This document shows, piece by piece, positions 1-64,000 of a stretch of 64,000 nucleotides of DNA. Each line of letters starts with the position of its first letter. The first letter of the stretch is position 1. Made by a program: the position numbers and the translations under genes. The DNA is from a virus (Duplodnaviria; Caudoviricetes): the IMG/VR virus record IMGVR_UViG_2841096034_000001; one strand, written 5' to 3'. The notes under the pieces were generated by a model. That model saw only the letters and a program-made list of their open reading frames with translations. It did not search any database and was not told the DNA's origin.

Positions 1-1462
1 TAACCATAAACACAGCAATTGGCTTATTGGAGTAAATAATTTCTTTTACTTCAATAATGCCTCTAGCAAAAATATAAGAGAAGGAAACCTTGCCCGTTTC
101 CTCATCTACTTTGTCAATCCGAATTGTCATATTATCCTTTTGAACTTCTTTATCCTTTGAATTTCCAGGAACAGAATCTTGAGAAATCACTAAATGATCT
201 CCAGCTTCTAATGAGGTATTAAAGTTAATGGTCCATGTCCCACTCTCTCCAGATTGATTGATTTCAGTGGTTCCATCCGGGAATGAAATTATTACTTTGG
301 AAAAAGGGCGACCTCGCCCCTTAATACTTTGACCGAAGCCCACTCTTTTTAAATCCAAAGAGTTTTTTGCTGTCATTTTAGCTGTTTCACTCATTGTGAA
401 TTTCGTCAATCCATTCATCGCTGTCGTAAAAATGCTTGATCGAGTATTCCCTTTGGAAAAATTACTCGTTGCATATTGACCTTTCGCTACATGGGATTGG
501 GGTAGTTCTTGGAAGAATTGATCCAATGCATTGTACTCTTGGCCATCTTCATCCATTTCATTTCTAGTCCCTAACTCTGAGAGCATGTTGGCGACCGTGT
601 ACATCGTAATTTTCTCTTCCATCCCTTCGGTTATGCTTTTCTCTGTAACCGCAAGGATCATAGCATTCACAAGTGATTTAGCTGAATCATCCCACATAGG
701 TTCTTTAGCATTCGGATTGTGGTAAAGCATATGAGTAATGGTTTCGCAAAGAGTTTGAGCTGTAGAATAATCCCCATCCTTATAAGATTGTTTAACCAAC
801 TCTAGCAAATTGAAGCTCATGCTTTGCATGGGATTCATTAAGTTTAAGACCTCAACCTCATAACCTCTTCTCTCCAGCGTCTCCCGGCTAGAAGCAAATA
901 ACTCGCCTTTAGGATCATTGATGACTAAAGAGGGCTGATATTCAGCACGAGAGTATGCATCTATGGTTGGAATAACATAGGTTTGGCCCTTACCACTCCT
1001 TGTCGTACCAATAATTAGATTATTGACAGGTGACGGATCAATAAAAGCTTTGTCCCCTTTTCTAGATAACACAGGGCCTCCTTTACCTTTATATGGTTGT
1101 TTTCGATCAGGAATGGCCCTGTACTGTTGTTGAATTTCTTTTCTCGTTGCAAATCTCTGGGAACCTTTTTCGTCCGTGCCTACGGGTTTAAAGTTACTTC
1201 TAAGTTTGTAAATCATGTTGGCTATACCGACTAAGCCGATTAAGGCCGCTATTCCATAGTAGAGAGGTTGTTCTTGCATATGAAAATCTGTCAAAAATGA
1301 AGCTTTAATTTCTATTGGTTTACTGAATTCTGGGAAAGTCTTTAAGGTTGACCACATGGCATATCCCAAATTCCATACGAAAGTACTGACCAGCATCGTG
1401 GATATAAAAAAACAGATGCTTAGGAGAATAAGCACCTGTTTTTTAGCAATGACTGATTTCAA
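1..1462 (-). CDS. virD4: VirD4/TraG-like type IV coupling protein (3' end off-window)
   Basis: Not in ORF track; manual translation from TTG 1462 (SD GAGGGTG) gives N-terminal TM segments, Walker A NNLIIGTTRSGKGQT and SLVINDPKGEL; frame confirmed at the start and in the segments translated, reading through to the window edge. Confidence 0.9.
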   Translation of the reverse strand, partial: MKSVIAKKQVLILLSICFFISTMLVSTFVWNLGYAMWSTLKTFPEFSKPIEIKASFLTDFHMQEQPLYYGIAALIGLVGIANMIYKLRSNFKPVGTDEKGSQRFATRKEIQQQYRAIPDRKQPYKGKGGPVLSRKGDKAFIDPSPVNNLIIGTTRSGKGQTYVIPTIDAYSRAEYQPSLVINDPKGELFASSRETLERRGYEVEVLNLMNPMQSMSFNLLELVKQSYKDGDYSTAQTLCETITHMLYHNPNAKEPMWDDSAKSLVNAMILAVTEKSITEGMEEKITMYTVANMLSELGTRNEMDEDGQEYNALDQFFQELPQSHVAKGQYATSNFSKGNTRSSIFTTAMNGLTKFTMSETAKMTAKNSLDLKRVGFGQSIKGRGRPFSKVIISFPDGTTEINQSGESGTWTINFNTSLEAGDHLVISQDSVPGNSKDKEVQKDNMTIRIDKVDEETGKVSFSYIFARGIIEVKEIIYSNKPIAVFMV

Positions 1463-1475
1463 ATGAATCACCCTC

Positions 1476-2585
1476 TTATATATTGTTCTTTTGGCCCTCC
1501 AGCTCATCTTGTTGTTCCTTAAGCGAATCGATTTTAGATTGATTTTGATCTTCCGACTTTTTCTCTGTTTCTATTTGGCTGTTTATCTTCGTCAACTGTT
1601 CCTCAATTTCTTGATACTCATTAATCTTTTTATTCAGTTCATCATTTTTCGCTTCACTGGCCATCTTTTTTGCATCTTCCAATTGACCAAGCCTCAAATA
1701 AGCGATCCCCTTTTGTTTATACAGTTCAGGAGACATCGCCATATCTTGAATATCCACCGCCTGTTTGTATTCCCCATTATGAAAGGCTATTTTAAATTCA
1801 CCCAAAGGACTTGGATAAGCTTCTTGAAAGGAAATCAATTCTTCCAGACCATGAACTTTCATGACTTGCTCAGCCAGTGAAGAAGAGTTTTCCTTGCCTA
1901 CATATTGCAAAGCTTGATCATACTTTTTAAGTTCCACCAGAAAATGAAGCAATGTTTTGCGCTCCGATTCCGTTAAGGTTTCCATTCCTTGTAACTGATC
2001 AACAGCTTTTTTCTGCTGACCTGTCCAATAACCTTCATAAGCCGTTTTTACATTCTCCGTTTTTTCCAGCTCTTGTGTTGTGGCTCTTAGATCTTTGCCT
2101 TGATTGCTTAGAAGTATAAATAGAGTGATGGATGTAACTATGGCTACCACTAATGTGGTACTGATCATACTCACAAAAAATTTGCCACGCTTACCAAGTT
2201 GCTTCCAACTCGATTTTTGTACTTCCTTTTCTTTCAATACTCCTGTCATATCAATTTGATAAGATGCTGGTGTATTAGAAGTTAATTGTTGAAGGAAGAC
2301 ATCCCTTTTTGTTTCTTCATTTTTATTTTGCATGGGTAACTCTAAAAGCTTTTGACAAACATGGTCATAAATATTTGATGTTCCTTCTGCTCCCATTTCA
2401 TATGAGCCGTTGTACAGCTTGTCTCCTTCTTCATTAAATATCATGAAATCTAGCAGAATTGGCTTGGCATTTTTCTTCTTTAATTTAGCATCCAATTCTG
2501 CTGTTAGAACGACAATTTCCTGGAAGGAATAAGGGTGAAAGCTTGAAATTTCACCATCCATTTTTGATGTGAATAATACCCTCAT
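1476..2585 (-). CDS. Single-TM conjugation-associated protein with helical/TPR-like and coiled-coil C-terminus
   Basis: One TM helix (FFVSMISTTLVVAIVTSITLFILL); co-oriented between pilin and VirD4. Confidence 0.6.
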   Translation of the reverse strand: MRVLFTSKMDGEISSFHPYSFQEIVVLTAELDAKLKKKNAKPILLDFMIFNEEGDKLYNGSYEMGAEGTSNIYDHVCQKLLELPMQNKNEETKRDVFLQQLTSNTPASYQIDMTGVLKEKEVQKSSWKQLGKRGKFFVSMISTTLVVAIVTSITLFILLSNQGKDLRATTQELEKTENVKTAYEGYWTGQQKKAVDQLQGMETLTESERKTLLHFLVELKKYDQALQYVGKENSSSLAEQVMKVHGLEELISFQEAYPSPLGEFKIAFHNGEYKQAVDIQDMAMSPELYKQKGIAYLRLGQLEDAKKMASEAKNDELNKKINEYQEIEEQLTKINSQIETEKKSEDQNQSKIDSLKEQQDELEGQKNNI

Positions 2586-2599
2586 AAACCTACACTCCT

Positions 2600-2863
2600 T
2601 TAAAAGATCACCTGACTGTCAATGTATTCAGCGATAGCTGTAGCTCCCATTAGAACGACAAGTCCAACGGCACCACCAATGAACCACACGATAGAGCTTT
2701 GGCGGCCTCTAACTCCACCCCAGATAAGATGGTAGGCTCCTATACCAAAAGCAATGGCAGCCGAGATAATACCCAAAAGCTGCATGGCGGTTAAAATTGA
2801 TGCCCCTGTAGATTGTAAATTACTAATGGCAGCAAGCATGGAATAATCTGCAAAGTACTTCAT
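2600..2863 (-). CDS. TrbC/VirB2-like pilin
   Basis: 87 aa, two hydrophobic helices joined by a GGVRGRQ loop; located in conjugation operon. Confidence 0.7.
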   Translation of the reverse strand: MKYFADYSMLAAISNLQSTGASILTAMQLLGIISAAIAFGIGAYHLIWGGVRGRQSSIVWFIGGAVGLVVLMGATAIAEYIDSQVIF

Positions 2864-2878
2864 TAAAATCTCCCCTTA

Positions 2879-3073
2879 TTAAATATTTTTGTTCTTGTTT
2901 TCTTCATCCACCCCTTTGTAATGGAGCAATGACTTCATAACGACATCTTGGTTTTGTTGAATGTAGTCTTGATGTTTTTCATGAAGCCACTCGTTGTAAG
3001 AAATGTCTTGGATGGTTAGCAGTGTCTGAACTAAGTCTTTTGATTGCTTAAGTTCACGATTAGTAACGCCCAT
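2879..3073 (-). CDS. Hypothetical protein
   Basis: ORF with SD, co-oriented in operon. Confidence 0.6.
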   Translation of the reverse strand: MGVTNRELKQSKDLVQTLLTIQDISYNEWLHEKHQDYIQQNQDVVMKSLLHYKGVDEENKNKNI

Positions 3074-3105
3074 TCACCTTCACCCCCTTTCAAGGTTTTT
3101 GTCCA

Positions 3106-3138
3106 TAAAAAAAGAAGCGATCTATTAAAGATCACTTC
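3106..3138 (-). terminator. Rho-independent terminator inside the conjugation gene run
   Basis: Minus strand GAAGTGATCT-TTAAT-AGATCGCTTC followed by a T-tract. Confidence 0.6.
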
Positions 3139-3140
3139 CA

Positions 3141-3581
3141 TTAGGATGAAGTTTCGTTGATGAATTTTTGTATAGCTTGATCCCTATCTTCAAGGGTTTG
3201 GTATTTCTGTGTTTTTAAGGAGATACGGTTCTGTAATTGTCCACCCTCATAATAACTTAGAGATTGGAAGAGTTCACTACCTTCCAAACCTATTTCATTC
3301 AGATCCATATCCCCATCAAGAATTTTTTGATTCTGAGCATTAATTTCTTTCACATTAATTTCTTCAATATTCTCTTCCACTACCTTGATATGTTCATCTC
3401 TTTTTTCTTCCTCAGACGCATCAGTTACTAAAATATAAACATTGTCACTGTCTTGCAGAGTTTCTTTCATCTCACCTGGTGATAATGACTCGACTTGACC
3501 TGTGGCTCCTTGAGATCCGCAACCAACTAGGATTAAAACTACAACAAATCCAGCCAAACCACCGACCCAACGCTTTGCCAT
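3141..3581 (-). CDS. Lipoprotein (possible entry exclusion)
   Basis: Signal peptide with lipobox LVGC; function inferred from position only. Confidence 0.7.
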   Translation of the reverse strand: MAKRWVGGLAGFVVVLILVGCGSQGATGQVESLSPGEMKETLQDSDNVYILVTDASEEEKRDEHIKVVEENIEEINVKEINAQNQKILDGDMDLNEIGLEGSELFQSLSYYEGGQLQNRISLKTQKYQTLEDRDQAIQKFINETSS

Positions 3582-3992
3582 CAGATCAATCTCCTCTCAA
3601 GTGATTTGTATAACGATTCTAACACCTACTCAAATATAAATCCACATTATGGAAGATAGATCTTTATTATTAATGATTGTTTATGGCGAGATACAATCAA
3701 CCCTATGTAGAAGGATTATTCTTTCTACAATGCACAACGTTTCTAGCCTATACGAAGAACTTTATGTATCTAGGATAAACTATACAAAGCTTCATCAGTT
3801 TATACCTCACTTTATATAAGTAAACCATAATAGATACAACGCTTACCGGGTCACAAGATGCGTTTCACGTAACACGCACCAAACGGTAATCGACTGTTAG
3901 GAAAGTTCAATGACCTTTCAGTTTCCTAACGTAGATATATACTTTTCAATGTTCAATATGTGCTATTTAAGCACGTGTTAAAATCGTTATAT

Positions 3993-4226
3993 TTACTTCA
4001 CAGGTTTCAGCTCACTCATAGGGTTTTTGCGTTTAGCAATGGTTCTGAATTGATCATCTTTTACGGTTCGAATTCGATAATAGATACTGGCCAGCTTTTC
4101 AGTAGTACCATGACGATCAACCGCCCAAATACCACGCACATCATATCTTTTTCCTTCAAAGGTTTTTACATTGTCAGCTTGTGAAGCAATGTCATAATAA
4201 GCAAAGTGCTTTTTATTTGATTTCAC
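3993..4226 (-). CDS. Hypothetical protein
   Basis: ORF with SD (GGAGG) following the replication gene. Confidence 0.5.
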   Translation of the reverse strand: MKSNKKHFAYYDIASQADNVKTFEGKRYDVRGIWAVDRHGTTEKLASIYYRIRTVKDDQFRTIAKRKNPMSELKPVK

Positions 4227-4245
4227 CTTATCTTACCTCCCAAGT

Positions 4246-5268
4246 TTATGGTTCTCCCGCCACACTAAGCTTCAATTGTTCTAATAAAATGTCTATAGCT
4301 GAGCATTTACCATCCCTGATAGAAGCTATATCTTCTTCGGAAAGATTATATCGATCATCAATGGATTCAAGAATATTCTCTCTCGATCTTTTTAGCTTAA
4401 TCGCTAACTCAATGGTTCGAGCTGTATCTTCGATGCTAGGTTTTTTATTTATATGATGCTTTTCTTGTTCTTCACGGTTTTTAAACCATTCCGGTAATAC
4501 CTCCTGACTTTGTGATTGTTTGGAATACGTAGCTTTATTAGCCTGCTTGTTCTTATATTCAACTTCTTCAGCATCCGCCTGTTCTACTGTTCGTATCCCT
4601 TTATTTATCCAGGATTGAAGGATGCTCTTAACGTAGCCCCATGTCGGTTTATTTCGGTCCAAGGAACGCTTCATAGCCTCCACAATTAATGGATCCCCAA
4701 GGTCTTCAACCCATTTCACTATTTCTTCTGAGATTTGAGGACGTATAATCCCAAAGTTGTTTTGGTAAAATTGAATGCTGTCACAATCCAATCGTTCAGA
4801 AGTTGTTGTAGTAATGAATTCTTTTACATTCTTAACTTCTTTAAGTTCTCTGCCATTCTTGTATGTGTCTTTCTGCTGTCTCTCTGATGACGAGGAGTTG
4901 TCGTCTTGCTGTTTTTCTGCTGTTGTTTTGTTGTCGTATTCTTCATCGTTAGATTGATAAATCCCCCAGTTTTCAACGGTTATTACACTATATTTGTTGG
5001 TGGTATTTATACTAATGACACTGTCTTCCTGAAGTATTTTTATATAGTCACGAACGGTGGATTCATTCATACTTAATTCAGAAGCAGCTTTTTTACGGCC
5101 AAATATAAATTGTCCAGGTTTAAGAGTAACCTTTTGCCTCCCTACTCTCGATTCTGTACTTTTATGGCTTGCCTTCGTCAGACAATAAATGAACACTTTT
5201 AACAACTTCTCATTTTCGAAAATTTCACTATGAAGAATTTTACGATGCAGCTTTAACCACCCCTGCAC
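4246..5268 (-). CDS. Phage-type replication initiator with DnaD domain
   Basis: N-terminal GWLKLHRKI..W/F HTH signature; DnaD motif YVKSILQSWINKGIRTVEQA. Confidence 0.85.
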   Translation of the reverse strand: MQGWLKLHRKILHSEIFENEKLLKVFIYCLTKASHKSTESRVGRQKVTLKPGQFIFGRKKAASELSMNESTVRDYIKILQEDSVISINTTNKYSVITVENWGIYQSNDEEYDNKTTAEKQQDDNSSSSERQQKDTYKNGRELKEVKNVKEFITTTTSERLDCDSIQFYQNNFGIIRPQISEEIVKWVEDLGDPLIVEAMKRSLDRNKPTWGYVKSILQSWINKGIRTVEQADAEEVEYKNKQANKATYSKQSQSQEVLPEWFKNREEQEKHHINKKPSIEDTARTIELAIKLKRSRENILESIDDRYNLSEEDIASIRDGKCSAIDILLEQLKLSVAGEP

Positions 5269-5279
5269 AACCTCACCTC

Positions 5280-5798
5280 CTAATTTATTAATCTCTTAGA
5301 ATATAGAGTTTGGTGATGATCCTTCCAAAGCTTTAGCCAATTGATTTCATATCTTTCACAAACAGTAGCTAAATACAGGGTAGAGAAATGAATAACACCA
5401 GTCATAACTTCAGCTGATTTCCGTATGTCATGAATCTTAATAGAGTGCTTATCGTGTAATTTTACAGTTAAATTTACATTAGCTAATACATTAATAGCCT
5501 TCTGTAGTTCTTCCTCTAATAGAAGTTGTAAGAGAAAATTATCCTCTTCTACTTCCGGTCCCTCTAAGCGAGAGATCCCCCACCCAACATATTCATTAAC
5601 AGATTCAAGTGCTAACCAAGGATTGTTATACTTCTCAATAAAGTATTTAGTGGATACAGGAGGAATCTTCCGTTCTCCCCCTTCCTGTTTAGAGATATAC
5701 TCTCTTGACTGAAACATATCTACAGCTAACTGTTGCTGGGTTTTATTTTTGTTTTTCCTTAAATCCTTCATTAACTGCGCTGATTTGCTTTTATTAAT
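5280..5798 (-). CDS. XRE-family HTH protein (homolog of prophage 61028-61549); probable AUU start at 5798, first ATG at 5771
   Basis: HTH TQQQLA..SREYISKQEGGERK; aligns end to end with the prophage protein; SD AAGGAGG 8 nt before ATT. Confidence 0.8.
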   Translation of the reverse strand: MNKSKSAQLMKDLRKNKNKTQQQLAVDMFQSREYISKQEGGERKIPPVSTKYFIEKYNNPWLALESVNEYVGWGISRLEGPEVEEDNFLLQLLLEEELQKAINVLANVNLTVKLHDKHSIKIHDIRKSAEVMTGVIHFSTLYLATVCERYEINWLKLWKDHHQTLYSKRLIN

Positions 5799-5870
5799 AG
5801 TTTCCCCCTCCTTACTTATTGATTTGTACCATTGATTGCTTTCTCAGAGGTATATACTAGATTCATAGAG

Positions 5871-6194
5871 TCAAACAACACCAAAGTTTCTTTCCGGAGC
5901 AATATCATCAGATACATCAACATGATTTCTAATCCATGTAATGACTAAATCCTTGGGGTAAAGTGTCCGGCCACCTACATGAACTTTTGGAAAGTCCTTG
6001 CGCTTTAATACGTGAGCATCAAGAGATTGTACACTGACATTAAACACACGCTCAGCTAATTTTGTTCGATCAAGTAAATAGGGTAATTCCATTTCTTTCT
6101 GAACATCTTCTTGTGCTTTTTTAGCAATATCATAAAAAATATCATAAACCTTGTTATTAAAATCAGATTCGGGTTGCAGTTTAGCTTCAAACAT
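5871..6194 (-). CDS. Excisionase-like winged-HTH protein
   Basis: LLDRTKLAERVFNVS...FPKVHVGGRTLYPKDLVITW, Xis/HTH_17-like pattern; follows Cro-like gene. Confidence 0.65.
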   Translation of the reverse strand: MFEAKLQPESDFNNKVYDIFYDIAKKAQEDVQKEMELPYLLDRTKLAERVFNVSVQSLDAHVLKRKDFPKVHVGGRTLYPKDLVITWIRNHVDVSDDIAPERNFGVV

Positions 6195-6434
6195 CTACAA
6201 CATCTCCTTATAAGTTTTTTGTTCCTTTAAGGAACATTGGTTTTCAAAAAAATTTGTCCACTTGAACTCTAGGGCAAAAGCTATGTCCTTCGCTGTTTCT
6301 ACTGTAGGATTTTTAACTCCTGATTCAATATGGGTATAATAGCTTCTCGATATGTTTGATTTAATAGCTGTTTGTTTTTGCGTTAAATCCTTCTGAAGTC
6401 GAATCTCTTTTAACCACATCCTCAATATATTCAC
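6195..6434 (-). CDS. Cro-like XRE regulator (likely start TTG 6425)
   Basis: HTH LTQKQTA..SRSYYTHIESG; divergent from repressor. Confidence 0.85.
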   Translation of the reverse strand: MNILRMWLKEIRLQKDLTQKQTAIKSNISRSYYTHIESGVKNPTVETAKDIAFALEFKWTNFFENQCSLKEQKTYKEML

Positions 6435-6559
6435 CTCCTAAAGTTCCTTTAAGGAACATCTTACAATGTATTATAAGTTCCTTTAGGTAACATTGTCAAC
6501 AATATCCATATAATTTTTTTACACTTTTAGGAACTTTTCTTTAAGTTACTTTGAGAAAC
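6221..6559. promoter_or_regulatory. Five palindromic operators GTTCCT-N3-AGGAAC around divergent promoters
   Basis: Copies at 6221-6235, 6443-6457, 6477-6491, 6520-6534, 6545-6559; leftward TTGACA (6499-6494)/TATAAT (6475-6470); rightward TATAAT 6563-6568. Confidence 0.8.
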
Positions 6560-6615
6560 ATTTATAATGGATACATAACACACTTTAATCTAGTGAAAAG
6601 CATGGTGGTATAAAC

Positions 6616-7038
6616 ATGAATTTTTCAAACAGGCTGAAAAGATGCCGACAAATAAAAAAAGAGGAAAATCCAAATTGGACCCAAGATTATATTGCGAGGC
6701 AAATTGGTGTAGCTCGAACAACTTACACAGCATACGAGAGAGGTACCAAAATTCCTACTTTAGATACTGTGAACAAGATCGCTGACCTTTTTGATGTATC
6801 CACCGATTACCTTTTAGGCCGATCAGATATTTCAGATTATCAAGTGGATAAAAGCAATGAATTTGATTCAATAAAAGAAGTGAATAAATTGATGGACCAA
6901 TATGGAATTGAAGATGCAGCTTTTTTTGATTTGGAAAAGTGGAAATCAATGAGTCCAGAGCAGATAAGGGAATTGGAAAGTTACTTTCAATATTTAGTGA
7001 AAAAGTCTAAAGAGCTTGAGGAAAAAGAAAATAAATAA
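6616..7038 (+). CDS. ImmR/CI-like XRE repressor
   Basis: WTQDYIA..ARTTYTAYERG..IADLFDVSTDYLLGR; no LexA-type peptidase domain. Confidence 0.9.
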   Translation: MNFSNRLKRCRQIKKEENPNWTQDYIARQIGVARTTYTAYERGTKIPTLDTVNKIADLFDVSTDYLLGRSDISDYQVDKSNEFDSIKEVNKLMDQYGIEDAAFFDLEKWKSMSPEQIRELESYFQYLVKKSKELEEKENK

Positions 7039-7073
7039 AAGCAGGGAACTCCACTAAAGAAGTCCCTGCTTTT
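7037..7073. terminator. Bidirectional terminator
   Basis: AAAAGCAGGGA...TCCCTGCTTTT between convergent genes. Confidence 0.75.
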
Positions 7074-7277
7074 GTGTTTAATCAATATAGAGTTTGAAAT
7101 TCCCCATTATACATCAAGAAAAGCCCCTTTAAAGGAAGACTTGATTTCTAGATATCTTGTATCAAATAATAAATTAATGCACCCGTTACTTTATGTACAT
7201 TTTTTATAAAATCAGTACAAAAAGATGTCGTTTGAATGCACAGTATCGTTGTACTGTGTAACAAGAAATCGAGAATT

Positions 7278-9878
7278 TTATTTATAACCCCTAGCAATAA
7301 TTTCAGGATCACCCTTCTCTAATGCAACTTGTAGGCTATGCTTATAAACATGCTTTTTTTCTCTTATTTTTGAATCACGATTTAAGGATTTCCGATAGAC
7401 AAACTTTTGTTTTAGCACATTTTTTCGTTGATTATAATAAAGAATAAATCTGGCTAATGGTGCTTGATCATTGGAATTTCGCCATATAATTTTGAAGCTC
7501 TTCATTCCTTCCCACTCTTCTACACTTAGCATTTTACATAATAAATTTAATTGCAATAAGTTAAATTCAGCATTTATGTTAACTTCTCTTGAAAGAATTA
7601 ATTTAGTTTCATCGATAAATGGTTCCTGAACAACAGTAAAAGTAGTTATTGTCCTCAATTGGTGTATAAATTGCTCAAACGTACATATTGGAAATCTAGC
7701 TTCTAGAAAGTTTTCAAAATCTGTTTGTTTGACGTGCAAATTCAGTTTATTTAAGTGATTTTGGATTTGCTCCCAAAAGTCTCTATAGGTTTCTCTGATG
7801 GGATACACATGTTGATGTATCTTTTTTAGATGTAGAGCTAATTCTTTCTTTTGCATCCGAACTTGATCATAGTTATCCTCGCTTGCTAATAGGTATTCCT
7901 TTGCAACGATACTGGATAATAACTTCGTTACTATATCTCGTACTTCCATACTTTCTCCATCTAAAATATTCATCTCACAATAACTTTCCATTGTTTTCGC
8001 AATGTCTAAGTTCTCTTGAATTAAATCCCCTGTACTGATAAAGCCAGTATCAACATCATATAGCTTCCATAAGAATCCATTATAAATTGCTATATTTTTT
8101 ATTAGTATCTCGTTATTAACTTTTTCTAAATAGTCCCGCGAGTGTATACCTCTATGGAACTTCTTAATAAACCGCTTCATTCTTTTCTCTAATAGCTTTA
8201 CATCCATTTCTTTTATAGTAATTTCATTATTACCGGAGGGTGGGGTTTCCTGCTTCACATCCATCGGTTCCTCACTAGTGTTTTGAAAATGTCGATTCAG
8301 TGCACGGATTAAATTAGTAAAGACATCTACCCCACCAATAACCCCATAAGATTTTACTGGTTCCTCTGTCGATACATAATAATCGTCTAAATTATCACTA
8401 ATGTGTTCCTTATCCCCACGTAATTCTGCTTGTTGGTGTATGTTTGTAGAGCCCCTTTGTTGATTCGCTTGTTCAATATCGTCTTCTGTTAGTATTAACC
8501 GATTATTCAAATCATCTAGCAAACCCACAAGTGTTTGATACTCTTCCAAATTTGAATCTTTTTCTAAATAATGGTATGGCGAATCCTTCATATTAGCAAA
8601 GGTCTTCAACAACATCTGGGTATCATGATACCAACCAACACATTCTAGGACTTGATTCGGTGTTGTAATCAAAATATCAAAAGTTTCTTTTAATTTGTCT
8701 AAATTACGGTCGAACACATAAGTGTAGTAGGATTCAACCTGATCAATCTTCTTTCCTTGTGCGGCACAAACATGAACCTGATCGATTGATATGGTCGATT
8801 TTAGCTTTATGGTCAGCTTGTTTTGATCCAATACGCCCTCAATAAATTGAATCGTTTGTTTTTGCTGTTCCTGATTTGCCTCTTCCGGCATAAGTTCAAA
8901 CAAGTCAGTTAAAGGAACAAAATTAAATTCTTCGTCAAAAAAAGAATCGAACTTACCCTTTGGTCCTTTCTCCGCAATAACCGCTTCCGTATTACCGTCC
9001 GCACTTGTTTGTAACAAAGCCTGGCGACTACAGTTGGCACTTCCATATACAATGACCTCTTCCTGCTCACCAATAAATCGAAAAACTTTTCCATGATACC
9101 TTTTATGATTATCCTCTGTGAAATTCACTTCATACAAATCAAACCTCGAATCATCCTTTTTAGTTAATGGGAAATTCGTAGTTTTGTTTTGTAAATAGAT
9201 CGAAACCTTTTCAGGGTTATATTTTTGATGCCAATGATTAATAACTGCAAGGGATTGATCAAAGTATGGTGTCATGCAATCAATTCGTTTAATTACTTCT
9301 GGTAAGATCTCACTTAATTGATCTTGTATTGACCTCTCAAGATTCATGAACATCGATAGTGCATTATTTTCCCGATTAAAGTTATTTAAATAGTAAAAAG
9401 TCTGTAGTTGAGCCATCAATTCTTCCATCAATTTATTATTACTTGGCTTCGTTTGCCAAAACATACTTAAAGCAGCATTAATGATGTGAAGATGATCTTT
9501 ATTTCTTCCAACCTCATAGGTGAATACGTTGAATAATTCTTTGTTCGTTATAAATCCAGAAGGGGTTAAATTGCCACTACCAATAATCAGCTTTGCCTTT
9601 TTTTCACCTAATAACAAATACACTTTTGGATGAAAAGCATGATTAGTTTCCATTGGTGTTACCAGATAACTTTTTCCGAGTTCGGTGATATTTGGATGTT
9701 TAACCGAGTCTTGTAAACTATTATGATCAATAAAGAGCCCAATATATGTACAACCATTATCTAACAAATGACGCAGAATCATCTTTTCAAAAAAAACTAA
9801 ATCTGTGGAAAAGGATGAAAATAGTGCGACCTTATATCCGTTATGTTTCAACTCTTCTAGTATGTTAATCTTATCCAC
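7278..9878 (-). CDS. Large tandem phospholipase D-superfamily (HxK) nuclease-like protein; candidate defence
   Basis: Two motifs FHPKVYLL..GSGNLT and YHGKVFRF..GSANCS; long helical C-terminus. Confidence 0.75.
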   Translation of the reverse strand: MDKINILEELKHNGYKVALFSSFSTDLVFFEKMILRHLLDNGCTYIGLFIDHNSLQDSVKHPNITELGKSYLVTPMETNHAFHPKVYLLLGEKKAKLIIGSGNLTPSGFITNKELFNVFTYEVGRNKDHLHIINAALSMFWQTKPSNNKLMEELMAQLQTFYYLNNFNRENNALSMFMNLERSIQDQLSEILPEVIKRIDCMTPYFDQSLAVINHWHQKYNPEKVSIYLQNKTTNFPLTKKDDSRFDLYEVNFTEDNHKRYHGKVFRFIGEQEEVIVYGSANCSRQALLQTSADGNTEAVIAEKGPKGKFDSFFDEEFNFVPLTDLFELMPEEANQEQQKQTIQFIEGVLDQNKLTIKLKSTISIDQVHVCAAQGKKIDQVESYYTYVFDRNLDKLKETFDILITTPNQVLECVGWYHDTQMLLKTFANMKDSPYHYLEKDSNLEEYQTLVGLLDDLNNRLILTEDDIEQANQQRGSTNIHQQAELRGDKEHISDNLDDYYVSTEEPVKSYGVIGGVDVFTNLIRALNRHFQNTSEEPMDVKQETPPSGNNEITIKEMDVKLLEKRMKRFIKKFHRGIHSRDYLEKVNNEILIKNIAIYNGFLWKLYDVDTGFISTGDLIQENLDIAKTMESYCEMNILDGESMEVRDIVTKLLSSIVAKEYLLASEDNYDQVRMQKKELALHLKKIHQHVYPIRETYRDFWEQIQNHLNKLNLHVKQTDFENFLEARFPICTFEQFIHQLRTITTFTVVQEPFIDETKLILSREVNINAEFNLLQLNLLCKMLSVEEWEGMKSFKIIWRNSNDQAPLARFILYYNQRKNVLKQKFVYRKSLNRDSKIREKKHVYKHSLQVALEKGDPEIIARGYK

Positions 9879-11415
9879 TTAGTTTCACCTCACCTAAAGG
9901 TGTTACATGATAGACGCGCTTTTTTTGCGTAATTAAGCCAAGGTCTTCTAAAATACTCAATCCTTGATATACACGAAACGTATTATATACAGGGGTATCT
10001 TCGGCAATTAGGTATAGCTTGCCATTGTTCTCAGTAAAGTGATACGTCTCATTATTAGTCGTAATCATTTTATTTAAAGCAACTTTTTGATGTTGATCAA
10101 GAATATAATAATTTAAAATATAACTAATAAACTTGCTTACTGGTTTAGTCTTGTGTCCTTCTATCAACGATGTCCAACTTTGAAAAGAAATACTATCTCT
10201 TCCACCAAGGCGAAGCAATTCATAATGAAAATCCTGAAAGTCGGCTCGATTTTGTAACCGCAGATTTACATCTAACATGATTAGTAAGGGCTGCCACAGA
10301 TGATTTTTCACACTTTTTTCTTGTTCTTCCATATGTTTGAGAAATGTTTCACGCCTATCATATGGAAATGAAAGATCATTTTCCAGATCTTTAACCGTCT
10401 GTTGTAAATCATAGCCCTGCTCACTTAATTCCACTAACACCGCAGAAATTAGTTCCGCTTTTGTGAATACTCTTTTGGACATTTTATCTAAAAGATACGT
10501 CCATATATTTAGGAGACTATAAGTGAAAAATTGTCTCGCCTGATAAATTTCCCAACCAATAGCAACTTCGTTCACTCCAGCTTGTAAGTTTATTTTATTA
10601 TGATAAAAGCTATCATACATGTGATGTTGCCAATCTTGAATCGATACTTTCTGCCCGTTAAAGTGGTTAATTAAAATCATGTAATAAAGAAGTGAATCTC
10701 TCCGCCATTCCCCTTTTGGGCTTTTGGGTTGTTCTGGCATAAACATGTTTGTGAGTAGTTTTCTATCCTTTGAGGAAGCATCTAATGATGCTAAAGCAGC
10801 AACTTTACCATATTCAACTAAGACTTCTCTTGGGACATTTATATCTTGCTTTCTATATGTTTTATAATACGTAGTATCTTTTACGTTAAGCTCAAACGCA
10901 TCGGCTAACTCTTTTCCAAAAGGTGTTAACCTATCAATGTTAACACCTTTTTTTGCATCACCAGCTTTGGTGACCCCCATTATCTTCATTACGTTTCGAT
11001 ACGTCCCATATCCTCCAAATGGATCCTTTACATACTTTGTATCAACAGAAAATCCCTGTTGATCCGAATTCCATACTTTATATCCATGGGTACTTCCAAT
11101 CACACTATTAATAGTTCCTTCTCGTTCTTCAGCTTCTGCAATGTTTGCTAGAATATAATACCATTCTTGTTTTTTTAAATAAGTTTTAAAATTTTGTACT
11201 GACTTTTTATCCGGCACATTTTCAATAAAATCTTTCAGTACCCATGCGAAGAACGACCAATATCTCGCCCTAGGGGTGATGCTAGTAATTCCAGATTGCA
11301 ATGTATCCGCAATTGAAATCCCAACATAAAGAATCCCCAAATGGTCTTCCCCATTAATCGTCCTGAAATTATTTGTTGTCCACCTTGGGCCTTGTGTCAT
11401 TTGTACAGTGGTCAC
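9871..11415 (-). CDS. Partner of PLD protein (DUF6361-like N-terminus); candidate defence
   Basis: GEDHLG..ADTLQSGITSITPRARYWSFFAW motif; C-terminal wHTH-like LEDLGLI..YHVTPLG; 8-nt overlap with PLD gene. Confidence 0.55.
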   Translation of the reverse strand: MTTVQMTQGPRWTTNNFRTINGEDHLGILYVGISIADTLQSGITSITPRARYWSFFAWVLKDFIENVPDKKSVQNFKTYLKKQEWYYILANIAEAEEREGTINSVIGSTHGYKVWNSDQQGFSVDTKYVKDPFGGYGTYRNVMKIMGVTKAGDAKKGVNIDRLTPFGKELADAFELNVKDTTYYKTYRKQDINVPREVLVEYGKVAALASLDASSKDRKLLTNMFMPEQPKSPKGEWRRDSLLYYMILINHFNGQKVSIQDWQHHMYDSFYHNKINLQAGVNEVAIGWEIYQARQFFTYSLLNIWTYLLDKMSKRVFTKAELISAVLVELSEQGYDLQQTVKDLENDLSFPYDRRETFLKHMEEQEKSVKNHLWQPLLIMLDVNLRLQNRADFQDFHYELLRLGGRDSISFQSWTSLIEGHKTKPVSKFISYILNYYILDQHQKVALNKMITTNNETYHFTENNGKLYLIAEDTPVYNTFRVYQGLSILEDLGLITQKKRVYHVTPLGEVKLSG

Positions 11416-11635
11416 CTCTCTATATTGTAGGAAAGTAAATCTATTATAATTTTAGCACAATCTTAGGAACAGAGATGTTGTCACAGAGTACTAGAGATAC
11501 TGTACATCAATTGATCCTAATCGTCCTCTTTAACGGAACAAACAACGCAATCCAATCTTCCTGAATTGCGTCCTTTTCTAACACTTCTTATTGCACTTAG
11601 ATAATTTAATGGAATTACCCAGTATTCAAATTTCA

Positions 11636-12946
11636 TTATAGAGGACGAACACTTCCTGATTTAAGACCAGAATTCACATTTCCATATACCTTTCTTATTT
11701 CTCTTTCGTTTTCTAATGCTGTATTCCATTTGGACAATAAGGTTTGAGCTATATAATTAAAATATTGCTCCACATGTGTCTCCATGTGATCTTTATAATC
11801 GTTAAAAGAATTATAGGTATTTATATATCTAAAATATGTTTCAAATAAAACTGCATCATCAAAATATGTATCAACTATAAAACAATAGGTTGAATCCTTA
11901 GGAAAAAAATACTCAGTCATCTTTTTCAATAAATTAAATTGCTTTTTATCTAATTGAAACCATTCATTAGACAGTAACTTTCTTTTTCCTGGATTATTTT
12001 TATCATACCTGTGTTCATTTGCTAATTTGGAAATATATTTTCCTGAAAGTACGACTAAAACATCTGAAATTCGAAGACCGACATGAGTAACAGAATCTTC
12101 ATTTTCTTTTATTGAGGGAATATCCAATTTTTTGAAGGGGTCTATGGGTATCCCTTCATCAAGAATCAGTTCTGCCGACTGGCTATCAAATTTATTATAA
12201 AAGTTCATTTCTGTAATCCACAAGTCAATGTCAAATGTCACCTTGTTCCAATCAAATGAGACTTCATTAAAAGGGGTATCTTGAATAAAATGCTTTGTTT
12301 TTCTAATCGTTTGTACTAACCTTTCATAATCCTGTATTTGGTACTTCATTCTTTGAATGTTCTTATTCTTTGTCACAAAAGCTGCCAGGTCTTTCTGAAT
12401 TTCCGTAAGAACTTCTCTATTTCCCTTATACTTATCAAAGATAGATTGAATTACACTATCACTGGCTTCAAGTTCCAAATATTTCACAAGAGAGTATTTA
12501 AAAAGTCGTGCCGATTCTATATATCTTTTTTCTTCTAATTTTAGGATCCACTGTGTCAATCTGTTGTCTGCAACTAGAGACATTTTATTTATAGTAAATA
12601 ATAAATTGTCAACGTGGTTCTCAAGAAGTATATCAAACAAGGAATTATAAAAATCTAGCTCACGATTTTTAAGACTCGCGATACCATACTTGAAATTCTT
12701 GGCCAAAATATCTTTTCCTTTTAATTCTTTATAGTCAGGTAAATTCCTTGAGGAAATATATTTCTTTTCTAACAATTTATAATTCTCTTCAATTTTATGG
12801 AGACTTTCCCTATTTATCTTAATTAAGTCAGCAACATAAACATACATGTTGTCACTTCCTAACCGAATTTTTTTCTCTTCATCATAGGGAGTCGTCATCC
12901 TAATTGTATCTTGGGGTCCTTTTTCATCAATATATAAGTAATGCAT
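11636..12946 (-). CDS. DUF3800-like (RNase H-fold) protein
   Basis: N-terminal YLYIDEKG, central LILDEG, and DS..GLRISDVLV resembling the QxAD motif. Confidence 0.6.
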   Translation of the reverse strand: MHYLYIDEKGPQDTIRMTTPYDEEKKIRLGSDNMYVYVADLIKINRESLHKIEENYKLLEKKYISSRNLPDYKELKGKDILAKNFKYGIASLKNRELDFYNSLFDILLENHVDNLLFTINKMSLVADNRLTQWILKLEEKRYIESARLFKYSLVKYLELEASDSVIQSIFDKYKGNREVLTEIQKDLAAFVTKNKNIQRMKYQIQDYERLVQTIRKTKHFIQDTPFNEVSFDWNKVTFDIDLWITEMNFYNKFDSQSAELILDEGIPIDPFKKLDIPSIKENEDSVTHVGLRISDVLVVLSGKYISKLANEHRYDKNNPGKRKLLSNEWFQLDKKQFNLLKKMTEYFFPKDSTYCFIVDTYFDDAVLFETYFRYINTYNSFNDYKDHMETHVEQYFNYIAQTLLSKWNTALENEREIRKVYGNVNSGLKSGSVRPL

Positions 12947-13074
12947 TTTTTCATCCTTTCATATCAGATTAAAATACTTTTTCCCTATTTAAAACCTAAT
13001 CCATTTTTAGACACCTATCATTCACGTCTTAAAAAATATAAATTTCATTAAAAGATAAACATAATCGAAGTTAT

Positions 13075-13320
13075 ATGAATTTTTAATGTAGTACCTATTT
13101 AAACGGCTAGCTCCATTGCCATTTTTAAGCGCTCCCAAGATTTTGTCTTACTCTTTCATGTGTTTATACATTACATCATCGCAGCTACGCATATTTTGGT
13201 TAGGTCCAGGATAACCTCCAACTCTTATATGAAGTTCTTTTTAAGAAATTTCTAAAATTTCTCAAGGAAATAAAACAATCTACAATAAAATAGTTGAATT
13301 TCTTTTTGAAACTTAAACTC
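13075..13320 (-). pseudogene. Degenerate remnant of a small conserved protein (LHxRVGGYPG family)
   Basis: Manual translation LEIS*KELHIRVGGYPGPNQNMRSCDDVMYKHMKE*DKILG..GNGASRLNRYY with internal stops. Confidence 0.5.
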
Positions 13321-13321
13321 T

Positions 13322-15004
13322 CTAATGATTAATATCTTTAACTTTCTCTTTTGACCCCAACGCCTCTAAAGTATTATCAAAAGCATCCATGATTCTTTTA
13401 TCAATAAATTTTGGCCTCTTCATTGGGAAATTCCTTTGATATAAAAAATCTTTAAATGAAGTTAGAGGATTGTCAAAAAATTCATTAACAATGTTAAATA
13501 TAGATCTTTTCTTAGAGATTAGGTAGCAAAGCGCTTCAAATTCTTCTATATCTAAATTCACAAAACCTTTAATTAAATCAGATTCCCTGACATCTTTAAG
13601 TTTATCTTTTACAAAATTTTCAAATGATCCTAGGCTGCGACATTTGTTTGTTGTTACTGAGAATATGTAAACTTCTTCAATGCTCTCTAGTTTATTTGAC
13701 ACAGTTGTTTCTATAATTTCTGTAATGGATTTAAATGCTTGTTGAACTGGCTCAATATTCATTTTGTTAAAATCTTTTTTTATAGTTACTTCATCACCTT
13801 GTAAAAAAGATGCTGCCCGTACTCTTCTGTTCTTTACTTCAAAAACAGCTAGTTTATTTCCAAGTTTAATCATGACATCGGGAGATTTTTTTGAATTGTT
13901 CTCTCCATAATTAAACTCCTCAATAAATTCATAGTGTCCTAACTTAGATTGATTTACACTCTCTTCACCTAAAAGGGCAGCATATTCTTCAAAAGGTCTT
14001 CCTAGAAATCCAAGTATTTTATCATCATTATACATTTGTCTCACTTTAAAGAAGAAGGATTCATAAACTTTATCCTCTAAAAATGGTGTACACACTGGAA
14101 AGTAACATTCATTACTATACTTAAATAACGGTTTTATCTGAAACAACGAAAAATCCCATGGGTTATGAATAGTCTTCATCGCCCATTTTTTTGCATCCGA
14201 ATAACTAAAGGAAAGTTCGTTAACTACTTTCACTCCAGTCGTATCTAAATGGGTATTATGATAATAATTTATAGGATTTATAAGCACTGGTTCATTTGTC
14301 GATTTTTTATCTGAACTTAAAAACTTGCTTATTAGAGATGTTATGATTGAAAAATATTCCTTCATAGAATAAGGGTTTAATTTTTCAAAATCTGATTGAA
14401 TGTCTATGAATTCTTTCTTATTATACCTGCTCTCATCAGCAGCTAAATCTAGATATATATATGAAGATCTACCTAATGAAGCGAATACTTCAGGTCTGTT
14501 ATTAAAATAAATATTTCTAATTAGTTCAATTTCTAAAGATTTGGACTCATCTCTATATAAGGTGTCTCCAATTTTAGCGAATAAGGAAATGACGCTACCT
14601 ATTAAATCGTTTTCTGATAAATTAGAGGATTTCTTTAACATTTCTTCAGTACCATATGCAAAAATGTATTTCCACAAAGTTAAAATACATTGATAATTTA
14701 ATATAGTTCTACTAGCTATAACTGATGCTGCTCTTTGTGTTAAAAGTCCTTTCTTCTTTAAATAAAATAAATAACTTCTTTTTATGTCTGGATCCATCTT
14801 ATCAAGATACTGTAACCTAGATAAAAGTAAAATAGTGTCTTGCAAAGGCTTATTCTCGATAGCATTCTTTATACTTTCTTCCTTACCTTTGATTCCAAAC
14901 AGTTCACTATAAGTTAGGTAAACTGAAATGTTACTTTTATTTAATTTTCTCATTAGTTCACATCCTTTTTTTATTTCTGTAATTTCAATGTTTATTTGGC
15001 ACAC
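13322..15004 (-). CDS. Protein with C-terminal PD-(D/E)xK nuclease domain; candidate defence (likely start ATG 14953)
   Basis: GRPFEEY...SPDVMIKLGNKLAVFEVK restriction-endonuclease-like motif; AT-rich. Confidence 0.65.
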   Translation of the reverse strand: MCQINIEITEIKKGCELMRKLNKSNISVYLTYSELFGIKGKEESIKNAIENKPLQDTILLLSRLQYLDKMDPDIKRSYLFYLKKKGLLTQRAASVIASRTILNYQCILTLWKYIFAYGTEEMLKKSSNLSENDLIGSVISLFAKIGDTLYRDESKSLEIELIRNIYFNNRPEVFASLGRSSYIYLDLAADESRYNKKEFIDIQSDFEKLNPYSMKEYFSIITSLISKFLSSDKKSTNEPVLINPINYYHNTHLDTTGVKVVNELSFSYSDAKKWAMKTIHNPWDFSLFQIKPLFKYSNECYFPVCTPFLEDKVYESFFFKVRQMYNDDKILGFLGRPFEEYAALLGEESVNQSKLGHYEFIEEFNYGENNSKKSPDVMIKLGNKLAVFEVKNRRVRAASFLQGDEVTIKKDFNKMNIEPVQQAFKSITEIIETTVSNKLESIEEVYIFSVTTNKCRSLGSFENFVKDKLKDVRESDLIKGFVNLDIEEFEALCYLISKKRSIFNIVNEFFDNPLTSFKDFLYQRNFPMKRPKFIDKRIMDAFDNTLEALGSKEKVKDINH

Positions 15005-15613
15005 TCATACCTATAGAGTATTGAAATCTAATAGGTGCTGATAACAAAATCACTATTCATTTCAGTAATGTTATTTATAGTTCCGTAAATTTCTTCCCCT
15101 TTTAAAATTTTTTAAATTTAATTCCTCAATCAAAATAAATCTCTTCTTACAATTTTGTAATGTTTAATTAGGTATATTTTAACATTATCTTGAAATCAAG
15201 TCTTTAAGATAACTACCCTATTCTTGAAGATAGTTTCGAGATATTTTCCCTATTATAAAATACCAATTATTTCAAATTAATCTCTTATTAACCTCTTTCC
15301 CAAAATAGCTGGATTTTCATCTTTAACGTCCGACCAAGTAACACTTTAACTGGTCGATAACCACCTCTTCTGTATCATCATCTCCAAAGTATTTCACCAA
15401 CTTATTGAATTGTAAGCAATATGTTTTCACATTTAGTAACGAACTGCTTCTGATAGGAGCACCTTCTATCACTCTCCAAAACTATGAACCTTTATTTCAT
15501 TAAGGTTCATAGTTTTGGAGAGGAATTCCTATACTTTAGGCATTTATATAAAAAGAAATCTTAATTCCCTTTATCTTTCACCTACATTTATATCCAATTA
15601 TTGTAATTATATG

Positions 15614-15642
15614 TTGAATAATAGAACGCACGTTCGTATAAT
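15614..15642 (+). promoter_or_regulatory. SigA promoter with LexA (SOS) box in the spacer
   Basis: TTGAAT 15614-19, 17-bp spacer, TATAAT 15637-42; AGAACGCACGTTCG at 15623-36 matches the Firmicute CGAAC-N4-GTTCG consensus. Confidence 0.85.
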
Positions 15643-15664
15643 GCTTGTAAGGATGGTGATTAGT

Positions 15665-16177
15665 TTGAGATTTCCTTACTATACAACAACAATTCTAGAA
15701 GATTTAATAACTCAGTGGTATAAAATTCACAAATTTACAGAGCCCAATGATTTAAATGTTTACAGCATTGGAACAGAGTCACAAATCTTTGTCACTTGTA
15801 GACCTACTCAAGCTAGTTACATGAAAGTAGGAAAGTTTCAAGAAATTGTCTTGGATAGTCGCCTACCATATATACAACAACGAGAGCAATTCTTCCATGA
15901 GCTTTGCCACGCAATAAGGCATGCAGGTCGCCAATCTATCATGCCATATTCTTTTTACGAACTTCAGGAAAGAGACGCCAGGCACTTTACTCTCTATGCC
16001 TCGCTTCCCATCCATATGATTAATGAATATAACATTGCTAGCCCAGCAATTGTTGACCAGTTATCGCAAGATTTTATGATTCCAAAGAACATTTGTATTG
16101 AACGCTTAGAAAAGATTAAGAATCGAATTGTACCATCCGTTAGACCTCAATTCTTTAATATAAAAAAGGAGGGATAA
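15665..16177 (+). CDS. immA: ImmA/IrrE-family metallopeptidase (anti-repressor)
   Basis: EQFFHELCHAIRHAG (HExxH) and downstream ERDA; true start likely TTG 15665 after the SOS promoter and SD, not 15515. Confidence 0.85.
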   Translation: MRFPYYTTTILEDLITQWYKIHKFTEPNDLNVYSIGTESQIFVTCRPTQASYMKVGKFQEIVLDSRLPYIQQREQFFHELCHAIRHAGRQSIMPYSFYELQERDARHFTLYASLPIHMINEYNIASPAIVDQLSQDFMIPKNICIERLEKIKNRIVPSVRPQFFNIKKEG

Positions 16178-16179
16178 AT

Positions 16180-17358
16180 ATGGCTAATTTCCGAAAAAGA
16201 GGGAGTAAATGGTACTTTCAAATATATACAGGTATAGATCCATCCACTGGGAGAAAGAAGTTCACATCTAAAGGAGGATTTAAGACTAAAAAGGAAGCTC
16301 AGATGGCCGCAGTTGAAGTAGAAAAGGAAGTATTTGAAAACACATATGTTCAAGAGCAAAATATTACCTTTCAAGAATTTACTTTAGAGTGGATTAAGAA
16401 TTATCGTGAAACCGCCAAAATTAGTTCTGTTAGAAACCGGCAGCAAAACTTGGATCACTTAAACAGATTTTTTGGAAATAAAAAAATAAAAGATATCACG
16501 CGTAAACAGTATCAAGCCTTGCTTGCTTCGCTGCATAATGCAGGCTACGCTTTTAATACTTTGGATGGCATTCATGCAACAGGTAGAATGGTCTTTAGGA
16601 AAGCTGTGGAATTTAACATAATTAAGGACAGTCCTTGCGACTTTGCAAAAATTCCACGCAAAGTGGAAACCGTTGAGGAGGTTGAGAGCAGTAAAGGTGA
16701 GATTAAATTTATGGAAAAAGAAGAACTTATTCGTTTTCTTAATGCTGCAAAGGAAAGTGGCATCGATAAAGACTACCCCATGTTTTTGACACTTGCTTAT
16801 AGTGGATTACGAGTAGGGGAGCTTATCGCATTAAAATGGTCGGATATAGATATGGATAAAAAAACCTTAAGAGTAACCAAAACTTATTACAACCCCAACA
16901 ATAGTACAAAAGAGTATCAATTACTGACTCCCAAAACTAAAGGATCGATCAGAACGTTAAAAATGGACGCTGGAGTTATTGAGGTCCTCCAAAAACACAA
17001 GGAACACCAGGATTATCTCATTGAAAAGATGAAGAACGAGTATACTCAACTGGATTTTGTTTTTGCTAAGGAAGTTCAGAACCTTGGATACCCTGAATTT
17101 TTAAAGACCGTAAACACCCATATGAGACGTTTATTAAAAATTAGTGGCATCGATAAGGAACTTACCCCTCACTCCTTGCGACACACCCACACCTCTCTAT
17201 TAATTGAAGCAGGAGTAGGAGTTAAGGAAATTCAGCAACGATTAGGTCATGGAGATATAAACACAACCATGAATATATACGCGCACATTACTGAAAACAT
17301 GGAAGAAAAAGCCTCCCAAAAGTTCAGTGAACTTATGAGAGGCTCATTAGATTTATAG
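16180..17358 (+). CDS. int: Tyrosine integrase
   Basis: N-terminal arm-binding domain; catalytic GLRVGE, PKT, HSLRH, LGH, IYAH all intact. Confidence 0.95.
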   Translation: MANFRKRGSKWYFQIYTGIDPSTGRKKFTSKGGFKTKKEAQMAAVEVEKEVFENTYVQEQNITFQEFTLEWIKNYRETAKISSVRNRQQNLDHLNRFFGNKKIKDITRKQYQALLASLHNAGYAFNTLDGIHATGRMVFRKAVEFNIIKDSPCDFAKIPRKVETVEEVESSKGEIKFMEKEELIRFLNAAKESGIDKDYPMFLTLAYSGLRVGELIALKWSDIDMDKKTLRVTKTYYNPNNSTKEYQLLTPKTKGSIRTLKMDAGVIEVLQKHKEHQDYLIEKMKNEYTQLDFVFAKEVQNLGYPEFLKTVNTHMRRLLKISGIDKELTPHSLRHTHTSLLIEAGVGVKEIQQRLGHGDINTTMNIYAHITENMEEKASQKFSELMRGSLDL

Positions 17359-17373
17359 TGTTTTCCCCGCCAG

Positions 17374-17433
17374 GTATGTCAAAAGTATGTCAATTTGACT
17401 TAAGGGGTGAAGCTAAACCCTTGATATCAAGGG
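17374..17433. repeat. Probable arm-type sites of ICE integrase plus inverted repeat
   Basis: GTATGTCAA direct repeats at 17374-82 and 17385-93; palindrome CCCTTGATATCAAGGG 17418-33. Confidence 0.6.
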
Positions 17434-17447
17434 TCATGGGGGCATGA

Positions 17448-17465
17448 TTACATCATGCCGCCCAT
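17448..17465 (-). other. groEL: Attachment-site core: duplicate of the groEL 3' end
   Basis: Minus strand ATGGGCGGCATGATGTAA = MGGMM*, the typical GroEL C-terminus, isolated in non-coding DNA; imperfect dyad GGCATGA-TTACA-TCATGCC. Confidence 0.85.
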
Positions 17466-17580
17466 ACTTGAGCGGACTTTCCCTCACTTTTCATCTCCTT
17501 GAATTCCCCTAAAAATCAATTTACCACACCCCCGAATTCAGAAAATACATTCATATGTTTTCGGTAAACTTTTTCGATTC

Positions 17581-17612
17581 GTGAGGTTTTCTGTGAGGTT
17601 ACAAAACCTCAC
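17581..17612. repeat. Probable arm-type sites of the prophage integrase
   Basis: GTGAGGTT at 17581-88 and 17593-600, inverted copy AACCTCAC 17605-12. Confidence 0.6.
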
Positions 17613-17708
17613 ACATATAACACAAAAAAATGGTAACCTTGAAATAGTGAGAGAAGCTCTCCCTTTAATACAAGCTACTACATTTTTTTATGTTATTTAA
17701 ATCTTATT

Positions 17709-17738
17709 AAAAAAGACCTCTATATTTAGAGGTCTTTT
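17709..17738. terminator. Terminator after moron operon
   Basis: AAAAAAGACCTCTA-TATT-TAGAGGTCTTTT. Confidence 0.75.
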
Positions 17739-18063
17739 ACAATACAGTGCCTATCGTTACTAAAGAACCCACCATACCTATAGAATCCTTTATCCATCCC
17801 CAATATTTTTTTGCTTTTTCCTTATCATGTTCTCTTAAAGCAACTCTCATTTTTTCATAATGCCCCAGAACCTCTTCTTGTTCTTTTTCATTATTGGTAT
17901 GCTCTATTATTTCATCCTTTAAATTATTTAATGTTTCTTCGGATACACCATGGGCATATTCGAAGTGCTGATCTATTTCCTTAGCTTCTACTTCACTTTC
18001 ATCACCCTGATTCACACCTGCTAAGTTACCTGTATTATTTAAATTTCTGCTATTATCATGCAC
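17737..18063 (-). CDS. Small protein with N/G-rich N-terminal motif and hydrophobic C-terminal helix; also the -1 frame extension of the upstream ORF
   Basis: Own SD GAGGGTG before GTG 18063; frame is open upstream to the A10 tract at 18215-24. Confidence 0.75.
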   Translation of the reverse strand: MHDNSRNLNNTGNLAGVNQGDESEVEAKEIDQHFEYAHGVSEETLNNLKDEIIEHTNNEKEQEEVLGHYEKMRVALREHDKEKAKKYWGWIKDSIGMVGSLVTIGTVL

Positions 18064-18188
18064 CTTATAGTCACCCTCAATATAGTTAATTGTTAAACCT
18101 ACTCCTAATTCTTTTAGGTGCTGGAGAGCACCGCTATCCTTTGAAAAGGCAGCAAGTGACGGTGGATCGTCTATTGAACTCTTTTCTT

Positions 18189-18590
18189 TTAGAGAGCTTT
18201 TAGCAGACTTGGGCTTTTTTTTTTAGATTCTCTAATATCTTGTCTATAGTGTCCACTTATAGAAAACACTGGAAATATTATATTTTCATTAATCAATATT
18301 TCCCTTTCACATTCGCATTCAACATATTGACCGATAAATTGGTCAATATCATCAGTTCTTAAGATAAGGGAATTACATTCGTAGTCATCACAACGAATTT
18401 CCCATTCGAGTTTCAAGCGTCCATCTAATGTTAACTTTAGGAGATATTCAAAAACTGTGTTTAAAGGAAGATCAGTAGCTTTGCTGACAATTGTTGGATA
18501 AAACCTTTTGACACGGGAATACGCTATTTCTTCAATAACATTTTCAATTTTACGTTTATCCTGATAATGTAACTCTGCCACCACCTCCAC
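18189..18590 (-). CDS. wHTH plus zinc-ribbon protein ending at a slippery A10 tract
   Basis: CDDYEC and CECE cysteine pairs; TCT AAA AAA AAA AGC near the 3' end. Confidence 0.75.
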   Translation of the reverse strand: MEVVAELHYQDKRKIENVIEEIAYSRVKRFYPTIVSKATDLPLNTVFEYLLKLTLDGRLKLEWEIRCDDYECNSLILRTDDIDQFIGQYVECECEREILINENIIFPVFSISGHYRQDIRESKKKSPSLLKAL

Positions 18591-18593
18591 CTC

Positions 18594-19682
18594 CTAGTTA
18601 AACGTGGACAATATTACCTTGCTACGGACTTCCTCTATTACTTCTTCTGTAGTTTTATTCGACTTGAAGTATACTGACTTAGGTCTCACTCCGATGTTAA
18701 TCGAAAACTCTTGCCATACATTATTTACTTCGACTTGAAACTTAATATATCCTCCTGAAGTTTGCAGGTAAGGTCCGAGAAGATTGTAAAAGGGGGTATG
18801 ACGCAAATCCTTCTCATTCACCTTCAAACCCACATCACCCATTCCAGCGAGTATAATTGCAATAAATGGCGAAGTCAATAGTTCATCACCTAAAATGGAT
18901 TTTGCTTCTTCTAACTTTTGCTGCAGTGTATCAATATCATCGTATTCATAATATTCATCTATTGCCCCGAGAATATTTACTATCGTTTCATTTTCCTTCT
19001 CATTAAAAGTATCAATAAAAGTTTCAGGAAAAGCTTTTGATTCAGTAAACCTTCCATTGTGCAGCTGGTCAGCAATATCTTCAATCTTAGAACCATATGG
19101 TGCCAAAAAATTATATTTGTCCAAAGTAATTTGTTGATTAACATAGGAGGCAACTAAACCAGCTATTTTTAAAGCGTCATCAGGTTTATCACGGACCTCA
19201 ACCAAATTTTTCGTTTCATTAATATAGACTGTAGCCGTTTTTGTCGTAGGCAAAACTTCTATGTCCTCACCAATTATCCGCCTTGTGCCATCTTGATAAA
19301 TGAAACGAAGGTAATAGGAATCTTCATCAATCTCTGCTGCGCTCCTAAGTTTAGGATTTATAAGTTCCTCTTCCTTATAAGGAATTTTTTCATTGAAAGG
19401 ATTGTTTCTCTCACGTTCTATGATACCTTTTTTCAATCCCTCTAGGGAGTCGCAAGTAAACCATGAAACCGAGGTGTTCCCTGCAAAAACTTTATTATAA
19501 TGATTAAATAAAAAATCATGTTTCTCTCCAGAACTTTTTCTTTTCAAGTCACTCCATATATCCTTTGCTAGGTTGAAGGCTCTATCATTTGTATCAATAC
19601 TCATGGCTGTAGCTATTTCTTGTAAGTGCTTTTTTGGCAACTTTACAATATCGGCAAATGTAACGACATCAGCGATCCGCAT
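18594..19682 (-). CDS. Hypothetical moron protein, SAP/HeH-like N-terminus
   Basis: LPKKHLQEIATAMSIDTNDRAFNLAKDI; 3 bp from next ORF; AT-rich. Confidence 0.7.
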   Translation of the reverse strand: MRIADVVTFADIVKLPKKHLQEIATAMSIDTNDRAFNLAKDIWSDLKRKSSGEKHDFLFNHYNKVFAGNTSVSWFTCDSLEGLKKGIIERERNNPFNEKIPYKEEELINPKLRSAAEIDEDSYYLRFIYQDGTRRIIGEDIEVLPTTKTATVYINETKNLVEVRDKPDDALKIAGLVASYVNQQITLDKYNFLAPYGSKIEDIADQLHNGRFTESKAFPETFIDTFNEKENETIVNILGAIDEYYEYDDIDTLQQKLEEAKSILGDELLTSPFIAIILAGMGDVGLKVNEKDLRHTPFYNLLGPYLQTSGGYIKFQVEVNNVWQEFSINIGVRPKSVYFKSNKTTEEVIEEVRSKVILSTFN

Positions 19683-19886
19683 CCCAACTCCCCCTATATA
19701 TATCCAATGCTTCCAGACTAATACATATAAACATTTATGTAAATTTTTTCATAAGTTCCATCCAAATACAACAACAGTCCTGTGGAATTATTAAGCGGTT
19801 TTTACTGTTAGAGCGTAAAACAGACTCGACAAAGCTTTTTACTTTTATGCATCTATACTTCATGCAGTAATTGGAGAAGTATAGAA

Positions 19887-20228
19887 TTAAATTATGTGGA
19901 CATCCATAATATCGTCTACTTGGAATGAAGTATGAAGTTTATCCTGCAGCCCAATGCATTTTATTTTTCTATTCTGTGGATCCAAGTGCACCACTTTCAC
20001 TTTTTCATCAGAGTAATCAAACCCATTATGAAATCGGATCTCTACTGGCAAGTTATCTGTCAACGCTCTCTGGAGTTTGAAACCTATCTCTTCCCATTGC
20101 TGCTCATCCAGAATCGGCTTCTCAATACGCTCATCCTCTTTCCAGACTTGCTTGATCATTTCCACATGCTCCGGCAACATTAAGGATGTCCATTTGAGCG
20201 TACCTCGATCACGGTTGCGGTTATCCAT
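19887..20228 (-). CDS. yolD: YolD-like protein
   Basis: RDRGTLKWTSLMLPEH..KPILDEQQWEEI signature. Confidence 0.9.
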   Translation of the reverse strand: MDNRNRDRGTLKWTSLMLPEHVEMIKQVWKEDERIEKPILDEQQWEEIGFKLQRALTDNLPVEIRFHNGFDYSDEKVKVVHLDPQNRKIKCIGLQDKLHTSFQVDDIMDVHII

Positions 20229-20445
20229 TGACTACACCTTTCCTTTCTTTGTAAGGGTACACAGAAAGAATTCCGTTTTTACTGAACGAACGTACCTGAT
20301 TCCGGTTGTAACAATAAGCGAGAATATGATTTTCACGGACTTCTACAACGCGGATCTTCCGTTGAGTCATGTTTCCTTTTCCATCTACATAGATCATCTC
20401 CAGAATCTTCTTGGTATCAGCAGCACGATTCAATACTCCTATCAT
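20221..20445 (-). CDS. Small WYL-like protein
   Basis: EMIYVDGKGNMTQRKI..AYCYNRNQVRSF. Confidence 0.75.
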   Translation of the reverse strand: MIGVLNRAADTKKILEMIYVDGKGNMTQRKIRVVEVRENHILAYCYNRNQVRSFSKNGILSVYPYKERKGVVNG

Positions 20446-20466
20446 TTATCATCACTCCCTTTTATG

Positions 20467-20480
20467 CGAACGTTTGTTCT
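20467..20480 (-). promoter_or_regulatory. LexA (SOS) box upstream of WYL-like/yolD operon
   Basis: CGAACGTTTGTTCT. Confidence 0.8.
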
Positions 20481-20539
20481 GTTAATATATATGTTATCAC
20501 AACATCATTAGAAGTAAACTGGAAAATGGAGGAGTTAAC

Positions 20540-20752
20540 ATGCAGACCTTTAAGGATTTGGAGCTGGCGATTTTCCAAAATGATCATGCTCAAAAAATAA
20601 AAATGAATGAATTATGGTTGGAACAACAGATGATGATACACCCTGTGCTTGATATGAGTGGGGACCCTGTGATTTTATCCATGAACTTTATGGGAATACC
20701 TGTGGAGTTTAGTGAGGATATAGAGGATTTTGAGTTAGTAGTTGATACATAA
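20540..20752 (+). CDS. Small acidic hypothetical protein
   Basis: SD GGAGGAG; hairpin GGCTCCAGA..TCTGGAGCC downstream. Confidence 0.65.
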   Translation: MQTFKDLELAIFQNDHAQKIKMNELWLEQQMMIHPVLDMSGDPVILSMNFMGIPVEFSEDIEDFELVVDT

Positions 20753-20883
20753 AAAAGGCTCCAGAAATAATCTGGAGCCCTACCACCTATACCTATTCCG
20801 TGCATGTCTCTTACGTCTTTTTCTCTATTTAGATGGCGATACAATTATAACATTAGTTGTAATTATATGGTGGATGTGTTTTA

Positions 20884-21969
20884 TTATTCAATTTCAATTT
20901 CTTTTCCCATAGCATACTCCACTCCTCTTACTACAAGTGCTGCAGCTTCTGCTCGAGTAATTGTTTGGTTAGGATCAAACATCCCGTTACCAACTCCTAC
21001 AGATATACCAGCTGCTTTAGCTTTTGTGATTTCTTTCTGTAAGAGTGAATCCTTTTCTACGTCCTTAAATCCTGTCTCTTTCAAATTTTTCTCCATTTGC
21101 TTTTCATCCTCCTCCGCAGCAGTGTATTTGTCCATAGCTGCGTTTATGTGTTTTTGAGTGTTAGGTCCAAAAATTCCGTCCTCTTTAATCCCTTGCTCCT
21201 TCTGAAATGATTTCACGGCATCCTCGGTAGCTGGTCCATAAGATCCATCAAGCTCACCTTTATAATGACCCAGCTCTTTCAAATCACGTTGAGCCTCCAA
21301 TACTTTAGCGCCAGTATCGCCACGTTTTAGCCAGTTTTTCTCCGTAACATTGGCACCTTTCCAGGCGATATTAAAGTAATCGCAAATGCCTTGGCCATGT
21401 TCAGCAGCAGTTTCTATTTGATATGATTCTTTAATCATCAACAAAGCTTCGCGCCGGTCGTCCATAAAACCGTTTTCCGTCAATACGGCAGGCATGTTCG
21501 TTTCGCGCAACTCATGAAAATTATTCTCTTTATAACCCCGCCAGTCCTGTTTCGTTCCTTGCTTAAGATACTTTGCAATGCTGCGGGCCAGGTCCCCGCT
21601 CATATATTTCATATTTCCTAAATATACATGGGTGCTGATCCCGTCGGCTCTTGAGTAATCAAAATCAAAACTCATAGCGTTAAAATGAATGGATACGTAA
21701 ATATCCGCGTTGTGACGGTTAGCTGCGTTGGTTCTGTCTCTTAGCGAGGTGTCCTGGTCGGTAGGTGCGACTAACAAAACCCTAAATCCATGTGCTAAAA
21801 GTATCTCAGACAAGAAAGCTACCGTTTTCCTGTTGAATTCATTCTCTCGAATGGATCGGCCAAGCTCTGGAATGTAGGGCGTGCGTTTACCAGGGGTGCC
21901 TATACCATGCCCGTCACTCAATGCTACGGTTTTACCATTCCATATTTCTGGATATAACATTTTAGCCAT
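20884..21969 (-). CDS. Endolysin: Amidase_3 + PG_binding_1 + SLH domain
   Basis: DGHG..RENEFN..SIHFNA..LTENGFM; LKRGDTG..DGSYGPAT..DGIFGP; GFKDV..FDPNQTITRAEAA. Confidence 0.92.
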   Translation of the reverse strand: MAKMLYPEIWNGKTVALSDGHGIGTPGKRTPYIPELGRSIRENEFNRKTVAFLSEILLAHGFRVLLVAPTDQDTSLRDRTNAANRHNADIYVSIHFNAMSFDFDYSRADGISTHVYLGNMKYMSGDLARSIAKYLKQGTKQDWRGYKENNFHELRETNMPAVLTENGFMDDRREALLMIKESYQIETAAEHGQGICDYFNIAWKGANVTEKNWLKRGDTGAKVLEAQRDLKELGHYKGELDGSYGPATEDAVKSFQKEQGIKEDGIFGPNTQKHINAAMDKYTAAEEDEKQMEKNLKETGFKDVEKDSLLQKEITKAKAAGISVGVGNGMFDPNQTITRAEAAALVVRGVEYAMGKEIEIE

Positions 21970-22215
21970 TTACTTCAGCCCCTTTTTTTGAAGTTCCCTT
22001 TTCTGCTTCTTGGCTTTCTTACTGACGTAAGTGTTTTTCCAAACCGAATAAACCCCCACCACTAACATCCCAAAAGCGATAATGACCGTCACAAATGCAC
22101 TAATACTAGCTTCCGTAAGCCACTCATATCTGATATTAAGAGTGGCCAAAAATGCCATGACAGCTGTCAAAAAACCACCTACAAGTGTTGCTACATCTTT
22201 GATTTGCTCTTTCAT
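21970..22215 (-). CDS. Holin (SPP1-like)
   Basis: Two TM helices, WKNTYVSKKAKKQK tail; adjacent to endolysin. Confidence 0.85.
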   Translation of the reverse strand: MKEQIKDVATLVGGFLTAVMAFLATLNIRYEWLTEASISAFVTVIIAFGMLVVGVYSVWKNTYVSKKAKKQKRELQKKGLK

Positions 22216-22217
22216 TT

Positions 22218-22562
22218 TTAGCCTCCTATACTAATAAACCGAGATAAAAAACCCATCACTGCAATAACCACCGCCACCCAAGCGGGAAGGTTTCGCTGCC
22301 AATTGTCTTTCTGTTTGATGATTCGTTCTACATCGTCTCTGTCAGCCTTTTTCTCCATCTTTTCGTCCCATTCTTTAATGTCTTTTTTATTCTGCTTGGA
22401 GACTCTATCAGCTTCATTAGCTACTACTTGTGTTTCTTCTACTTTCCTTTTCATATCCAGCACGTTGTCCAACTTTTGGTTTTGTTGAGCAAGCGACACT
22501 TTTACATCCATGAGAATAGTCATGAATTTCTCCATGTCCTCCACTTCCTTTTGCTCTGACAT
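22218..22562 (-). CDS. XhlA-like lysis membrane protein
   Basis: Coiled coil plus C-terminal TM; start ATG 22562 with SD. Confidence 0.65.
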   Translation of the reverse strand: MSEQKEVEDMEKFMTILMDVKVSLAQQNQKLDNVLDMKRKVEETQVVANEADRVSKQNKKDIKEWDEKMEKKADRDDVERIIKQKDNWQRNLPAWVAVVIAVMGFLSRFISIGG

Positions 22563-22662
22563 GCTCGACCCCCTCAATGCAACCTTTAAATTCGAAGAGG
22601 TATAGCACCTCTCCCTTGGCAAATAAAAAGTGGCTCACCTTATTGGCGGGCCACTTTATTGT

Positions 22663-22758
22663 TTATTTCTTACCTTTTTTATTCCCTTTGGCATATTTCC
22701 CTTTATGACCGTTCCGTTGGTTCGCTTGCTTGGTTTTGGATTGACCTTGCTTACCCAT
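22663..22758 (-). CDS. 31-aa highly basic peptide
   Basis: SD AAGGGGGTG; MGKQGQSKTKQANQRNGHKGKYAKGNKKGKK; terminator AAAGTGGC..GCCACTTT follows. Confidence 0.5.
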   Translation of the reverse strand: MGKQGQSKTKQANQRNGHKGKYAKGNKKGKK

Positions 22759-22806
22759 GAGCTCACCCCCTTCATTTTTTCCATAAAAAATACACCTCCA
22801 TGAGTG

Positions 22807-22944
22807 TTATGCGATTGCGTATTCTTCTCCAGTAATATCCTGGTACTGCTCCTCTGTAAGCCACTCATACTCAACAAAATCGCCTACATCCGACTTGTCG
22901 TACAAACCCATCTGGTAATAAGTCCTAATTGCATTGAAATACAT
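22807..22944 (-). CDS. xkdX: XkdX-family protein
   Basis: Manual: MYFNAIRTYYQMGLYDKSDVGDFVEYEWLTEEQYQDITGEEYAIA with SD AGGAGG. Confidence 0.85.
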   Translation of the reverse strand: MYFNAIRTYYQMGLYDKSDVGDFVEYEWLTEEQYQDITGEEYAIA

Positions 22945-22959
22945 AAAGTCCCTCCTATA

Positions 22960-23328
22960 TTAATTAATTCCATTGCGAGCAAGCTTTAAAAGCAAATCGG
23001 AGTTTAGTGCTTTTGCATCTTTTAGCTGCTGGCCTTGTTCAGCCATAGTCTTCAGATGCATTGCATTCATTTGAAGTACTCCTTGCACATCCATCTCCAA
23101 CTTTTCTTTGTCCGCTTTCAGCTGTTCGAATTCCTTTAACTGAATCGCTGGGCGATCAGGTAAAAACTTTTCTGTTGACCAGGTTTTTGTTGTAGGATCA
23201 TACTGCTTCCAGACGTATTCTGAATCCATGCTTTCGATTTCTACGGCGTTAGGATCGTTCATAGCATCCCTTGTCATTTTCACGCCCGTACAGATATTGT
23301 CCCCGTTTAATTCTGCATAGAATTTCAT
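22960..23328 (-). CDS. Probable tail fibre assembly chaperone
   Basis: Position after fibre, coiled-coil C-terminus, before xkdX. Confidence 0.6.
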   Translation of the reverse strand: MKFYAELNGDNICTGVKMTRDAMNDPNAVEIESMDSEYVWKQYDPTTKTWSTEKFLPDRPAIQLKEFEQLKADKEKLEMDVQGVLQMNAMHLKTMAEQGQQLKDAKALNSDLLLKLARNGIN

Positions 23329-23345
23329 GCTATCCCTCCTTTATT

Positions 23346-25685
23346 TTATGGAAACTCGACGACGAACCATTGAATGAAGTAGCGCTGACCTGAATCGCCC
23401 CTGCGTACATTTAATGTAGTAGCGTCTGTAAGTTCCAGGGCCCACTCGACGTCCGCCCCGTCCAATCCAGACGAATAAAGGCTTTCACTGTAAAAGACCG
23501 CGGCCTTATTCATGTCTACCGCAGAAATAGTAACGTTTAAAGCGCTTAACGTCGTATCAATATATCCGCTTTGTACGTTCACACCATCCTGGAATTCGAT
23601 GACTTCCCAGGAAAAGTACCTTTGGGTATTGTAGTTATTCGCTGATGATAACTCAATTTCGCTTGAGGTATTAAATTTGGCTAATACCTTAGTTTTTTGG
23701 ATCGTCGCTGTGGATGCATCGCTTGTATGAAAACCCTTTGGCAAGACAATCGATTTACTTAAGTCCACAGGGCTTATAGTTACAATACGGGAATAACCAG
23801 ACCCTGAATTATTTCCACGCTGCACGCTCTTGATCGCGCTTGTCGTGATTCCGTTTACCCCGTCCGTCAGTTCCTGGAAGGTCGGTATTCCGTCACTGTC
23901 AGCGTCCGCGACTGTTCCACCTTTGCCAATAACGGCGTCGCGGACCTGTTGTTTCCCGTTACTGACAGATTGCTTTAAATCGACGCCATCCACAGTTACA
24001 GAAGCGAAGGAAACGTCGGCGCCTTGATTCGCGATCTCCGCCCAAGGACGCCACCCATTATTATCACTAAATCGATGGAATATTTTATTTGTCGTCACGT
24101 CCATGAATAGCTGCTTTTTATAAGCAGAAGTATATACCTGCTGTATAAGGTACCCATTTGATCCCGAAGGCGATCCGTTTAAATTGCCATTTGAAAGGTA
24201 ATAGAATCCCGCCCCGTTTGGTACGTTATCGACATGGTAGTCGATCCGCTTTGCCTGGGTACCTAAACCATATGATTCTGCCCAGTCTTGCACAGCATTG
24301 GCTTTCGCCTGGGCGCCTGCGGTTGTTTCCTGTTCTTTCCACGGTTCCCAAACATCTGACGCCTTTGTTCTAGTATAAACCCTGTTCATTCCAGAAGTAG
24401 GATAAACCCCGATAGCCACCTGAGAAGCAGCCGTTTTTGATACTTTTATATGAATTATGGAATAGGTGTCTGTCGTAGGCGCGTTTACTAGGTCAAAACC
24501 GTCGTAAAATCCTGTATTATCAAGAGTGTCTACATCCGTTTGCTGTGCCAGCTGCTTCGTATCAGACCCTAATCCAAAACTTTTCGCCCAGTCTTGCACA
24601 GCATCGGCTTTCGCCTGGGCGCCTGCCGTTGTTTCAATCGTCTTTTTATCCCAGGTTATCGGGTCCCCCGCGGTCATTGTAGCGTTGGTACTTTCCCATA
24701 CTTGAGAACCACTATGATGCCCTGTTTTTATAACAGTCGCCTTTACATTACTACGCTCGAAGGTCCATTCCCCAGTATCTTCGTCATGTTTAGCGTTATG
24801 CGCTATATAGGTCCCGTAATCTAGCGTAGTACCGTCACCCTGGTACTTCATCCATCCCAGCGCGCCGTAGACCCCTATGCGACCATGCCAGATACGGGCG
24901 TCTGTTTCTAAGTCACCTGTCATTTTGTCGCCTGACTTATGGACGACTTCGCTGTCGACGGCGATCTTTGCCCACTCGTTCCAAGTGCCATTAACTTTTG
25001 TTCTCATATAGTTGTCTTGATTATGAAGGTCAATGTAAATCTGACTCGCATAATCCATTCCAGGATGATGCTGATGGATAAGATAACCTGCGGCTGTCGG
25101 TTGATTTGTTGCGTCAGTTCCTATATAGAAAAACCCGTTGGTAGTGACATTGTCTAAATTTCCCGTAAAGCGTGAAGGTGTGCCTAGACCCATGCTTTTC
25201 GCCCAGTCTTTGACTTCTGTCGCTTTCGTTTGTGCGCCTTCGGTTGTTTCCATTTGAACCCATGAGGACCATACCCCATTAGAACATATCCTCTTATACA
25301 TATTACCTACCGTACTTCCGCCCGAAGGGAAATAAACCTGTATTATATATGCGGTATCTATAGAAGTAACAATACAGAATCCGTTTGTATCGCCAGGTCG
25401 ATTAAGTGCTGCTGTTTGTCCATAGTAAAAACCCGACTTATAAAGATTGTTAAAATCACCTGAATATAGGTTTGCTGTTGTACCTAGCCCGAAGCTTTCA
25501 GCGTAATCTATCGCCGCTTGTTCGGCGTCATTCGCCTTCGTTTGGGCACCGTCTTTCGTTTCAACTGTTTGATCAATCTTTTCCCAGTTCTCATTCAACA
25601 TTGTGGTAACATTAAAATACATTTCATCTTTGGGATCTTCACTTGTTACCATGTAGAGGTCAAGGTTATTTGTATTATTCGGCAC
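23346..25685 (-). CDS. Tail fibre with repeated knob modules
   Basis: N-terminal MLNENWEKID anchor; repeated ETTxGAQxKA..WAxSxGLG linker plus GFY..W..W knob domains. Confidence 0.85.
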   Translation of the reverse strand: MPNNTNNLDLYMVTSEDPKDEMYFNVTTMLNENWEKIDQTVETKDGAQTKANDAEQAAIDYAESFGLGTTANLYSGDFNNLYKSGFYYGQTAALNRPGDTNGFCIVTSIDTAYIIQVYFPSGGSTVGNMYKRICSNGVWSSWVQMETTEGAQTKATEVKDWAKSMGLGTPSRFTGNLDNVTTNGFFYIGTDATNQPTAAGYLIHQHHPGMDYASQIYIDLHNQDNYMRTKVNGTWNEWAKIAVDSEVVHKSGDKMTGDLETDARIWHGRIGVYGALGWMKYQGDGTTLDYGTYIAHNAKHDEDTGEWTFERSNVKATVIKTGHHSGSQVWESTNATMTAGDPITWDKKTIETTAGAQAKADAVQDWAKSFGLGSDTKQLAQQTDVDTLDNTGFYDGFDLVNAPTTDTYSIIHIKVSKTAASQVAIGVYPTSGMNRVYTRTKASDVWEPWKEQETTAGAQAKANAVQDWAESYGLGTQAKRIDYHVDNVPNGAGFYYLSNGNLNGSPSGSNGYLIQQVYTSAYKKQLFMDVTTNKIFHRFSDNNGWRPWAEIANQGADVSFASVTVDGVDLKQSVSNGKQQVRDAVIGKGGTVADADSDGIPTFQELTDGVNGITTSAIKSVQRGNNSGSGYSRIVTISPVDLSKSIVLPKGFHTSDASTATIQKTKVLAKFNTSSEIELSSANNYNTQRYFSWEVIEFQDGVNVQSGYIDTTLSALNVTISAVDMNKAAVFYSESLYSSGLDGADVEWALELTDATTLNVRRGDSGQRYFIQWFVVEFP

Positions 25686-25697
25686 CTGACATCCCTC

Positions 25698-26249
25698 CTA
25701 AAAAGAAAAAGCATCCAATGTGGATGCTTCCATTTCATTTATTGTTAATTTCTCAACTTCATCAATAAAGTAATACCTGAATTCAAATTCAAACGGCAAG
25801 TGAGCTGGTATTATTCGCAATACACTTTCTCTTACATCATCCAAGTTTGAAGGCACCCCATAAAAACTGGTAAAAGCAACGATGATTATTCCATTTTCAA
25901 ACCTAGTCTCTACTTGACCGTTTGTATATGCATCAACCACTCTTTTGAGCAGAATATTATGGGATGCATCGCCTTTACGCATTTTTGCTTTAACTACTGA
26001 TCTTCTTTCTTCTAGGGAGTTTTTATAAGACGCATTTACCCCATACTCCTTCTCCCACCACTCGATGGTCCATGTTGCCGTATTAATAGAAAACTGTAAT
26101 AATATTTCATCTAAGATATCTTGGATCTTACCTAATTCATCTCCCCTTATGTCCATTAGCATTCTCATGATATCAGAACGTTCATAAAGGTCTGGTAAGC
26201 TATTAAACAACCTTTCTCCTACAGGAATCGACTCGTCTACAAATATCAT
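25698..26249 (-). CDS. XkdU/YmfQ-like baseplate protein
   Basis: TATWTIEWWEKEYG..LEERRSVVKAK..IIPAHL. Confidence 0.85.
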   Translation of the reverse strand: MIFVDESIPVGERLFNSLPDLYERSDIMRMLMDIRGDELGKIQDILDEILLQFSINTATWTIEWWEKEYGVNASYKNSLEERRSVVKAKMRKGDASHNILLKRVVDAYTNGQVETRFENGIIIVAFTSFYGVPSNLDDVRESVLRIIPAHLPFEFEFRYYFIDEVEKLTINEMEASTLDAFSF

Positions 26250-27358
26250 GTGTAACTGACACTCCCTAATGAAGCCGAATCTGTTCTGGATAATGTTATA
26301 TTTTCTAAGCTCCCGTTTAAGGTTATATCTCCAAAATCGAGCACGCCTTCAGCTTGAATTATAGCTGCAGCGACACCTTTAACTCTAATAACAGCTCCCG
26401 GATCAAGCTGATTAAAATGTTGATCCAGTGCTTCCTCTACATTCCCTTTAACTTGACTTAGGGAATAATTATCTGTTGGTTGTAATGCTGGAATATTAAC
26501 ATCAACTACGAATGGATCGACAGTAACTACAGTGACTATAGCTCCTATAGGTGCTTCACCCAAGCCTGCCCCATCTTGAGTAGGGTCAATATGGGTTTGA
26601 ACTTCTTGTACTACCTCTGGTGATGCAGGGTTATTGTTACGGTCAAAGATAATTAATCGGACGGTATTAGCCCCGTCCCATAATGAATCAACTAACACGG
26701 TTCCTACACTTGCAATTTGCTGAGCCCATGTTACATAGTCGCTGATATTACCTGCGCCGTCCGCTTTTTGATTATCTTCAAGAATTCTTTTTCTTAAAGA
26801 CTCATCACTTTCAATGTCAAACCCTCCAGAAGTACCTGTTGAGTTTTGAACAGCAGTTACTCCATCAAGGTTTGTAACCAGGATACTTATGGAGTAAGGT
26901 TTTACGTTACCACTTCTCCCTGCATTAACCGCCTGTATCCCTATGTTAACTTCACCATCAGTATCTATTGAGAGCTCTTCTGTAGTCTCGAATTCAATAG
27001 AAGGTGTAATATTGTCAGCCGGCGTTGCTACTCTAGTTCCTGCTGGGATTATAGTGCCGGGTTCTCCTGAGAGTTTAGTTTCTCCGGTCGCTTTCACTGC
27101 GTCTTGTCTGGTCAATCCACGCTCAGAAGCTTTATGATCTAAATAAACACCAAAAGTTGTAGAAACAAACCCTCTTTGTAAGACCTGTCTGCACCACTCA
27201 GCCGTTTTAGCAAGCTCAGGCGATAATGGAGCCATGGTGTCCCATATAAAGGTACCTTCTGATTTATCTAAATCGTTCCCCATAGCATCGAGCATTCTTT
27301 GGAGAATTTCTTCTTCTGATTCTTCTTCTAAAAAAGATGGTAAAGGCAACTCATTCAT
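26246..27358 (-). CDS. xkdT: Baseplate J-like protein
   Basis: DKSEGTFIWD, YLDHKASERGLTR, GGFDIESDESLR. Confidence 0.92.
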   Translation of the reverse strand: MNELPLPSFLEEESEEEILQRMLDAMGNDLDKSEGTFIWDTMAPLSPELAKTAEWCRQVLQRGFVSTTFGVYLDHKASERGLTRQDAVKATGETKLSGEPGTIIPAGTRVATPADNITPSIEFETTEELSIDTDGEVNIGIQAVNAGRSGNVKPYSISILVTNLDGVTAVQNSTGTSGGFDIESDESLRKRILEDNQKADGAGNISDYVTWAQQIASVGTVLVDSLWDGANTVRLIIFDRNNNPASPEVVQEVQTHIDPTQDGAGLGEAPIGAIVTVVTVDPFVVDVNIPALQPTDNYSLSQVKGNVEEALDQHFNQLDPGAVIRVKGVAAAIIQAEGVLDFGDITLNGSLENITLSRTDSASLGSVSYT

Positions 27359-27819
27359 GATGAAAAGTTCACCTCCCCGTTTACTGTGCCTGATACGTTT
27401 CGAATACTTTGCACCTCAAAATCAAACGAAACTTTATCTTTTTCCCAACCAAAGTTGAAATTTCGAACATTCGCTGTTCTGGGATCAACTTCCAAACATT
27501 CAGTAGTCATACGTTTTATTTCACTCTCGATAGCTTCTTTGGTTAATCCTCTTCCTAATACATCATTAAACTCCTGGCCAAAGTCCTCAGAATAAATCAA
27601 ACTACTATACCTTCGGGTTCTGACTGCTTTCTTGCACCACTCAATCCAAGAGTCTTCTCCATCCACTTGAACAAATTTACCTGTGGGGGAAATCGAAAAC
27701 TCACCTGTTTCATAATCAAATACAACACTTCTACCAAACCTAATGACATTACCAGGTTCTCCTGAAGTAATATTAGTTTCTGCCTGTTGGTACGCTTTCT
27801 CAGGAAAGAGTTTGCTCAT
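27355..27819 (-). CDS. xkdS: XkdS/DUF2634 baseplate wedge protein
   Basis: FDYETGEF..WCKKAVRTRRY..IYSEDFG. Confidence 0.85.
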   Translation of the reverse strand: MSKLFPEKAYQQAETNITSGEPGNVIRFGRSVVFDYETGEFSISPTGKFVQVDGEDSWIEWCKKAVRTRRYSSLIYSEDFGQEFNDVLGRGLTKEAIESEIKRMTTECLEVDPRTANVRNFNFGWEKDKVSFDFEVQSIRNVSGTVNGEVNFSS

Positions 27820-28130
27820 CTTGCCACCACCTTGCTGATGATTACATGATCTTGGCCACCATTAACCAACAGAACTACCACACGGTCTCCCTTGGATAAA
27901 CTACTGGATTGAGATAGTTGTTCGGCAAGAAGATAGTCAGAGATGGGTTCTTTAAAATTGTCTAACTTTAAATCGAGACGCTCGTTCATTGTCCCCAACT
28001 CACCTCCAAGCCCTTGCATGGTTCTTGAAGCGTGTTGTCGATTGCTATTATATAAGTCTTTAGCTACTTCTTTAAAAGGATCCCTGGTCATAATATTTCC
28101 TCCTGATATGATCAAGTGAGCCCATTTCAA
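27816..28130 (-). CDS. XkdR-like spike protein
   Basis: LSKGDRVVVL motif; position between xkdQ and xkdS. Confidence 0.7.
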   Translation of the reverse strand: MKWAHLIISGGNIMTRDPFKEVAKDLYNSNRQHASRTMQGLGGELGTMNERLDLKLDNFKEPISDYLLAEQLSQSSSLSKGDRVVVLLVNGGQDHVIISKVVAR

Positions 28131-29043
28131 GTGTCATAAATCCGCTTGCTTTTAAGTCGCGTTTTACTGAAATAACATACTGTTGCGCATTATCAACTTC
28201 CACTAGATCACCTACTCGAATTACGTTAATATCTAGCCCTCTTACGGTAGTAGTCTGATCTATCCCTGCCAGCTGTTTGTTTCCAGCTTTTTCAGCATCT
28301 TTTTTTGTTTTGACCTTATCATCTTGTAAGATCTTTTGAAGAGTACCGAACTTCTCAGTATCTTTGGACACTGTAGCAAGCACAGGTGTTTTTTTGTCTT
28401 CTTCCTCTTTCCCTAGGACTTTCACTTGTGTTACAGCACTTTCAAGTGTTTTTCTATTTCTAACTTCTTCATTGGCTTCTAAAATCCAAACATCTCTGTT
28501 ACTCCCAAAAGGAACTAAGTCCAAACGATTCCTGTTCATCCGGGGGATAAACAAATCTCCCCCTTTATCGGACGTCTCAGACAGGTCTCTTTGAATCATT
28601 CGGTAGATTGGTTGTGCCCTATATACAGACTTGGCCAATGCTATATGAGTATCAGATATCTCCCCAAGAGGAATTTCCCAATCAGAGGCATATTCTTTCA
28701 AACGATGAGAAGCAGTCTTTCCCTTGGAAAATAAATATTCATCCTCACTTTTAGCTAAATAAATTGAGCGATCATATGCCTCTATAGATATATTTTTGAG
28801 TCCTTTCTTGGCGTCATCTACATCCCATATAACACCATTAAATATTTCTCCGTAAGAAGTGGTATTAAATAATTTACCAGTCACCTTAAGCTCATCCCCA
28901 CCTGTTATTACAGGTAAGTCGGGGTGACTTTTTATTGTTAAACTCATCCTTACGGCAACACTATCCAGCTCTTCTTCCATGGATATATCCTGAAGCAAGT
29001 CATTAAGAATGTACTCATTATTTAATACAATCTCATAATTCAT
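28072..29043 (-). CDS. xkdQ: XkdQ-like baseplate hub protein
   Basis: AYDRSIYLAKSED..KFGTLQ; synteny. Confidence 0.85.
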   Translation of the reverse strand: MNYEIVLNNEYILNDLLQDISMEEELDSVAVRMSLTIKSHPDLPVITGGDELKVTGKLFNTTSYGEIFNGVIWDVDDAKKGLKNISIEAYDRSIYLAKSEDEYLFSKGKTASHRLKEYASDWEIPLGEISDTHIALAKSVYRAQPIYRMIQRDLSETSDKGGDLFIPRMNRNRLDLVPFGSNRDVWILEANEEVRNRKTLESAVTQVKVLGKEEEDKKTPVLATVSKDTEKFGTLQKILQDDKVKTKKDAEKAGNKQLAGIDQTTTVRGLDINVIRVGDLVEVDNAQQYVISVKRDLKASGFMTLEMGSLDHIRRKYYDQGSF

Positions 29044-29672
29044 GGCATGACCAACTTCTGCCCTGGATAAATCAAGTCTGGATTTGATCCAATAGTGGAT
29101 TTATTTTCCGGTATCTTATAAATCGATGGCCATTTACTTCCGCTACCTAACTCACTTTTAGCGATATCCCATAAGTTATCTCCTTTAACGACAACATAGA
29201 CCTTTGGTTTTGGTTTTGATGGTCGTGATTTGGGCTTTTCTGATTTAGTGCTTTTTCGAATTTTAATCTCTTTGTATGCCCTGAATTCAATATCAAAATA
29301 AAGATCGCCAGGCTCACCTCCACGGATTTGTGGAGAGATACTGGCGATTCTGTACATGTCATTTATGGGACTTTCAGTGATTAATAATCGTATTGGCTTT
29401 CCTGATTCTCTCACTTTCTCTAATTTTTCAAAAGCATCATGCGGATCCGGAATGTCTTGATATTGACAATAGGAATCAGAGTGTAGAGGAAAAAAAGAAG
29501 AGAATGCAACGGTTGGCACCCTCTCTCCAGTAGGAATATCTACTTCCCCTACATCATTAATATCGATTGTCTCAATCATTTTTTCTCTTATGATATCCAC
29601 AGTCTGTGGGTTAACAGGAAAATGAAAGTCTCCAAACTCCGATGACAAAAGGTAAAAGTCCATACCGTGCAC
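29040..29672 (-). CDS. xkdP: LysM-domain tail tube initiator
   Basis: FPVNPQ N-terminus; LysM YVVVKGDNLWDIA..NPDLIYPGQKL. Confidence 0.9.
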   Translation of the reverse strand: MHGMDFYLLSSEFGDFHFPVNPQTVDIIREKMIETIDINDVGEVDIPTGERVPTVAFSSFFPLHSDSYCQYQDIPDPHDAFEKLEKVRESGKPIRLLITESPINDMYRIASISPQIRGGEPGDLYFDIEFRAYKEIKIRKSTKSEKPKSRPSKPKPKVYVVVKGDNLWDIAKSELGSGSKWPSIYKIPENKSTIGSNPDLIYPGQKLVMP

Positions 29673-29675
29673 CTC

Positions 29676-32600
29676 CTACGATTTATTTGACAAGTAAGCT
29701 TTCAGTTCTTTCGCGAATCTCCAACCTACTTCTTCAGCGATTTCATCAATTCTCTCGTCCAAGTTATCTCCGTCGCCTACCACAACTTGTCCTATCATCC
29801 CTTCAAAGTCCATTTGAATGTGAGTTTCTCTTCCATTATCACCAGAGTAGTCCTCTTCCGGTGCTTTGTATTCGGGCGCTTGATATCTAGGTGCATTCCC
29901 TACGATTCCACCTTCTGCATAGGGTTTAACACCGAGCGCTTCACCAGTCTGTTGCCATAAGCCAAGAGCTCTGTCTCTTCTCTTAGCACTTAAAGGAATG
30001 ATAGACTCTGGACCATCTTCGGCCACTAATCCTACGTGAGGGCTGCTTAATATTCCGCCCTCTGCATGAGGTGTGATTTTGTTCATGACCCAAGAGGCGC
30101 CCCTTGAAATAGAGCTACCTAAGCTTGATGCAGTGCTCTTCGCTTTATTAAAAGCGCTAGTGACCGCACCTGCCAAACGGGATCCCCAGCTGCGGAAAGT
30201 ACCTACCAATCCACTGAAGACACTGGATGCTGAAGGAGCAATACGAGCGATGATTCCAGCAACTCCTCCAGGAAGTCCTCGGACACCACTGATACCGCTA
30301 GATTCAGCACTCTTCATTCTGGAGAGGAACAAACTAGTTAGAGGACTCAACTTCCCTGAAGATAACCCTGGCAATCGTCCTAGGATGCCTCCGACACCGC
30401 CAGGCATTCCACTCACTCCGCTAACACCTGAATCTCCTGCTGAACCCATCATAGAGCCGAACAACCATCCAAGAGGGCTGAGTACTCCTGATGAAATCCC
30501 AGGAAGTCTACCTAGAATACCACCTACGCCTCCAGGCATGCCATTTATACCTTGGATACCCTGACGGCTTGCTCCTCCCATTGTTCGACCAAGTACACCA
30601 CCCAAAGGAAATAAAGCAGCTGCACTTGCGCCTGGTACGCTCCCAGCGATTCTGCTTACTCCTGAAGGCAATCCGTTAATTCCTGATAACCCGTCCTGTT
30701 TGGCAGAACCAAACCATCTGCCGAACTTGGGACCTAGTGCCCCTAAAATAGAACCTGCATTCCTCGGGAGATTCTGTACCGTTTTCTTGAAGCCAGAGGA
30801 GAACTCATCGACTTTTTCTTTTGCGGGACCGAAATTTAGTTTCTTAGCAAAATCGAATGTTTTCCCTCCGAGTAATCGTCCGAGCGAATCCCCGCCAATA
30901 GATCCGGCTATACCTCCAACAGTTCCGCCAATAGCTGTTCCTATGCCAGGAACCACAGAACCGATTGCAGCTCCAGTTGCGGCTCCGCCTAAACCTCCAG
31001 CCATTCCTCCGGCCGCTTGTGATTTGGCTCTTCCGCCTTTGGCAGTCATCATTTCAAGAGCACCTAAAGCCCCGCCTAATAGAGGCACCTTCTTAAGGAA
31101 GCTTTTACCTTTTGATAAAAATCCAACAGCCGGAGCTTTAGGAGGGGTGGGGCCTTGTGGTGGTTTAGGTGTTTTCGTTTTCCTGGTTCGAGCCTGCTCT
31201 TTCCTACGCTGAGCCCGGGTCATAGCAGTGGCCGCTCCCCCAGAACCAGGTCCGCCACCTTTTCCGCCTTTCTTGCTACCGATTAAACCTTTAGTCTTTT
31301 TACCTAGCCATCCTGCTAGTTTAAAGCCACCAAGCTTCTTCGTTAATCCAGCAAGTATCGCTGTCGCAAACACGGTACCTAACATGTTCCCTTTGCTTTC
31401 GAAAGTGCTAGAGTACACGTTTCCAAGTGATTCGAGAGCTTTGTTGATAATCTTTCCTAAATCGAAGTTATCTGCAAAACCCTCCAAGAAAGAACTAGCT
31501 GCGGTTGACCCTGCGTTTACGAACGGGCTTTGGTCCTCTTCTTCGGCCTTTATTCCTGCTAGTGCCATTAACGCAGCACCGAAAGCAGAACCTACCCCCT
31601 CACCCATCGTAGTGGCGACAGATTCCATTGCACTGCGACCAGGACCGTCATACCATTCAGCAAATGGCTTAGCTACGAATTCATCCCAAGCAATGTTCAT
31701 CTTGCCTAAAAAGTCGGCTTCTTTAAATTCACCAGACGTGACTACATCAACTACAACCTCAACACCTGCGTTTAGTTTCTTAGACATAGACTTACCGAAA
31801 TCCTCGATAGCTTCCTGGTTGTTTGTTATGAAGGACTCAAGTCTCCCAAGTTGGTCGGTAAGATTTTCTACGAACGATCGAGCTGCTGGCCCTAGACCCT
31901 TTTCTCCACCAATTACCATGAGCATACCGCTCCACGCAGATCCAAGCATTCTTACAGAGTTATATAAAGTGTCCCTCATCGTTCCTGCCATGTCTGACGC
32001 GGCGTCTTCAGAATTGGCAAGTTGTTCTGTATAATCAGCTATTGCTTCTGACCCTGTATCCATAAGTTTTGAAAAAGCAGGACCAGCTTCAAGACCGAAT
32101 ATTCTGTAAGCTTGAGCTCCTTTTAACCCAGCAACCTCTGCTGCTTTGACGATTCCGGGAAGGTCTTTCAATTCACCAGACGAATTGGTGACACTGACTC
32201 CTAAACGATCAAGCTCTTTACGCGCCGTACTTGTCGGATCGACCAGCTGTGCAAAGATTCCTCTTAAGGCTGTACCTGCCCTTTCACCTTGAATACCCGC
32301 TTTACTAATCAAACCGATTGCTGCAGAGGTCGCTTCTATCGTCTGACCTGCATCAGCTGCAGCAGGGGCTGCGTAGGATAGAGCATTTCCTAATTGTTCA
32401 ACATTCGTATTTGCCGTGGCTTGTGTCTTAGCCATGACATCTACTATTCGTTTGTATTGATCGATATCGTAACCAAATCCAGTCAAAACATTGGAAGAAA
32501 TGTCGGCTGCCCTAGCTAAGTCCAGTTGACCAGCAGTTGCTAAATCAAGTGTTTGAGGCAGAGCTGACATAGATTCATTGGCCTTGAAGCCTGCCATTGA

Positions 32601-33494
32601 TAAATAACCCAGTGCATCAGCAGTTTCTACTGAAGTGTACTCCGTTGATTTACCTAATTCTTTTGCCAAGTCACTCATATCGGCAAACTCTTTCTTTGTA
32701 GCCCCCGAAACAGCTTGTACTTTGGCCATAGCTTGCTCAAATGCTCCCGCTTCTTTCAAAGCACTAACACCGAGAAGACCAGGACTCAATGCAATAGCGC
32801 CCGCTCCCATCATCACCGGGAGCGAGGTCATCATGTTTCTTAAGCCTTCAAAAGACCTACGAATTCCCCTAAATACTGCGAAGGTTCTATCCTTAGCTGT
32901 TATGGTTATTTCCCAGGCCCTAGAGGATACTTTGCGTAGTTTGCTATTCACTTGTTTAAGCTTGGTCGATACCTGGTCCGAAAGGGAGACGCGTGGTCGA
33001 ACTCGAGCATTCCCGACCTTTTTGATTAGTTTCTCTGTTCTGTTGAGCTCTCTCATCAATGATCCTTGCAGGCGTGATTCAGGGGTCAGTACACTGCTGT
33101 CAATCTCTTTGAGGTTCTTCTTCGTCCTAGTAATGTCACGTAGTAGAGAACCCTTGGTTTTCATCGTTACTTCTACATCTTCCTTTGATAAAGATTCAAG
33201 AAGTTTGTCAGTACGTTTCACTACTGAAGTAACTTTATCCTTTGCATCGATCACTGGTTGAGCTCTTGTGTTGCCTAATCTTTTAACCAGTCGTTCTGCT
33301 TTATTGACCTTTTTGGTCATGCGGTCTCGTGCATTTATGATTGGACTTACCTTCATGCTCTTCAGCGCTCTCGCTCTACGCTGTGTCCTGTCGAACGTTT
33401 CTTTGATGCGCTTCTCAGCACGCTTGGCCCTTCTTATGGCATCGTCATCATTCACATCAAAGATTATTTCCTCCCGGTAAAATTCATCAGCCAT
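29676..33494 (-). CDS. Tape measure protein
   Basis: TP901-type core (FEQAMAKVQAVSGAT..), Gly-rich repeats, C-terminal AEGG..VAEDGPESIIPL. Confidence 0.95.
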   Translation of the reverse strand: MADEFYREEIIFDVNDDDAIRRAKRAEKRIKETFDRTQRRARALKSMKVSPIINARDRMTKKVNKAERLVKRLGNTRAQPVIDAKDKVTSVVKRTDKLLESLSKEDVEVTMKTKGSLLRDITRTKKNLKEIDSSVLTPESRLQGSLMRELNRTEKLIKKVGNARVRPRVSLSDQVSTKLKQVNSKLRKVSSRAWEITITAKDRTFAVFRGIRRSFEGLRNMMTSLPVMMGAGAIALSPGLLGVSALKEAGAFEQAMAKVQAVSGATKKEFADMSDLAKELGKSTEYTSVETADALGYLSMAGFKANESMSALPQTLDLATAGQLDLARAADISSNVLTGFGYDIDQYKRIVDVMAKTQATANTNVEQLGNALSYAAPAAADAGQTIEATSAAIGLISKAGIQGERAGTALRGIFAQLVDPTSTARKELDRLGVSVTNSSGELKDLPGIVKAAEVAGLKGAQAYRIFGLEAGPAFSKLMDTGSEAIADYTEQLANSEDAASDMAGTMRDTLYNSVRMLGSAWSGMLMVIGGEKGLGPAARSFVENLTDQLGRLESFITNNQEAIEDFGKSMSKKLNAGVEVVVDVVTSGEFKEADFLGKMNIAWDEFVAKPFAEWYDGPGRSAMESVATTMGEGVGSAFGAALMALAGIKAEEEDQSPFVNAGSTAASSFLEGFADNFDLGKIINKALESLGNVYSSTFESKGNMLGTVFATAILAGLTKKLGGFKLAGWLGKKTKGLIGSKKGGKGGGPGSGGAATAMTRAQRRKEQARTRKTKTPKPPQGPTPPKAPAVGFLSKGKSFLKKVPLLGGALGALEMMTAKGGRAKSQAAGGMAGGLGGAATGAAIGSVVPGIGTAIGGTVGGIAGSIGGDSLGRLLGGKTFDFAKKLNFGPAKEKVDEFSSGFKKTVQNLPRNAGSILGALGPKFGRWFGSAKQDGLSGINGLPSGVSRIAGSVPGASAAALFPLGGVLGRTMGGASRQGIQGINGMPGGVGGILGRLPGISSGVLSPLGWLFGSMMGSAGDSGVSGVSGMPGGVGGILGRLPGLSSGKLSPLTSLFLSRMKSAESSGISGVRGLPGGVAGIIARIAPSASSVFSGLVGTFRSWGSRLAGAVTSAFNKAKSTASSLGSSISRGASWVMNKITPHAEGGILSSPHVGLVAEDGPESIIPLSAKRRDRALGLWQQTGEALGVKPYAEGGIVGNAPRYQAPEYKAPEEDYSGDNGRETHIQMDFEGMIGQVVVGDGDNLDERIDEIAEEVGWRFAKELKAYLSNKS

Positions 33495-33678
33495 TCAATC
33501 CACCTCCTTGCTGCTGTTTTCTTCTCTTGTTTTCTTCTTCAATATCAAAAATAACCCCCTGATATATGAAACGCTTCTCCTCAGGAGGGAGGTTCCAGAT
33601 ATCAGAAGGATATTTACTTAGCTTCTTGGAAGCTTCCCAGACGAGAAAACTTATTCCTCGTCGGGATAGGAGTTTTTT
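33487..33678 (-). CDS. -1 frameshift extension of tail assembly chaperone (lambda gpGT-like)
   Basis: Slippery A AAA AAC at 33678-72; -1 frame reads LLSRRGISFLVWEASKKLSKYPSDIWNLPPEEKRFIYQGVIFDIEEENKRRKQQQGGGLNG*. Confidence 0.8.
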   Translation of the reverse strand, partial: KKLLSRRGISFLVWEASKKLSKYPSDIWNLPPEEKRFIYQGVIFDIEEENKRRKQQQGGGLNG

Positions 33679-34109
33679 ACATCTTCATCCTCAGTCGCGC
33701 TGTCATAGTAACCGGATAGATCAAGGACAACATCAGCTAGTTGATTAATCTCACCGGCAAGTAACACTCTTTTGACGACCTGTTCGGCACCAGAGGCTTT
33801 GAAAGTAGATAGCATATCCGGGTGATCCCACTTCATTTTCTCGTCTCCACCGATGGCCTTCGTAGCTGCTGCTACAAGAGCACGGTTGAAACGCTTGGTA
33901 TCAAGATCATGTTTCTCTTCTCCACGTACACGTTTGACGTTTGTGAATCGCTTCTCTAGCTTCTCAATCTCCCCTTCACGAAGTCCGGACATTAAAAAAG
34001 AAAGGTCAATACGATCAATCGTAACCTTCCTTTTCGGAATGCTGGCCTCTTCAGACGCAGCGAACAAGCGATCCAGTACACTTTTTTCATTTACAGATTT
34101 ATTAGTCAA
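33651..34109 (-). CDS. xkdN: Tail assembly chaperone
   Basis: LLAGEINQLADVVLDLSGY; between tube and tape measure. Confidence 0.85.
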   Translation of the reverse strand: MTNKSVNEKSVLDRLFAASEEASIPKRKVTIDRIDLSFLMSGLREGEIEKLEKRFTNVKRVRGEEKHDLDTKRFNRALVAAATKAIGGDEKMKWDHPDMLSTFKASGAEQVVKRVLLAGEINQLADVVLDLSGYYDSATEDEDVKNSYPDEE

Positions 34110-34125
34110 TATAATTCCTCCTCTA

Positions 34126-34563
34126 TTATTCCGCTTCGATTGGGTCTAAGAGTTCGAAGCCTTCGAAAGTAAATGGTGTTTCTTGTTCTACTTCTTGACC
34201 AGCAGTCCAGTTTGCAAGTTGTACGGAATCCCACTTAACATTTTTAAGGCGCACCCGTTCATGACCGTACGCCTCTGGATCTGCCAGTTTTGAGATAAGT
34301 TCTGTTTTTACAGGTGCCCCTCGGTCATCAGCTGCCCAAGCATGTTTCTGAATCATCTTCGAAGTGACCTTGTAACCACTCGCCGTTCCAGTTCCATTCA
34401 ATCCTGTGACTTTATGTTTTTGCCAGCGAGTCCCCGACAAGTTTAATCCACTTTTCGAAATTTCAACTTCCGCAGTCAAGCTGTTTATATTCTCTTGCCA
34501 TTCACCGTCTTCCCATAACTCACCAAAACTACCATTAATAACGCGATCTGCATCTTGTGACAT
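34126..34563 (-). CDS. xkdM: Tail tube protein
   Basis: VINGSFGELWEDG..ISKLADPEAYGHERV..ETPFTF. Confidence 0.92.
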   Translation of the reverse strand: MSQDADRVINGSFGELWEDGEWQENINSLTAEVEISKSGLNLSGTRWQKHKVTGLNGTGTASGYKVTSKMIQKHAWAADDRGAPVKTELISKLADPEAYGHERVRLKNVKWDSVQLANWTAGQEVEQETPFTFEGFELLDPIEAE

Positions 34564-34583
34564 ATATTTTCACCGTCCTTTTA

Positions 34584-35999
34584 TTATTGGTGGTAACCCG
34601 TACCATAGATTTCTTCCATCGTATCGATGTCTGCAACACGATACTCCCAGAAGAATTGATCTTTTCCTGCAGTGGCCATTCGTTCTTGGTCCATTTCTAC
34701 TGTAAAATCTGGTGCAATCAAAGTTGGTGACAGTGTTTCAAAATAATTTTTCAATGCGGATAGCACATATGCTTGTCCATCAGGATTGTTTGGTACTTTC
34801 CCGATAAACTTCTCAATAGATTCACTCGAAGTATCCATATCAATCGCATCTTTCACCCGAACCATCTTGATTTTCTTCCACGTATCGTTTTGATTCTCCC
34901 GTAGAGTGTTTAATGTGTTTACTCCACGTTCGCACCTAACCTTCCCATTTTCATAAGACATGACAATGGTTCCAGAAGTTACGGCTTCTTTCTTTTGCTC
35001 GTATGTTAATCGTGGCTTTACATCAGTAAATGGTGTAACTGCGAAAGTTACGCTCTCTCTTAAAGGGAGGCCAGATACAAGACCAGCAAAATATGAGGCG
35101 ACCTCAGCACTTGAGTACCAAACTCCGTCATATTCGCCACTAACACCTATATTGACGATACCCTCGTAGTCTAGTGATCTAGAACGATTAAAACCAGTGC
35201 TAGGTGTTTCATCATCTGTGGCTGACCCGCCTAGGAAGGTTGTAATTTTCTTTCCTTGACTTCTTAATCGCTTGGTCCATTCCGCGACAGATGCTCTAAG
35301 ATCAGCATCGACAATGCCGTCTAAAGTAAAAGCATCAAAACGGTGCGCTTCGAAAGCGGTTAAAGCATCCATATATTGTTCATTGGTTACACTAGCGACT
35401 CCAGAATTACCACCCGCTAAAGGTTCGTTCGTCACAGAAGCTAAAGTGCCATCATTATCCTTTGTTGCAGTCAACCATTCATTCCTGGTGCTCGTATTTA
35501 CAGCAGATACCAGGGCATCAATATCAGAAAACGGGACTTCAAATAACTTTCTCGTTCCCTCATAAAGGATCAATTCTTGACTCCCTTGTTCTGTTAGACT
35601 ATCCCGGATAGTAACGTTAAACTCCAATGATGTAGGGTGTTTAGTAGTCAGCGTTAAAACATCTACCGCAGCTCCATCCTGGAGTTTCACACTGGCCTTA
35701 GCTTCAGAACCATCGGCCACCCGGTAACCTATTACTTTGTTAGGATTTCCTAGTAGCATGAGGGAAATTAGTTTAAATGCAGTGAACCCACCACCAAAGT
35801 CAGTGTGATACACGTTTTTCAATTCATCTTCACTGGTAATTTCAACAAGTTCACCTACAGGACCCCAGTTTGCCTTCACAGGAATAGCTACTATTCCTCG
35901 AGTTCCATTACTAGATGTATTCTTCGCTGCAGAAATGAAGCGCATATACGCTCCGGCTAGAGTTTTGTCCTCACCAGGACTCCATTCTCCTCTTCCCAT
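34584..35999 (-). CDS. xkdK: Tail sheath protein
   Basis: RGIVAIPVKANWGP..RGVNTL..KIKMVR..FIGKVPNNPDG. Confidence 0.95.
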   Translation of the reverse strand: MGRGEWSPGEDKTLAGAYMRFISAAKNTSSNGTRGIVAIPVKANWGPVGELVEITSEDELKNVYHTDFGGGFTAFKLISLMLLGNPNKVIGYRVADGSEAKASVKLQDGAAVDVLTLTTKHPTSLEFNVTIRDSLTEQGSQELILYEGTRKLFEVPFSDIDALVSAVNTSTRNEWLTATKDNDGTLASVTNEPLAGGNSGVASVTNEQYMDALTAFEAHRFDAFTLDGIVDADLRASVAEWTKRLRSQGKKITTFLGGSATDDETPSTGFNRSRSLDYEGIVNIGVSGEYDGVWYSSAEVASYFAGLVSGLPLRESVTFAVTPFTDVKPRLTYEQKKEAVTSGTIVMSYENGKVRCERGVNTLNTLRENQNDTWKKIKMVRVKDAIDMDTSSESIEKFIGKVPNNPDGQAYVLSALKNYFETLSPTLIAPDFTVEMDQERMATAGKDQFFWEYRVADIDTMEEIYGTGYHQ

Positions 36000-36002
36000 T
36001 TA

Positions 36003-36239
36003 CTACACCTTCCTTTTCATAAATTTATTGATAGCAGATTTTACCTCATCCACCGTAAAGATTTCCTTTTCAAAACTATTCAGTGCTCCAACAACAACTT
36101 CAGGAGAAACGTTGAAAGCAGCATTCGCATTGGTAACTAACTCACTTTTGTTGTAAGTCGGTTCTTTCTTAGCTGCCTCTTTTTTATTGACGTGATCTTT
36201 ACTATCTCGTTGACTCATTACTTCACCCCACTTCCCCAT
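36003..36239 (-). CDS. Small phage protein
   Basis: YqzN/YkzM-like size and position before sheath. Confidence 0.55.
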   Translation of the reverse strand: MGKWGEVMSQRDSKDHVNKKEAAKKEPTYNKSELVTNANAAFNVSPEVVVGALNSFEKEIFTVDEVKSAINKFMKRKV

Positions 36240-37077
36240 CTGAATTCATCTGCTCAATCACCGTAACTTCCTCATAAGGACGTTTAGTCCTTCGTTTTAA
36301 TCGGAGTGTGATTTGACCTCTATTTAATCCATCAGCAAGAAAATCCCCACGAGGTTGAACGACTGTCATGAATTTTTTATTTTCGATGTCCAAAGGGACC
36401 TTAATGTCTGACATGAATTGTTCAACCAACGCAGAAATTGCTCTTATCCTAAGGTTAGGAGATTCAGAGATTACATGCCCCACAACCTCTTTCCTAACCT
36501 CGAAGGACGCCCGGCTTACACCTTCCACCCGGTAATCATTCAGCCTCCACAACACTGAAGGTCGCTTGTAACCTAAAGGTAGACGGTTTTCGTAAACTGT
36601 CCATTCTGGGTTAGCCGGATCCTCATTTAAAAGCTCTCCCGACCAACTTGATAGAGCCTCTAACCAATGATCTGTTAAAACATCTGGTGACACGTCCACT
36701 TGCTGAAGAGCCATAACTGCAAATCGTAATCCGCGCGTTATAGCATCCCATTCATGATCGGTTACATCCTGGCCAGACGTCCCTAGATACACGCAAGAAA
36801 AGACAGCGCCTGTGGTCTGATCGGTAATTAGTTGTTGATCCAATGCCTCTATAATTTTCTTTTGCAGGTCATCCACTTTAGTGAATGTAGTCCTCGAAAC
36901 ATAAGGCCATATCTCAACAATTCTTCGAAACCCTACCCAATCACTATCCTCGGTATCTACACCTTGTCTGATTACTCCATAAGGCTTTTCCGATTGAGGT
37001 CCAGCCACATGAGGTTCATAGACGTCTTTGAATTCAGGTATGCTATTCATTAACTGTTCTCTTATGGCATTCCTCAT
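36223..37077 (-). CDS. Tail completion/terminator-like protein
   Basis: Position in neck module; two similar halves. Confidence 0.6.
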   Translation of the reverse strand: MRNAIREQLMNSIPEFKDVYEPHVAGPQSEKPYGVIRQGVDTEDSDWVGFRRIVEIWPYVSRTTFTKVDDLQKKIIEALDQQLITDQTTGAVFSCVYLGTSGQDVTDHEWDAITRGLRFAVMALQQVDVSPDVLTDHWLEALSSWSGELLNEDPANPEWTVYENRLPLGYKRPSVLWRLNDYRVEGVSRASFEVRKEVVGHVISESPNLRIRAISALVEQFMSDIKVPLDIENKKFMTVVQPRGDFLADGLNRGQITLRLKRRTKRPYEEVTVIEQMNSDGEVG

Positions 37078-37079
37078 CG

Positions 37080-37508
37080 TTAGTCCCTCCTGAATAATCG
37101 GTGCACGCTATCTCTCATCTTGTTCCAATGGACGTCAACAGTAGGCCCAATAATCGGTTGAGCTTTTATACCTGGATGAATGACTTCCCTTACTGGGTGT
37201 GAAGCGCCATACCAAAATAAGGCTTGCTTGTTTTTCGGTTTGATTTTATAGGGTACCCCTTTCGGACCGTGAATCCCTGTTCCTTCCTCCAGATAGTTAC
37301 CAGCTTCAGACCCGTGAGATAAATAGGTAGTTACTTCATCGCCGTTTACTTCCACACCAGAGTGGATGGATTGTCTTGTGTGTCCTGTTCGGTCAACCCA
37401 TTCAGCATGAGTTTTGGCATATCGCTCCATAGTACCAGCGTAGTTATCTGCCAAAGCATGAAGCTCCGCTTTCTTCCTATTCAACTTTTGCTCATAAGAA
37501 AAAGCCAT
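37080..37508 (-). CDS. HK97 gp10-like neck protein
   Basis: WVDRTGHTRQSI..YLEEGTG..HPGIKAQP. Confidence 0.8.
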   Translation of the reverse strand: MAFSYEQKLNRKKAELHALADNYAGTMERYAKTHAEWVDRTGHTRQSIHSGVEVNGDEVTTYLSHGSEAGNYLEEGTGIHGPKGVPYKIKPKNKQALFWYGASHPVREVIHPGIKAQPIIGPTVDVHWNKMRDSVHRLFRRD

Positions 37509-37892
37509 CTACCCCACCCTCTCCAGGTCGGCTTGATAGCCTACAATCTGATTCATAACGATTTGAGGACGAACGGCGGTAATGACGAAATGGCCGTACC
37601 CTCCAGCTTCAAACCGATCTTCTACATTTGTTCCAGATTTTAAGTCAGCCTCTGAATCAGCTAACATCGACCAGCTGTCATTTGTTTGTTTCGCCCCGAC
37701 AACACCATTTGTCTCTTTCGTTTCTGTGGTTGAAGCTTGGTAAATGCGCACAGTAAAAGGGCCAGGGTTAGATTCTGCTTCATCGAATCCACCCCCAACC
37801 CTTTTCTTTTCCGTTCGGGATATAGTGATGTCTGTCGGGTTTCTCTGGATATTCCATTTGATATGGTCTTTCCGGACTTTAACGAAATCCAT
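37509..37892 (-). CDS. Head closure protein
   Basis: Synteny, beta-rich 127 aa. Confidence 0.6.
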   Translation of the reverse strand: MDFVKVRKDHIKWNIQRNPTDITISRTEKKRVGGGFDEAESNPGPFTVRIYQASTTETKETNGVVGAKQTNDSWSMLADSEADLKSGTNVEDRFEAGGYGHFVITAVRPQIVMNQIVGYQADLERVG

Positions 37893-38237
37893 TTAGAGCA
37901 CCTCCGGAGGCTTTATTTTAAACAAAACCCCTCCGGAGCTTTCCTTACCCATCTCTTGATAATGATTAGCCATTGCCATTGCATGGGTCATCTTATCTTT
38001 TAGGGAGGTTAGTGTGTACTGCTCATCACCTGTAGAATACTTCTCAATATCCCCTTGGAGTAGGGCTGCCTTTTCAGCCCACCCCTTGGATGCAGCTGTG
38101 TAAACATTCGATGATTCTTGGAGCAAACCATCCAGTTCAACATCACTAAAGTTCGTGTCTGCCTCCGATCCACCGCTGGGAACCTTCTCGTTCAGCAATT
38201 TACGCAGCTTGTTTCTCAACTCCTTGGTTGGAGTCAT
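37893..38237 (-). CDS. Head-tail adaptor
   Basis: FSDVELDGLL..AASKGWAEKA; follows capsid. Confidence 0.65.
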   Translation of the reverse strand: MTPTKELRNKLRKLLNEKVPSGGSEADTNFSDVELDGLLQESSNVYTAASKGWAEKAALLQGDIEKYSTGDEQYTLTSLKDKMTHAMAMANHYQEMGKESSGGVLFKIKPPEVL

Positions 38238-38251
38238 AGTACTTCACCTCC

Positions 38252-39310
38252 TTAGGATTGACCAGGAAGCGTAATTTCTTGGACGTTTTCATCGACAGCT
38301 GCGAATACACCACGCCAGAAGTCACCAACAACCTGACTTTCAACCAGACGAGTGATGTCGCCCATCGTAGCATTGATTTGAAGGTCTTGCTTGATAAGTT
38401 CCTTGAATCCTCGCTTCGGACGGATGGCGTATAATTTGCCTGGAGCCACTCCATCATATGCATATTTCTTCTTGCCAACGTTCGTTTCATAACCATCGTA
38501 ATAAATCACACTCTCCACACCATCCAAAGCGCGGTACGGTGTTCCGTTGATGGATACGCTGGCCATTGCTTCTTCGATATCATACTGATCAGCAGAGTTA
38601 GCCAAAAGGATTGTTCCTGGACGTTTCGCTGTCCGGGTGTCTTGCAATCCTTGCTTGATTGTTTCACGGAGACTCAACAGATAGTGGCTATCTGCTTGTG
38701 CAATTACCTGCCTGTTCTGGTCAACATACTTTGGTGCCGTTTTGTTGGCCGCTTTGTAGGTATGCTTGAGAATCGGCGCCAGGTGCAGGTGGTTCAGCAT
38801 CGCGTTATGGGCTTCACCAAAGGCTCTGTTCAAAAGCTCTAGGTTGAACGATGCATTAAACATATCGATTTCCTTCGTGTACTCAAAACCTGCAGCATAA
38901 CCTTTAATATATGCAGTAGGCCCTTGCTCAGCGCTCAATGATCCAAATTTAACCTCTTCACCTTCCATGTGTTCGAAGAAAATGACGGAACCATACTGCG
39001 CCCACTTCGCTTCAAACTGTTGAGGAAAGTTAGGGTCTTGGATACGCTCATAAATTGCATTGTAAAGCACCGGGACTTCTTCACGTCCGAGTTCGACATC
39101 AAGAACAACTTTCTGCATGAGCTCTTTTCGGGTCTTCTCGTTGGTAAGCATTTCCCCGACAGGCTTTCCTAAGTCGTATGTCTCCATCTCTCCATTTACG
39201 ATCCGCTTTTTTGTAGATAGTGGCGCTCCATTAAGCGTGAAGCCAATATCATTCTCAATTGTTCCGGATCGACGTTGTTCTTTTACTGTTGCTGGACTAA
39301 TAATTTTCAT
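38252..39310 (-). CDS. Major capsid protein
   Basis: 352 aa, HK97-like layout (EGEEVKFG); synteny. Confidence 0.85.
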   Translation of the reverse strand: MKIISPATVKEQRRSGTIENDIGFTLNGAPLSTKKRIVNGEMETYDLGKPVGEMLTNEKTRKELMQKVVLDVELGREEVPVLYNAIYERIQDPNFPQQFEAKWAQYGSVIFFEHMEGEEVKFGSLSAEQGPTAYIKGYAAGFEYTKEIDMFNASFNLELLNRAFGEAHNAMLNHLHLAPILKHTYKAANKTAPKYVDQNRQVIAQADSHYLLSLRETIKQGLQDTRTAKRPGTILLANSADQYDIEEAMASVSINGTPYRALDGVESVIYYDGYETNVGKKKYAYDGVAPGKLYAIRPKRGFKELIKQDLQINATMGDITRLVESQVVGDFWRGVFAAVDENVQEITLPGQS

Positions 39311-39329
39311 GTCTCTCTATTCCCCCTTC

Positions 39330-39746
39330 TTAAACTTGCGGTCCTAAAATGAAATGAATAACGTTGTTTGCATCCTTGGCTTCTGTAACAAGCCCTACCG
39401 AACGATAAGGAACAGGTTCCGTATCCCCGGATTCAGCCGTTTCTGTAAGTTTTTTTGTAGATGGATTAAAGTAAATCTTCGTACCTTTGGCGAAATCTTG
39501 AGACGTACTGATTTGATCTGTCTCAAATTCCGCTTGTTCAATGTTCAAGATGACGTCCGTTGTTTCTCCAGCTCCGGTTACCGCAGATTGCATTGCGACA
39601 CCAATAAAACCATCTAATTCATAAACCCCACCAGCAGCTACGGTGGTATTTTCCGGAACAGTAACGTGAACACTTTTTCCATCACCCACTTTTGCTCGAT
39701 TAGACTGGTGAGTCGTCGTAGGTACAGGTTGTCCTTGAAATGGCAT
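39330..39746 (-). CDS. Capsid decoration/cement protein (DUF2190-like)
   Basis: GVAM..FAKGTKIYFN..VGLVTEAK. Confidence 0.75.
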   Translation of the reverse strand: MPFQGQPVPTTTHQSNRAKVGDGKSVHVTVPENTTVAAGGVYELDGFIGVAMQSAVTGAGETTDVILNIEQAEFETDQISTSQDFAKGTKIYFNPSTKKLTETAESGDTEPVPYRSVGLVTEAKDANNVIHFILGPQV

Positions 39747-39760
39747 TTAAAACGGCCTCC

Positions 39761-40921
39761 TTATAGCGCAGTGCGCTTTGTTTTTAGTCCTTGTGATTGA
39801 TTACCCTCGGGAGCACTTGTTCCGATTCCAGCAGGTGTATCTTTGTGATAGGAATCAATGATGCCCTTGACCACTTTATCGTCAAGGAAATTATCCAATT
39901 CACCAGAAATTTTGTCCTTCTCCATGCCAGGCGTCAGTGTCTTGGAATGATAAGAGAATAGCTTGCCGATTTGCGTCTCTGTGTTATGAATATCTTTCTT
40001 CACAGCGTCAGACTTCACTTTCTCATCCATCATTTCACCGACTGTCTTGTTGAAGTCAGCACTTTCTTTCTCCTTCATCGCTTCCGCAGCTGCTTCAGCA
40101 ACTTTCGTGATGTCCATTTCTCCTGAGATTCCCAGCTTCCCTGCTACTTCCTTCAGCGTCTTCTCAGCTTTTGTTTTCTCATCGAGCCAGGAAGAGTCCA
40201 TTTCTCCTGCTACCTGATCAACCGACATCCCGATTTCACCGGCGATCATCGGAACTGTAATTTGTTTGTTCTTAACCATCTGTCCAAGTTGTTTCAATAA
40301 TTCTTGTGGGTCCATGCGTCTAGCACCTCCATTTTTATTTTCATCCTTACCTGGTCCCGATCCGTCAACGTCCCACATCTCACCGGAAGTGGCCACAATC
40401 TTAGTAGGCATCCCTGCCCGGTCGAGCGGTGTCCAGTCAATTGACAAGGCGTCATAATCAACTACCTGTGTTTCTCCATTTGAAGTCTGCAGTTTAGGGT
40501 ATCCGAAAATACTTACCTGTTTAATCCGACCTGTGCGTATCCAACGCTTCAGATCAGGCGCAGCCTTATCAATAACTCCACGAAAAAAAGCTGACTCCCC
40601 TTCCATCTTCGCCCCAATCCAGTGAGTGACCGGTTCTTCAAACCGATTCTTCACTTCTTCAGGCTTCTGATGGCCGAGGAAACCAGCCAATGTATTTCGC
40701 ATTACCTTCTCGACAATGCTCTGCAGTGCGAATTTCGTGTAGTTCCACCCTCGAGTGGATGGACCTGCGGGGATCTCGACAACAACTTCCATGAAATCAT
40801 CATCGTGTTTCTTGAAATCATCTAGATTCACTCCTGATGCAAGAGGAACGCCAGTGGTTTTCATCTCACCACTTAAATTCCCAAATAGCATCATAAGCTG
40901 CTCTTTCTTCTGTTTACTCAA
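39761..40921 (-). CDS. Prohead protease/scaffold
   Basis: STRGWNY, GFLGHQ, QVSIFG, SIDWTPL plus helical C-terminus with repeated GEM motifs (possible cleavage sites). Confidence 0.75.
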   Translation of the reverse strand: MSKQKKEQLMMLFGNLSGEMKTTGVPLASGVNLDDFKKHDDDFMEVVVEIPAGPSTRGWNYTKFALQSIVEKVMRNTLAGFLGHQKPEEVKNRFEEPVTHWIGAKMEGESAFFRGVIDKAAPDLKRWIRTGRIKQVSIFGYPKLQTSNGETQVVDYDALSIDWTPLDRAGMPTKIVATSGEMWDVDGSGPGKDENKNGGARRMDPQELLKQLGQMVKNKQITVPMIAGEIGMSVDQVAGEMDSSWLDEKTKAEKTLKEVAGKLGISGEMDITKVAEAAAEAMKEKESADFNKTVGEMMDEKVKSDAVKKDIHNTETQIGKLFSYHSKTLTPGMEKDKISGELDNFLDDKVVKGIIDSYHKDTPAGIGTSAPEGNQSQGLKTKRTAL

Positions 40922-41097
40922 TGTTTCTCACCCCCTTTCAATTTTTCTTTTATTTCATCAGCTTCTTTGAGTATCCTTCTGCTTTTCAATCCATTCATAA
41001 TTAAGAGGATACTCCCCGCAAGTAACAAAAGAGCAATCACAATACGAAGCACATCCAGTACTCCTTCAGAGAAAATGAACACGACCGGGTCTGTCAT
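40918..41097 (-). CDS. 59-aa single-TM protein
   Basis: Manual: MTDPVVFIFSEGVLDVLRIVIALLLLAGSILLIMNGLKSRR...; ATGA overlap with upstream gene. Confidence 0.55.
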   Translation of the reverse strand: MTDPVVFIFSEGVLDVLRIVIALLLLAGSILLIMNGLKSRRILKEADEIKEKLKGGEKH

Positions 41098-41333
41098 CCT
41101 CTTTCACCCCTTTCCACAACTTCGTATTCACTATCATGGATAGGGATAGGGTGTTCTTTAACCTCAACAGATGCAACGATTATACTTCTAGGTGTCCAAT
41201 GATCTTTTTTCACTGTAAATATATCGCCATTCTTATAGACACCATCATTTAGGTCAGGAAGGGCGTCAACTATTTTTATTTTTTCGCCAGGTTGAGGTCT
41301 GCCTTCTCCTGAAATGTATTCAAAATCAGCCAT
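41094..41333 (-). CDS. Hypothetical SH3-like small protein
   Basis: ORF with SD AGGAGG. Confidence 0.65.
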   Translation of the reverse strand: MADFEYISGEGRPQPGEKIKIVDALPDLNDGVYKNGDIFTVKKDHWTPRSIIVASVEVKEHPIPIHDSEYEVVERGERG

Positions 41334-41345
41334 AAACTCCCTCCT

Positions 41346-42368
41346 TTATGCAGCTTTATAGACTTCCTTGTACCATTCTTCAATTTGCGGTTGTGACTGC
41401 GGGTTCTCCCGCCATTCTTTGAGCTTATCAACGAAGTCATCTGGATCTTCATGAACAGGCAATAAGCTACACAAGCAATTCGGGTGAGGCGGAAACATAG
41501 GCTCCTCACCAACAGGATAAACACCCCTACCTAACCCGTGATCAGCATTAGCAAATGTATCGCAAATATCTACTACTGGATGTGAAGGGGATAAAACCCA
41601 CTGTATGCCCTTGGAAGATGGGGAAACTCTCACAGATTGGATGGTGCCTTCTCCAAATGCGGCAGTCATTTCAGTTCTGGCAAGTCTGAGGGCTTCATAG
41701 GAGACATCCTGAGGTATTCTATTACCAAGACGCTTCATCATATTCGGATAATCTCTAGCTAGTGTCTGCTTGCCGTTCTGTGCGTATTTTTCTAATGAAC
41801 GTGCAACCTCCCTGACGTCTTTCCCCATTACAATTCCTTCTTGGATGATAGTCCTTATCGAAGTGCCCGCCTTTTGGCTATTCCGCCATATTCGGTCAGA
41901 AGTACTCAATCCATTAATAGTCCTGGCATAAACCGCCTCAGCTGCCCGGACATTAACCTTATGGAACCTACGAATCATCGGAGCTTTGTCGATACCAGCT
42001 TCATCTAACAATTTGTATGTGACACCCTGGCTATAAGAAAGACCCGCTTCCACCGCTTCTGCTATGAATTCTGCTGTAGCTTCATCCACTTCTCCATTTA
42101 GAGAAGCTATTTCTTGAGCAACCGCCTTTTCCAACTCCACTAAATGACGAATCTTCATTTCTGAATCACCGTTAGCTGCTAAACCTCGGACTTCTTTTGC
42201 AATATTCTTGATGATTCGTATATACATAGATTTTATTTTTTTGTCTTGCTTCAGCCGAATCTCAACATATTTCTTCCTGGCTTCCAGTGCGTATTTCGCG
42301 TAAGGACCAGAGTGATACCTCAGGCGCTCAACCAACTCCCTTGCTGACTGCCCGAATAAATCGCTCAT
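41346..42368 (-). CDS. Minor head protein (Mu gpF/SPP1 gp7-like)
   Basis: RLARTE..DICD..PPHPNCLC. Confidence 0.85.
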   Translation of the reverse strand: MSDLFGQSARELVERLRYHSGPYAKYALEARKKYVEIRLKQDKKIKSMYIRIIKNIAKEVRGLAANGDSEMKIRHLVELEKAVAQEIASLNGEVDEATAEFIAEAVEAGLSYSQGVTYKLLDEAGIDKAPMIRRFHKVNVRAAEAVYARTINGLSTSDRIWRNSQKAGTSIRTIIQEGIVMGKDVREVARSLEKYAQNGKQTLARDYPNMMKRLGNRIPQDVSYEALRLARTEMTAAFGEGTIQSVRVSPSSKGIQWVLSPSHPVVDICDTFANADHGLGRGVYPVGEEPMFPPHPNCLCSLLPVHEDPDDFVDKLKEWRENPQSQPQIEEWYKEVYKAA

Positions 42369-43892
42369 TTACCCCGTCCCCTTACGTATCTGTTCCAGTA
42401 CCTTGTCTATCTCTTTTACCTGGCTCTCATTGAACTGACTGTCTTCCAGGCGCATGTTCATGAGTCTTGTATGCATGATCTTCTCACGCTCTCCTGGCAC
42501 TTCTTGATCATCTGTTACGAAGTTGTTCATCGTATCGATGTACTTTGTCAATAGGTTGACTGCTGACTCCAGGGATACCACCCCTTTGTCTACTCCAATA
42601 CTCATCGCTTCAACCATAGCTTTAACTTCCTCAGCAATATCTTTGCCATCACGTGGGTCAATATCATCCCACTGCAACGTTGTTTTAAATGTGCTGTATG
42701 ATCTGTTATCTGCTTCGGACGTCATGGCCAATACGATTCGGCACATACGCTTGAAAGGCTCGTCGTAATGTTCTCGTTTCCTGGCTATTCGCCGAATTAG
42801 AATAGGCATCTGCTCTTTAACACTGGATAAGCTGGATGGCGTATGAACCCCGAATACAAATTCCGGAGTCTCAGACACATCGACAATGCAATAAAAGAGG
42901 AACTTCAACAAGACTGCTGCGTCGCCAATCGCACTCTTCACTTCAACAAACTCTGCTTCTTCCGTCTCGGACAACATCAAAAGCTCATGTCCGTCCAAGT
43001 CTATCTGCCCGCCTTCCTTAGCGAACTTCGCCGGGTCCGTCACCCCGAAATTGTTTCTGAGGAATTCCCCTACGTCTTTCAGCTTAAGTTTAAGCCTAGG
43101 AGTGCTATGCAATTTAGAACCTTGAATAGCGTGAAGCATAACGTCATGATAGGCTTTCATGAACGGTTCGATAGGTTCGAGATCAGAACGACCGAACTCT
43201 TCGTGCACATCTCCTTCATTTTTAAAATGCACAATAGGTATGAATCCCCACTTGTTCAGTTGTTCCCCCATCTCCATGCCAGGGGGAACTTCGTCGTCCG
43301 TAGAAATCACCCGCTTATCCTTGGTAATCCTTTGAGTTATCTTTGAGTTCACCTCCACTCCAGTTTCATTCATCCAGGAGTGAATAGATTCAAGAATGTA
43401 TTCAACCGGATTCCCAGTGACAGGGTCTCTGTTTATTTTTGTGACCTGCTCAGGAGGAATGATGTTATACATCAGCCGTGCGCCTTCCTTCGGGTATAGC
43501 TTGTTATCATGAACATCTTCTCTGGTGATCCAAACAAAACCATCACCCTCTCGACCAGAATTTCTAAGTGTACGCTGCATCTTAGAAACGTTGTCGTCGA
43601 AAAAAGCGTCCAACGCCTTCTGTGCTTCTTCATCCTCTGATATCGGTCGAGGAACCCCCATAAATCCAACTGTCGTGTTGACAACTGGCTTCGCAAAGCC
43701 TGCCCCGAGTTTGTAGTCATCAGCAGTGTTGTGGTAAAGATTCCTGGCTTTATCAACGTCAACTCGAGAGGAGTCTAGCTTGTAACCTGAGTTCATCGTT
43801 CCGCCAAGGAAGTTCCAACCAAGCTTATTCGATAGTTGATTACGTAGCTTAGACATTTCCCCCACTGCTTTTTGATACCAGCTATTAGCCAT
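42369..43892 (-). CDS. Portal protein (SPP1-like)
   Basis: GFIPIVHFKNE..GRSDLE; follows TerL. Confidence 0.9.
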   Translation of the reverse strand: MANSWYQKAVGEMSKLRNQLSNKLGWNFLGGTMNSGYKLDSSRVDVDKARNLYHNTADDYKLGAGFAKPVVNTTVGFMGVPRPISEDEEAQKALDAFFDDNVSKMQRTLRNSGREGDGFVWITREDVHDNKLYPKEGARLMYNIIPPEQVTKINRDPVTGNPVEYILESIHSWMNETGVEVNSKITQRITKDKRVISTDDEVPPGMEMGEQLNKWGFIPIVHFKNEGDVHEEFGRSDLEPIEPFMKAYHDVMLHAIQGSKLHSTPRLKLKLKDVGEFLRNNFGVTDPAKFAKEGGQIDLDGHELLMLSETEEAEFVEVKSAIGDAAVLLKFLFYCIVDVSETPEFVFGVHTPSSLSSVKEQMPILIRRIARKREHYDEPFKRMCRIVLAMTSEADNRSYSTFKTTLQWDDIDPRDGKDIAEEVKAMVEAMSIGVDKGVVSLESAVNLLTKYIDTMNNFVTDDQEVPGEREKIMHTRLMNMRLEDSQFNESQVKEIDKVLEQIRKGTG

Positions 43893-45309
43893 ATACTTTC
43901 ACCCCCCGTAATAATTGTGCAGAGTCCTCATCCATCACTCCTTTAACCTTGGCAAACGCCAGAACAAGCGCATCTGCACGGTCGGGTGACTTGACTCCTC
44001 TTCGCTTCATTTCGTCTTTTGATTCCAGCTTGATTTTCCCTTTAGATGTAACGGTGTACTTCCTCGTGGTGAGCTGGCCTATCATATCCTCATCATTCGG
44101 AATCTTGATAGCATCAGCTTGCAGTAAATCTCTAATATTCGCCCAAGACTCTGTTCCCCAGTTATCGTAATGATCTTTGTCATTAGCAACTCCACCGTTA
44201 TGACAGTCAACCACTTTAATATGCAGCCCCTCTTCTCGAACCACTTCTCTGAGACGGTCGGTAACAGCTCCACCTACGCCGTCATCATCGACTTTAACTG
44301 TGCATCGAGGGCGCCCGTAAGTACGCATCATGTCCCTGGCCACTTGAATGACGTTTCCTGTGGTGACCATCGTGTCCTGTTTGTTATACCAATTGAAATA
44401 AGGAACGTGATTACCAATACGAGGAACAATAGTCGTCTCATCATCGCCAAAACGCGCAACGTCGACTCCAATCTCTACTTCTGCTTGATCTGGAACAATG
44501 AGGTCCTGGTTCTCGTCTTCCTCGTACACATCTCTTGCAGCTGCTTTCTCAGCGAGCTCCAAGTAAATGAATGTGTCCGGCTCACTTCTAGGAAACTCTC
44601 CATCAACACGGACACGAACCACATCACTATCGCGCCCGTATTTCCTCTCGAGCATGGCGATGTTCTTTTTGCTTGTTCTCTCGCTGTCTCTGGAGGATAC
44701 TCTGTGTGCTTTATAGTTGGACCGGTCTTTATGGTGGGAATCATAAAAAAAACCGCTGGTGCGGGTTGGGTTACCACACATCAACAGTTTGTTTTCGTTT
44801 CCGGACAACGTACCGAAAATTGCTTCCATGATCTTGTCATCAATACCTGACGCTTCATCAGCAATAAAAAGCATGTAATCTTCGTGGAAACCTTGCATAT
44901 TTTCAGGTTTGGTAGCTGTTCGGGCAGTAGCAAACCACCGCTTCTCATATCCAGCCATATACACTTTGGTTTTCGTCCACTTCAAAAGCTTCTTCACTTT
45001 AGAGGTCTCAAGCCACTTGGCAATCTCTGCCCACAATACGTCGTTCAATTGTTGCCTGGTGGGAGCCGTACAAACTACCCTCGGATTCGGTCTGCAGGTG
45101 AGGAACCATATCGCTGCCACTGCTTCGATACCGGTTTTACCTATACCTTGGCCTGATCGGACAGTAACCATCGGATGACCCGCTAAGTCTCGAAGGATGG
45201 CTGATTGAAATTTATCAGGATAGAAACCTAGCATATCTTCAGCAAAAGCCACTGGATCATCCCAATACACTTCCAATAAATCTAAGATGACATTATACGG
45301 CTTCGTCAT
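43885..45309 (-). CDS. terL: Terminase large subunit
   Basis: RSGQGIGKT, FIADEASG, CGNPT, GVDVARFGDD, SPDRADAL. Confidence 0.95.
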   Translation of the reverse strand: MTKPYNVILDLLEVYWDDPVAFAEDMLGFYPDKFQSAILRDLAGHPMVTVRSGQGIGKTGIEAVAAIWFLTCRPNPRVVCTAPTRQQLNDVLWAEIAKWLETSKVKKLLKWTKTKVYMAGYEKRWFATARTATKPENMQGFHEDYMLFIADEASGIDDKIMEAIFGTLSGNENKLLMCGNPTRTSGFFYDSHHKDRSNYKAHRVSSRDSERTSKKNIAMLERKYGRDSDVVRVRVDGEFPRSEPDTFIYLELAEKAAARDVYEEDENQDLIVPDQAEVEIGVDVARFGDDETTIVPRIGNHVPYFNWYNKQDTMVTTGNVIQVARDMMRTYGRPRCTVKVDDDGVGGAVTDRLREVVREEGLHIKVVDCHNGGVANDKDHYDNWGTESWANIRDLLQADAIKIPNDEDMIGQLTTRKYTVTSKGKIKLESKDEMKRRGVKSPDRADALVLAFAKVKGVMDEDSAQLLRGVKVYG

Positions 45310-46238
45310 CCTCCATCACCTTTCTTTTCGCGGCGTCGATCGGCCACCTCTTTAAGGGCTCCAACCCAATCCTCTGTATTCTTATCGTCGTTACTTCCTT
45401 CTATCGCTTCTGTTTCAGCCTGGGTCTTCGCGATATCAGCACGCATTTTCTCTTCCTGTAATTTACGTTTATCTGCTTCAGGCAACATGTCAAAGTACTG
45501 CCACAACTTGTCCAGAGCCTTCATTTTGTCGGCCAACTTAACAGACACGCCATCACGTCCATGTTTGACCTCTGTAACAATCGTGCCGTCAACTAACTCA
45601 CTGTCTTTAAAGAACACTTCGTTATACGAATCCACCCTTGGAACAATATCCTTCACAGTTCCATCCTGATTGAGGAGAACATCCTTCTTACCGGTATCGA
45701 CATCTTTTCTCGTAAACGTTACGAAATCCGTGATGTCTGCGAATGCGATTTCTGCATATTTGCGAAGAACGTCCATGGCATCCAGGAACAGCGCGTCCGT
45801 CATGTTGCTCTTCAGGTCCAGGATATACTCACGAACCTTAGCATTTCTTAGCAACCTGCTCCCTTCTACATGAGCGCTATCAGGAGCATATCCCGCTTTG
45901 ATAGCAGACTGTGTAGCATTGAAGGTTTTAATATAATGAACACAAAAAAGCCTTTGCTTATCAGTGAGTTCATCACTTGGCAAAGACTCTGGTTCGCTCG
46001 CTTCTTCATCAGTAGCATCCCGTATTTGATTCGTCTCTTTCTTATTAGTAACGCTCCCTTTCGATTTAGTAACGTTACCATTCAATTTCTCGTTCCATTT
46101 GTCCTGGCTTTTCCACTTCCTTATCTGCGAAGGAGAGCAATCCAGTTCTTCAGCAATGTCTTTTAATTTCCGTTCACCATTACTGGCTTTCCATAATTCG
46201 AATGCTTGGTTACGTCTTGGATCTCTTTTTCTGGCCAC
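45306..46238 (-). CDS. terS: Terminase small subunit
   Basis: N-terminal HTH (IRKWKSQDKW); LTDKQRLF..NATQSAIKAGY. Confidence 0.92.
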   Translation of the reverse strand: MARKRDPRRNQAFELWKASNGERKLKDIAEELDCSPSQIRKWKSQDKWNEKLNGNVTKSKGSVTNKKETNQIRDATDEEASEPESLPSDELTDKQRLFCVHYIKTFNATQSAIKAGYAPDSAHVEGSRLLRNAKVREYILDLKSNMTDALFLDAMDVLRKYAEIAFADITDFVTFTRKDVDTGKKDVLLNQDGTVKDIVPRVDSYNEVFFKDSELVDGTIVTEVKHGRDGVSVKLADKMKALDKLWQYFDMLPEADKRKLQEEKMRADIAKTQAETEAIEGSNDDKNTEDWVGALKEVADRRREKKGDGG

Positions 46239-46277
46239 TACATCTGCACCTACCCCCAGTTACATTGGAATCCGCGC

Positions 46278-46737
46278 TTACTCTTCTTTAACCAGATACC
46301 AGTATTCTTTATTTCTGATACCTAAATGCGTAGGGTTGCCTAATTCATCGTAATAGTCAGTAAACCCGTATCTTCTAAGAAACTGATAGGCTTTTTTTCT
46401 TCGCACTTCTTCCCATCCAATTACAAGTTCTTCGTTGCGATCCATTTTTCCGGCAAAGTCCAATATGTGGTCCATCGCCCACTTCATCGCTGTTAACGTT
46501 CCATTTCCTGTAACTATGTTTTTCGGTTTATTTTTTTGATTATGTTTGAACCAGCGATTTGCTTCTTTTCGCGAACCTATATAAAAACCGACGAACCATT
46601 GATAAGAAATCTCAGGATCAGCATCTTCTATATAGGGAGCTCTCAATCTATAAAAATATAAATTAACCTCTTGGCCATTCGGCAGCTGCTCTCTCAACCG
46701 ATATTCACTCCGTCTCTTGTTATAGACACGCAGCATC
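46278..46737 (-). CDS. Hypothetical protein (start ATG ~46736 with SD AGGGAGG)
   Basis: ORF track 46278..46817; internal SD suggests the shorter start. Confidence 0.55.
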
Positions 46738-46819
46738 CTATTCCCCTCCCTGTGCTTAACCACAAAAAAGAACACTCTATAAGAGTGCTCCAGAATTCGT
46801 GTTTTAAGTTCATTCACCC

Positions 46820-46892
46820 GGGAGGGTGATAGGCGCTTAGAATTTTTCTATGTGCTTCGCCCGAAGAGCAAAGCCGCGCCGACCTGCCTCCC
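46820..46892 (-). ncRNA. Candidate structured RNA (three-way junction) upstream of packaging genes
   Basis: GGGAGG/CCUCCC and GGCGC/GCGCC closing stems, two inner hairpins, GC-rich in AT-rich context; terminator at ~46765-46790. Confidence 0.45.
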
Positions 46893-46949
46893 ATTATACC
46901 ATATTAGGAAAAATATTCTTCACTTATAGTTGGCAAACGTAAGACGATT

Positions 46950-47711
46950 TTAGCCGTTCAATTCCCGTAATAATTCCTCTTTTTTATTTTGCAATTTGCT
47001 TATGAGGCTTATCATTTCATCCTGTAATGAAAAAATAAATTCTTGGTCCTTATCGTGGATATTAATTTTAATACTTGTGTATTCATTTAATTCCTCTCTG
47101 GAAAGTACACTCAAAGATATGCCACCGACCAAACTCTCAAAAGAAAGGTCGTACTTTTCTACAATACGATGTTTAAACTTCTCTAATTCTCTTATAGGAT
47201 TTAACATTAAACTATTTTCAATAGACCTAATTCGACTCCTAAAATTAAGAAACAACTCATATGTGTCTGAACCTATGTAGACTATATCGCTCTGAATATT
47301 ATTGAGCCTATTTTTTGTGTATTCTTCATAGGCGTCAGTTAATTCCAATGAAATTTCATTGTTCACATTATGAAAGGTACCTTGATCACTATATGGATCT
47401 ATCCTTTCATTTATTTTTGAAATTTCCGTGACACCATCATCCAGTTTAATGATACATCTCTCAATATTATCTATCTTTTTAGGAAACTCATCTTTCTTCC
47501 TTAACTTTTCATTTTCTTTAATGGTAATTAAAACCCCGACCAATGTTATAGTTCCACCTAATACTGCTCCTATAAAGCCAATAAACCCAGCGATTATTGT
47601 GTCATTCCACCCCAGAAATAATTTGACTATCCCTAAATATATAAAGATATCGGCTATAATCAAAGACGCCAGTATCAGTATCGCAAAAAAATTATTTTTT
47701 ATAATTCTCAC
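46950..47711 (-). CDS. AT-rich moron membrane protein
   Basis: Two N-terminal TM helices (GFIGAVLGGTITLVGVLITI) plus helical domain. Confidence 0.75.
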   Translation of the reverse strand: MRIIKNNFFAILILASLIIADIFIYLGIVKLFLGWNDTIIAGFIGFIGAVLGGTITLVGVLITIKENEKLRKKDEFPKKIDNIERCIIKLDDGVTEISKINERIDPYSDQGTFHNVNNEISLELTDAYEEYTKNRLNNIQSDIVYIGSDTYELFLNFRSRIRSIENSLMLNPIRELEKFKHRIVEKYDLSFESLVGGISLSVLSREELNEYTSIKINIHDKDQEFIFSLQDEMISLISKLQNKKEELLRELNG

Positions 47712-47783
47712 AACCTCCCCCCTATGTAATTTAAATATTAAACAACATTAGAACTATTGTGAATAGATAACTGTGAGAAGAGC

Positions 47784-48305
47784 TCATTCCGCTAAGCAGA
47801 ATAAGCTCTCTGAAATTCGCTTTTCTATTTTCCTTTTCGATCTTTCATAGTGTTTTTGCACTGTACCCTTTTTTATATACATCATTTCAGCAATTTCCAT
47901 AAATGAATACACGCCAACCTCATGCAATAAATAAACATCTTTTTCTCTAACGGTCAATAAAGCAAGAGCGTCTTCTATTCTTTCGTTGTCCCATACCGAA
48001 ACTTCTTTCCCATCGAACTGATTTAATTCTTTGCGTTTGTTATTAAAGAAGCTCAAGGTGTCATTATTACTTTTTACAGTGTTTTGATACACAGAACGTC
48101 GATCTAAACCTCTCTTAGCACCAGGTTCCCTTCCCCTTACCAACCATCTTATGATGAGTTCATGGTCGCTGATCATGCTTCCATACATTTTTAAATCATA
48201 TGTTTCTTGAGCTGTCCTTTTGTCTTCAGGAATGGACTTGATTATCTCCTTCTTAGTTTTTAAATCCTTCAAAGAACTTTTATACTCATAAATTAAATCA
48301 ATCAC
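47784..48305 (-). CDS. Sigma-70 region 4-like late transcriptional activator (Xpf-like)
   Basis: LTVREKDVY..SFMEIAEMMYIKKGTVQKHYERSKRKI; position before late genes. Confidence 0.85.
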   Translation of the reverse strand: MIDLIYEYKSSLKDLKTKKEIIKSIPEDKRTAQETYDLKMYGSMISDHELIIRWLVRGREPGAKRGLDRRSVYQNTVKSNNDTLSFFNNKRKELNQFDGKEVSVWDNERIEDALALLTVREKDVYLLHEVGVYSFMEIAEMMYIKKGTVQKHYERSKRKIEKRISESLFCLAE

Positions 48306-48322
48306 ATAACCAGCTCCCTTGT

Positions 48323-48529
48323 TTATCTTTGTTTCATAGCTCCACCCTTGCCCCTTCGATAAGTAGGGCGATTCACTCCCATTAGGTCTTCGACGTCCCG
48401 GTGACTCATACGCTCTTTCTTCTTCTTGGGTGTATTTTTCTTAGGGTGAGGGGTCTGTATGTTATTTTTGCGCTTGTACCTTTTGAGTTGATCACGTAAC
48501 TGTTGACTCATTTGACCTCTCCTTTTCAA
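48323..48529 (-). CDS. Small basic phage protein
   Basis: DLMGVNRPTYRRGKGGAMKQ motif. Confidence 0.65.
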   Translation of the reverse strand: MKRRGQMSQQLRDQLKRYKRKNNIQTPHPKKNTPKKKKERMSHRDVEDLMGVNRPTYRRGKGGAMKQR

Positions 48530-48532
48530 ATA

Positions 48533-48600
48533 AAAAAGAGCACCAACTACAGCTGCGTGTTTGCAACTTGTAATCAGTGCCCTGGTTGTTCCAGTAGCTT
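48533..48600 (-). terminator. Structured leader/terminator upstream of late activator
   Basis: CTGG-AACAA-CCAG hairpin followed by long GGGCAC..GTGCTC stem and T-tract. Confidence 0.55.
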
Positions 48601-49183
48601 ATTTAATTACTGTTTCCTCATCTTCTTTGTACCAACGATCGCCGTATTTCTCCTGTCCAACTCTCATAAGATGCCAATATTTCTTCCGGTGCCTATCCGA
48701 TTCCGTTTTAAGGTTTCTTATCCGCCTGTTTAAAGCATCTACTAAATGGGGTTCTTTGCTGCTAAATGCTTTATCTGTTTCTCTGGAAAGTGATCTTATC
48801 AATGAGTTTTTCAATGTTTCTCCGTCTTCTCCCAACTCTTGTTTCTTAGCCCTCTTAACCGAGCAACCACCGACATATACTCCAATGTGAGGAGGTATTT
48901 CATCTTTGACCTTATCGAATAACTCCCGAGGCATGACATAGTAGTTATAATGCCCGCAAAAGGTATTATTGGACTTACTTCTAAAATCAGAAACTGAAAC
49001 TTTCACTTCATAGCAACGCCATATTCCGTTAGTATCATATGTCATGTAATCAACTCTTTCATTTCCAAACCACCCTATGGTGACTTCAAAACAACCAAAT
49101 ACGCCTTGTTTTTTAGTGGCTCTATATATTTCTTTTTCAAGCTTTTCGGTGAGTTCTGTTTTAGCGATGATCATCACCCTCAT
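48599..49183 (-). CDS. PD-(D/E)xK nuclease-like (MmcB-like) protein
   Basis: FEV..RVDYM..CYEVKVSVSDF. Confidence 0.7.
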   Translation of the reverse strand: MRVMIIAKTELTEKLEKEIYRATKKQGVFGCFEVTIGWFGNERVDYMTYDTNGIWRCYEVKVSVSDFRSKSNNTFCGHYNYYVMPRELFDKVKDEIPPHIGVYVGGCSVKRAKKQELGEDGETLKNSLIRSLSRETDKAFSSKEPHLVDALNRRIRNLKTESDRHRKKYWHLMRVGQEKYGDRWYKEDEETVIK

Positions 49184-49365
49184 TTCTTTGTATAACTGAT
49201 TTCGTATAGCTGCGGCTTACCGTTTTGCCATGTAATCGTCTGTTTACCGAATCCATCGCCTGGAGTATCTACTTTTTCGAGGACCCCATCCTTAACTCGA
49301 TAAACTGCATTTTCCAACAGGTCTATTTCAGCCGTCGATTCTAGTTTTCCCGCTGCATCTGCCAA
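49180..49365 (-). CDS. XtrA/YqaO-like small protein
   Basis: EIDLLENAVYRVKDG..PGDGFGKQTITWQNGK. Confidence 0.7.
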   Translation of the reverse strand: MADAAGKLESTAEIDLLENAVYRVKDGVLEKVDTPGDGFGKQTITWQNGKPQLYEISYTKK

Positions 49366-49441
49366 TGTATAAGCCCCCTAGTAATATGCTATAATGAGAT
49401 TGTCAGATTACATTAAAGCTGGGGCTTATGCTCTGGCTTTT

Positions 49442-49648
49442 TTATTTGTCCCTAATTTCAAAGAAAATCTTTCTCGCTTCAAACCAAGAACATCCATGCT
49501 GTCTCTGGATCACCTTCATGTACTCGGCAAAGAGTCTCTGATTCGCCACGAAAGCCTGTGAGTTCACCTTCTTATTGCATTCCAGTGGTGATTTCACTGA
49601 TTGGGGCACTTCTATTTCCACGGGTTCAAATAATGCCATTTGTTCCAT
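49442..49648 (-). CDS. Hypothetical protein
   Basis: ORF with SD. Confidence 0.6.
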   Translation of the reverse strand: MEQMALFEPVEIEVPQSVKSPLECNKKVNSQAFVANQRLFAEYMKVIQRQHGCSWFEARKIFFEIRDK

Positions 49649-49798
49649 GATCCATCCTCCTAGTTAATAGTCATCGTATAGTAGCGTGTAAACATCCTTT
49701 AAAGCATGAGTCTGTTGTACGTCATCTTCAGAGTATTTCTTAATAAAATGAAATTCATGTCGATAAAGTTGGTAAATATTATATTTGGAGTGATTAAT

Positions 49799-50206
49799 TT
49801 GTCAGAAGTACTACCTATTGGACTTTTAGCTCAAGACCTAAAAACTTGGGAATCTGTGATTGTCTCAGAAATGCCTGAAATTCCTAGAAACGAAACAAAA
49901 TATAAAATCAAGGGCCATCATTTATTCGAGACTATTCATGGACATACCTTAATTTTAGATTTGTATAATCATAAAGAGGATAAGGATATCTCAATAAGCT
50001 TTCCGGACATTGAGGAAGTCAGATTAAATGACCTTTCCAACCAGCACCAACATAAATATTATTTAGAATGTAAAGTGAGATTACTAGATTACAAATTAAA
50101 AGATAAAAAAGGGGAAACTTCTATTGGTTTCAATAAAGATGAGTTTGACGACACAACCCTTATGAAAAACTCTTATATGAAATACAGACTAATTCTAGTT
50201 AATTAA
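49799..50206 (+). CDS. Counter-oriented moron protein
   Basis: TTG 49799 with SD GGAGTG (track ORF starts 49706); hairpin AGAGTGCTC..GAGCACTCT downstream. Confidence 0.65.
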   Translation: MSEVLPIGLLAQDLKTWESVIVSEMPEIPRNETKYKIKGHHLFETIHGHTLILDLYNHKEDKDISISFPDIEEVRLNDLSNQHQHKYYLECKVRLLDYKLKDKKGETSIGFNKDEFDDTTLMKNSYMKYRLILVN

Positions 50207-50282
50207 TCTATCACCCAGAGTGCTCGCTATAGAGCACTCTACCGCTTCACTATTCTTTTACTCCTTTGCATAATTTTATGTC

Positions 50283-50576
50283 TTAACCACTTGAATAAAC
50301 GACGAACGGTTTACCTTCCCAGCGAGCATTAATAACTTCTGCAACGCTCTCAGTTTCCTCTGAATTTTCGTACTTGAGGATTTGCTTTTCTTTTGACACT
50401 TCTTCTACATCCTCAATCGGATAACAGGCATCTTCGCGATCATCGATTTCTTTTTGATAATAATCGACCGCATCCTCGGCATAGTAAGCAGCTACCGCAT
50501 CGTACTCATTTACTTCAAACACACCAACATCTTTTAAGCCTTTAGTTTCTGCGATTTTTAATTCTTCCATCATCAA
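50283..50576 (-). CDS. Hypothetical phage protein
   Basis: ORF with SD. Confidence 0.65.
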   Translation of the reverse strand: MMMEELKIAETKGLKDVGVFEVNEYDAVAAYYAEDAVDYYQKEIDDREDACYPIEDVEEVSKEKQILKYENSEETESVAEVINARWEGKPFVVYSSG

Positions 50577-50591
50577 TCTCTCCTTTGTTTT

Positions 50592-50918
50592 TTATTTCAG
50601 ATGGCCGTTCCTCTTTATGGTCTCAGCAATTTCATTCGAATACGGTTCGTCTACATTCACAACCAGATAAGAATTGAAAGGCTCTTTTCCGTCCCTTGCT
50701 CGACCGTCTTCAATCTTGCTGAGATAGTGGAACAAAGCGCTGTCCAACTTCCTCTTCTCTTCCGGTGTCAGATACTTCTCACGATCACGTTCATTGATAA
50801 TGGTGTACTTGCGCTCTCTTCCTTCGAGGATCGTTCCTTTGAAAGCCTCCTCTTCCTTTTGTTTCTGAGGAAGAATAGCTTTGATTTCATTGTTAATATG
50901 CGGCCAATTGTTATTCAT
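50592..50918 (-). CDS. Hypothetical phage protein
   Basis: ORF with SD; YLVVNVDEPY motif. Confidence 0.65.
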   Translation of the reverse strand: MNNNWPHINNEIKAILPQKQKEEEAFKGTILEGRERKYTIINERDREKYLTPEEKRKLDSALFHYLSKIEDGRARDGKEPFNSYLVVNVDEPYSNEIAETIKRNGHLK

Positions 50919-51017
50919 TTGTTATCAACTCCTTATACCTAACCAAAATCCCACTATATTTTTTGGAATAAAAATGATAAAATTCACTCATTACTTTAGA
51001 TGGAGGTAGATTTTTAG

Positions 51018-51146
51018 TTGAATACATTTACAAACTTCATAAGAAATGAAATTGTTGCACCAATTCTAGGTGTACTGGGTGGCATATTTTTCATTTACCT
51101 TGTCGCCTATTATGCAGAGCCATTAGCAAAGGTTCTTTTTAAATAG
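51018..51146 (+). CDS. 42-aa single-TM peptide, Fst-like
   Basis: SD TGGAGGT, TTG start; MNTFTNFIRNEIVAPILGVLGGIFFIYLVAYYAEPLAKVLFK; terminator AATAGATCA..TGATCTATTTTT. Confidence 0.6.
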   Translation: MNTFTNFIRNEIVAPILGVLGGIFFIYLVAYYAEPLAKVLFK

Positions 51147-51200
51147 ATCATTCAATTTGAGTGATCTATTTTTTATTAACTTGCAGCTGAGCACCCTTTT

Positions 51201-51329
51201 TCATATCTTCCTCACCTTCCAACCGAGTTTCTGCATCATTTGCACTTCTTTCGCTGATAATGGCTCATATACATAAACCCGATGACCTTCAGTTATTTTG
51301 AAAAGGTAATACCATTTTGGTTCCTTCAT
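51201..51329 (-). CDS. Small hypothetical protein
   Basis: MKEPKWYYLFK.. with SD AAGGAG. Confidence 0.55.
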   Translation of the reverse strand: MKEPKWYYLFKITEGHRVYVYEPLSAKEVQMMQKLGWKVRKI

Positions 51330-51402
51330 ACGATCACTCTCCTTCAAAGAGGTCCAGTAGCAACCAACCGATAGCGACGAAACAAGCAATAAATGAGCTC
51401 AG

Positions 51403-51570
51403 TCACCATGTTTCAAATCCTTTAGGTTTTCTTTTCAAAGACTCGACTACAGCATCAATATCATCAGCATCTACACGTCTTACTTGATAGATTTGTCCAT
51501 TCATTTTGATGATGTCCTCTTCGCCTGGAGCTAGGTCTACCAAGTGGGCGACAATCTATTGAGCGTTCAT
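51403..51570 (-). pseudogene. Small gene with in-frame TAG at codon 5
   Basis: ATG overlaps rusA stop, SD GAGGTG; MNAQ*IVAHLVDLAPGEEDII...GFETW*. Confidence 0.4.
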
Positions 51571-51986
51571 AACTTCACCTCACTAATTTCCACTTCTATT
51601 CTCGGCTTGGAGCTGTACCACTTGCTGATCGTAAACTCGACCACCTGACTGTCATCGTTCCAAATCACTTTGTTCAAAGCATCCTTGATTCCCTTAGCGT
51701 AATTATCAACGTCAGGTTTAGTCACTGGTCGGTACAATCCTGACTCAGCCTCTGCTGTGCGCTTTTTGGAGAAGCTCTTGAGCAATGGCTTATAAACTTT
51801 CACTCTCACGTTCAGTGGCCCTTCTAGTAAATCTGAGGGGGCATGTTGAGAAGCAACCAACCCTACATATTGTTTAAAGTCCTTAGATTTCTGAGGATCA
51901 TAGAGAATCGTTTTGCCTTTTTTGGTTTTACCGGCTCTTGGCCTTCCTTGAGCAACCGCCTCACCTAATACTGTGAATTGAATCAT
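51567..51986 (-). CDS. rusA: RusA Holliday junction resolvase
   Basis: KPDVDNYAKGIKDALN..WNDDSQVV. Confidence 0.93.
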   Translation of the reverse strand: MIQFTVLGEAVAQGRPRAGKTKKGKTILYDPQKSKDFKQYVGLVASQHAPSDLLEGPLNVRVKVYKPLLKSFSKKRTAEAESGLYRPVTKPDVDNYAKGIKDALNKVIWNDDSQVVEFTISKWYSSKPRIEVEISEVKL

Positions 51987-52121
51987 TGAGCTCCCCCTTA
52001 ATCAAAAAGCGTTATGAGAGTCTTATTCTGACACTTGGTACAAACAGAATAGATGCCTGTACGCTCTTTCCGAATATTAAACTCTTTTCCGTAGCAAACC
52101 TTACCACCCCAGCTGACATGG

Positions 52122-52409
52122 TTAATGCAAACCATCATCTGATTCGTGTATTTGCATTTGATGACCATCCTCTTCACGCTCCCTTTGAAACTTCTCCCAA
52201 CAAACCGGACCATATCCACGTTCACGACTCTTGGAATCTATGAGCTTTCTTCCGCATCTTCCGCATTCGAGATATTTATCATCCATGTAAGACCTCCTAA
52301 GGTCAGGCGTTACCATCCCTTCTCCTGCACATAAAGAGCAAGGTGGTTCTTCTTGGCAGCCTCTCCCTTTACATGAGGGGCATATGACTAAATGATCGTA
52401 TAAGACCAT
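52122..52409 (-). CDS. Zinc-finger protein (DnaJ-like CxxCxGxG plus DUF6011-like)
   Basis: CPSCKGRG, CSLCAGEG, CGRCGRKL..SRERGYGPVCW. Confidence 0.75.
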   Translation of the reverse strand: MVLYDHLVICPSCKGRGCQEEPPCSLCAGEGMVTPDLRRSYMDDKYLECGRCGRKLIDSKSRERGYGPVCWEKFQREREEDGHQMQIHESDDGLH

Positions 52410-52418
52410 AACCTCACC

Positions 52419-52958
52419 TCAATATCCCGTAAGCTGGCGCTGATGGTTGACTTCGTTCTTTTTCAAATAATCCTCTTCAATCTGTTCTAAGGTGAATCCA
52501 AGCATTTCCCCTAAACCTACAAACAGGTCTGCTATATCCAACCAGTCACTATCATCAAGGTCCTCATGTAAGAATTCATTGAATGCTAAAAATTGATCGT
52601 TTACTTCATCTCGTTTCTCGGGCACAATACTCTCCAAATCCCATTCATCGGGTACATGGAGTTCTAATCCAATACTCAAAATAAAGTGGAGACAATCGAC
52701 GTACTCTTCAAGAAGTGGATTTCTAAGGCGTGGCATGGACTTTCCGAACGAATCTATTTCTGATGTCCATTCCTCCGTTTTCGGTTCCTGATCATTACTC
52801 CAAAACTTAAATCCACGCCACTCATTTGCTAATTCACCAAGTTCCACTTGTAGAGCTAGAATCTTCCGTGGTAAGAGGTCTTGTCCTTCAAGCCCCTTCT
52901 CTTTAACGATGTGAGCATCCAGCCCACCTTGTATTTCAAACAGCTTTTTTAAATTCAT
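52419..52958 (-). CDS. dut: Dimeric (all-alpha) dUTPase
   Basis: ALQVELGELANE..FKFWS..LEEYVDCLHF..KNEVNHQRQ. Confidence 0.9.
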   Translation of the reverse strand: MNLKKLFEIQGGLDAHIVKEKGLEGQDLLPRKILALQVELGELANEWRGFKFWSNDQEPKTEEWTSEIDSFGKSMPRLRNPLLEEYVDCLHFILSIGLELHVPDEWDLESIVPEKRDEVNDQFLAFNEFLHEDLDDSDWLDIADLFVGLGEMLGFTLEQIEEDYLKKNEVNHQRQLTGY

Positions 52959-53143
52959 GGCTCCATCCTCCTAGCAATTTGACACCTGAGATTAATGTGT
53001 ATCTGTTCCAGCTCCGTCAAAGTCATGTCATCCGTTCGCTTACCGACACAATCTTCCGTATATCCCATCGTCCAAAGCTTGTGTATGAGGTGATTTCTGC
53101 GTTCCTCTACACCTTCAGATAACCGGGTTGGTGATAGATTCAT
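52955..53143 (-). CDS. FbpA-like small protein
   Basis: VEERRNHLIHKL..LTLTELEQ. Confidence 0.65.
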   Translation of the reverse strand: MNLSPTRLSEGVEERRNHLIHKLWTMGYTEDCVGKRTDDMTLTELEQIHINLRCQIARRMEP

Positions 53144-53156
53144 AGATTAGCCTCCT

Positions 53157-53378
53157 TTATTTAACCCGTTTTTCAATCAACGTTTCTCCATTTCCGTTCT
53201 TCATTCGTACTCCTGGATTTTCACCCTTTATAATTTCCAAAGACAATGTGCCTTGTTTTGCAGCATGTCTTGCTTTTCTCGCAGATGTATAACACTTGGA
53301 GCATAGCCCTGTTTTCCATGTGTACTGGTTTGTTCGTTTCCCGCATATTTTGCACAAGGGACGATCTTTCTTACCCAT
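53157..53378 (-). CDS. Small zinc-binding protein
   Basis: CKICG..LCSKC. Confidence 0.6.
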   Translation of the reverse strand: MGKKDRPLCKICGKRTNQYTWKTGLCSKCYTSARKARHAAKQGTLSLEIIKGENPGVRMKNGNGETLIEKRVK

Positions 53379-53389
53379 CTAATCCCTCC

Positions 53390-53557
53390 TCAGAACCATT
53401 TATTTTGATCACTCGTAACGTCCACTTCCATCGCCCTAGCCATTGCCAGTTTACTCACCAATTCTTCATAGCTGAGTCCATCTAAATCCTTGAAACCCAT
53501 AACCAGTAGCTGATCGATGATGTGTTTGGTTTTGTAATTCAGTTCACTGACTTTCAT
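53390..53557 (-). CDS. 55-aa hypothetical protein
   Basis: Manual: MKVSELNYKTKHIIDQLLVMGFKDLDGLSYEELVSKLAMARAMEVDVTSDQNKWF with SD AAGGAG. Confidence 0.55.
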   Translation of the reverse strand: MKVSELNYKTKHIIDQLLVMGFKDLDGLSYEELVSKLAMARAMEVDVTSDQNKWF

Positions 53558-54149
53558 GAGGAAGCTCCTTATCGAAACGAAGTTCTACCGGACAAACTAA
53601 AGTCAGGTATTGGTTCCATTTGAAGATAGATGTTTTTAACCTTTCTCCACTCCAAAATCGCACTTTATCTTCTTCAACGTGTTCAACCTCTTGGAAATCG
53701 TCTTCATAGTGGATTAAGTCGCCCCCTTTATACTCATTAACCTCACGACCAATCTCAGCCCACTTGCGCCGTTCCTTCTCTTGCTCTTCTTCCTCTGGAG
53801 TGGCTAATCGGATAAGAGGACTGTTTATTGAAATTTCATTAAGATTTTGAAAGCCTTGATGGTAACCATCAACAACAATGTGTCCAGACTTCGTTCCTGT
53901 CACTTCCATTACGCATGTATGATATTCGTTCTCATAAACAATCCAATCACCGATTCCATATAGTTCTTGCACCTCATACCATCCGCATAAGAGTAAAGCG
54001 AATTGTTGAGGGGTGAAGTCTTCATCTAATGAATAATTGATATTCGGTTTATGCTCTATGAAATCCCTCATAACTGGATCAGCGTGCCTTCCATTCGTGA
54101 AATGCTTGAAATCTTCATATTGTTCTTTCGTAATTTTGATTTTCTCCAT
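53544..54149 (-). CDS. Hypothetical phage protein
   Basis: ORF with SD; RLATPEE motif. Confidence 0.7.
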   Translation of the reverse strand: MEKIKITKEQYEDFKHFTNGRHADPVMRDFIEHKPNINYSLDEDFTPQQFALLLCGWYEVQELYGIGDWIVYENEYHTCVMEVTGTKSGHIVVDGYHQGFQNLNEISINSPLIRLATPEEEEQEKERRKWAEIGREVNEYKGGDLIHYEDDFQEVEHVEEDKVRFWSGERLKTSIFKWNQYLTLVCPVELRFDKELPHESQ

Positions 54150-54235
54150 ATCATTTCCCCTCCCTTATTTTCTTCTTACACACACTGCACCGCCCGGTTA
54201 AGGTGTTGATTCGATGGATTCCTCTAAACCGACAG

Positions 54236-54445
54236 TTAAACCACCTTCGTAACTTCTTCATGTTGCACCTCCCACTGCTTGCTCAACTCATTTTTGATTC
54301 GCTTAATCTCTTTCTTCGACCGTTCCTGAGCTGCCAACCGACATTCTTTATTCGGGCAGGGCATAATGTGCATTGTCGAATTCGTATAATCATAGCGGAC
54401 CCCTCTGCCTCTACAGGTGGGGCAAAAAATGTTTTCCTCGCTCAT
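54236..54445 (-). CDS. Small zinc-binding protein
   Basis: CPTCRGRG..PCPNKEC. Confidence 0.6.
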   Translation of the reverse strand: MSEENIFCPTCRGRGVRYDYTNSTMHIMPCPNKECRLAAQERSKKEIKRIKNELSKQWEVQHEEVTKVV

Positions 54446-55296
54446 AATCGTCGATCTCTCCCTTCCAGAATTAAGTTTTCCGCACCATGTTTCATTCGGC
54501 TCACTATCCTTCCGCCCTGGATAGATCCGTATTTATCGATAAGTTCTTCTGCTGTGTAGTTAGAAGTGAAAACTGTCGGCTTAATCTCCCTGGTATCAAC
54601 CAATTTAAGTATTTTTTCTGAAGCCCATGTTTCATATCCATCTTCCCGCCGGTGATATTCAGCTCCTACTTCATCCAATATTAATACGTCCATGGAGCCT
54701 AACCGCTCATACACTTCTGATTCCTCAAGGGAAGAGTTTCGATCATACGAACTTCGTAACAACTTCAAAAGGTCGTCAGTCTGGATGAACATTGTCGATT
54801 TACCGAACTCTCGTAAATTTCTGGAGATGCATCGAGCCAGGTGACTTTTCCCGACCCCCATTCCCCCGCGAAGTATTAAAGAATGATTCTCTTTCTCCTC
54901 ACTATCGAATTGTTTGACGAACTGAATGGCTGCTTTCTTCGCTTCTTTCTCGGAATCATTCTCTGGAAAGTAGTTCTTAAAGGTTGCGTCCTTTAAAGAT
55001 TCGGGGATAACCTCATACATCTTGGAGAAGCCTATGTTCTTTCGCCTTAACTGCATTTCCTTGCGCTCTTCTTCTGTAGCTGCTGTTTTTGGTAAATTGT
55101 CTTTTAAGGTCTGGTTATCGCAATTCATGCATCTAGATTGCTCAACTCTATCTCCATCGGTAGTAATTCTTTCGATGATGGGAACAGTGGATCCGCAATT
55201 TTCACACTCTCGCTCGCCAATGGGATTAATCCCTCTCATTTGTAGGTGTTTCATCACTTTGTTCATGCCGTCTGCTGTACCATTCATCTCCTGCAC
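54442..55296 (-). CDS. DnaC/IstB-like helicase loader ATPase
   Basis: Walker A GGMGVGKS, Walker B LILDEVG, FTSN, RIVSRM. Confidence 0.9.
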   Translation of the reverse strand: MQEMNGTADGMNKVMKHLQMRGINPIGERECENCGSTVPIIERITTDGDRVEQSRCMNCDNQTLKDNLPKTAATEEERKEMQLRRKNIGFSKMYEVIPESLKDATFKNYFPENDSEKEAKKAAIQFVKQFDSEEKENHSLILRGGMGVGKSHLARCISRNLREFGKSTMFIQTDDLLKLLRSSYDRNSSLEESEVYERLGSMDVLILDEVGAEYHRREDGYETWASEKILKLVDTREIKPTVFTSNYTAEELIDKYGSIQGGRIVSRMKHGAENLILEGRDRRL

Positions 55297-55299
55297 CTC

Positions 55300-55992
55300 C
55301 TAAAATGCACCTGAATACTGTGGTTGTTTACGGTCTGGACCTTTTCTGTTGTTCCAAGAGTTCCGCTTATTCTTGTGATCTTCCATTTCCTTTTTAGCTT
55401 CTTCTATGGTTTTTAGTTCCATCTTTGCCCAGGTATTCATGATTGTTTTTGCAAAATTAAAAGTGTGCCCACCCTTACCAGATTCCTCTAGAGCAAGGGC
55501 GACCAACTCAGCTGGAAGTCCGTCTTGATCTATATACGCGTTCAGATCATCAACTTGGAGTGCACTCGGTTGTTTGTTGAAAGCCTTTAAGTAAATGTCA
55601 AAAATATTAACCTCACGCGTCTCTTCCTCTCCTACCTCTTCCACCTGAACATCCGAAGGTTCAGAACTAGATTCTTCTTCCTCGGCAAGTTCCTCAAACT
55701 TCACCACTCGTTGTTCAGAAGGTATGATCTCGTATATGGCCATCTTTCCGCCCTTTCTTGATCGGAATCGTATGAAACCAGCTTCCTCGAGGTCTTGTCT
55801 GGCTCTATCGTTCGTTTTAGGGGACTGGCCGGTTTTTGCTTCGAGATAAGACGTCCTTACGGTGAATGTATCTTTCCACCCCGTCTTATTGTTGATGTGC
55901 ATGAGAGCATTGAATAGGTTGATTGCCCTGGCGGGTAAACCGCTGACACTCACCTGGCTATAAAAAGCATTTAATTCCTTGATGTAATTCAT
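55300..55992 (-). CDS. Replication initiator with DnaD domain
   Basis: MNYIKELNAFY wHTH N-terminus; FAKTIMNTWAKMELKT. Confidence 0.85.
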   Translation of the reverse strand: MNYIKELNAFYSQVSVSGLPARAINLFNALMHINNKTGWKDTFTVRTSYLEAKTGQSPKTNDRARQDLEEAGFIRFRSRKGGKMAIYEIIPSEQRVVKFEELAEEEESSSEPSDVQVEEVGEEETREVNIFDIYLKAFNKQPSALQVDDLNAYIDQDGLPAELVALALEESGKGGHTFNFAKTIMNTWAKMELKTIEEAKKEMEDHKNKRNSWNNRKGPDRKQPQYSGAF

Positions 55993-56181
55993 TTTTTACC
56001 GCCGTCCCCCTTAACTATTTTTTAACTATGATTGCTTTCATGCCTTCGATTTTTTCTAATTTCCACCCTGGATTTGTGTTTTTGACATATCCAGAAACGT
56101 AACCCTTAAACATTTCAGCCCTTTTCTCATAACCCTCCGTCATCCATACATAGCAGTAGGGTATTGCGACTTCCCTCCGAT

Positions 56182-56883
56182 TCACGGCACATACACAGCC
56201 TTTCCGGTCAATGCTTGTATCTCATCTTTAAATCGTCTCTCATCGCTGTTGTTATCCGATAAATGCAACAACCATATCTCTCTCACTTTCTGTAGATCAT
56301 TCGCCTTCAGGAACTCTTTAACGTTTTCTAAACTGAAGTGCGAACGTAGTAATCTCTTTTTCATCACCTTTGGAATTCGTCCAGCTGCAATATTCTTGTT
56401 AAGTATGTCTAGGCTGTAATTACACTCACAGAGGATATGTGTGAGGCCCTTGAACTTGTAGCGAATGTAATAGGTATCTGTAGCGAATAAGAGCTTGTCT
56501 CCGTCCTCATTCGCAAGCAGAAAACCTAGTGGTTCAGCTACATCATGTTCAACCTCAAAAGGTAAAATCGTCCATGTTCCAACGGTGAATGGTTCTTTTG
56601 ATTTGATAGGCTTTACACGGTGTCCCTCAACGCCGATAGCCTCTGCCGTTCCCTTTGACATGTAGCAGTTCTTTCCGTTCTTGATCATATCCGGGACTCC
56701 AGCGCAATGGTCCTTGTGTTCATGAGTAATCAGACAAGCTTTTATTTTCGAAGTCTGGAAGTCTAGCTTCCTCTGGATCTCTTTGAATTTGATTCCTGCT
56801 TCAAGGAGCAAGGGGGTTTTGCCATCCGTTATGTGGTAGCAATTCCCCTTACTGGATGAAGCAAGGGCTTTAACTTCAATCAT
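56182..56883 (-). CDS. MBL-fold exonuclease-like hydrolase
   Basis: SSSKGNC, THEHKDH, HD, ATDT, LHLS. Confidence 0.9.
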   Translation of the reverse strand: MIEVKALASSSKGNCYHITDGKTPLLLEAGIKFKEIQRKLDFQTSKIKACLITHEHKDHCAGVPDMIKNGKNCYMSKGTAEAIGVEGHRVKPIKSKEPFTVGTWTILPFEVEHDVAEPLGFLLANEDGDKLLFATDTYYIRYKFKGLTHILCECNYSLDILNKNIAAGRIPKVMKKRLLRSHFSLENVKEFLKANDLQKVREIWLLHLSDNNSDERRFKDEIQALTGKAVYVP

Positions 56884-57809
56884 CAGAAATTGGGTCCAGA
56901 CGTCGTTTGAGCTTCTTTCTGTTCAAAATCCATAGCTGCTTGTTCCAAATCACCGTCTGGTTGATCGGAAGGTTGTTCTGGCTCTTGCTCTTGTTCGGGT
57001 TCGTTGTATTCAATATCGATAATCTCGCCGTTAGCATTGGTTTGAATTTCTTCCTCCAATTGAGCTTCTTCAGCTGCCTCATCAGTATGATTAAAGTGGT
57101 CTAACACTAGATTGCTATCATTACTAGAGTTCAAGAACTTCTTGCAAGCTCTATTGATGACCGATTTCTTAGCCATTTCTTGCTTGAATTCATCATGCGT
57201 ACTGCCCTTCTTTTCCTTCTCTTGATCTTTGCCCCAGAACTGTGCTTTGCTCCAAGCTTTACGCAACTCTTCGATAGTCATTAACTCTTGATAGACTTCG
57301 CCATCCTGAAGAACGATAGTGGCATATGCGCCAATGATGTTTTCTTTATTGATATTTCCGAACTTTTGCTTATGAGTAAGGTTCACAATACGACTGTTTT
57401 TCATTTCGTAGTCCACTTCATCACCTTCATAAATGACAGCTGCATCAATCGATTTTGCACCCGTGACCTGTTTCGTGACGGCCATGGTTCCAAAGTAGCT
57501 TCGTTGGAATGTGAGCGTGTTACCGTATACGATGAAGTACCCTTGTTTCTTGGCTGGGTTTAGGCCTTGGACAACCATATCTAGTAATGAATTGGCTACA
57601 CTATCTCTTGTACAAACCTCAAGCGCTGGACGTTTATTTTTATCTTGGATGCCCTGCAATGTTAACCAAGCACTTTTCATAGCATTTTGCGGTGAATAGC
57701 TTGGAGGAAAGTGAACATCTCCATTTTCTTGAAAAGCCTTCACTTTCTCCGCCACCACATCAACGGTATCTTTCTTGATCATCGCTAATTCGTTTTTATT
57801 CTGGCTCAT
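56883..57809 (-). CDS. recT: RecT-family recombinase
   Basis: GLNPAKKQGYFIVYG..QRSYFG..EMAKKSVINRACK. Confidence 0.9.
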   Translation of the reverse strand: MSQNKNELAMIKKDTVDVVAEKVKAFQENGDVHFPPSYSPQNAMKSAWLTLQGIQDKNKRPALEVCTRDSVANSLLDMVVQGLNPAKKQGYFIVYGNTLTFQRSYFGTMAVTKQVTGAKSIDAAVIYEGDEVDYEMKNSRIVNLTHKQKFGNINKENIIGAYATIVLQDGEVYQELMTIEELRKAWSKAQFWGKDQEKEKKGSTHDEFKQEMAKKSVINRACKKFLNSSNDSNLVLDHFNHTDEAAEEAQLEEEIQTNANGEIIDIEYNEPEQEQEPEQPSDQPDGDLEQAAMDFEQKEAQTTSGPNF

Positions 57810-58047
57810 TGAACGTTCCCTCCATTTGATCTGTAATAGGATAAATCTTCATTTGTTCCTCATCAACTTCTCTCTTAACATTGGATGTAATATGTGTTTC
57901 GAATGAACCGTAAGCGCCAAAGGAGTTACTACCATTTTTGGAACGTTTTTTAATATGAAATTCATTGATTGCTTCTTGAGCATTAGGAGCTTCCACTTCA
58001 AATTCAGTCCTAATTTCTTGAACCTCTTTCACAATGAATTTGGTCAT
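57796..58047 (-). CDS. Hypothetical protein
   Basis: Overlapping ORF in operon. Confidence 0.6.
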   Translation of the reverse strand: MTKFIVKEVQEIRTEFEVEAPNAQEAINEFHIKKRSKNGSNSFGAYGSFETHITSNVKREVDEEQMKIYPITDQMEGTFNEPE

Positions 58048-60036
58048 TTAAGCTACCTCCATTTCTTCTGCATGTTCGACTCTTAGCTTTTTATCTGGCT
58101 CGCTTACTACTAAGCTGATCATCTGGCTATCTAGGTTAATTAAGTCGGTGACAGCTTCGGCGTTATCGATAAAGATTGGAACCTGAATGCCGTAATGATC
58201 AGACAACGTATTGATGATGTCTAAGCCGACATTGATTCTTGCTGCGTTATTTAATCCGGAACTGTAAGGGACTCCATCAAACAGCGTTTCACACGTTTCT
58301 TTCAAACCTTCATTGATTTGATTGTCAAAAAGCTTGAATCTAGCAAATTTAAATTTCTCGTTGATTTTGCTAGTTAATAGATTCACTTTCGATCGAATGA
58401 ATTCTTCGGTTAGATATAGCTGCTCTTCTAATTGCTCGTATTCTTCACCAAGCTTCTCCTGTTCAGCTTCCAGTTCTTTCACTCGCTGGTTACTTGCCTC
58501 AATCTGAACGAATTTCGCTAGGTCTTGATCAATAGCTCTCTTTTCTTGTCGAAGGGCCTCAAGCTCCGACTGAGCGCTACTGACCGACTCTTGAACATTG
58601 CTTCTTAGCTGTTCAATCTCTTGATCAACGGCTTGCTTTTCTTCTAACTTCGCCTTGTACTCTGGAAGCTCTTGATAGTCCGTTGTATTGGATTCAAGCT
58701 TATGGAGTTCTTGCTTCACTTTCTCTAAATCTTCTTCTTTCGTTTTGAGCTCATATCTCAAGTTGATTAATGCTGTATCATGATTTCCGATTTCTACACC
58801 AAGAGCCGTCTTTTTCTCACTCTTCTGCCCACCTTGTTCATTGATGGATTCAAGTTTATTTGCCTTGTTTTTATTAAATTCGCCTTTAGCTTTTTCATGA
58901 GCTTCTTGAATTTGCTCTTCTGGAAGTGACTGTCCGCATGTCGGGCAATTCTCATCGTGTTTGGATTCGAATTCTTCAGCATTGATTTTGTTATAGCGAT
59001 CCCGGAGCTCCTTCATTTCTTTCTCCAGTTGTTCTTGTTGCTCTCTGTTCGATTTGACTGCACGTTCTTTCTGATCAATATCTCTTTGAATGCTATCCAC
59101 TTCTCTAGCTAATCCATTCAATTCATTCCGTTTACCGTTCGTTTTATTATGGTTCAGGTCAGCTTGTTTGTTTTTGATTTCAAGCAGCTGGCCCTCAATC
59201 TCACGAGACTGTGTTTGCTTTTCACTTACTTGGCTACCATTATTGATGCGATTGATTTCCTCTTGCTTTTCGTCAATTTGTGATTGGATATAAGTGAGCT
59301 CATCGTTTAAATCCTGGCGATTCAGTTTACTTACATCGGGTTTGGAACGGTTTACTTCATCGATTCGAACAGGAATGCGTTCAAGTTCCTGGTTGATTTC
59401 TTTACGTTTAGCGGCAATAACCTTCTTGTGATCTTCAATGCTTCGCCCGTCTAGAAAATCAAGCAGCTTCTTCAAGCTAGGATTGGTTTGAATAACCTCT
59501 TCATCCGTCACGTCCCCGGCGATTTGAAGAAGTATTTCTCTTCGTTTCTGCCAATGAAGCTGTTCATTGAAATAGCTTGGTGACGTTAGAAGTTTAAATA
59601 CGTCTTCATCAATGATTTCTGAAATTTTACTTTCAAATTCTTTTTTCTTGGAAGGTACGTCATCAATGAAATGATCTGTGGTGTGTCCAGTAAACTCTTT
59701 CTTTGGACCAGATCTTTTCTGTGTCCATTTTTCGTAATACACCTTACGAAGCTTTAATTCTTTTTCATTGAGAGTAAAGACTACTTCGACCTCATGCTCC
59801 AGGTTGTGCATTTCATTACCATCGCCATCAAGATTCTTAATGGAGAAGTCCTTCTTGTTCTGACTATCTTTGCCGAACAGCAACCAAGTAAAAGCATCGA
59901 ACAGTGTAGTCTTTCCAGTGGCGTTGTCACCGTATATGCGGACGTTCTCTCCGTTTGGATCAACAACGAATTTTGTTACACCTTTAAAATTTTTAAGCGA
60001 CAGTACATTTAGTTTTAGGTTTTGCAATACCAGCAC
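58048..60036 (-). CDS. SMC/Rad50-like ATPase
   Basis: LKNFKG, GDNATGKTT, zinc hook CPTCGQ, long coiled coils, IFIDNAE. Confidence 0.9.
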   Translation of the reverse strand: MLVLQNLKLNVLSLKNFKGVTKFVVDPNGENVRIYGDNATGKTTLFDAFTWLLFGKDSQNKKDFSIKNLDGDGNEMHNLEHEVEVVFTLNEKELKLRKVYYEKWTQKRSGPKKEFTGHTTDHFIDDVPSKKKEFESKISEIIDEDVFKLLTSPSYFNEQLHWQKRREILLQIAGDVTDEEVIQTNPSLKKLLDFLDGRSIEDHKKVIAAKRKEINQELERIPVRIDEVNRSKPDVSKLNRQDLNDELTYIQSQIDEKQEEINRINNGSQVSEKQTQSREIEGQLLEIKNKQADLNHNKTNGKRNELNGLAREVDSIQRDIDQKERAVKSNREQQEQLEKEMKELRDRYNKINAEEFESKHDENCPTCGQSLPEEQIQEAHEKAKGEFNKNKANKLESINEQGGQKSEKKTALGVEIGNHDTALINLRYELKTKEEDLEKVKQELHKLESNTTDYQELPEYKAKLEEKQAVDQEIEQLRSNVQESVSSAQSELEALRQEKRAIDQDLAKFVQIEASNQRVKELEAEQEKLGEEYEQLEEQLYLTEEFIRSKVNLLTSKINEKFKFARFKLFDNQINEGLKETCETLFDGVPYSSGLNNAARINVGLDIINTLSDHYGIQVPIFIDNAEAVTDLINLDSQMISLVVSEPDKKLRVEHAEEMEVA

Positions 60037-60184
60037 TTCCTTTCAGGTTTTGATATTCATTTGTCAGTTCGATCAAATCATCATGATCTCCGTATTGAGC
60101 GACCATCTTGCAAAGGATGATGTAATTAGCATCTAATCCAATGCCTAACTCGTCTGGCTTCCGAAGTTCTTCTGCGTAGTTCAT
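59993..60184 (-). CDS. Hypothetical protein
   Basis: ORF with SD AAGGAGGG. Confidence 0.55.
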   Translation of the reverse strand: MNYAEELRKPDELGIGLDANYIILCKMVAQYGDHDDLIELTNEYQNLKGSAGIAKPKTKCTVA

Positions 60185-60758
60185 AAGGCCCTCCTTGTCG
60201 TTTTTATTGATTTAGGGCATAATGTAGATAGAATGTTTTTCAAAACGTCCACGTTGCTGCGTGGGCTTTTTTTAATGAACACTTTTGATTTCCTTGCCGC
60301 AAATGCCGCAGTACCTCGCGTCTGCTGAGTGGTCAGAAAAACCACATCGATCACAGGTGTAATTCATGAACTTTCACCTTCTTTCTGATGCCAGCGCATC
60401 GTTGAAACCAGGAACGTGGATAAATGGAAGACGTTCGTTAGAAAAGGAGGAGTTTCGCTCCTGGTCTCAACGACAGGCTGACCCTGTCGACGTTCTCTGC
60501 ACTTTCATGCAGTCAATTCATTTTCTTCAACTCCTTACTGCCTTGCTTGCGACTAACATGCATGGTATATTGGAGTTACCAAGCTATATGTTTCACCTAA
60601 GTCATCTGGACGTCCATCCAGGTGGCTTTTCTTTTGTTCCAGCTTCCGTTGCTTATTCATCTAATCCCTCCTAACCACTCGTACACATCGCGTAATATAG
60701 AAATCCGAAAGCAACCACAAACATAATCAAGTAGGCTACATCCAATTTTGTTAGGCGC

Positions 60759-61031
60759 CTATTCATGGGCGTGACTCACCATTGCGACCGTAATTCCTTG
60801 ACTCTCTAAATCGATAGACACTTGCTTTAAACGAACGTGATTTTCCTTTCGTTCTTTGAGGAACTCCAGTTGTTCCGCAATATCGATCATCCGTGTAGCT
60901 GTCATTTTGACTTTAAGTAAATCACCCTGAGCGAATTCTTCTTGTAGCTGATCGGTTAAGCTCCAAAATTCTTTTGTAAGTTTTACCGCCTCTCCAATGT
61001 CTTTAATTAGGTAGTTATCTAAATTATTCAT
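60759..61031 (-). CDS. Hypothetical protein
   Basis: ATGA overlap with upstream XRE gene. Confidence 0.65.
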   Translation of the reverse strand: MNNLDNYLIKDIGEAVKLTKEFWSLTDQLQEEFAQGDLLKVKMTATRMIDIAEQLEFLKERKENHVRLKQVSIDLESQGITVAMVSHAHE

Positions 61032-61549
61032 GAAGTGACGTACCCCCTTGATTGAAGCTTTCTATGATGGTCTTCCCAGAGTTGAGGCCAGCTGATGTTG
61101 TATTCCTGACATATGGTGGCTACATAAGTGGTAGAGGCATGGATAACATCAATGAACTCTCTGGCTGACTGCTCTATGTCCTGCAACTCAAATGATTGCG
61201 TAAACTCTGGTCGATTAGTGATTTTTGCTTTATTCATAGCTTCGATAGCTTCCTGGAGCTCTTCCTCTAGCTTCGATTTAACTGCGGTGCGGTGTAGATC
61301 AACAGCAGGACCATCGAGTTTGGTAATCCCAATCCCTGTGTATTCAAAGGCTGCTTGTAAACCCAACCATGGGTCGTTGTATTTCTTTGTAAAGTGATGG
61401 GCTGTAGCAGGAGATATTTTACGCTCCCCTGATTCTTGCTTGGTGATATATTCTCTTGACTGAAACAAGTCCATGGACATTTGATTTTGAGATTTCCCCT
61501 CTTTCAATCGTGCTTCACGAAGCATTCGAGATGCTTTTCCTTTTTCCAA
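61028..61549 (-). CDS. XRE-family HTH protein
   Basis: SQNQMS..SREYITKQESGERK. Confidence 0.8.
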   Translation of the reverse strand: MEKGKASRMLREARLKEGKSQNQMSMDLFQSREYITKQESGERKISPATAHHFTKKYNDPWLGLQAAFEYTGIGITKLDGPAVDLHRTAVKSKLEEELQEAIEAMNKAKITNRPEFTQSFELQDIEQSAREFIDVIHASTTYVATICQEYNISWPQLWEDHHRKLQSRGYVTS

Positions 61550-61620
61550 TTTTCACACTCTCCTTTGTACCCAAGAAGGTACCTATTTTTTATTTGATTT
61601 GTTGTTATAGTTAAGGTGAA

Positions 61621-61926
61621 TTAAATGATTCTAAGTTTTGATTCTCTGTTGATGTTGTCTTTGACCCAATTCGTATGTTCATCCATCCACTCAAACAGCT
61701 TTTCTGTTCGTACTCTTGGGTAACCCAGCTCACGACAGACAGGGAAATCTAGTCGGTTAAAAAGCTCTGCACATTTGGATTCACCGACGCCAGTCAATTC
61801 CATGAATTGTTTCCTAGTCAATACTGGCGGGATTTGATTTTGGATTTCATGCCTTTTAAGGGCTTGATCTACAGCTACATTGATAACTTTTTGAAATTGT
61901 TCTTGGTCGAAAGTAGCGTTAAACAC
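61621..61926 (-). CDS. Excisionase-like HTH protein
   Basis: PPVLTRKQFMELTGVG..FP..PRVRTEKLFEW. Confidence 0.7.
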   Translation of the reverse strand: MFNATFDQEQFQKVINVAVDQALKRHEIQNQIPPVLTRKQFMELTGVGESKCAELFNRLDFPVCRELGYPRVRTEKLFEWMDEHTNWVKDNINRESKLRII

Positions 61927-61927
61927 T

Positions 61928-62650
61928 TTAAATCACCTCCCTAATCACTTGCTGCTGATTAAGAGTGTCAATCTCCATTCGAAGGGACGTGTCAGGTTGC
62001 CAAAGGCTAATGTATCGAATCCCTTCTTCGAATTGTTTTTTAGGAAGATCACCGTATCTTGGAATCGTGAAGTGATTTTTAAAATCTCTCCAGAAGGCTG
62101 AAAACACTTGGCGACTTACTTCTCCATAAGCTGGAGCCTTCTTACCGCCAATGACTTCCATGATTTTGGCGTTCGCTTTTTTCTTGATACGGTGCTCTTC
62201 TGCGCCGTCAATTCTCATGGTTTCTTCCAATTGAGTCAGGCGGTTATCATGTTGTTCTAAAGTTTCATCGTGTTCGATTGAAAATTTCATGGCTGCCATG
62301 AGTTGCTCTTTCTCAGAAAGTACTTTAGGTTGTTGTTGTTCCATTTCTTCAAAACGTGTGACGTATTCAGCTGTAAAGAGGACTCCTTTTTGTCCAGTCA
62401 TCTTGTTAGCTACCATGTCGCAACCTTTCCGAGTTAGAAGATAACGTTTGTAATTGCGACCCGTTCCTGATTGGTAGGTGCTTTTCATGAAGAATTGATC
62501 AGCCCCCAAATCTGGGTTTTGATTAAGAACTGCAAAATAACCATCAATGTCTCTGATTAAGTGATCATGACGTCTACCTGTCATTTCCGCTACTTCACGA
62601 CTATCTGCAAGAACTTGTCCATTTTGTGTAACAAGATTTAATTGATTCAT
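61928..62650 (-). CDS. Rha-family regulator with ORF6C domain
   Basis: DSREVAEMTGRRHDHLIRDI..LTRKGC..KMTGQKG; C-terminal FKNHFTIPRYGDLPKKQFEE. Confidence 0.9.
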   Translation of the reverse strand: MNQLNLVTQNGQVLADSREVAEMTGRRHDHLIRDIDGYFAVLNQNPDLGADQFFMKSTYQSGTGRNYKRYLLTRKGCDMVANKMTGQKGVLFTAEYVTRFEEMEQQQPKVLSEKEQLMAAMKFSIEHDETLEQHDNRLTQLEETMRIDGAEEHRIKKKANAKIMEVIGGKKAPAYGEVSRQVFSAFWRDFKNHFTIPRYGDLPKKQFEEGIRYISLWQPDTSLRMEIDTLNQQQVIREVI

Positions 62651-62716
62651 TTGATGACCTCCATTTCAGTTTCCAACCTTTTCTAGTAATCTAGTACTAG
62701 GAAAGGAGGTAATAAC

Positions 62717-62923
62717 GTGGACTACTCAGATGTAAACAAAATTGAAGTTCTTGATTCTGTTGAAGAAGTTAATAAAAAGCTAGAGCGCTATTGGACGTTG
62801 CTTTCGGTTCAAACTGTTACGGATGGCGCACAAAGTAAATTGAGTTACGTTGTTGGCTGGACCCACTCCGAAGATGAAGAAAACTATGTTTCCAGAAAGC
62901 GCAAAAACAAGGACATATTCTAA
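62717..62923 (+). CDS. Counter-oriented small protein in early region
   Basis: Strong SD AAAGGAGGT before GTG. Confidence 0.65.
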   Translation: MDYSDVNKIEVLDSVEEVNKKLERYWTLLSVQTVTDGAQSKLSYVVGWTHSEDEENYVSRKRKNKDIF

Positions 62924-62926
62924 AAC

Positions 62927-63130
62927 TCATTCGCTTATTTTTTGGTTCATAGAAACTGTTGGTATCCGCTCGGCAAGATCCTGAAGAAGATATTGAGCTT
63001 CTTGAAAAGTAAGATTATGTTTTTTACAAACCTGGTAAATTTCTTTTTGGATTTCAATTTCCTTTTCAACCTTTTTCTCAGCTTCTGTTGCAGCAGGTGC
63101 TGAGGATTGTCCGTTACTCATATGACTCAC
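62927..63130 (-). CDS. Hypothetical protein
   Basis: SD AGGAGG. Confidence 0.55.
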   Translation of the reverse strand: MSHMSNGQSSAPAATEAEKKVEKEIEIQKEIYQVCKKHNLTFQEAQYLLQDLAERIPTVSMNQKISE

Positions 63131-63148
63131 CTCCTAAGCAGTACTCAG

Positions 63149-63260
63149 TTTCCACCACCGCACTCAGTGTCGAGTCGTCGCGATGACCAGGTCATTTATT
63201 ATGGCGTGGCTCATATCGTCGCTCACTCTCGCTCGTCGGCACTCAATGCGATGGTGGAAG
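63149..63260 (-). ncRNA. Long GC-rich stem-loop in early transcript after cro
   Basis: TTCCACCA-CCGCA..AGTGTCGA pairs with TCGGCACT..TGCGA-TGGTGGAA, with internal hairpins. Confidence 0.5.
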
Positions 63261-63281
63261 TAGTTTTAACTTCCAACTCAT

Positions 63282-63503
63282 TCACAAACACATATCGTGC
63301 GGTTGTTCACTAAAAAAAATTTCCTGAACGCTTTTTTTGTAGTAATTAGCAATAGAAACTTTAATTTTGTCACGGGGAATCCTTTGTCCATTCTCGTACA
63401 TCTGAAGTGCACTAACGCTAACACCTAGCTGTTTAGCGACCTCTTCTCGTGATTGACTTCCTCTTAGTGCAGTTAATTTTTCACCAATGTATTTCTTATC
63501 CAT
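63282..63503 (-). CDS. Cro-like XRE regulator
   Basis: SREEVAKQLGVSVSALQMYENGQRIP; likely start ATG 63503. Confidence 0.85.
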   Translation of the reverse strand: MDKKYIGEKLTALRGSQSREEVAKQLGVSVSALQMYENGQRIPRDKIKVSIANYYKKSVQEIFFSEQPHDMCL

Positions 63504-63623
63504 GTTACACCTCATTTCTGCACGATTTGTGTTGTTAACTAGAATATTACACCGCACGTTTTGTGTTGTCAACACTTATCGTGTCTTTTTTCAAAAAAAA
63601 TAATAATAACACACGAATTGTGT
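63288..63623. promoter_or_regulatory. Five operators RCAC-N5-GTGY at the cro/cI switch
   Basis: 63288-300, 63520-32, 63554-66, 63572-84, 63611-23. Confidence 0.75.
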
Positions 63624-63637
63624 TATTATGACCACAG

Positions 63638-64000
63638 GTGATAGATATGACAAATTTTGGCGATATACTTCGCAAACTAAGAAAAGAACATAAATTGAGT
63701 CAGAGGGAACTTGGTGAAAAAGTACAGATAAGTGAAAGCTCAGTCAGTATGTACGAAAGAAACGAAAGAGAGCCTTCATTTGAGATCACCAATAAATTCG
63801 CTGACTTCTTCGATGTGTCTTCTGATTACTTACTTGGAAGGACCCATTCTAGAGAACCTGAAGATTTTTCTGAAGAAGAAATTGAAGGATTCTTCGGTTT
63901 TGATTTAGATTCGTTAAATGAAACAGAGGTTAAAGAACTGAAAGCTCAGTTGCGTAAAGAAGTTGAATTTTACCTGTGGCAGAAGAAGAAAAATAAATAA
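63638..64000 (+). CDS. CI/ImmR-like repressor
   Basis: LSQRELG..SESSVSMYERNEREP..FFDVSSDYLLGR; no autocleavage domain. Confidence 0.9.
   Translation: MIDMTNFGDILRKLRKEHKLSQRELGEKVQISESSVSMYERNEREPSFEITNKFADFFDVSSDYLLGRTHSREPEDFSEEEIEGFFGFDLDSLNETEVKELKAQLRKEVEFYLWQKKKNK

Follow-up and report, generated by a model that had tools for sequence, protein, structure and literature searches.

The operon, its A10 tract and its predicted products

The open reading frames of the 64-kb window, by which we mean the whole stretch of DNA that was analysed, include three on the minus strand with products of 362, 133 and 108 amino acids, as a preliminary description of this DNA had reported. ORF1 (18594 to 19682, minus strand; 362 aa) is the first gene of the operon. 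It is followed by ORF2 (18189 to 18590, minus strand; 133 aa) and by ORF3, which, as listed, begins with GTG, encodes 108 residues (17737 to 18063, minus strand) and constitutes the 3′ two-thirds of a longer reading frame. The operon is located between lysis genes and an integrase, and holds no genes beyond ORF1 and the gene composed of ORF2 and this longer frame. The 204-nt intergenic region 5′ of ORF1 (19683 to 19886, minus strand) presumably carries the operon's promoter; a promoter scan that included this region yielded no more sites than were found in shuffled sequences. At the 3′ end, beyond the last stop codon, a hairpin at approximately 17705 to 17744 (minus strand) has a folding energy of −18.3 kcal/mol (z = −5.9), a stability that none of 200 shuffled sequences equalled, and is followed by a U run, which bears out the proposal that the genes have an intrinsic terminator of their own. 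The hairpin was missing from the output of a consensus terminator scan. The proposed neighbouring att site was not confirmed; no tRNA was found in the window, nor any flanking direct repeat within it that had a copy in 17359 to 17736.

The coding sequence of ORF2 reads TCT AAA AAA AAA AGC around the A10 run (18215 to 18224, minus strand), and the stop codon lies 10 codons further on. In the −1 frame, a TAA overlaps the 5′ edge of the run, after which 160 codons are open to the ORF3 stop codon (17737 to 18219, minus strand). Because this frame, referred to below as the C-domain frame, is open from the run to the ORF3 stop, either an additional A or a shift by −1 would produce a fusion protein of approximately 284 aa, and in this respect the sequence agrees with the preliminary description. 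The A10 tract exceeds chance; it is the sole A or T run of at least nine in the window (8.5 expected from shuffled sequences), and is one of just six runs of at least 10 across the 4.28-Mb genome.

The protein encoded by ORF1 has a full-length match to phrog_38742 (E 2.2e-39). Its AlphaFold2 (AF2) model (pLDDT 87.4, pTM 0.80) was matched by Foldseek to CENP-N (E 9e-6), to RdgC (E 2e-4, probability 1.0, TM 0.36–0.42), to λ RexA (8twq; E 3.6e-4, TM 0.21–0.25), to Iml3/Chl4 and to viral RdgC-like proteins; the RdgC and RexA matches are those of a predicted model and have low TM scores. These matches predict an RdgC/λ-RexA type of fold for the body of the protein, and the N terminus is weakly SAP-like, in keeping with the earlier assignment of ORF1 as SAP-like. 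The solved members of the RdgC/RexA-type fold bind DNA as dimers (PMC11077077). Membership in the RexA sequence family was rejected, given an hhalign probability of 0.2% against λ RexA, and a search for an RdgC sequence model returned no Pfam family at E ≤1 and only a chance-level NCBIfam match.

The product of ORF2 was described earlier as a winged helix-turn-helix (wHTH) protein with a four-Cys zinc ribbon, and this assignment is supported by the family alignment, in which residues P32, C67, C92 and C94 are invariant or nearly so, and by the AF2 model of a fused homologue, in which the N-domain has a pLDDT of 89–96. With Foldseek, the N-domain gave weak matches to wHTH, TFE-alpha and PF0610 structures, and an Atlas structure search led to DUF5939, on which we found nothing in the literature. 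These domains are followed by KKK, encoded by the A10 run where the N- and C-domains meet, and by an unconserved tail of 10 codons. The C-domain frame of the window encodes a four-helix bundle preceded by a PPSL-containing linker, a hydrophobic strand and an N/G-rich stretch. The preliminary description took this part to be an amyloid-like and membrane-associated module, neither of which is supported by the model. The model places the C terminus in a soluble four-helix bundle, as its helix 4; in the window the hydrophobic stretch spans only approximately 14 residues, in relatives it includes charged residues, and it packs as that helix rather than as a membrane anchor. The N/G-rich stretch has a pLDDT below 50. 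In BASS and RHIM pairs, a short amyloid motif is duplicated on two partners, one of which is an NLR-type sensor; here the stretch occurs as a single copy on one polypeptide, with no NLR partner and no Pfam match to NACHT or NB-ARC.

Searches of Pfam and NCBIfam yielded no family for any of the three products, and a sequence search of the PDB gave chance-level matches only (SAP-like, LysW-type ribbon and designed helical bundles). When 50,697 phage records were searched by nucleotide comparison and by tblastn, neither the region nor any of the products had a match. Of 61 genomes searched, the ORF1 protein was found only in that of the window and in none of the 60 relatives, and a search of viral and genome contigs with the ORF1 sequence alone returned no relatives. 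The PADLOC-DB 2.0.0 library (2023) had no family at E ≤1 for the three products, so the operon does not match a known defence family of that library.

The tract and the reading frames in related loci

Homologous DNA was gathered with probes that exclude the tract. A degenerate DNA pattern for FYP...WE[IV]RC, which lies some 250 nt 5′ of the tract, retrieved 65 loci, 30 of which have the N-domain, leaving 26 distinct loci after four duplicates were dropped. With four loci found via the ORF1 family and the window itself, the set comprises 31 distinct loci. An A-run is present at the same domain boundary in all 31, with A9 as the most common length (18 loci), followed by A10 (10 loci) and single cases of A8, A11 and A12. 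The run is retained as A10 in a locus with 51% GC, and it persists among loci whose ORF1 identity falls to 23–35%. An ORF1 homologue is directly upstream of ORF2 in every locus examined. Carriers of the cassette include strains of Bacillus velezensis and B. sonorensis.

Beyond the run, a single long open frame of 114–184 codons is found in each locus. Apart from one locus that is cut by its end, the loci divide into 23 with this C-domain frame at −1, three with it at +1 (L004, L063 and L067), and four with it in frame with ORF2, which encode natural fused proteins of approximately 283 aa. In all 26 split loci the C-domain frame is open back to the run and overlaps the ORF2 tail by 5–32 codons. 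When the natural fused proteins were used to build an HMM of the C-domain, its alignment to the shifted frame began shortly past the run (at residue 21 in the window). The fused loci keep the run as well, and in both of their other frames stop codons lie 6–30 codons away. These results strongly support the earlier proposal that the A-tract is a functional slip site joining the zinc-ribbon ORF to a downstream module, and they show that the tract and the open shifted frame are conserved. The opposite outcome, a single continuous ORF in most homologues, was not observed, since 26 of the 30 loci in which the arrangement could be determined are split.

A survey at the protein level gave a similar picture. 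The family comprises at least 150 clusters at 50% identity, and the 150 representatives consist of 114 short forms (66–175 aa) and 36 long forms (208–306 aa). A K-run of KK or longer is found at the boundary in 92 of the 114 short forms and in all 36 long forms; the median distance from the boundary to the end of the short forms is 11.5 residues, and their tails are unconserved. The closest two protein relatives, at 69% and 67% identity, are short forms, and long forms did not turn up among close protein relatives.

Every lysine codon of the tract is AAA in the 31 loci, whereas AAA and AAG occur elsewhere in the same genes at a ratio of 602:269 (69% AAA). With the loci treated as independent, P would be about 1e-16 for three AAA codons in all 31, a value that is too extreme because they are related; the same relatedness means that none of the counts over loci given here are counts of independent events. 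Because the tract codons are exclusively AAA and the runs are longer than the codons, the comparison argues for selection at the nucleotide level. KKK is itself conserved as a protein sequence, which accounts for part of the A-richness.

How the long protein might be produced

We consider it probable, on comparison of these sequences, that the locus is an accessory operon of two genes, carried by temperate phages and mobile elements of Bacillota, in which the second gene gives rise to two N-terminally shared proteins by slippage on a conserved A9–A10 tract, most likely during transcription. Standard decoding would give a short protein of approximately 130 aa that consists of the winged helix and zinc ribbon and ends just past KKK, and a one-base slip would give the protein of approximately 284 aa, to which a flexible N/G-rich linker and the four-helix bundle are added. 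The likeliest mechanism is that RNA polymerase adds one A on the homopolymer; alternatively, ribosomes could slip by −1 or slide on A_AAA_AAA. The tract would thereby set the ratio of an isoform with only DNA-binding domains to one that carries the bundle in addition.

Transcriptional slippage takes place on runs about as long as the RNA-DNA hybrid, of 8–9 nucleotides or more, and the run is A10 in the window and A8 to A12 in all 31 loci. The tract is also conserved beyond what the protein sequence needs, as shown by its exclusive AAA usage, and the shifted ORF appears to rely on initiation at ORF2, given that it is open to the run in 26 of 26 split loci and that in 16 of 22 the homology begins ahead of the first start codon. 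In a reporter system, shifting was 10% on A7, 40% on A9 and 63% on A11 (PMC3711429).

One could envision, instead of polymerase slippage, a programmed −1 ribosomal frameshift on A_AAA_AAA/G. Such frameshifting, of the dnaX/IS type, uses an X_XXY_YYZ heptamer together with a stimulator, which is either a structure (hairpin or pseudoknot) downstream or an SD-like motif upstream. The canonical slippery heptamer A_AAA_AAA is found inside every run, an exact −1 shift is what 23 of the 26 split loci need, and SD-like motifs are mildly enriched upstream of the run (9 of 31 loci compared with 27 of 186 control windows). However, the 60 nt 3′ of the run gave no signal of RNA structure (mean z −0.06, control −0.03; Mann-Whitney p 0.65), and the shortest run is eight although seven would suffice. 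Furthermore, a −1 ribosomal shift is insufficient for the family because the three +1 loci cannot be reached by it, and we regard this mechanism as somewhat unlikely. We also think it unlikely that the A-run is a contingency tract whose replication slippage toggles a fused (ON) and a truncated (OFF) gene, the genomes being snapshots of phase variation. Homopolymers of 9–12 are mutable at the DNA level, the three frame states are interspersed on the ORF1 tree (a single origin of the fused state and of the +1 state is each still allowed), and the intact C-domain in all states is what DNA-level switching would likewise preserve. On the other hand, the states are very uneven (23:3:4), and the −1 state, which would be OFF, dominates across deep divergence. 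Runs in −1 loci (A9–A12) are not shorter than those in fused loci (A9–A10), and four close pairs (window/L029, L013/L015, L009/L046 and L010/L066) have the same length and state. The sister loci L044 (A9, phase 0) and L056 (A10, phase 2) have runs of unequal length, but a changed flanking codon leaves both of them in the −1 arrangement. The two nearest protein relatives are, as noted above, both short. Phase variation is compatible with slippage at the RNA level.

Two further explanations dispense with recoding or with a functional tract. The A-run might merely encode the conserved KKK, with ORF3 a separate gene that has its own or a non-canonical start or is translated by termination-reinitiation. 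The window does contain GAGGGTG upstream of a GTG at 18063, as the preliminary description had noted; in the alignment of homologous loci, however, no start is conserved at that position. The first ATG, GTG or TTG of the −1 frame in the window is at residue 53, which is 32 residues past the start of homology, and among relatives the first start codon after the run varies from residue 7 to residue 59. In 16 of 22 split loci the first such codon is downstream of the start of homology, by at least 10 residues in 10 of the 22, so that C-domain homology that includes a conserved P-V-S-L motif precedes it. In the remaining six loci a start codon coincides with or precedes the start of homology, and in L008 an ATG overlaps the upstream ORF2 stop; in L008-type loci with an early start, the C-domain could be initiated independently or by coupling. 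The exclusive use of AAA in runs that exceed the codons, the overlapping frame open to the run in all split loci, and the existence of natural fusions make a non-recoded arrangement very unlikely for the family. ORF3 of the window might be initiated independently, but a separate ORF3 product, and with it the earlier idea of an ORF3 effector nucleated by the fusion protein, is not supported, because the C-domain homology begins directly after the run and has no conserved start. Finally, a 284-aa gene might have been broken by a homopolymer sequencing error or by a recent frameshift mutation. In the window genome, a finished two-contig assembly, the run might be A11 rather than A10, and coiA in the same genome is likewise split at a homopolymer, a T9 run. 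We find this explanation hardly credible, as the split state is that of the majority of loci and of protein clusters (114 of 150), occurs in many independent assemblies, including some with short-read-style contig names, and leaves the C-domain frame free of stops over its whole length in all split loci. The nearest relative of the window, L029, is from another species and has the identical A10 and −1 arrangement. Judged by this comparison, the tract is conserved at the family level irrespective of whether the window strain carries A10 or A11.

Possible role and comparison with known systems

A role of the operon in phage exclusion or in the control of lysogeny is plausible. The preliminary description suggested an anti-phage function, and that suggestion is somewhat strengthened by the RdgC/RexA-type fold predicted for ORF1 and by the position of the operon between lysis genes and the integrase, which is typical of morons; together these features make it a candidate exclusion or lysogeny-control module. 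One could imagine a new and widespread two-gene exclusion system of Bacillota mobile elements in which a ring of the RdgC/RexA fold senses foreign or damaged DNA and the short form restrains a rarer long form, whose four-helix bundle, acting via the disordered N/G-rich segment, would be an executioner that oligomerises or attacks the membrane. We hold this detailed scheme to be doubtful; were it true, an abortive-infection device would have its safety catch in the stoichiometry that slippage sets.

The operon resembles λ rexA/rexB in being prophage-encoded, in having two genes, and possibly in the RdgC/RexA/Iml3-Chl4 type of fold that Foldseek suggests for the predicted model of the first product; the same structural relatives, RdgC and the Iml3-Chl4 type, are named in the RexA paper (PMC11077077). 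It differs in that ORF1 has no sequence homology to RexA, low TM scores and an additional SAP-like N terminus, and in that its partner, unlike the multi-pass membrane protein RexB, is modelled as a wHTH/zinc-ribbon protein with a linker and a soluble, slippage-dependent helical bundle. Moreover, λ Rex is encoded in the immunity region and the present operon at the lysis/integrase end. A lead, and only a lead, to a second system came from an Atlas feature search, in which ORF1 fell close to a cluster with GAPS4b_N in 11% of its members. GAPS4 pairs a DNA-encircling subunit with an effector subunit, namely, the ring-forming GAPS4b with the PD-(D/E)xK nuclease GAPS4a (PMC13748975), whereas no nuclease family or domain was detected in this cassette with Pfam and NCBIfam.

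With respect to the slippage itself, the orfA/orfAB genes of IS3- and IS630-type elements are similar in that a short DNA-binding product and a long two-domain product arise through a −1 change at an A-rich site that sets their ratio. The operon is set apart from these by having no transposase domain (no Pfam or NCBIfam match) and no IS inverted repeats, and by a C-domain predicted to be a four-helix bundle. The closest parallels are dnaX of Thermus thermophilus, in which transcriptional slippage on A9 yields tau and gamma, and the homopolymer slippage system spa13/mxiE of Shigella (PMC5009743, PMC3711429). In these, as proposed here, a coding homopolymer of at least nine gives rise to two N-terminally coincident proteins with no need for an RNA stimulator. 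The fused-type relatives, with A9–A10 and nearby stops in both other frames, have the arrangement of Thermus dnaX, and the split-type relatives have that of spa13 and of two-ORF dnaX genes. Unlike dnaX and spa13, the present family is an uncharacterised one on prophages and mobile elements, holds both arrangements, and is assigned to slippage from its sequences.

To our knowledge, conserved programmed homopolymer slippage has been described for few bacterial gene families, among them dnaX, IS transposases and type III secretion genes. Nothing specific on this family or its slip site was found in the literature, although it might be listed in the cluster tables that supplement Antonov et al. 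(2013). The operon would add a family of at least 150 clusters found on prophages and mobile elements across Bacillota. Because annotation pipelines split ORF2 and ORF3 into hypothetical proteins and miss the long product, recognition of the slip site would correct their gene models. And because split and fused architectures coexist and both keep the tract, the family would offer a natural system for studying how slippage sets the ratio of isoforms.

The ORF2–ORF3 junction and its homologues

The cassette occupies the minus strand and comprises ORF1 (18594-19682, 362 aa), ORF2 (18189-18590, 133 aa) and ORF3 (17737-18063, 108 aa, with a GTG start). Inside ORF2 lies an A10 run (18215-18224; ...GAA TCT AAA AAA AAA AGC CCA...), and the ORF2 stop is located 10 codons past it. 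In the −1 frame, the T preceding the run and the first two A residues of the run form a TAA, after which 160 codons are open through to the ORF3 stop. A protein of ~284 aa would thus result from a single added A or from slipping back one base. The coordinates and the frame reading thus confirm the preliminary description of three ORFs with an A10 run and an open −1 frame. On the 3′ side of the stop there is a strong hairpin (−18.3 kcal/mol, z −5.9) and then a U run. The run is the sole A/T homopolymer of at least 9 nt within the 64-kb window, as compared with 8.5 expected from dinucleotide shuffles, and the whole 4.28-Mb genome (GC 42%) has just 38 runs of at least 9 and 6 of at least 10. Only one other genomic homopolymer of at least 9 shows a two-frame junction signature, a coding-strand T9 run (L074, G000:C1:951216-951224, outside the window) that splits a CoiA-like competence gene; its 250-aa ORF stops 7 codons past the T9, and a second frame extends ~160 codons more.

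Searches of the three products against Pfam, NCBIfam and PADLOC matched no family, and nothing in 50,697 phage records matched the cassette region. Among 61 genomes searched, ORF1 was present only in that of the window; it showed a full-length match to PHROG 38742 (function unknown; E 2e-39). A search with this PHROG across 401 genomes from the phylum gave 5 positives including the window's own, and all four others carry ORF1, an ORF2 homologue and an ORF3-like frame in that order, with an A9 or A10 run where the ORF2 domain ends. In one of these four, L007 (cassette genes 51% GC), ORF2 and ORF3 form a single 283-aa ORF (...GCA AAA AAA AAA GCC...). Used as the query of a full HMMER scan, ORF2 returned 150 cluster representatives at E ≤1e-3 with a bimodal length distribution, 114 being 66-175 aa and 36 being 208-306 aa. 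KK or KKK occurs at residues 95-150 in 92 of the short forms and in every long form; past the K motif, the short forms continue for a median of 11.5 residues, in tails that resemble out-of-frame translation. The two closest proteins to ORF2 in a set of 5.8 billion are both short.

Conservation of the run and of the open frame

To sample homologous loci independently of the tract, viral, genome and metagenome contigs were screened (7, 28 and 30 loci, respectively; 65 in total) for a degenerate pattern covering a pair of ORF2 motifs ~250 nt 5′ of it. An HMM of the ORF2 region preceding the run (the N-domain) was positive in 30, the remaining 35 being chance matches; removal of 4 duplicates and addition of 4 PHROG-found loci and the window left 31 distinct loci. 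An A-run is present at the domain boundary in all 31 (A9 in 18, A10 in 10, and A8, A11 and A12 in one each). Exactly one frame past the run is long and open in each locus (114-184 codons): the −1 frame in 23 loci, counting the window, the +1 frame in three (L004, L063, L067) and the zero frame in four fused loci (L007, L021, L049, L070). L028, cut off by the locus end, was not counted for frame state. The split arrangement is thus the majority state among the homologues, rather than the single continuous ORF that the preliminary description had named as a refuting outcome.

In all 26 split loci, the frame encoding the C-domain stays open back to the run. Aligned with a C-domain HMM derived solely from naturally fused proteins, the shifted frame shows homology from a few residues past the run. 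The first ATG, GTG or TTG lies 3′ of the homology start in 16 of the 22 split loci with an HMM match; 10 loci have a gap of at least 10 residues, the window one of 32, and a P-V/I-S-L motif is kept across the start-less stretch. The earlier proposal of three products is not supported. The boundary lysines are all AAA in the 31 loci, far beyond the codon bias elsewhere in these genes (AAA:AAG, 602:269); the corresponding P of ~1e-16 assumes independence and is too extreme for loci that are related. By means of a different flanking codon, the −1 layout is preserved in both sister loci, L044 (A9) and L056 (A10), and the window's nearest relative, L029 from another species (77% ORF1 identity), also has A10 and the −1 layout. 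Taken together, the 31-locus comparison strongly supports the view that the slippery tract would fuse ORF2 to ORF3 throughout the family.

Of the 31 loci, 25 have a T directly 5′ of the run (p ~1e-4) and 29 have a C or G directly 3′ of it. Where a locus is in phase 0, this T creates a TAA in the C-domain frame right at the run edge.

Predicted proteins and genomic surroundings

A naturally fused homologue was modeled with AF2 (pLDDT 82.7) and falls into four parts: a confidently modeled N-domain (residues 1-127) with a winged helix and a zinc ribbon, a linker, an N/G-rich stretch of low confidence (residues 159-191), and a C-terminal four-helix bundle (residues 195-280, pLDDT >90). The zinc-ribbon cysteines are invariant or nearly so among homologues. 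Foldseek neighbors of the N-domain were weak (MarR/PadR-type regulators, TFE-alpha, PF0610), and a structural search of the Atlas gave a lead toward DUF5939. The hydrophobic C-terminus, once taken as part of an amyloid-like/membrane module, was rejected as a membrane span: it is modeled as helix 4 of the bundle, with no predicted span. The amyloid part was likewise not supported, the N/G-rich stretch being a low-confidence region of the model.

The ORF1 model is good (pLDDT 87.4, pTM 0.80). Foldseek matched it to E. coli RdgC (E 2e-4, prob 1.0, TM 0.36-0.42), lambda RexA (E 3.6e-4), CENP-N/Chl4/Iml3 and RdgC-like phage proteins, and the Atlas, as a lead only, placed it near a cluster with 11% GAPS4b_N. 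The structure paper on RexA (PMC11077077) lists these very relatives for RexA as well. However, ORF1 is unrelated to RexA by sequence (hhalign probability 0.2%), and it does not match the Pfam RdgC model. We therefore file ORF1 under a predicted RdgC/RexA-type fold and not in the RexA family.

All loci examined have an ORF1 homologue directly 5′ of ORF2. On one side, the window's operon is bordered by the YolD-like, amidase and holin genes of a large prophage; on the other lie a tyrosine integrase gene (16180-17358), convergent with it, and the gene for an M78 peptidase of the ImmA/IrrE type (15515-16177). An amidase is found just 5′ of the operon in L008, L069 and L046, and an integrase or serine recombinase adjoins it in L029, L057, L020 and L040. 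Other neighbors are an MrcB_N-HNH protein (type IV restriction-like; L020, 5675-6922), an LXG/colicin-DNase polymorphic toxin (L013, 4489-6342) and a SNF2-family helicase (L026, 1680-4391). Such a placement, at the margin of mobile elements, is typical for accessory ("moron") genes. It is compatible with, but no proof of, a putative role of the operon in exclusion or lysogeny control. The att site previously placed beside the cassette was not found, there being no tRNA and no direct repeat represented in the interval that separates the integrase gene from ORF3.

The order of lysis genes, YolD-like gene, cassette and convergent integrase (17359-22215) is what a circular phage map would show around attP, rather than what an integrated prophage would show at its end. 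The 7278-17358 stretch, left of the cassette, may be a second mobile element or defence island; beyond its integrase and peptidase genes, on the opposite strand, it encodes an 866-aa protein, the N-terminus of which is PLD-nuclease (NgoFVII-like), together with three large ORFs of 514, 436 and 560 aa that match no Pfam family. In the prophage structural region, a 68-nt repeat occurs in three diverged copies (24262-25250, 71-100% identity) inside a minus-strand 779-aa ORF (23346-25685).

Decoding at the run

The main rival to slippage is phase variation of the tract at the DNA level, but the frame states are biased (23:3:4), runs in −1 loci are no shorter than those in fused loci, and within each of four close pairs the state is identical. 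On the tree of loci, a single origin would suffice for the fused state, and likewise for the +1 state. Another scenario is classical −1 ribosomal frameshifting at the run; ribosomal slippage or sliding may also be at work. SD-like motifs are only mildly enriched upstream (9/31 versus 27/186 control windows), and the 60 nt past the run showed no sign of a stimulatory structure (mean z −0.06 versus −0.03 in control windows, p 0.65). Against a classical −1 ribosomal frameshift, the shortest runs (8-9 nt) are roughly as long as the transcription hybrid; the +1 frame is used at three loci; and the run is retained in the fused loci as well, where stops lie 6-30 codons off in both other frames. On these four points, the comparison of loci leads us to favor slippage by the polymerase, which as a single mechanism would cover the −1, +1 and fused layouts.

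Our literature search, whose coverage stopped short of the supplementary tables of a 2013 frameshift survey, found no prior report of this slip site. The decoding device is a new, well-conserved case of a kind of slippage already known. In published work, reporters with A7, A9 and A11 gave 10%, 40% and 63% shifting, respectively (PMC3711429), and Thermus dnaX, to which we liken the cassette run, uses an A9 run in just such slippage (PMC5009743).
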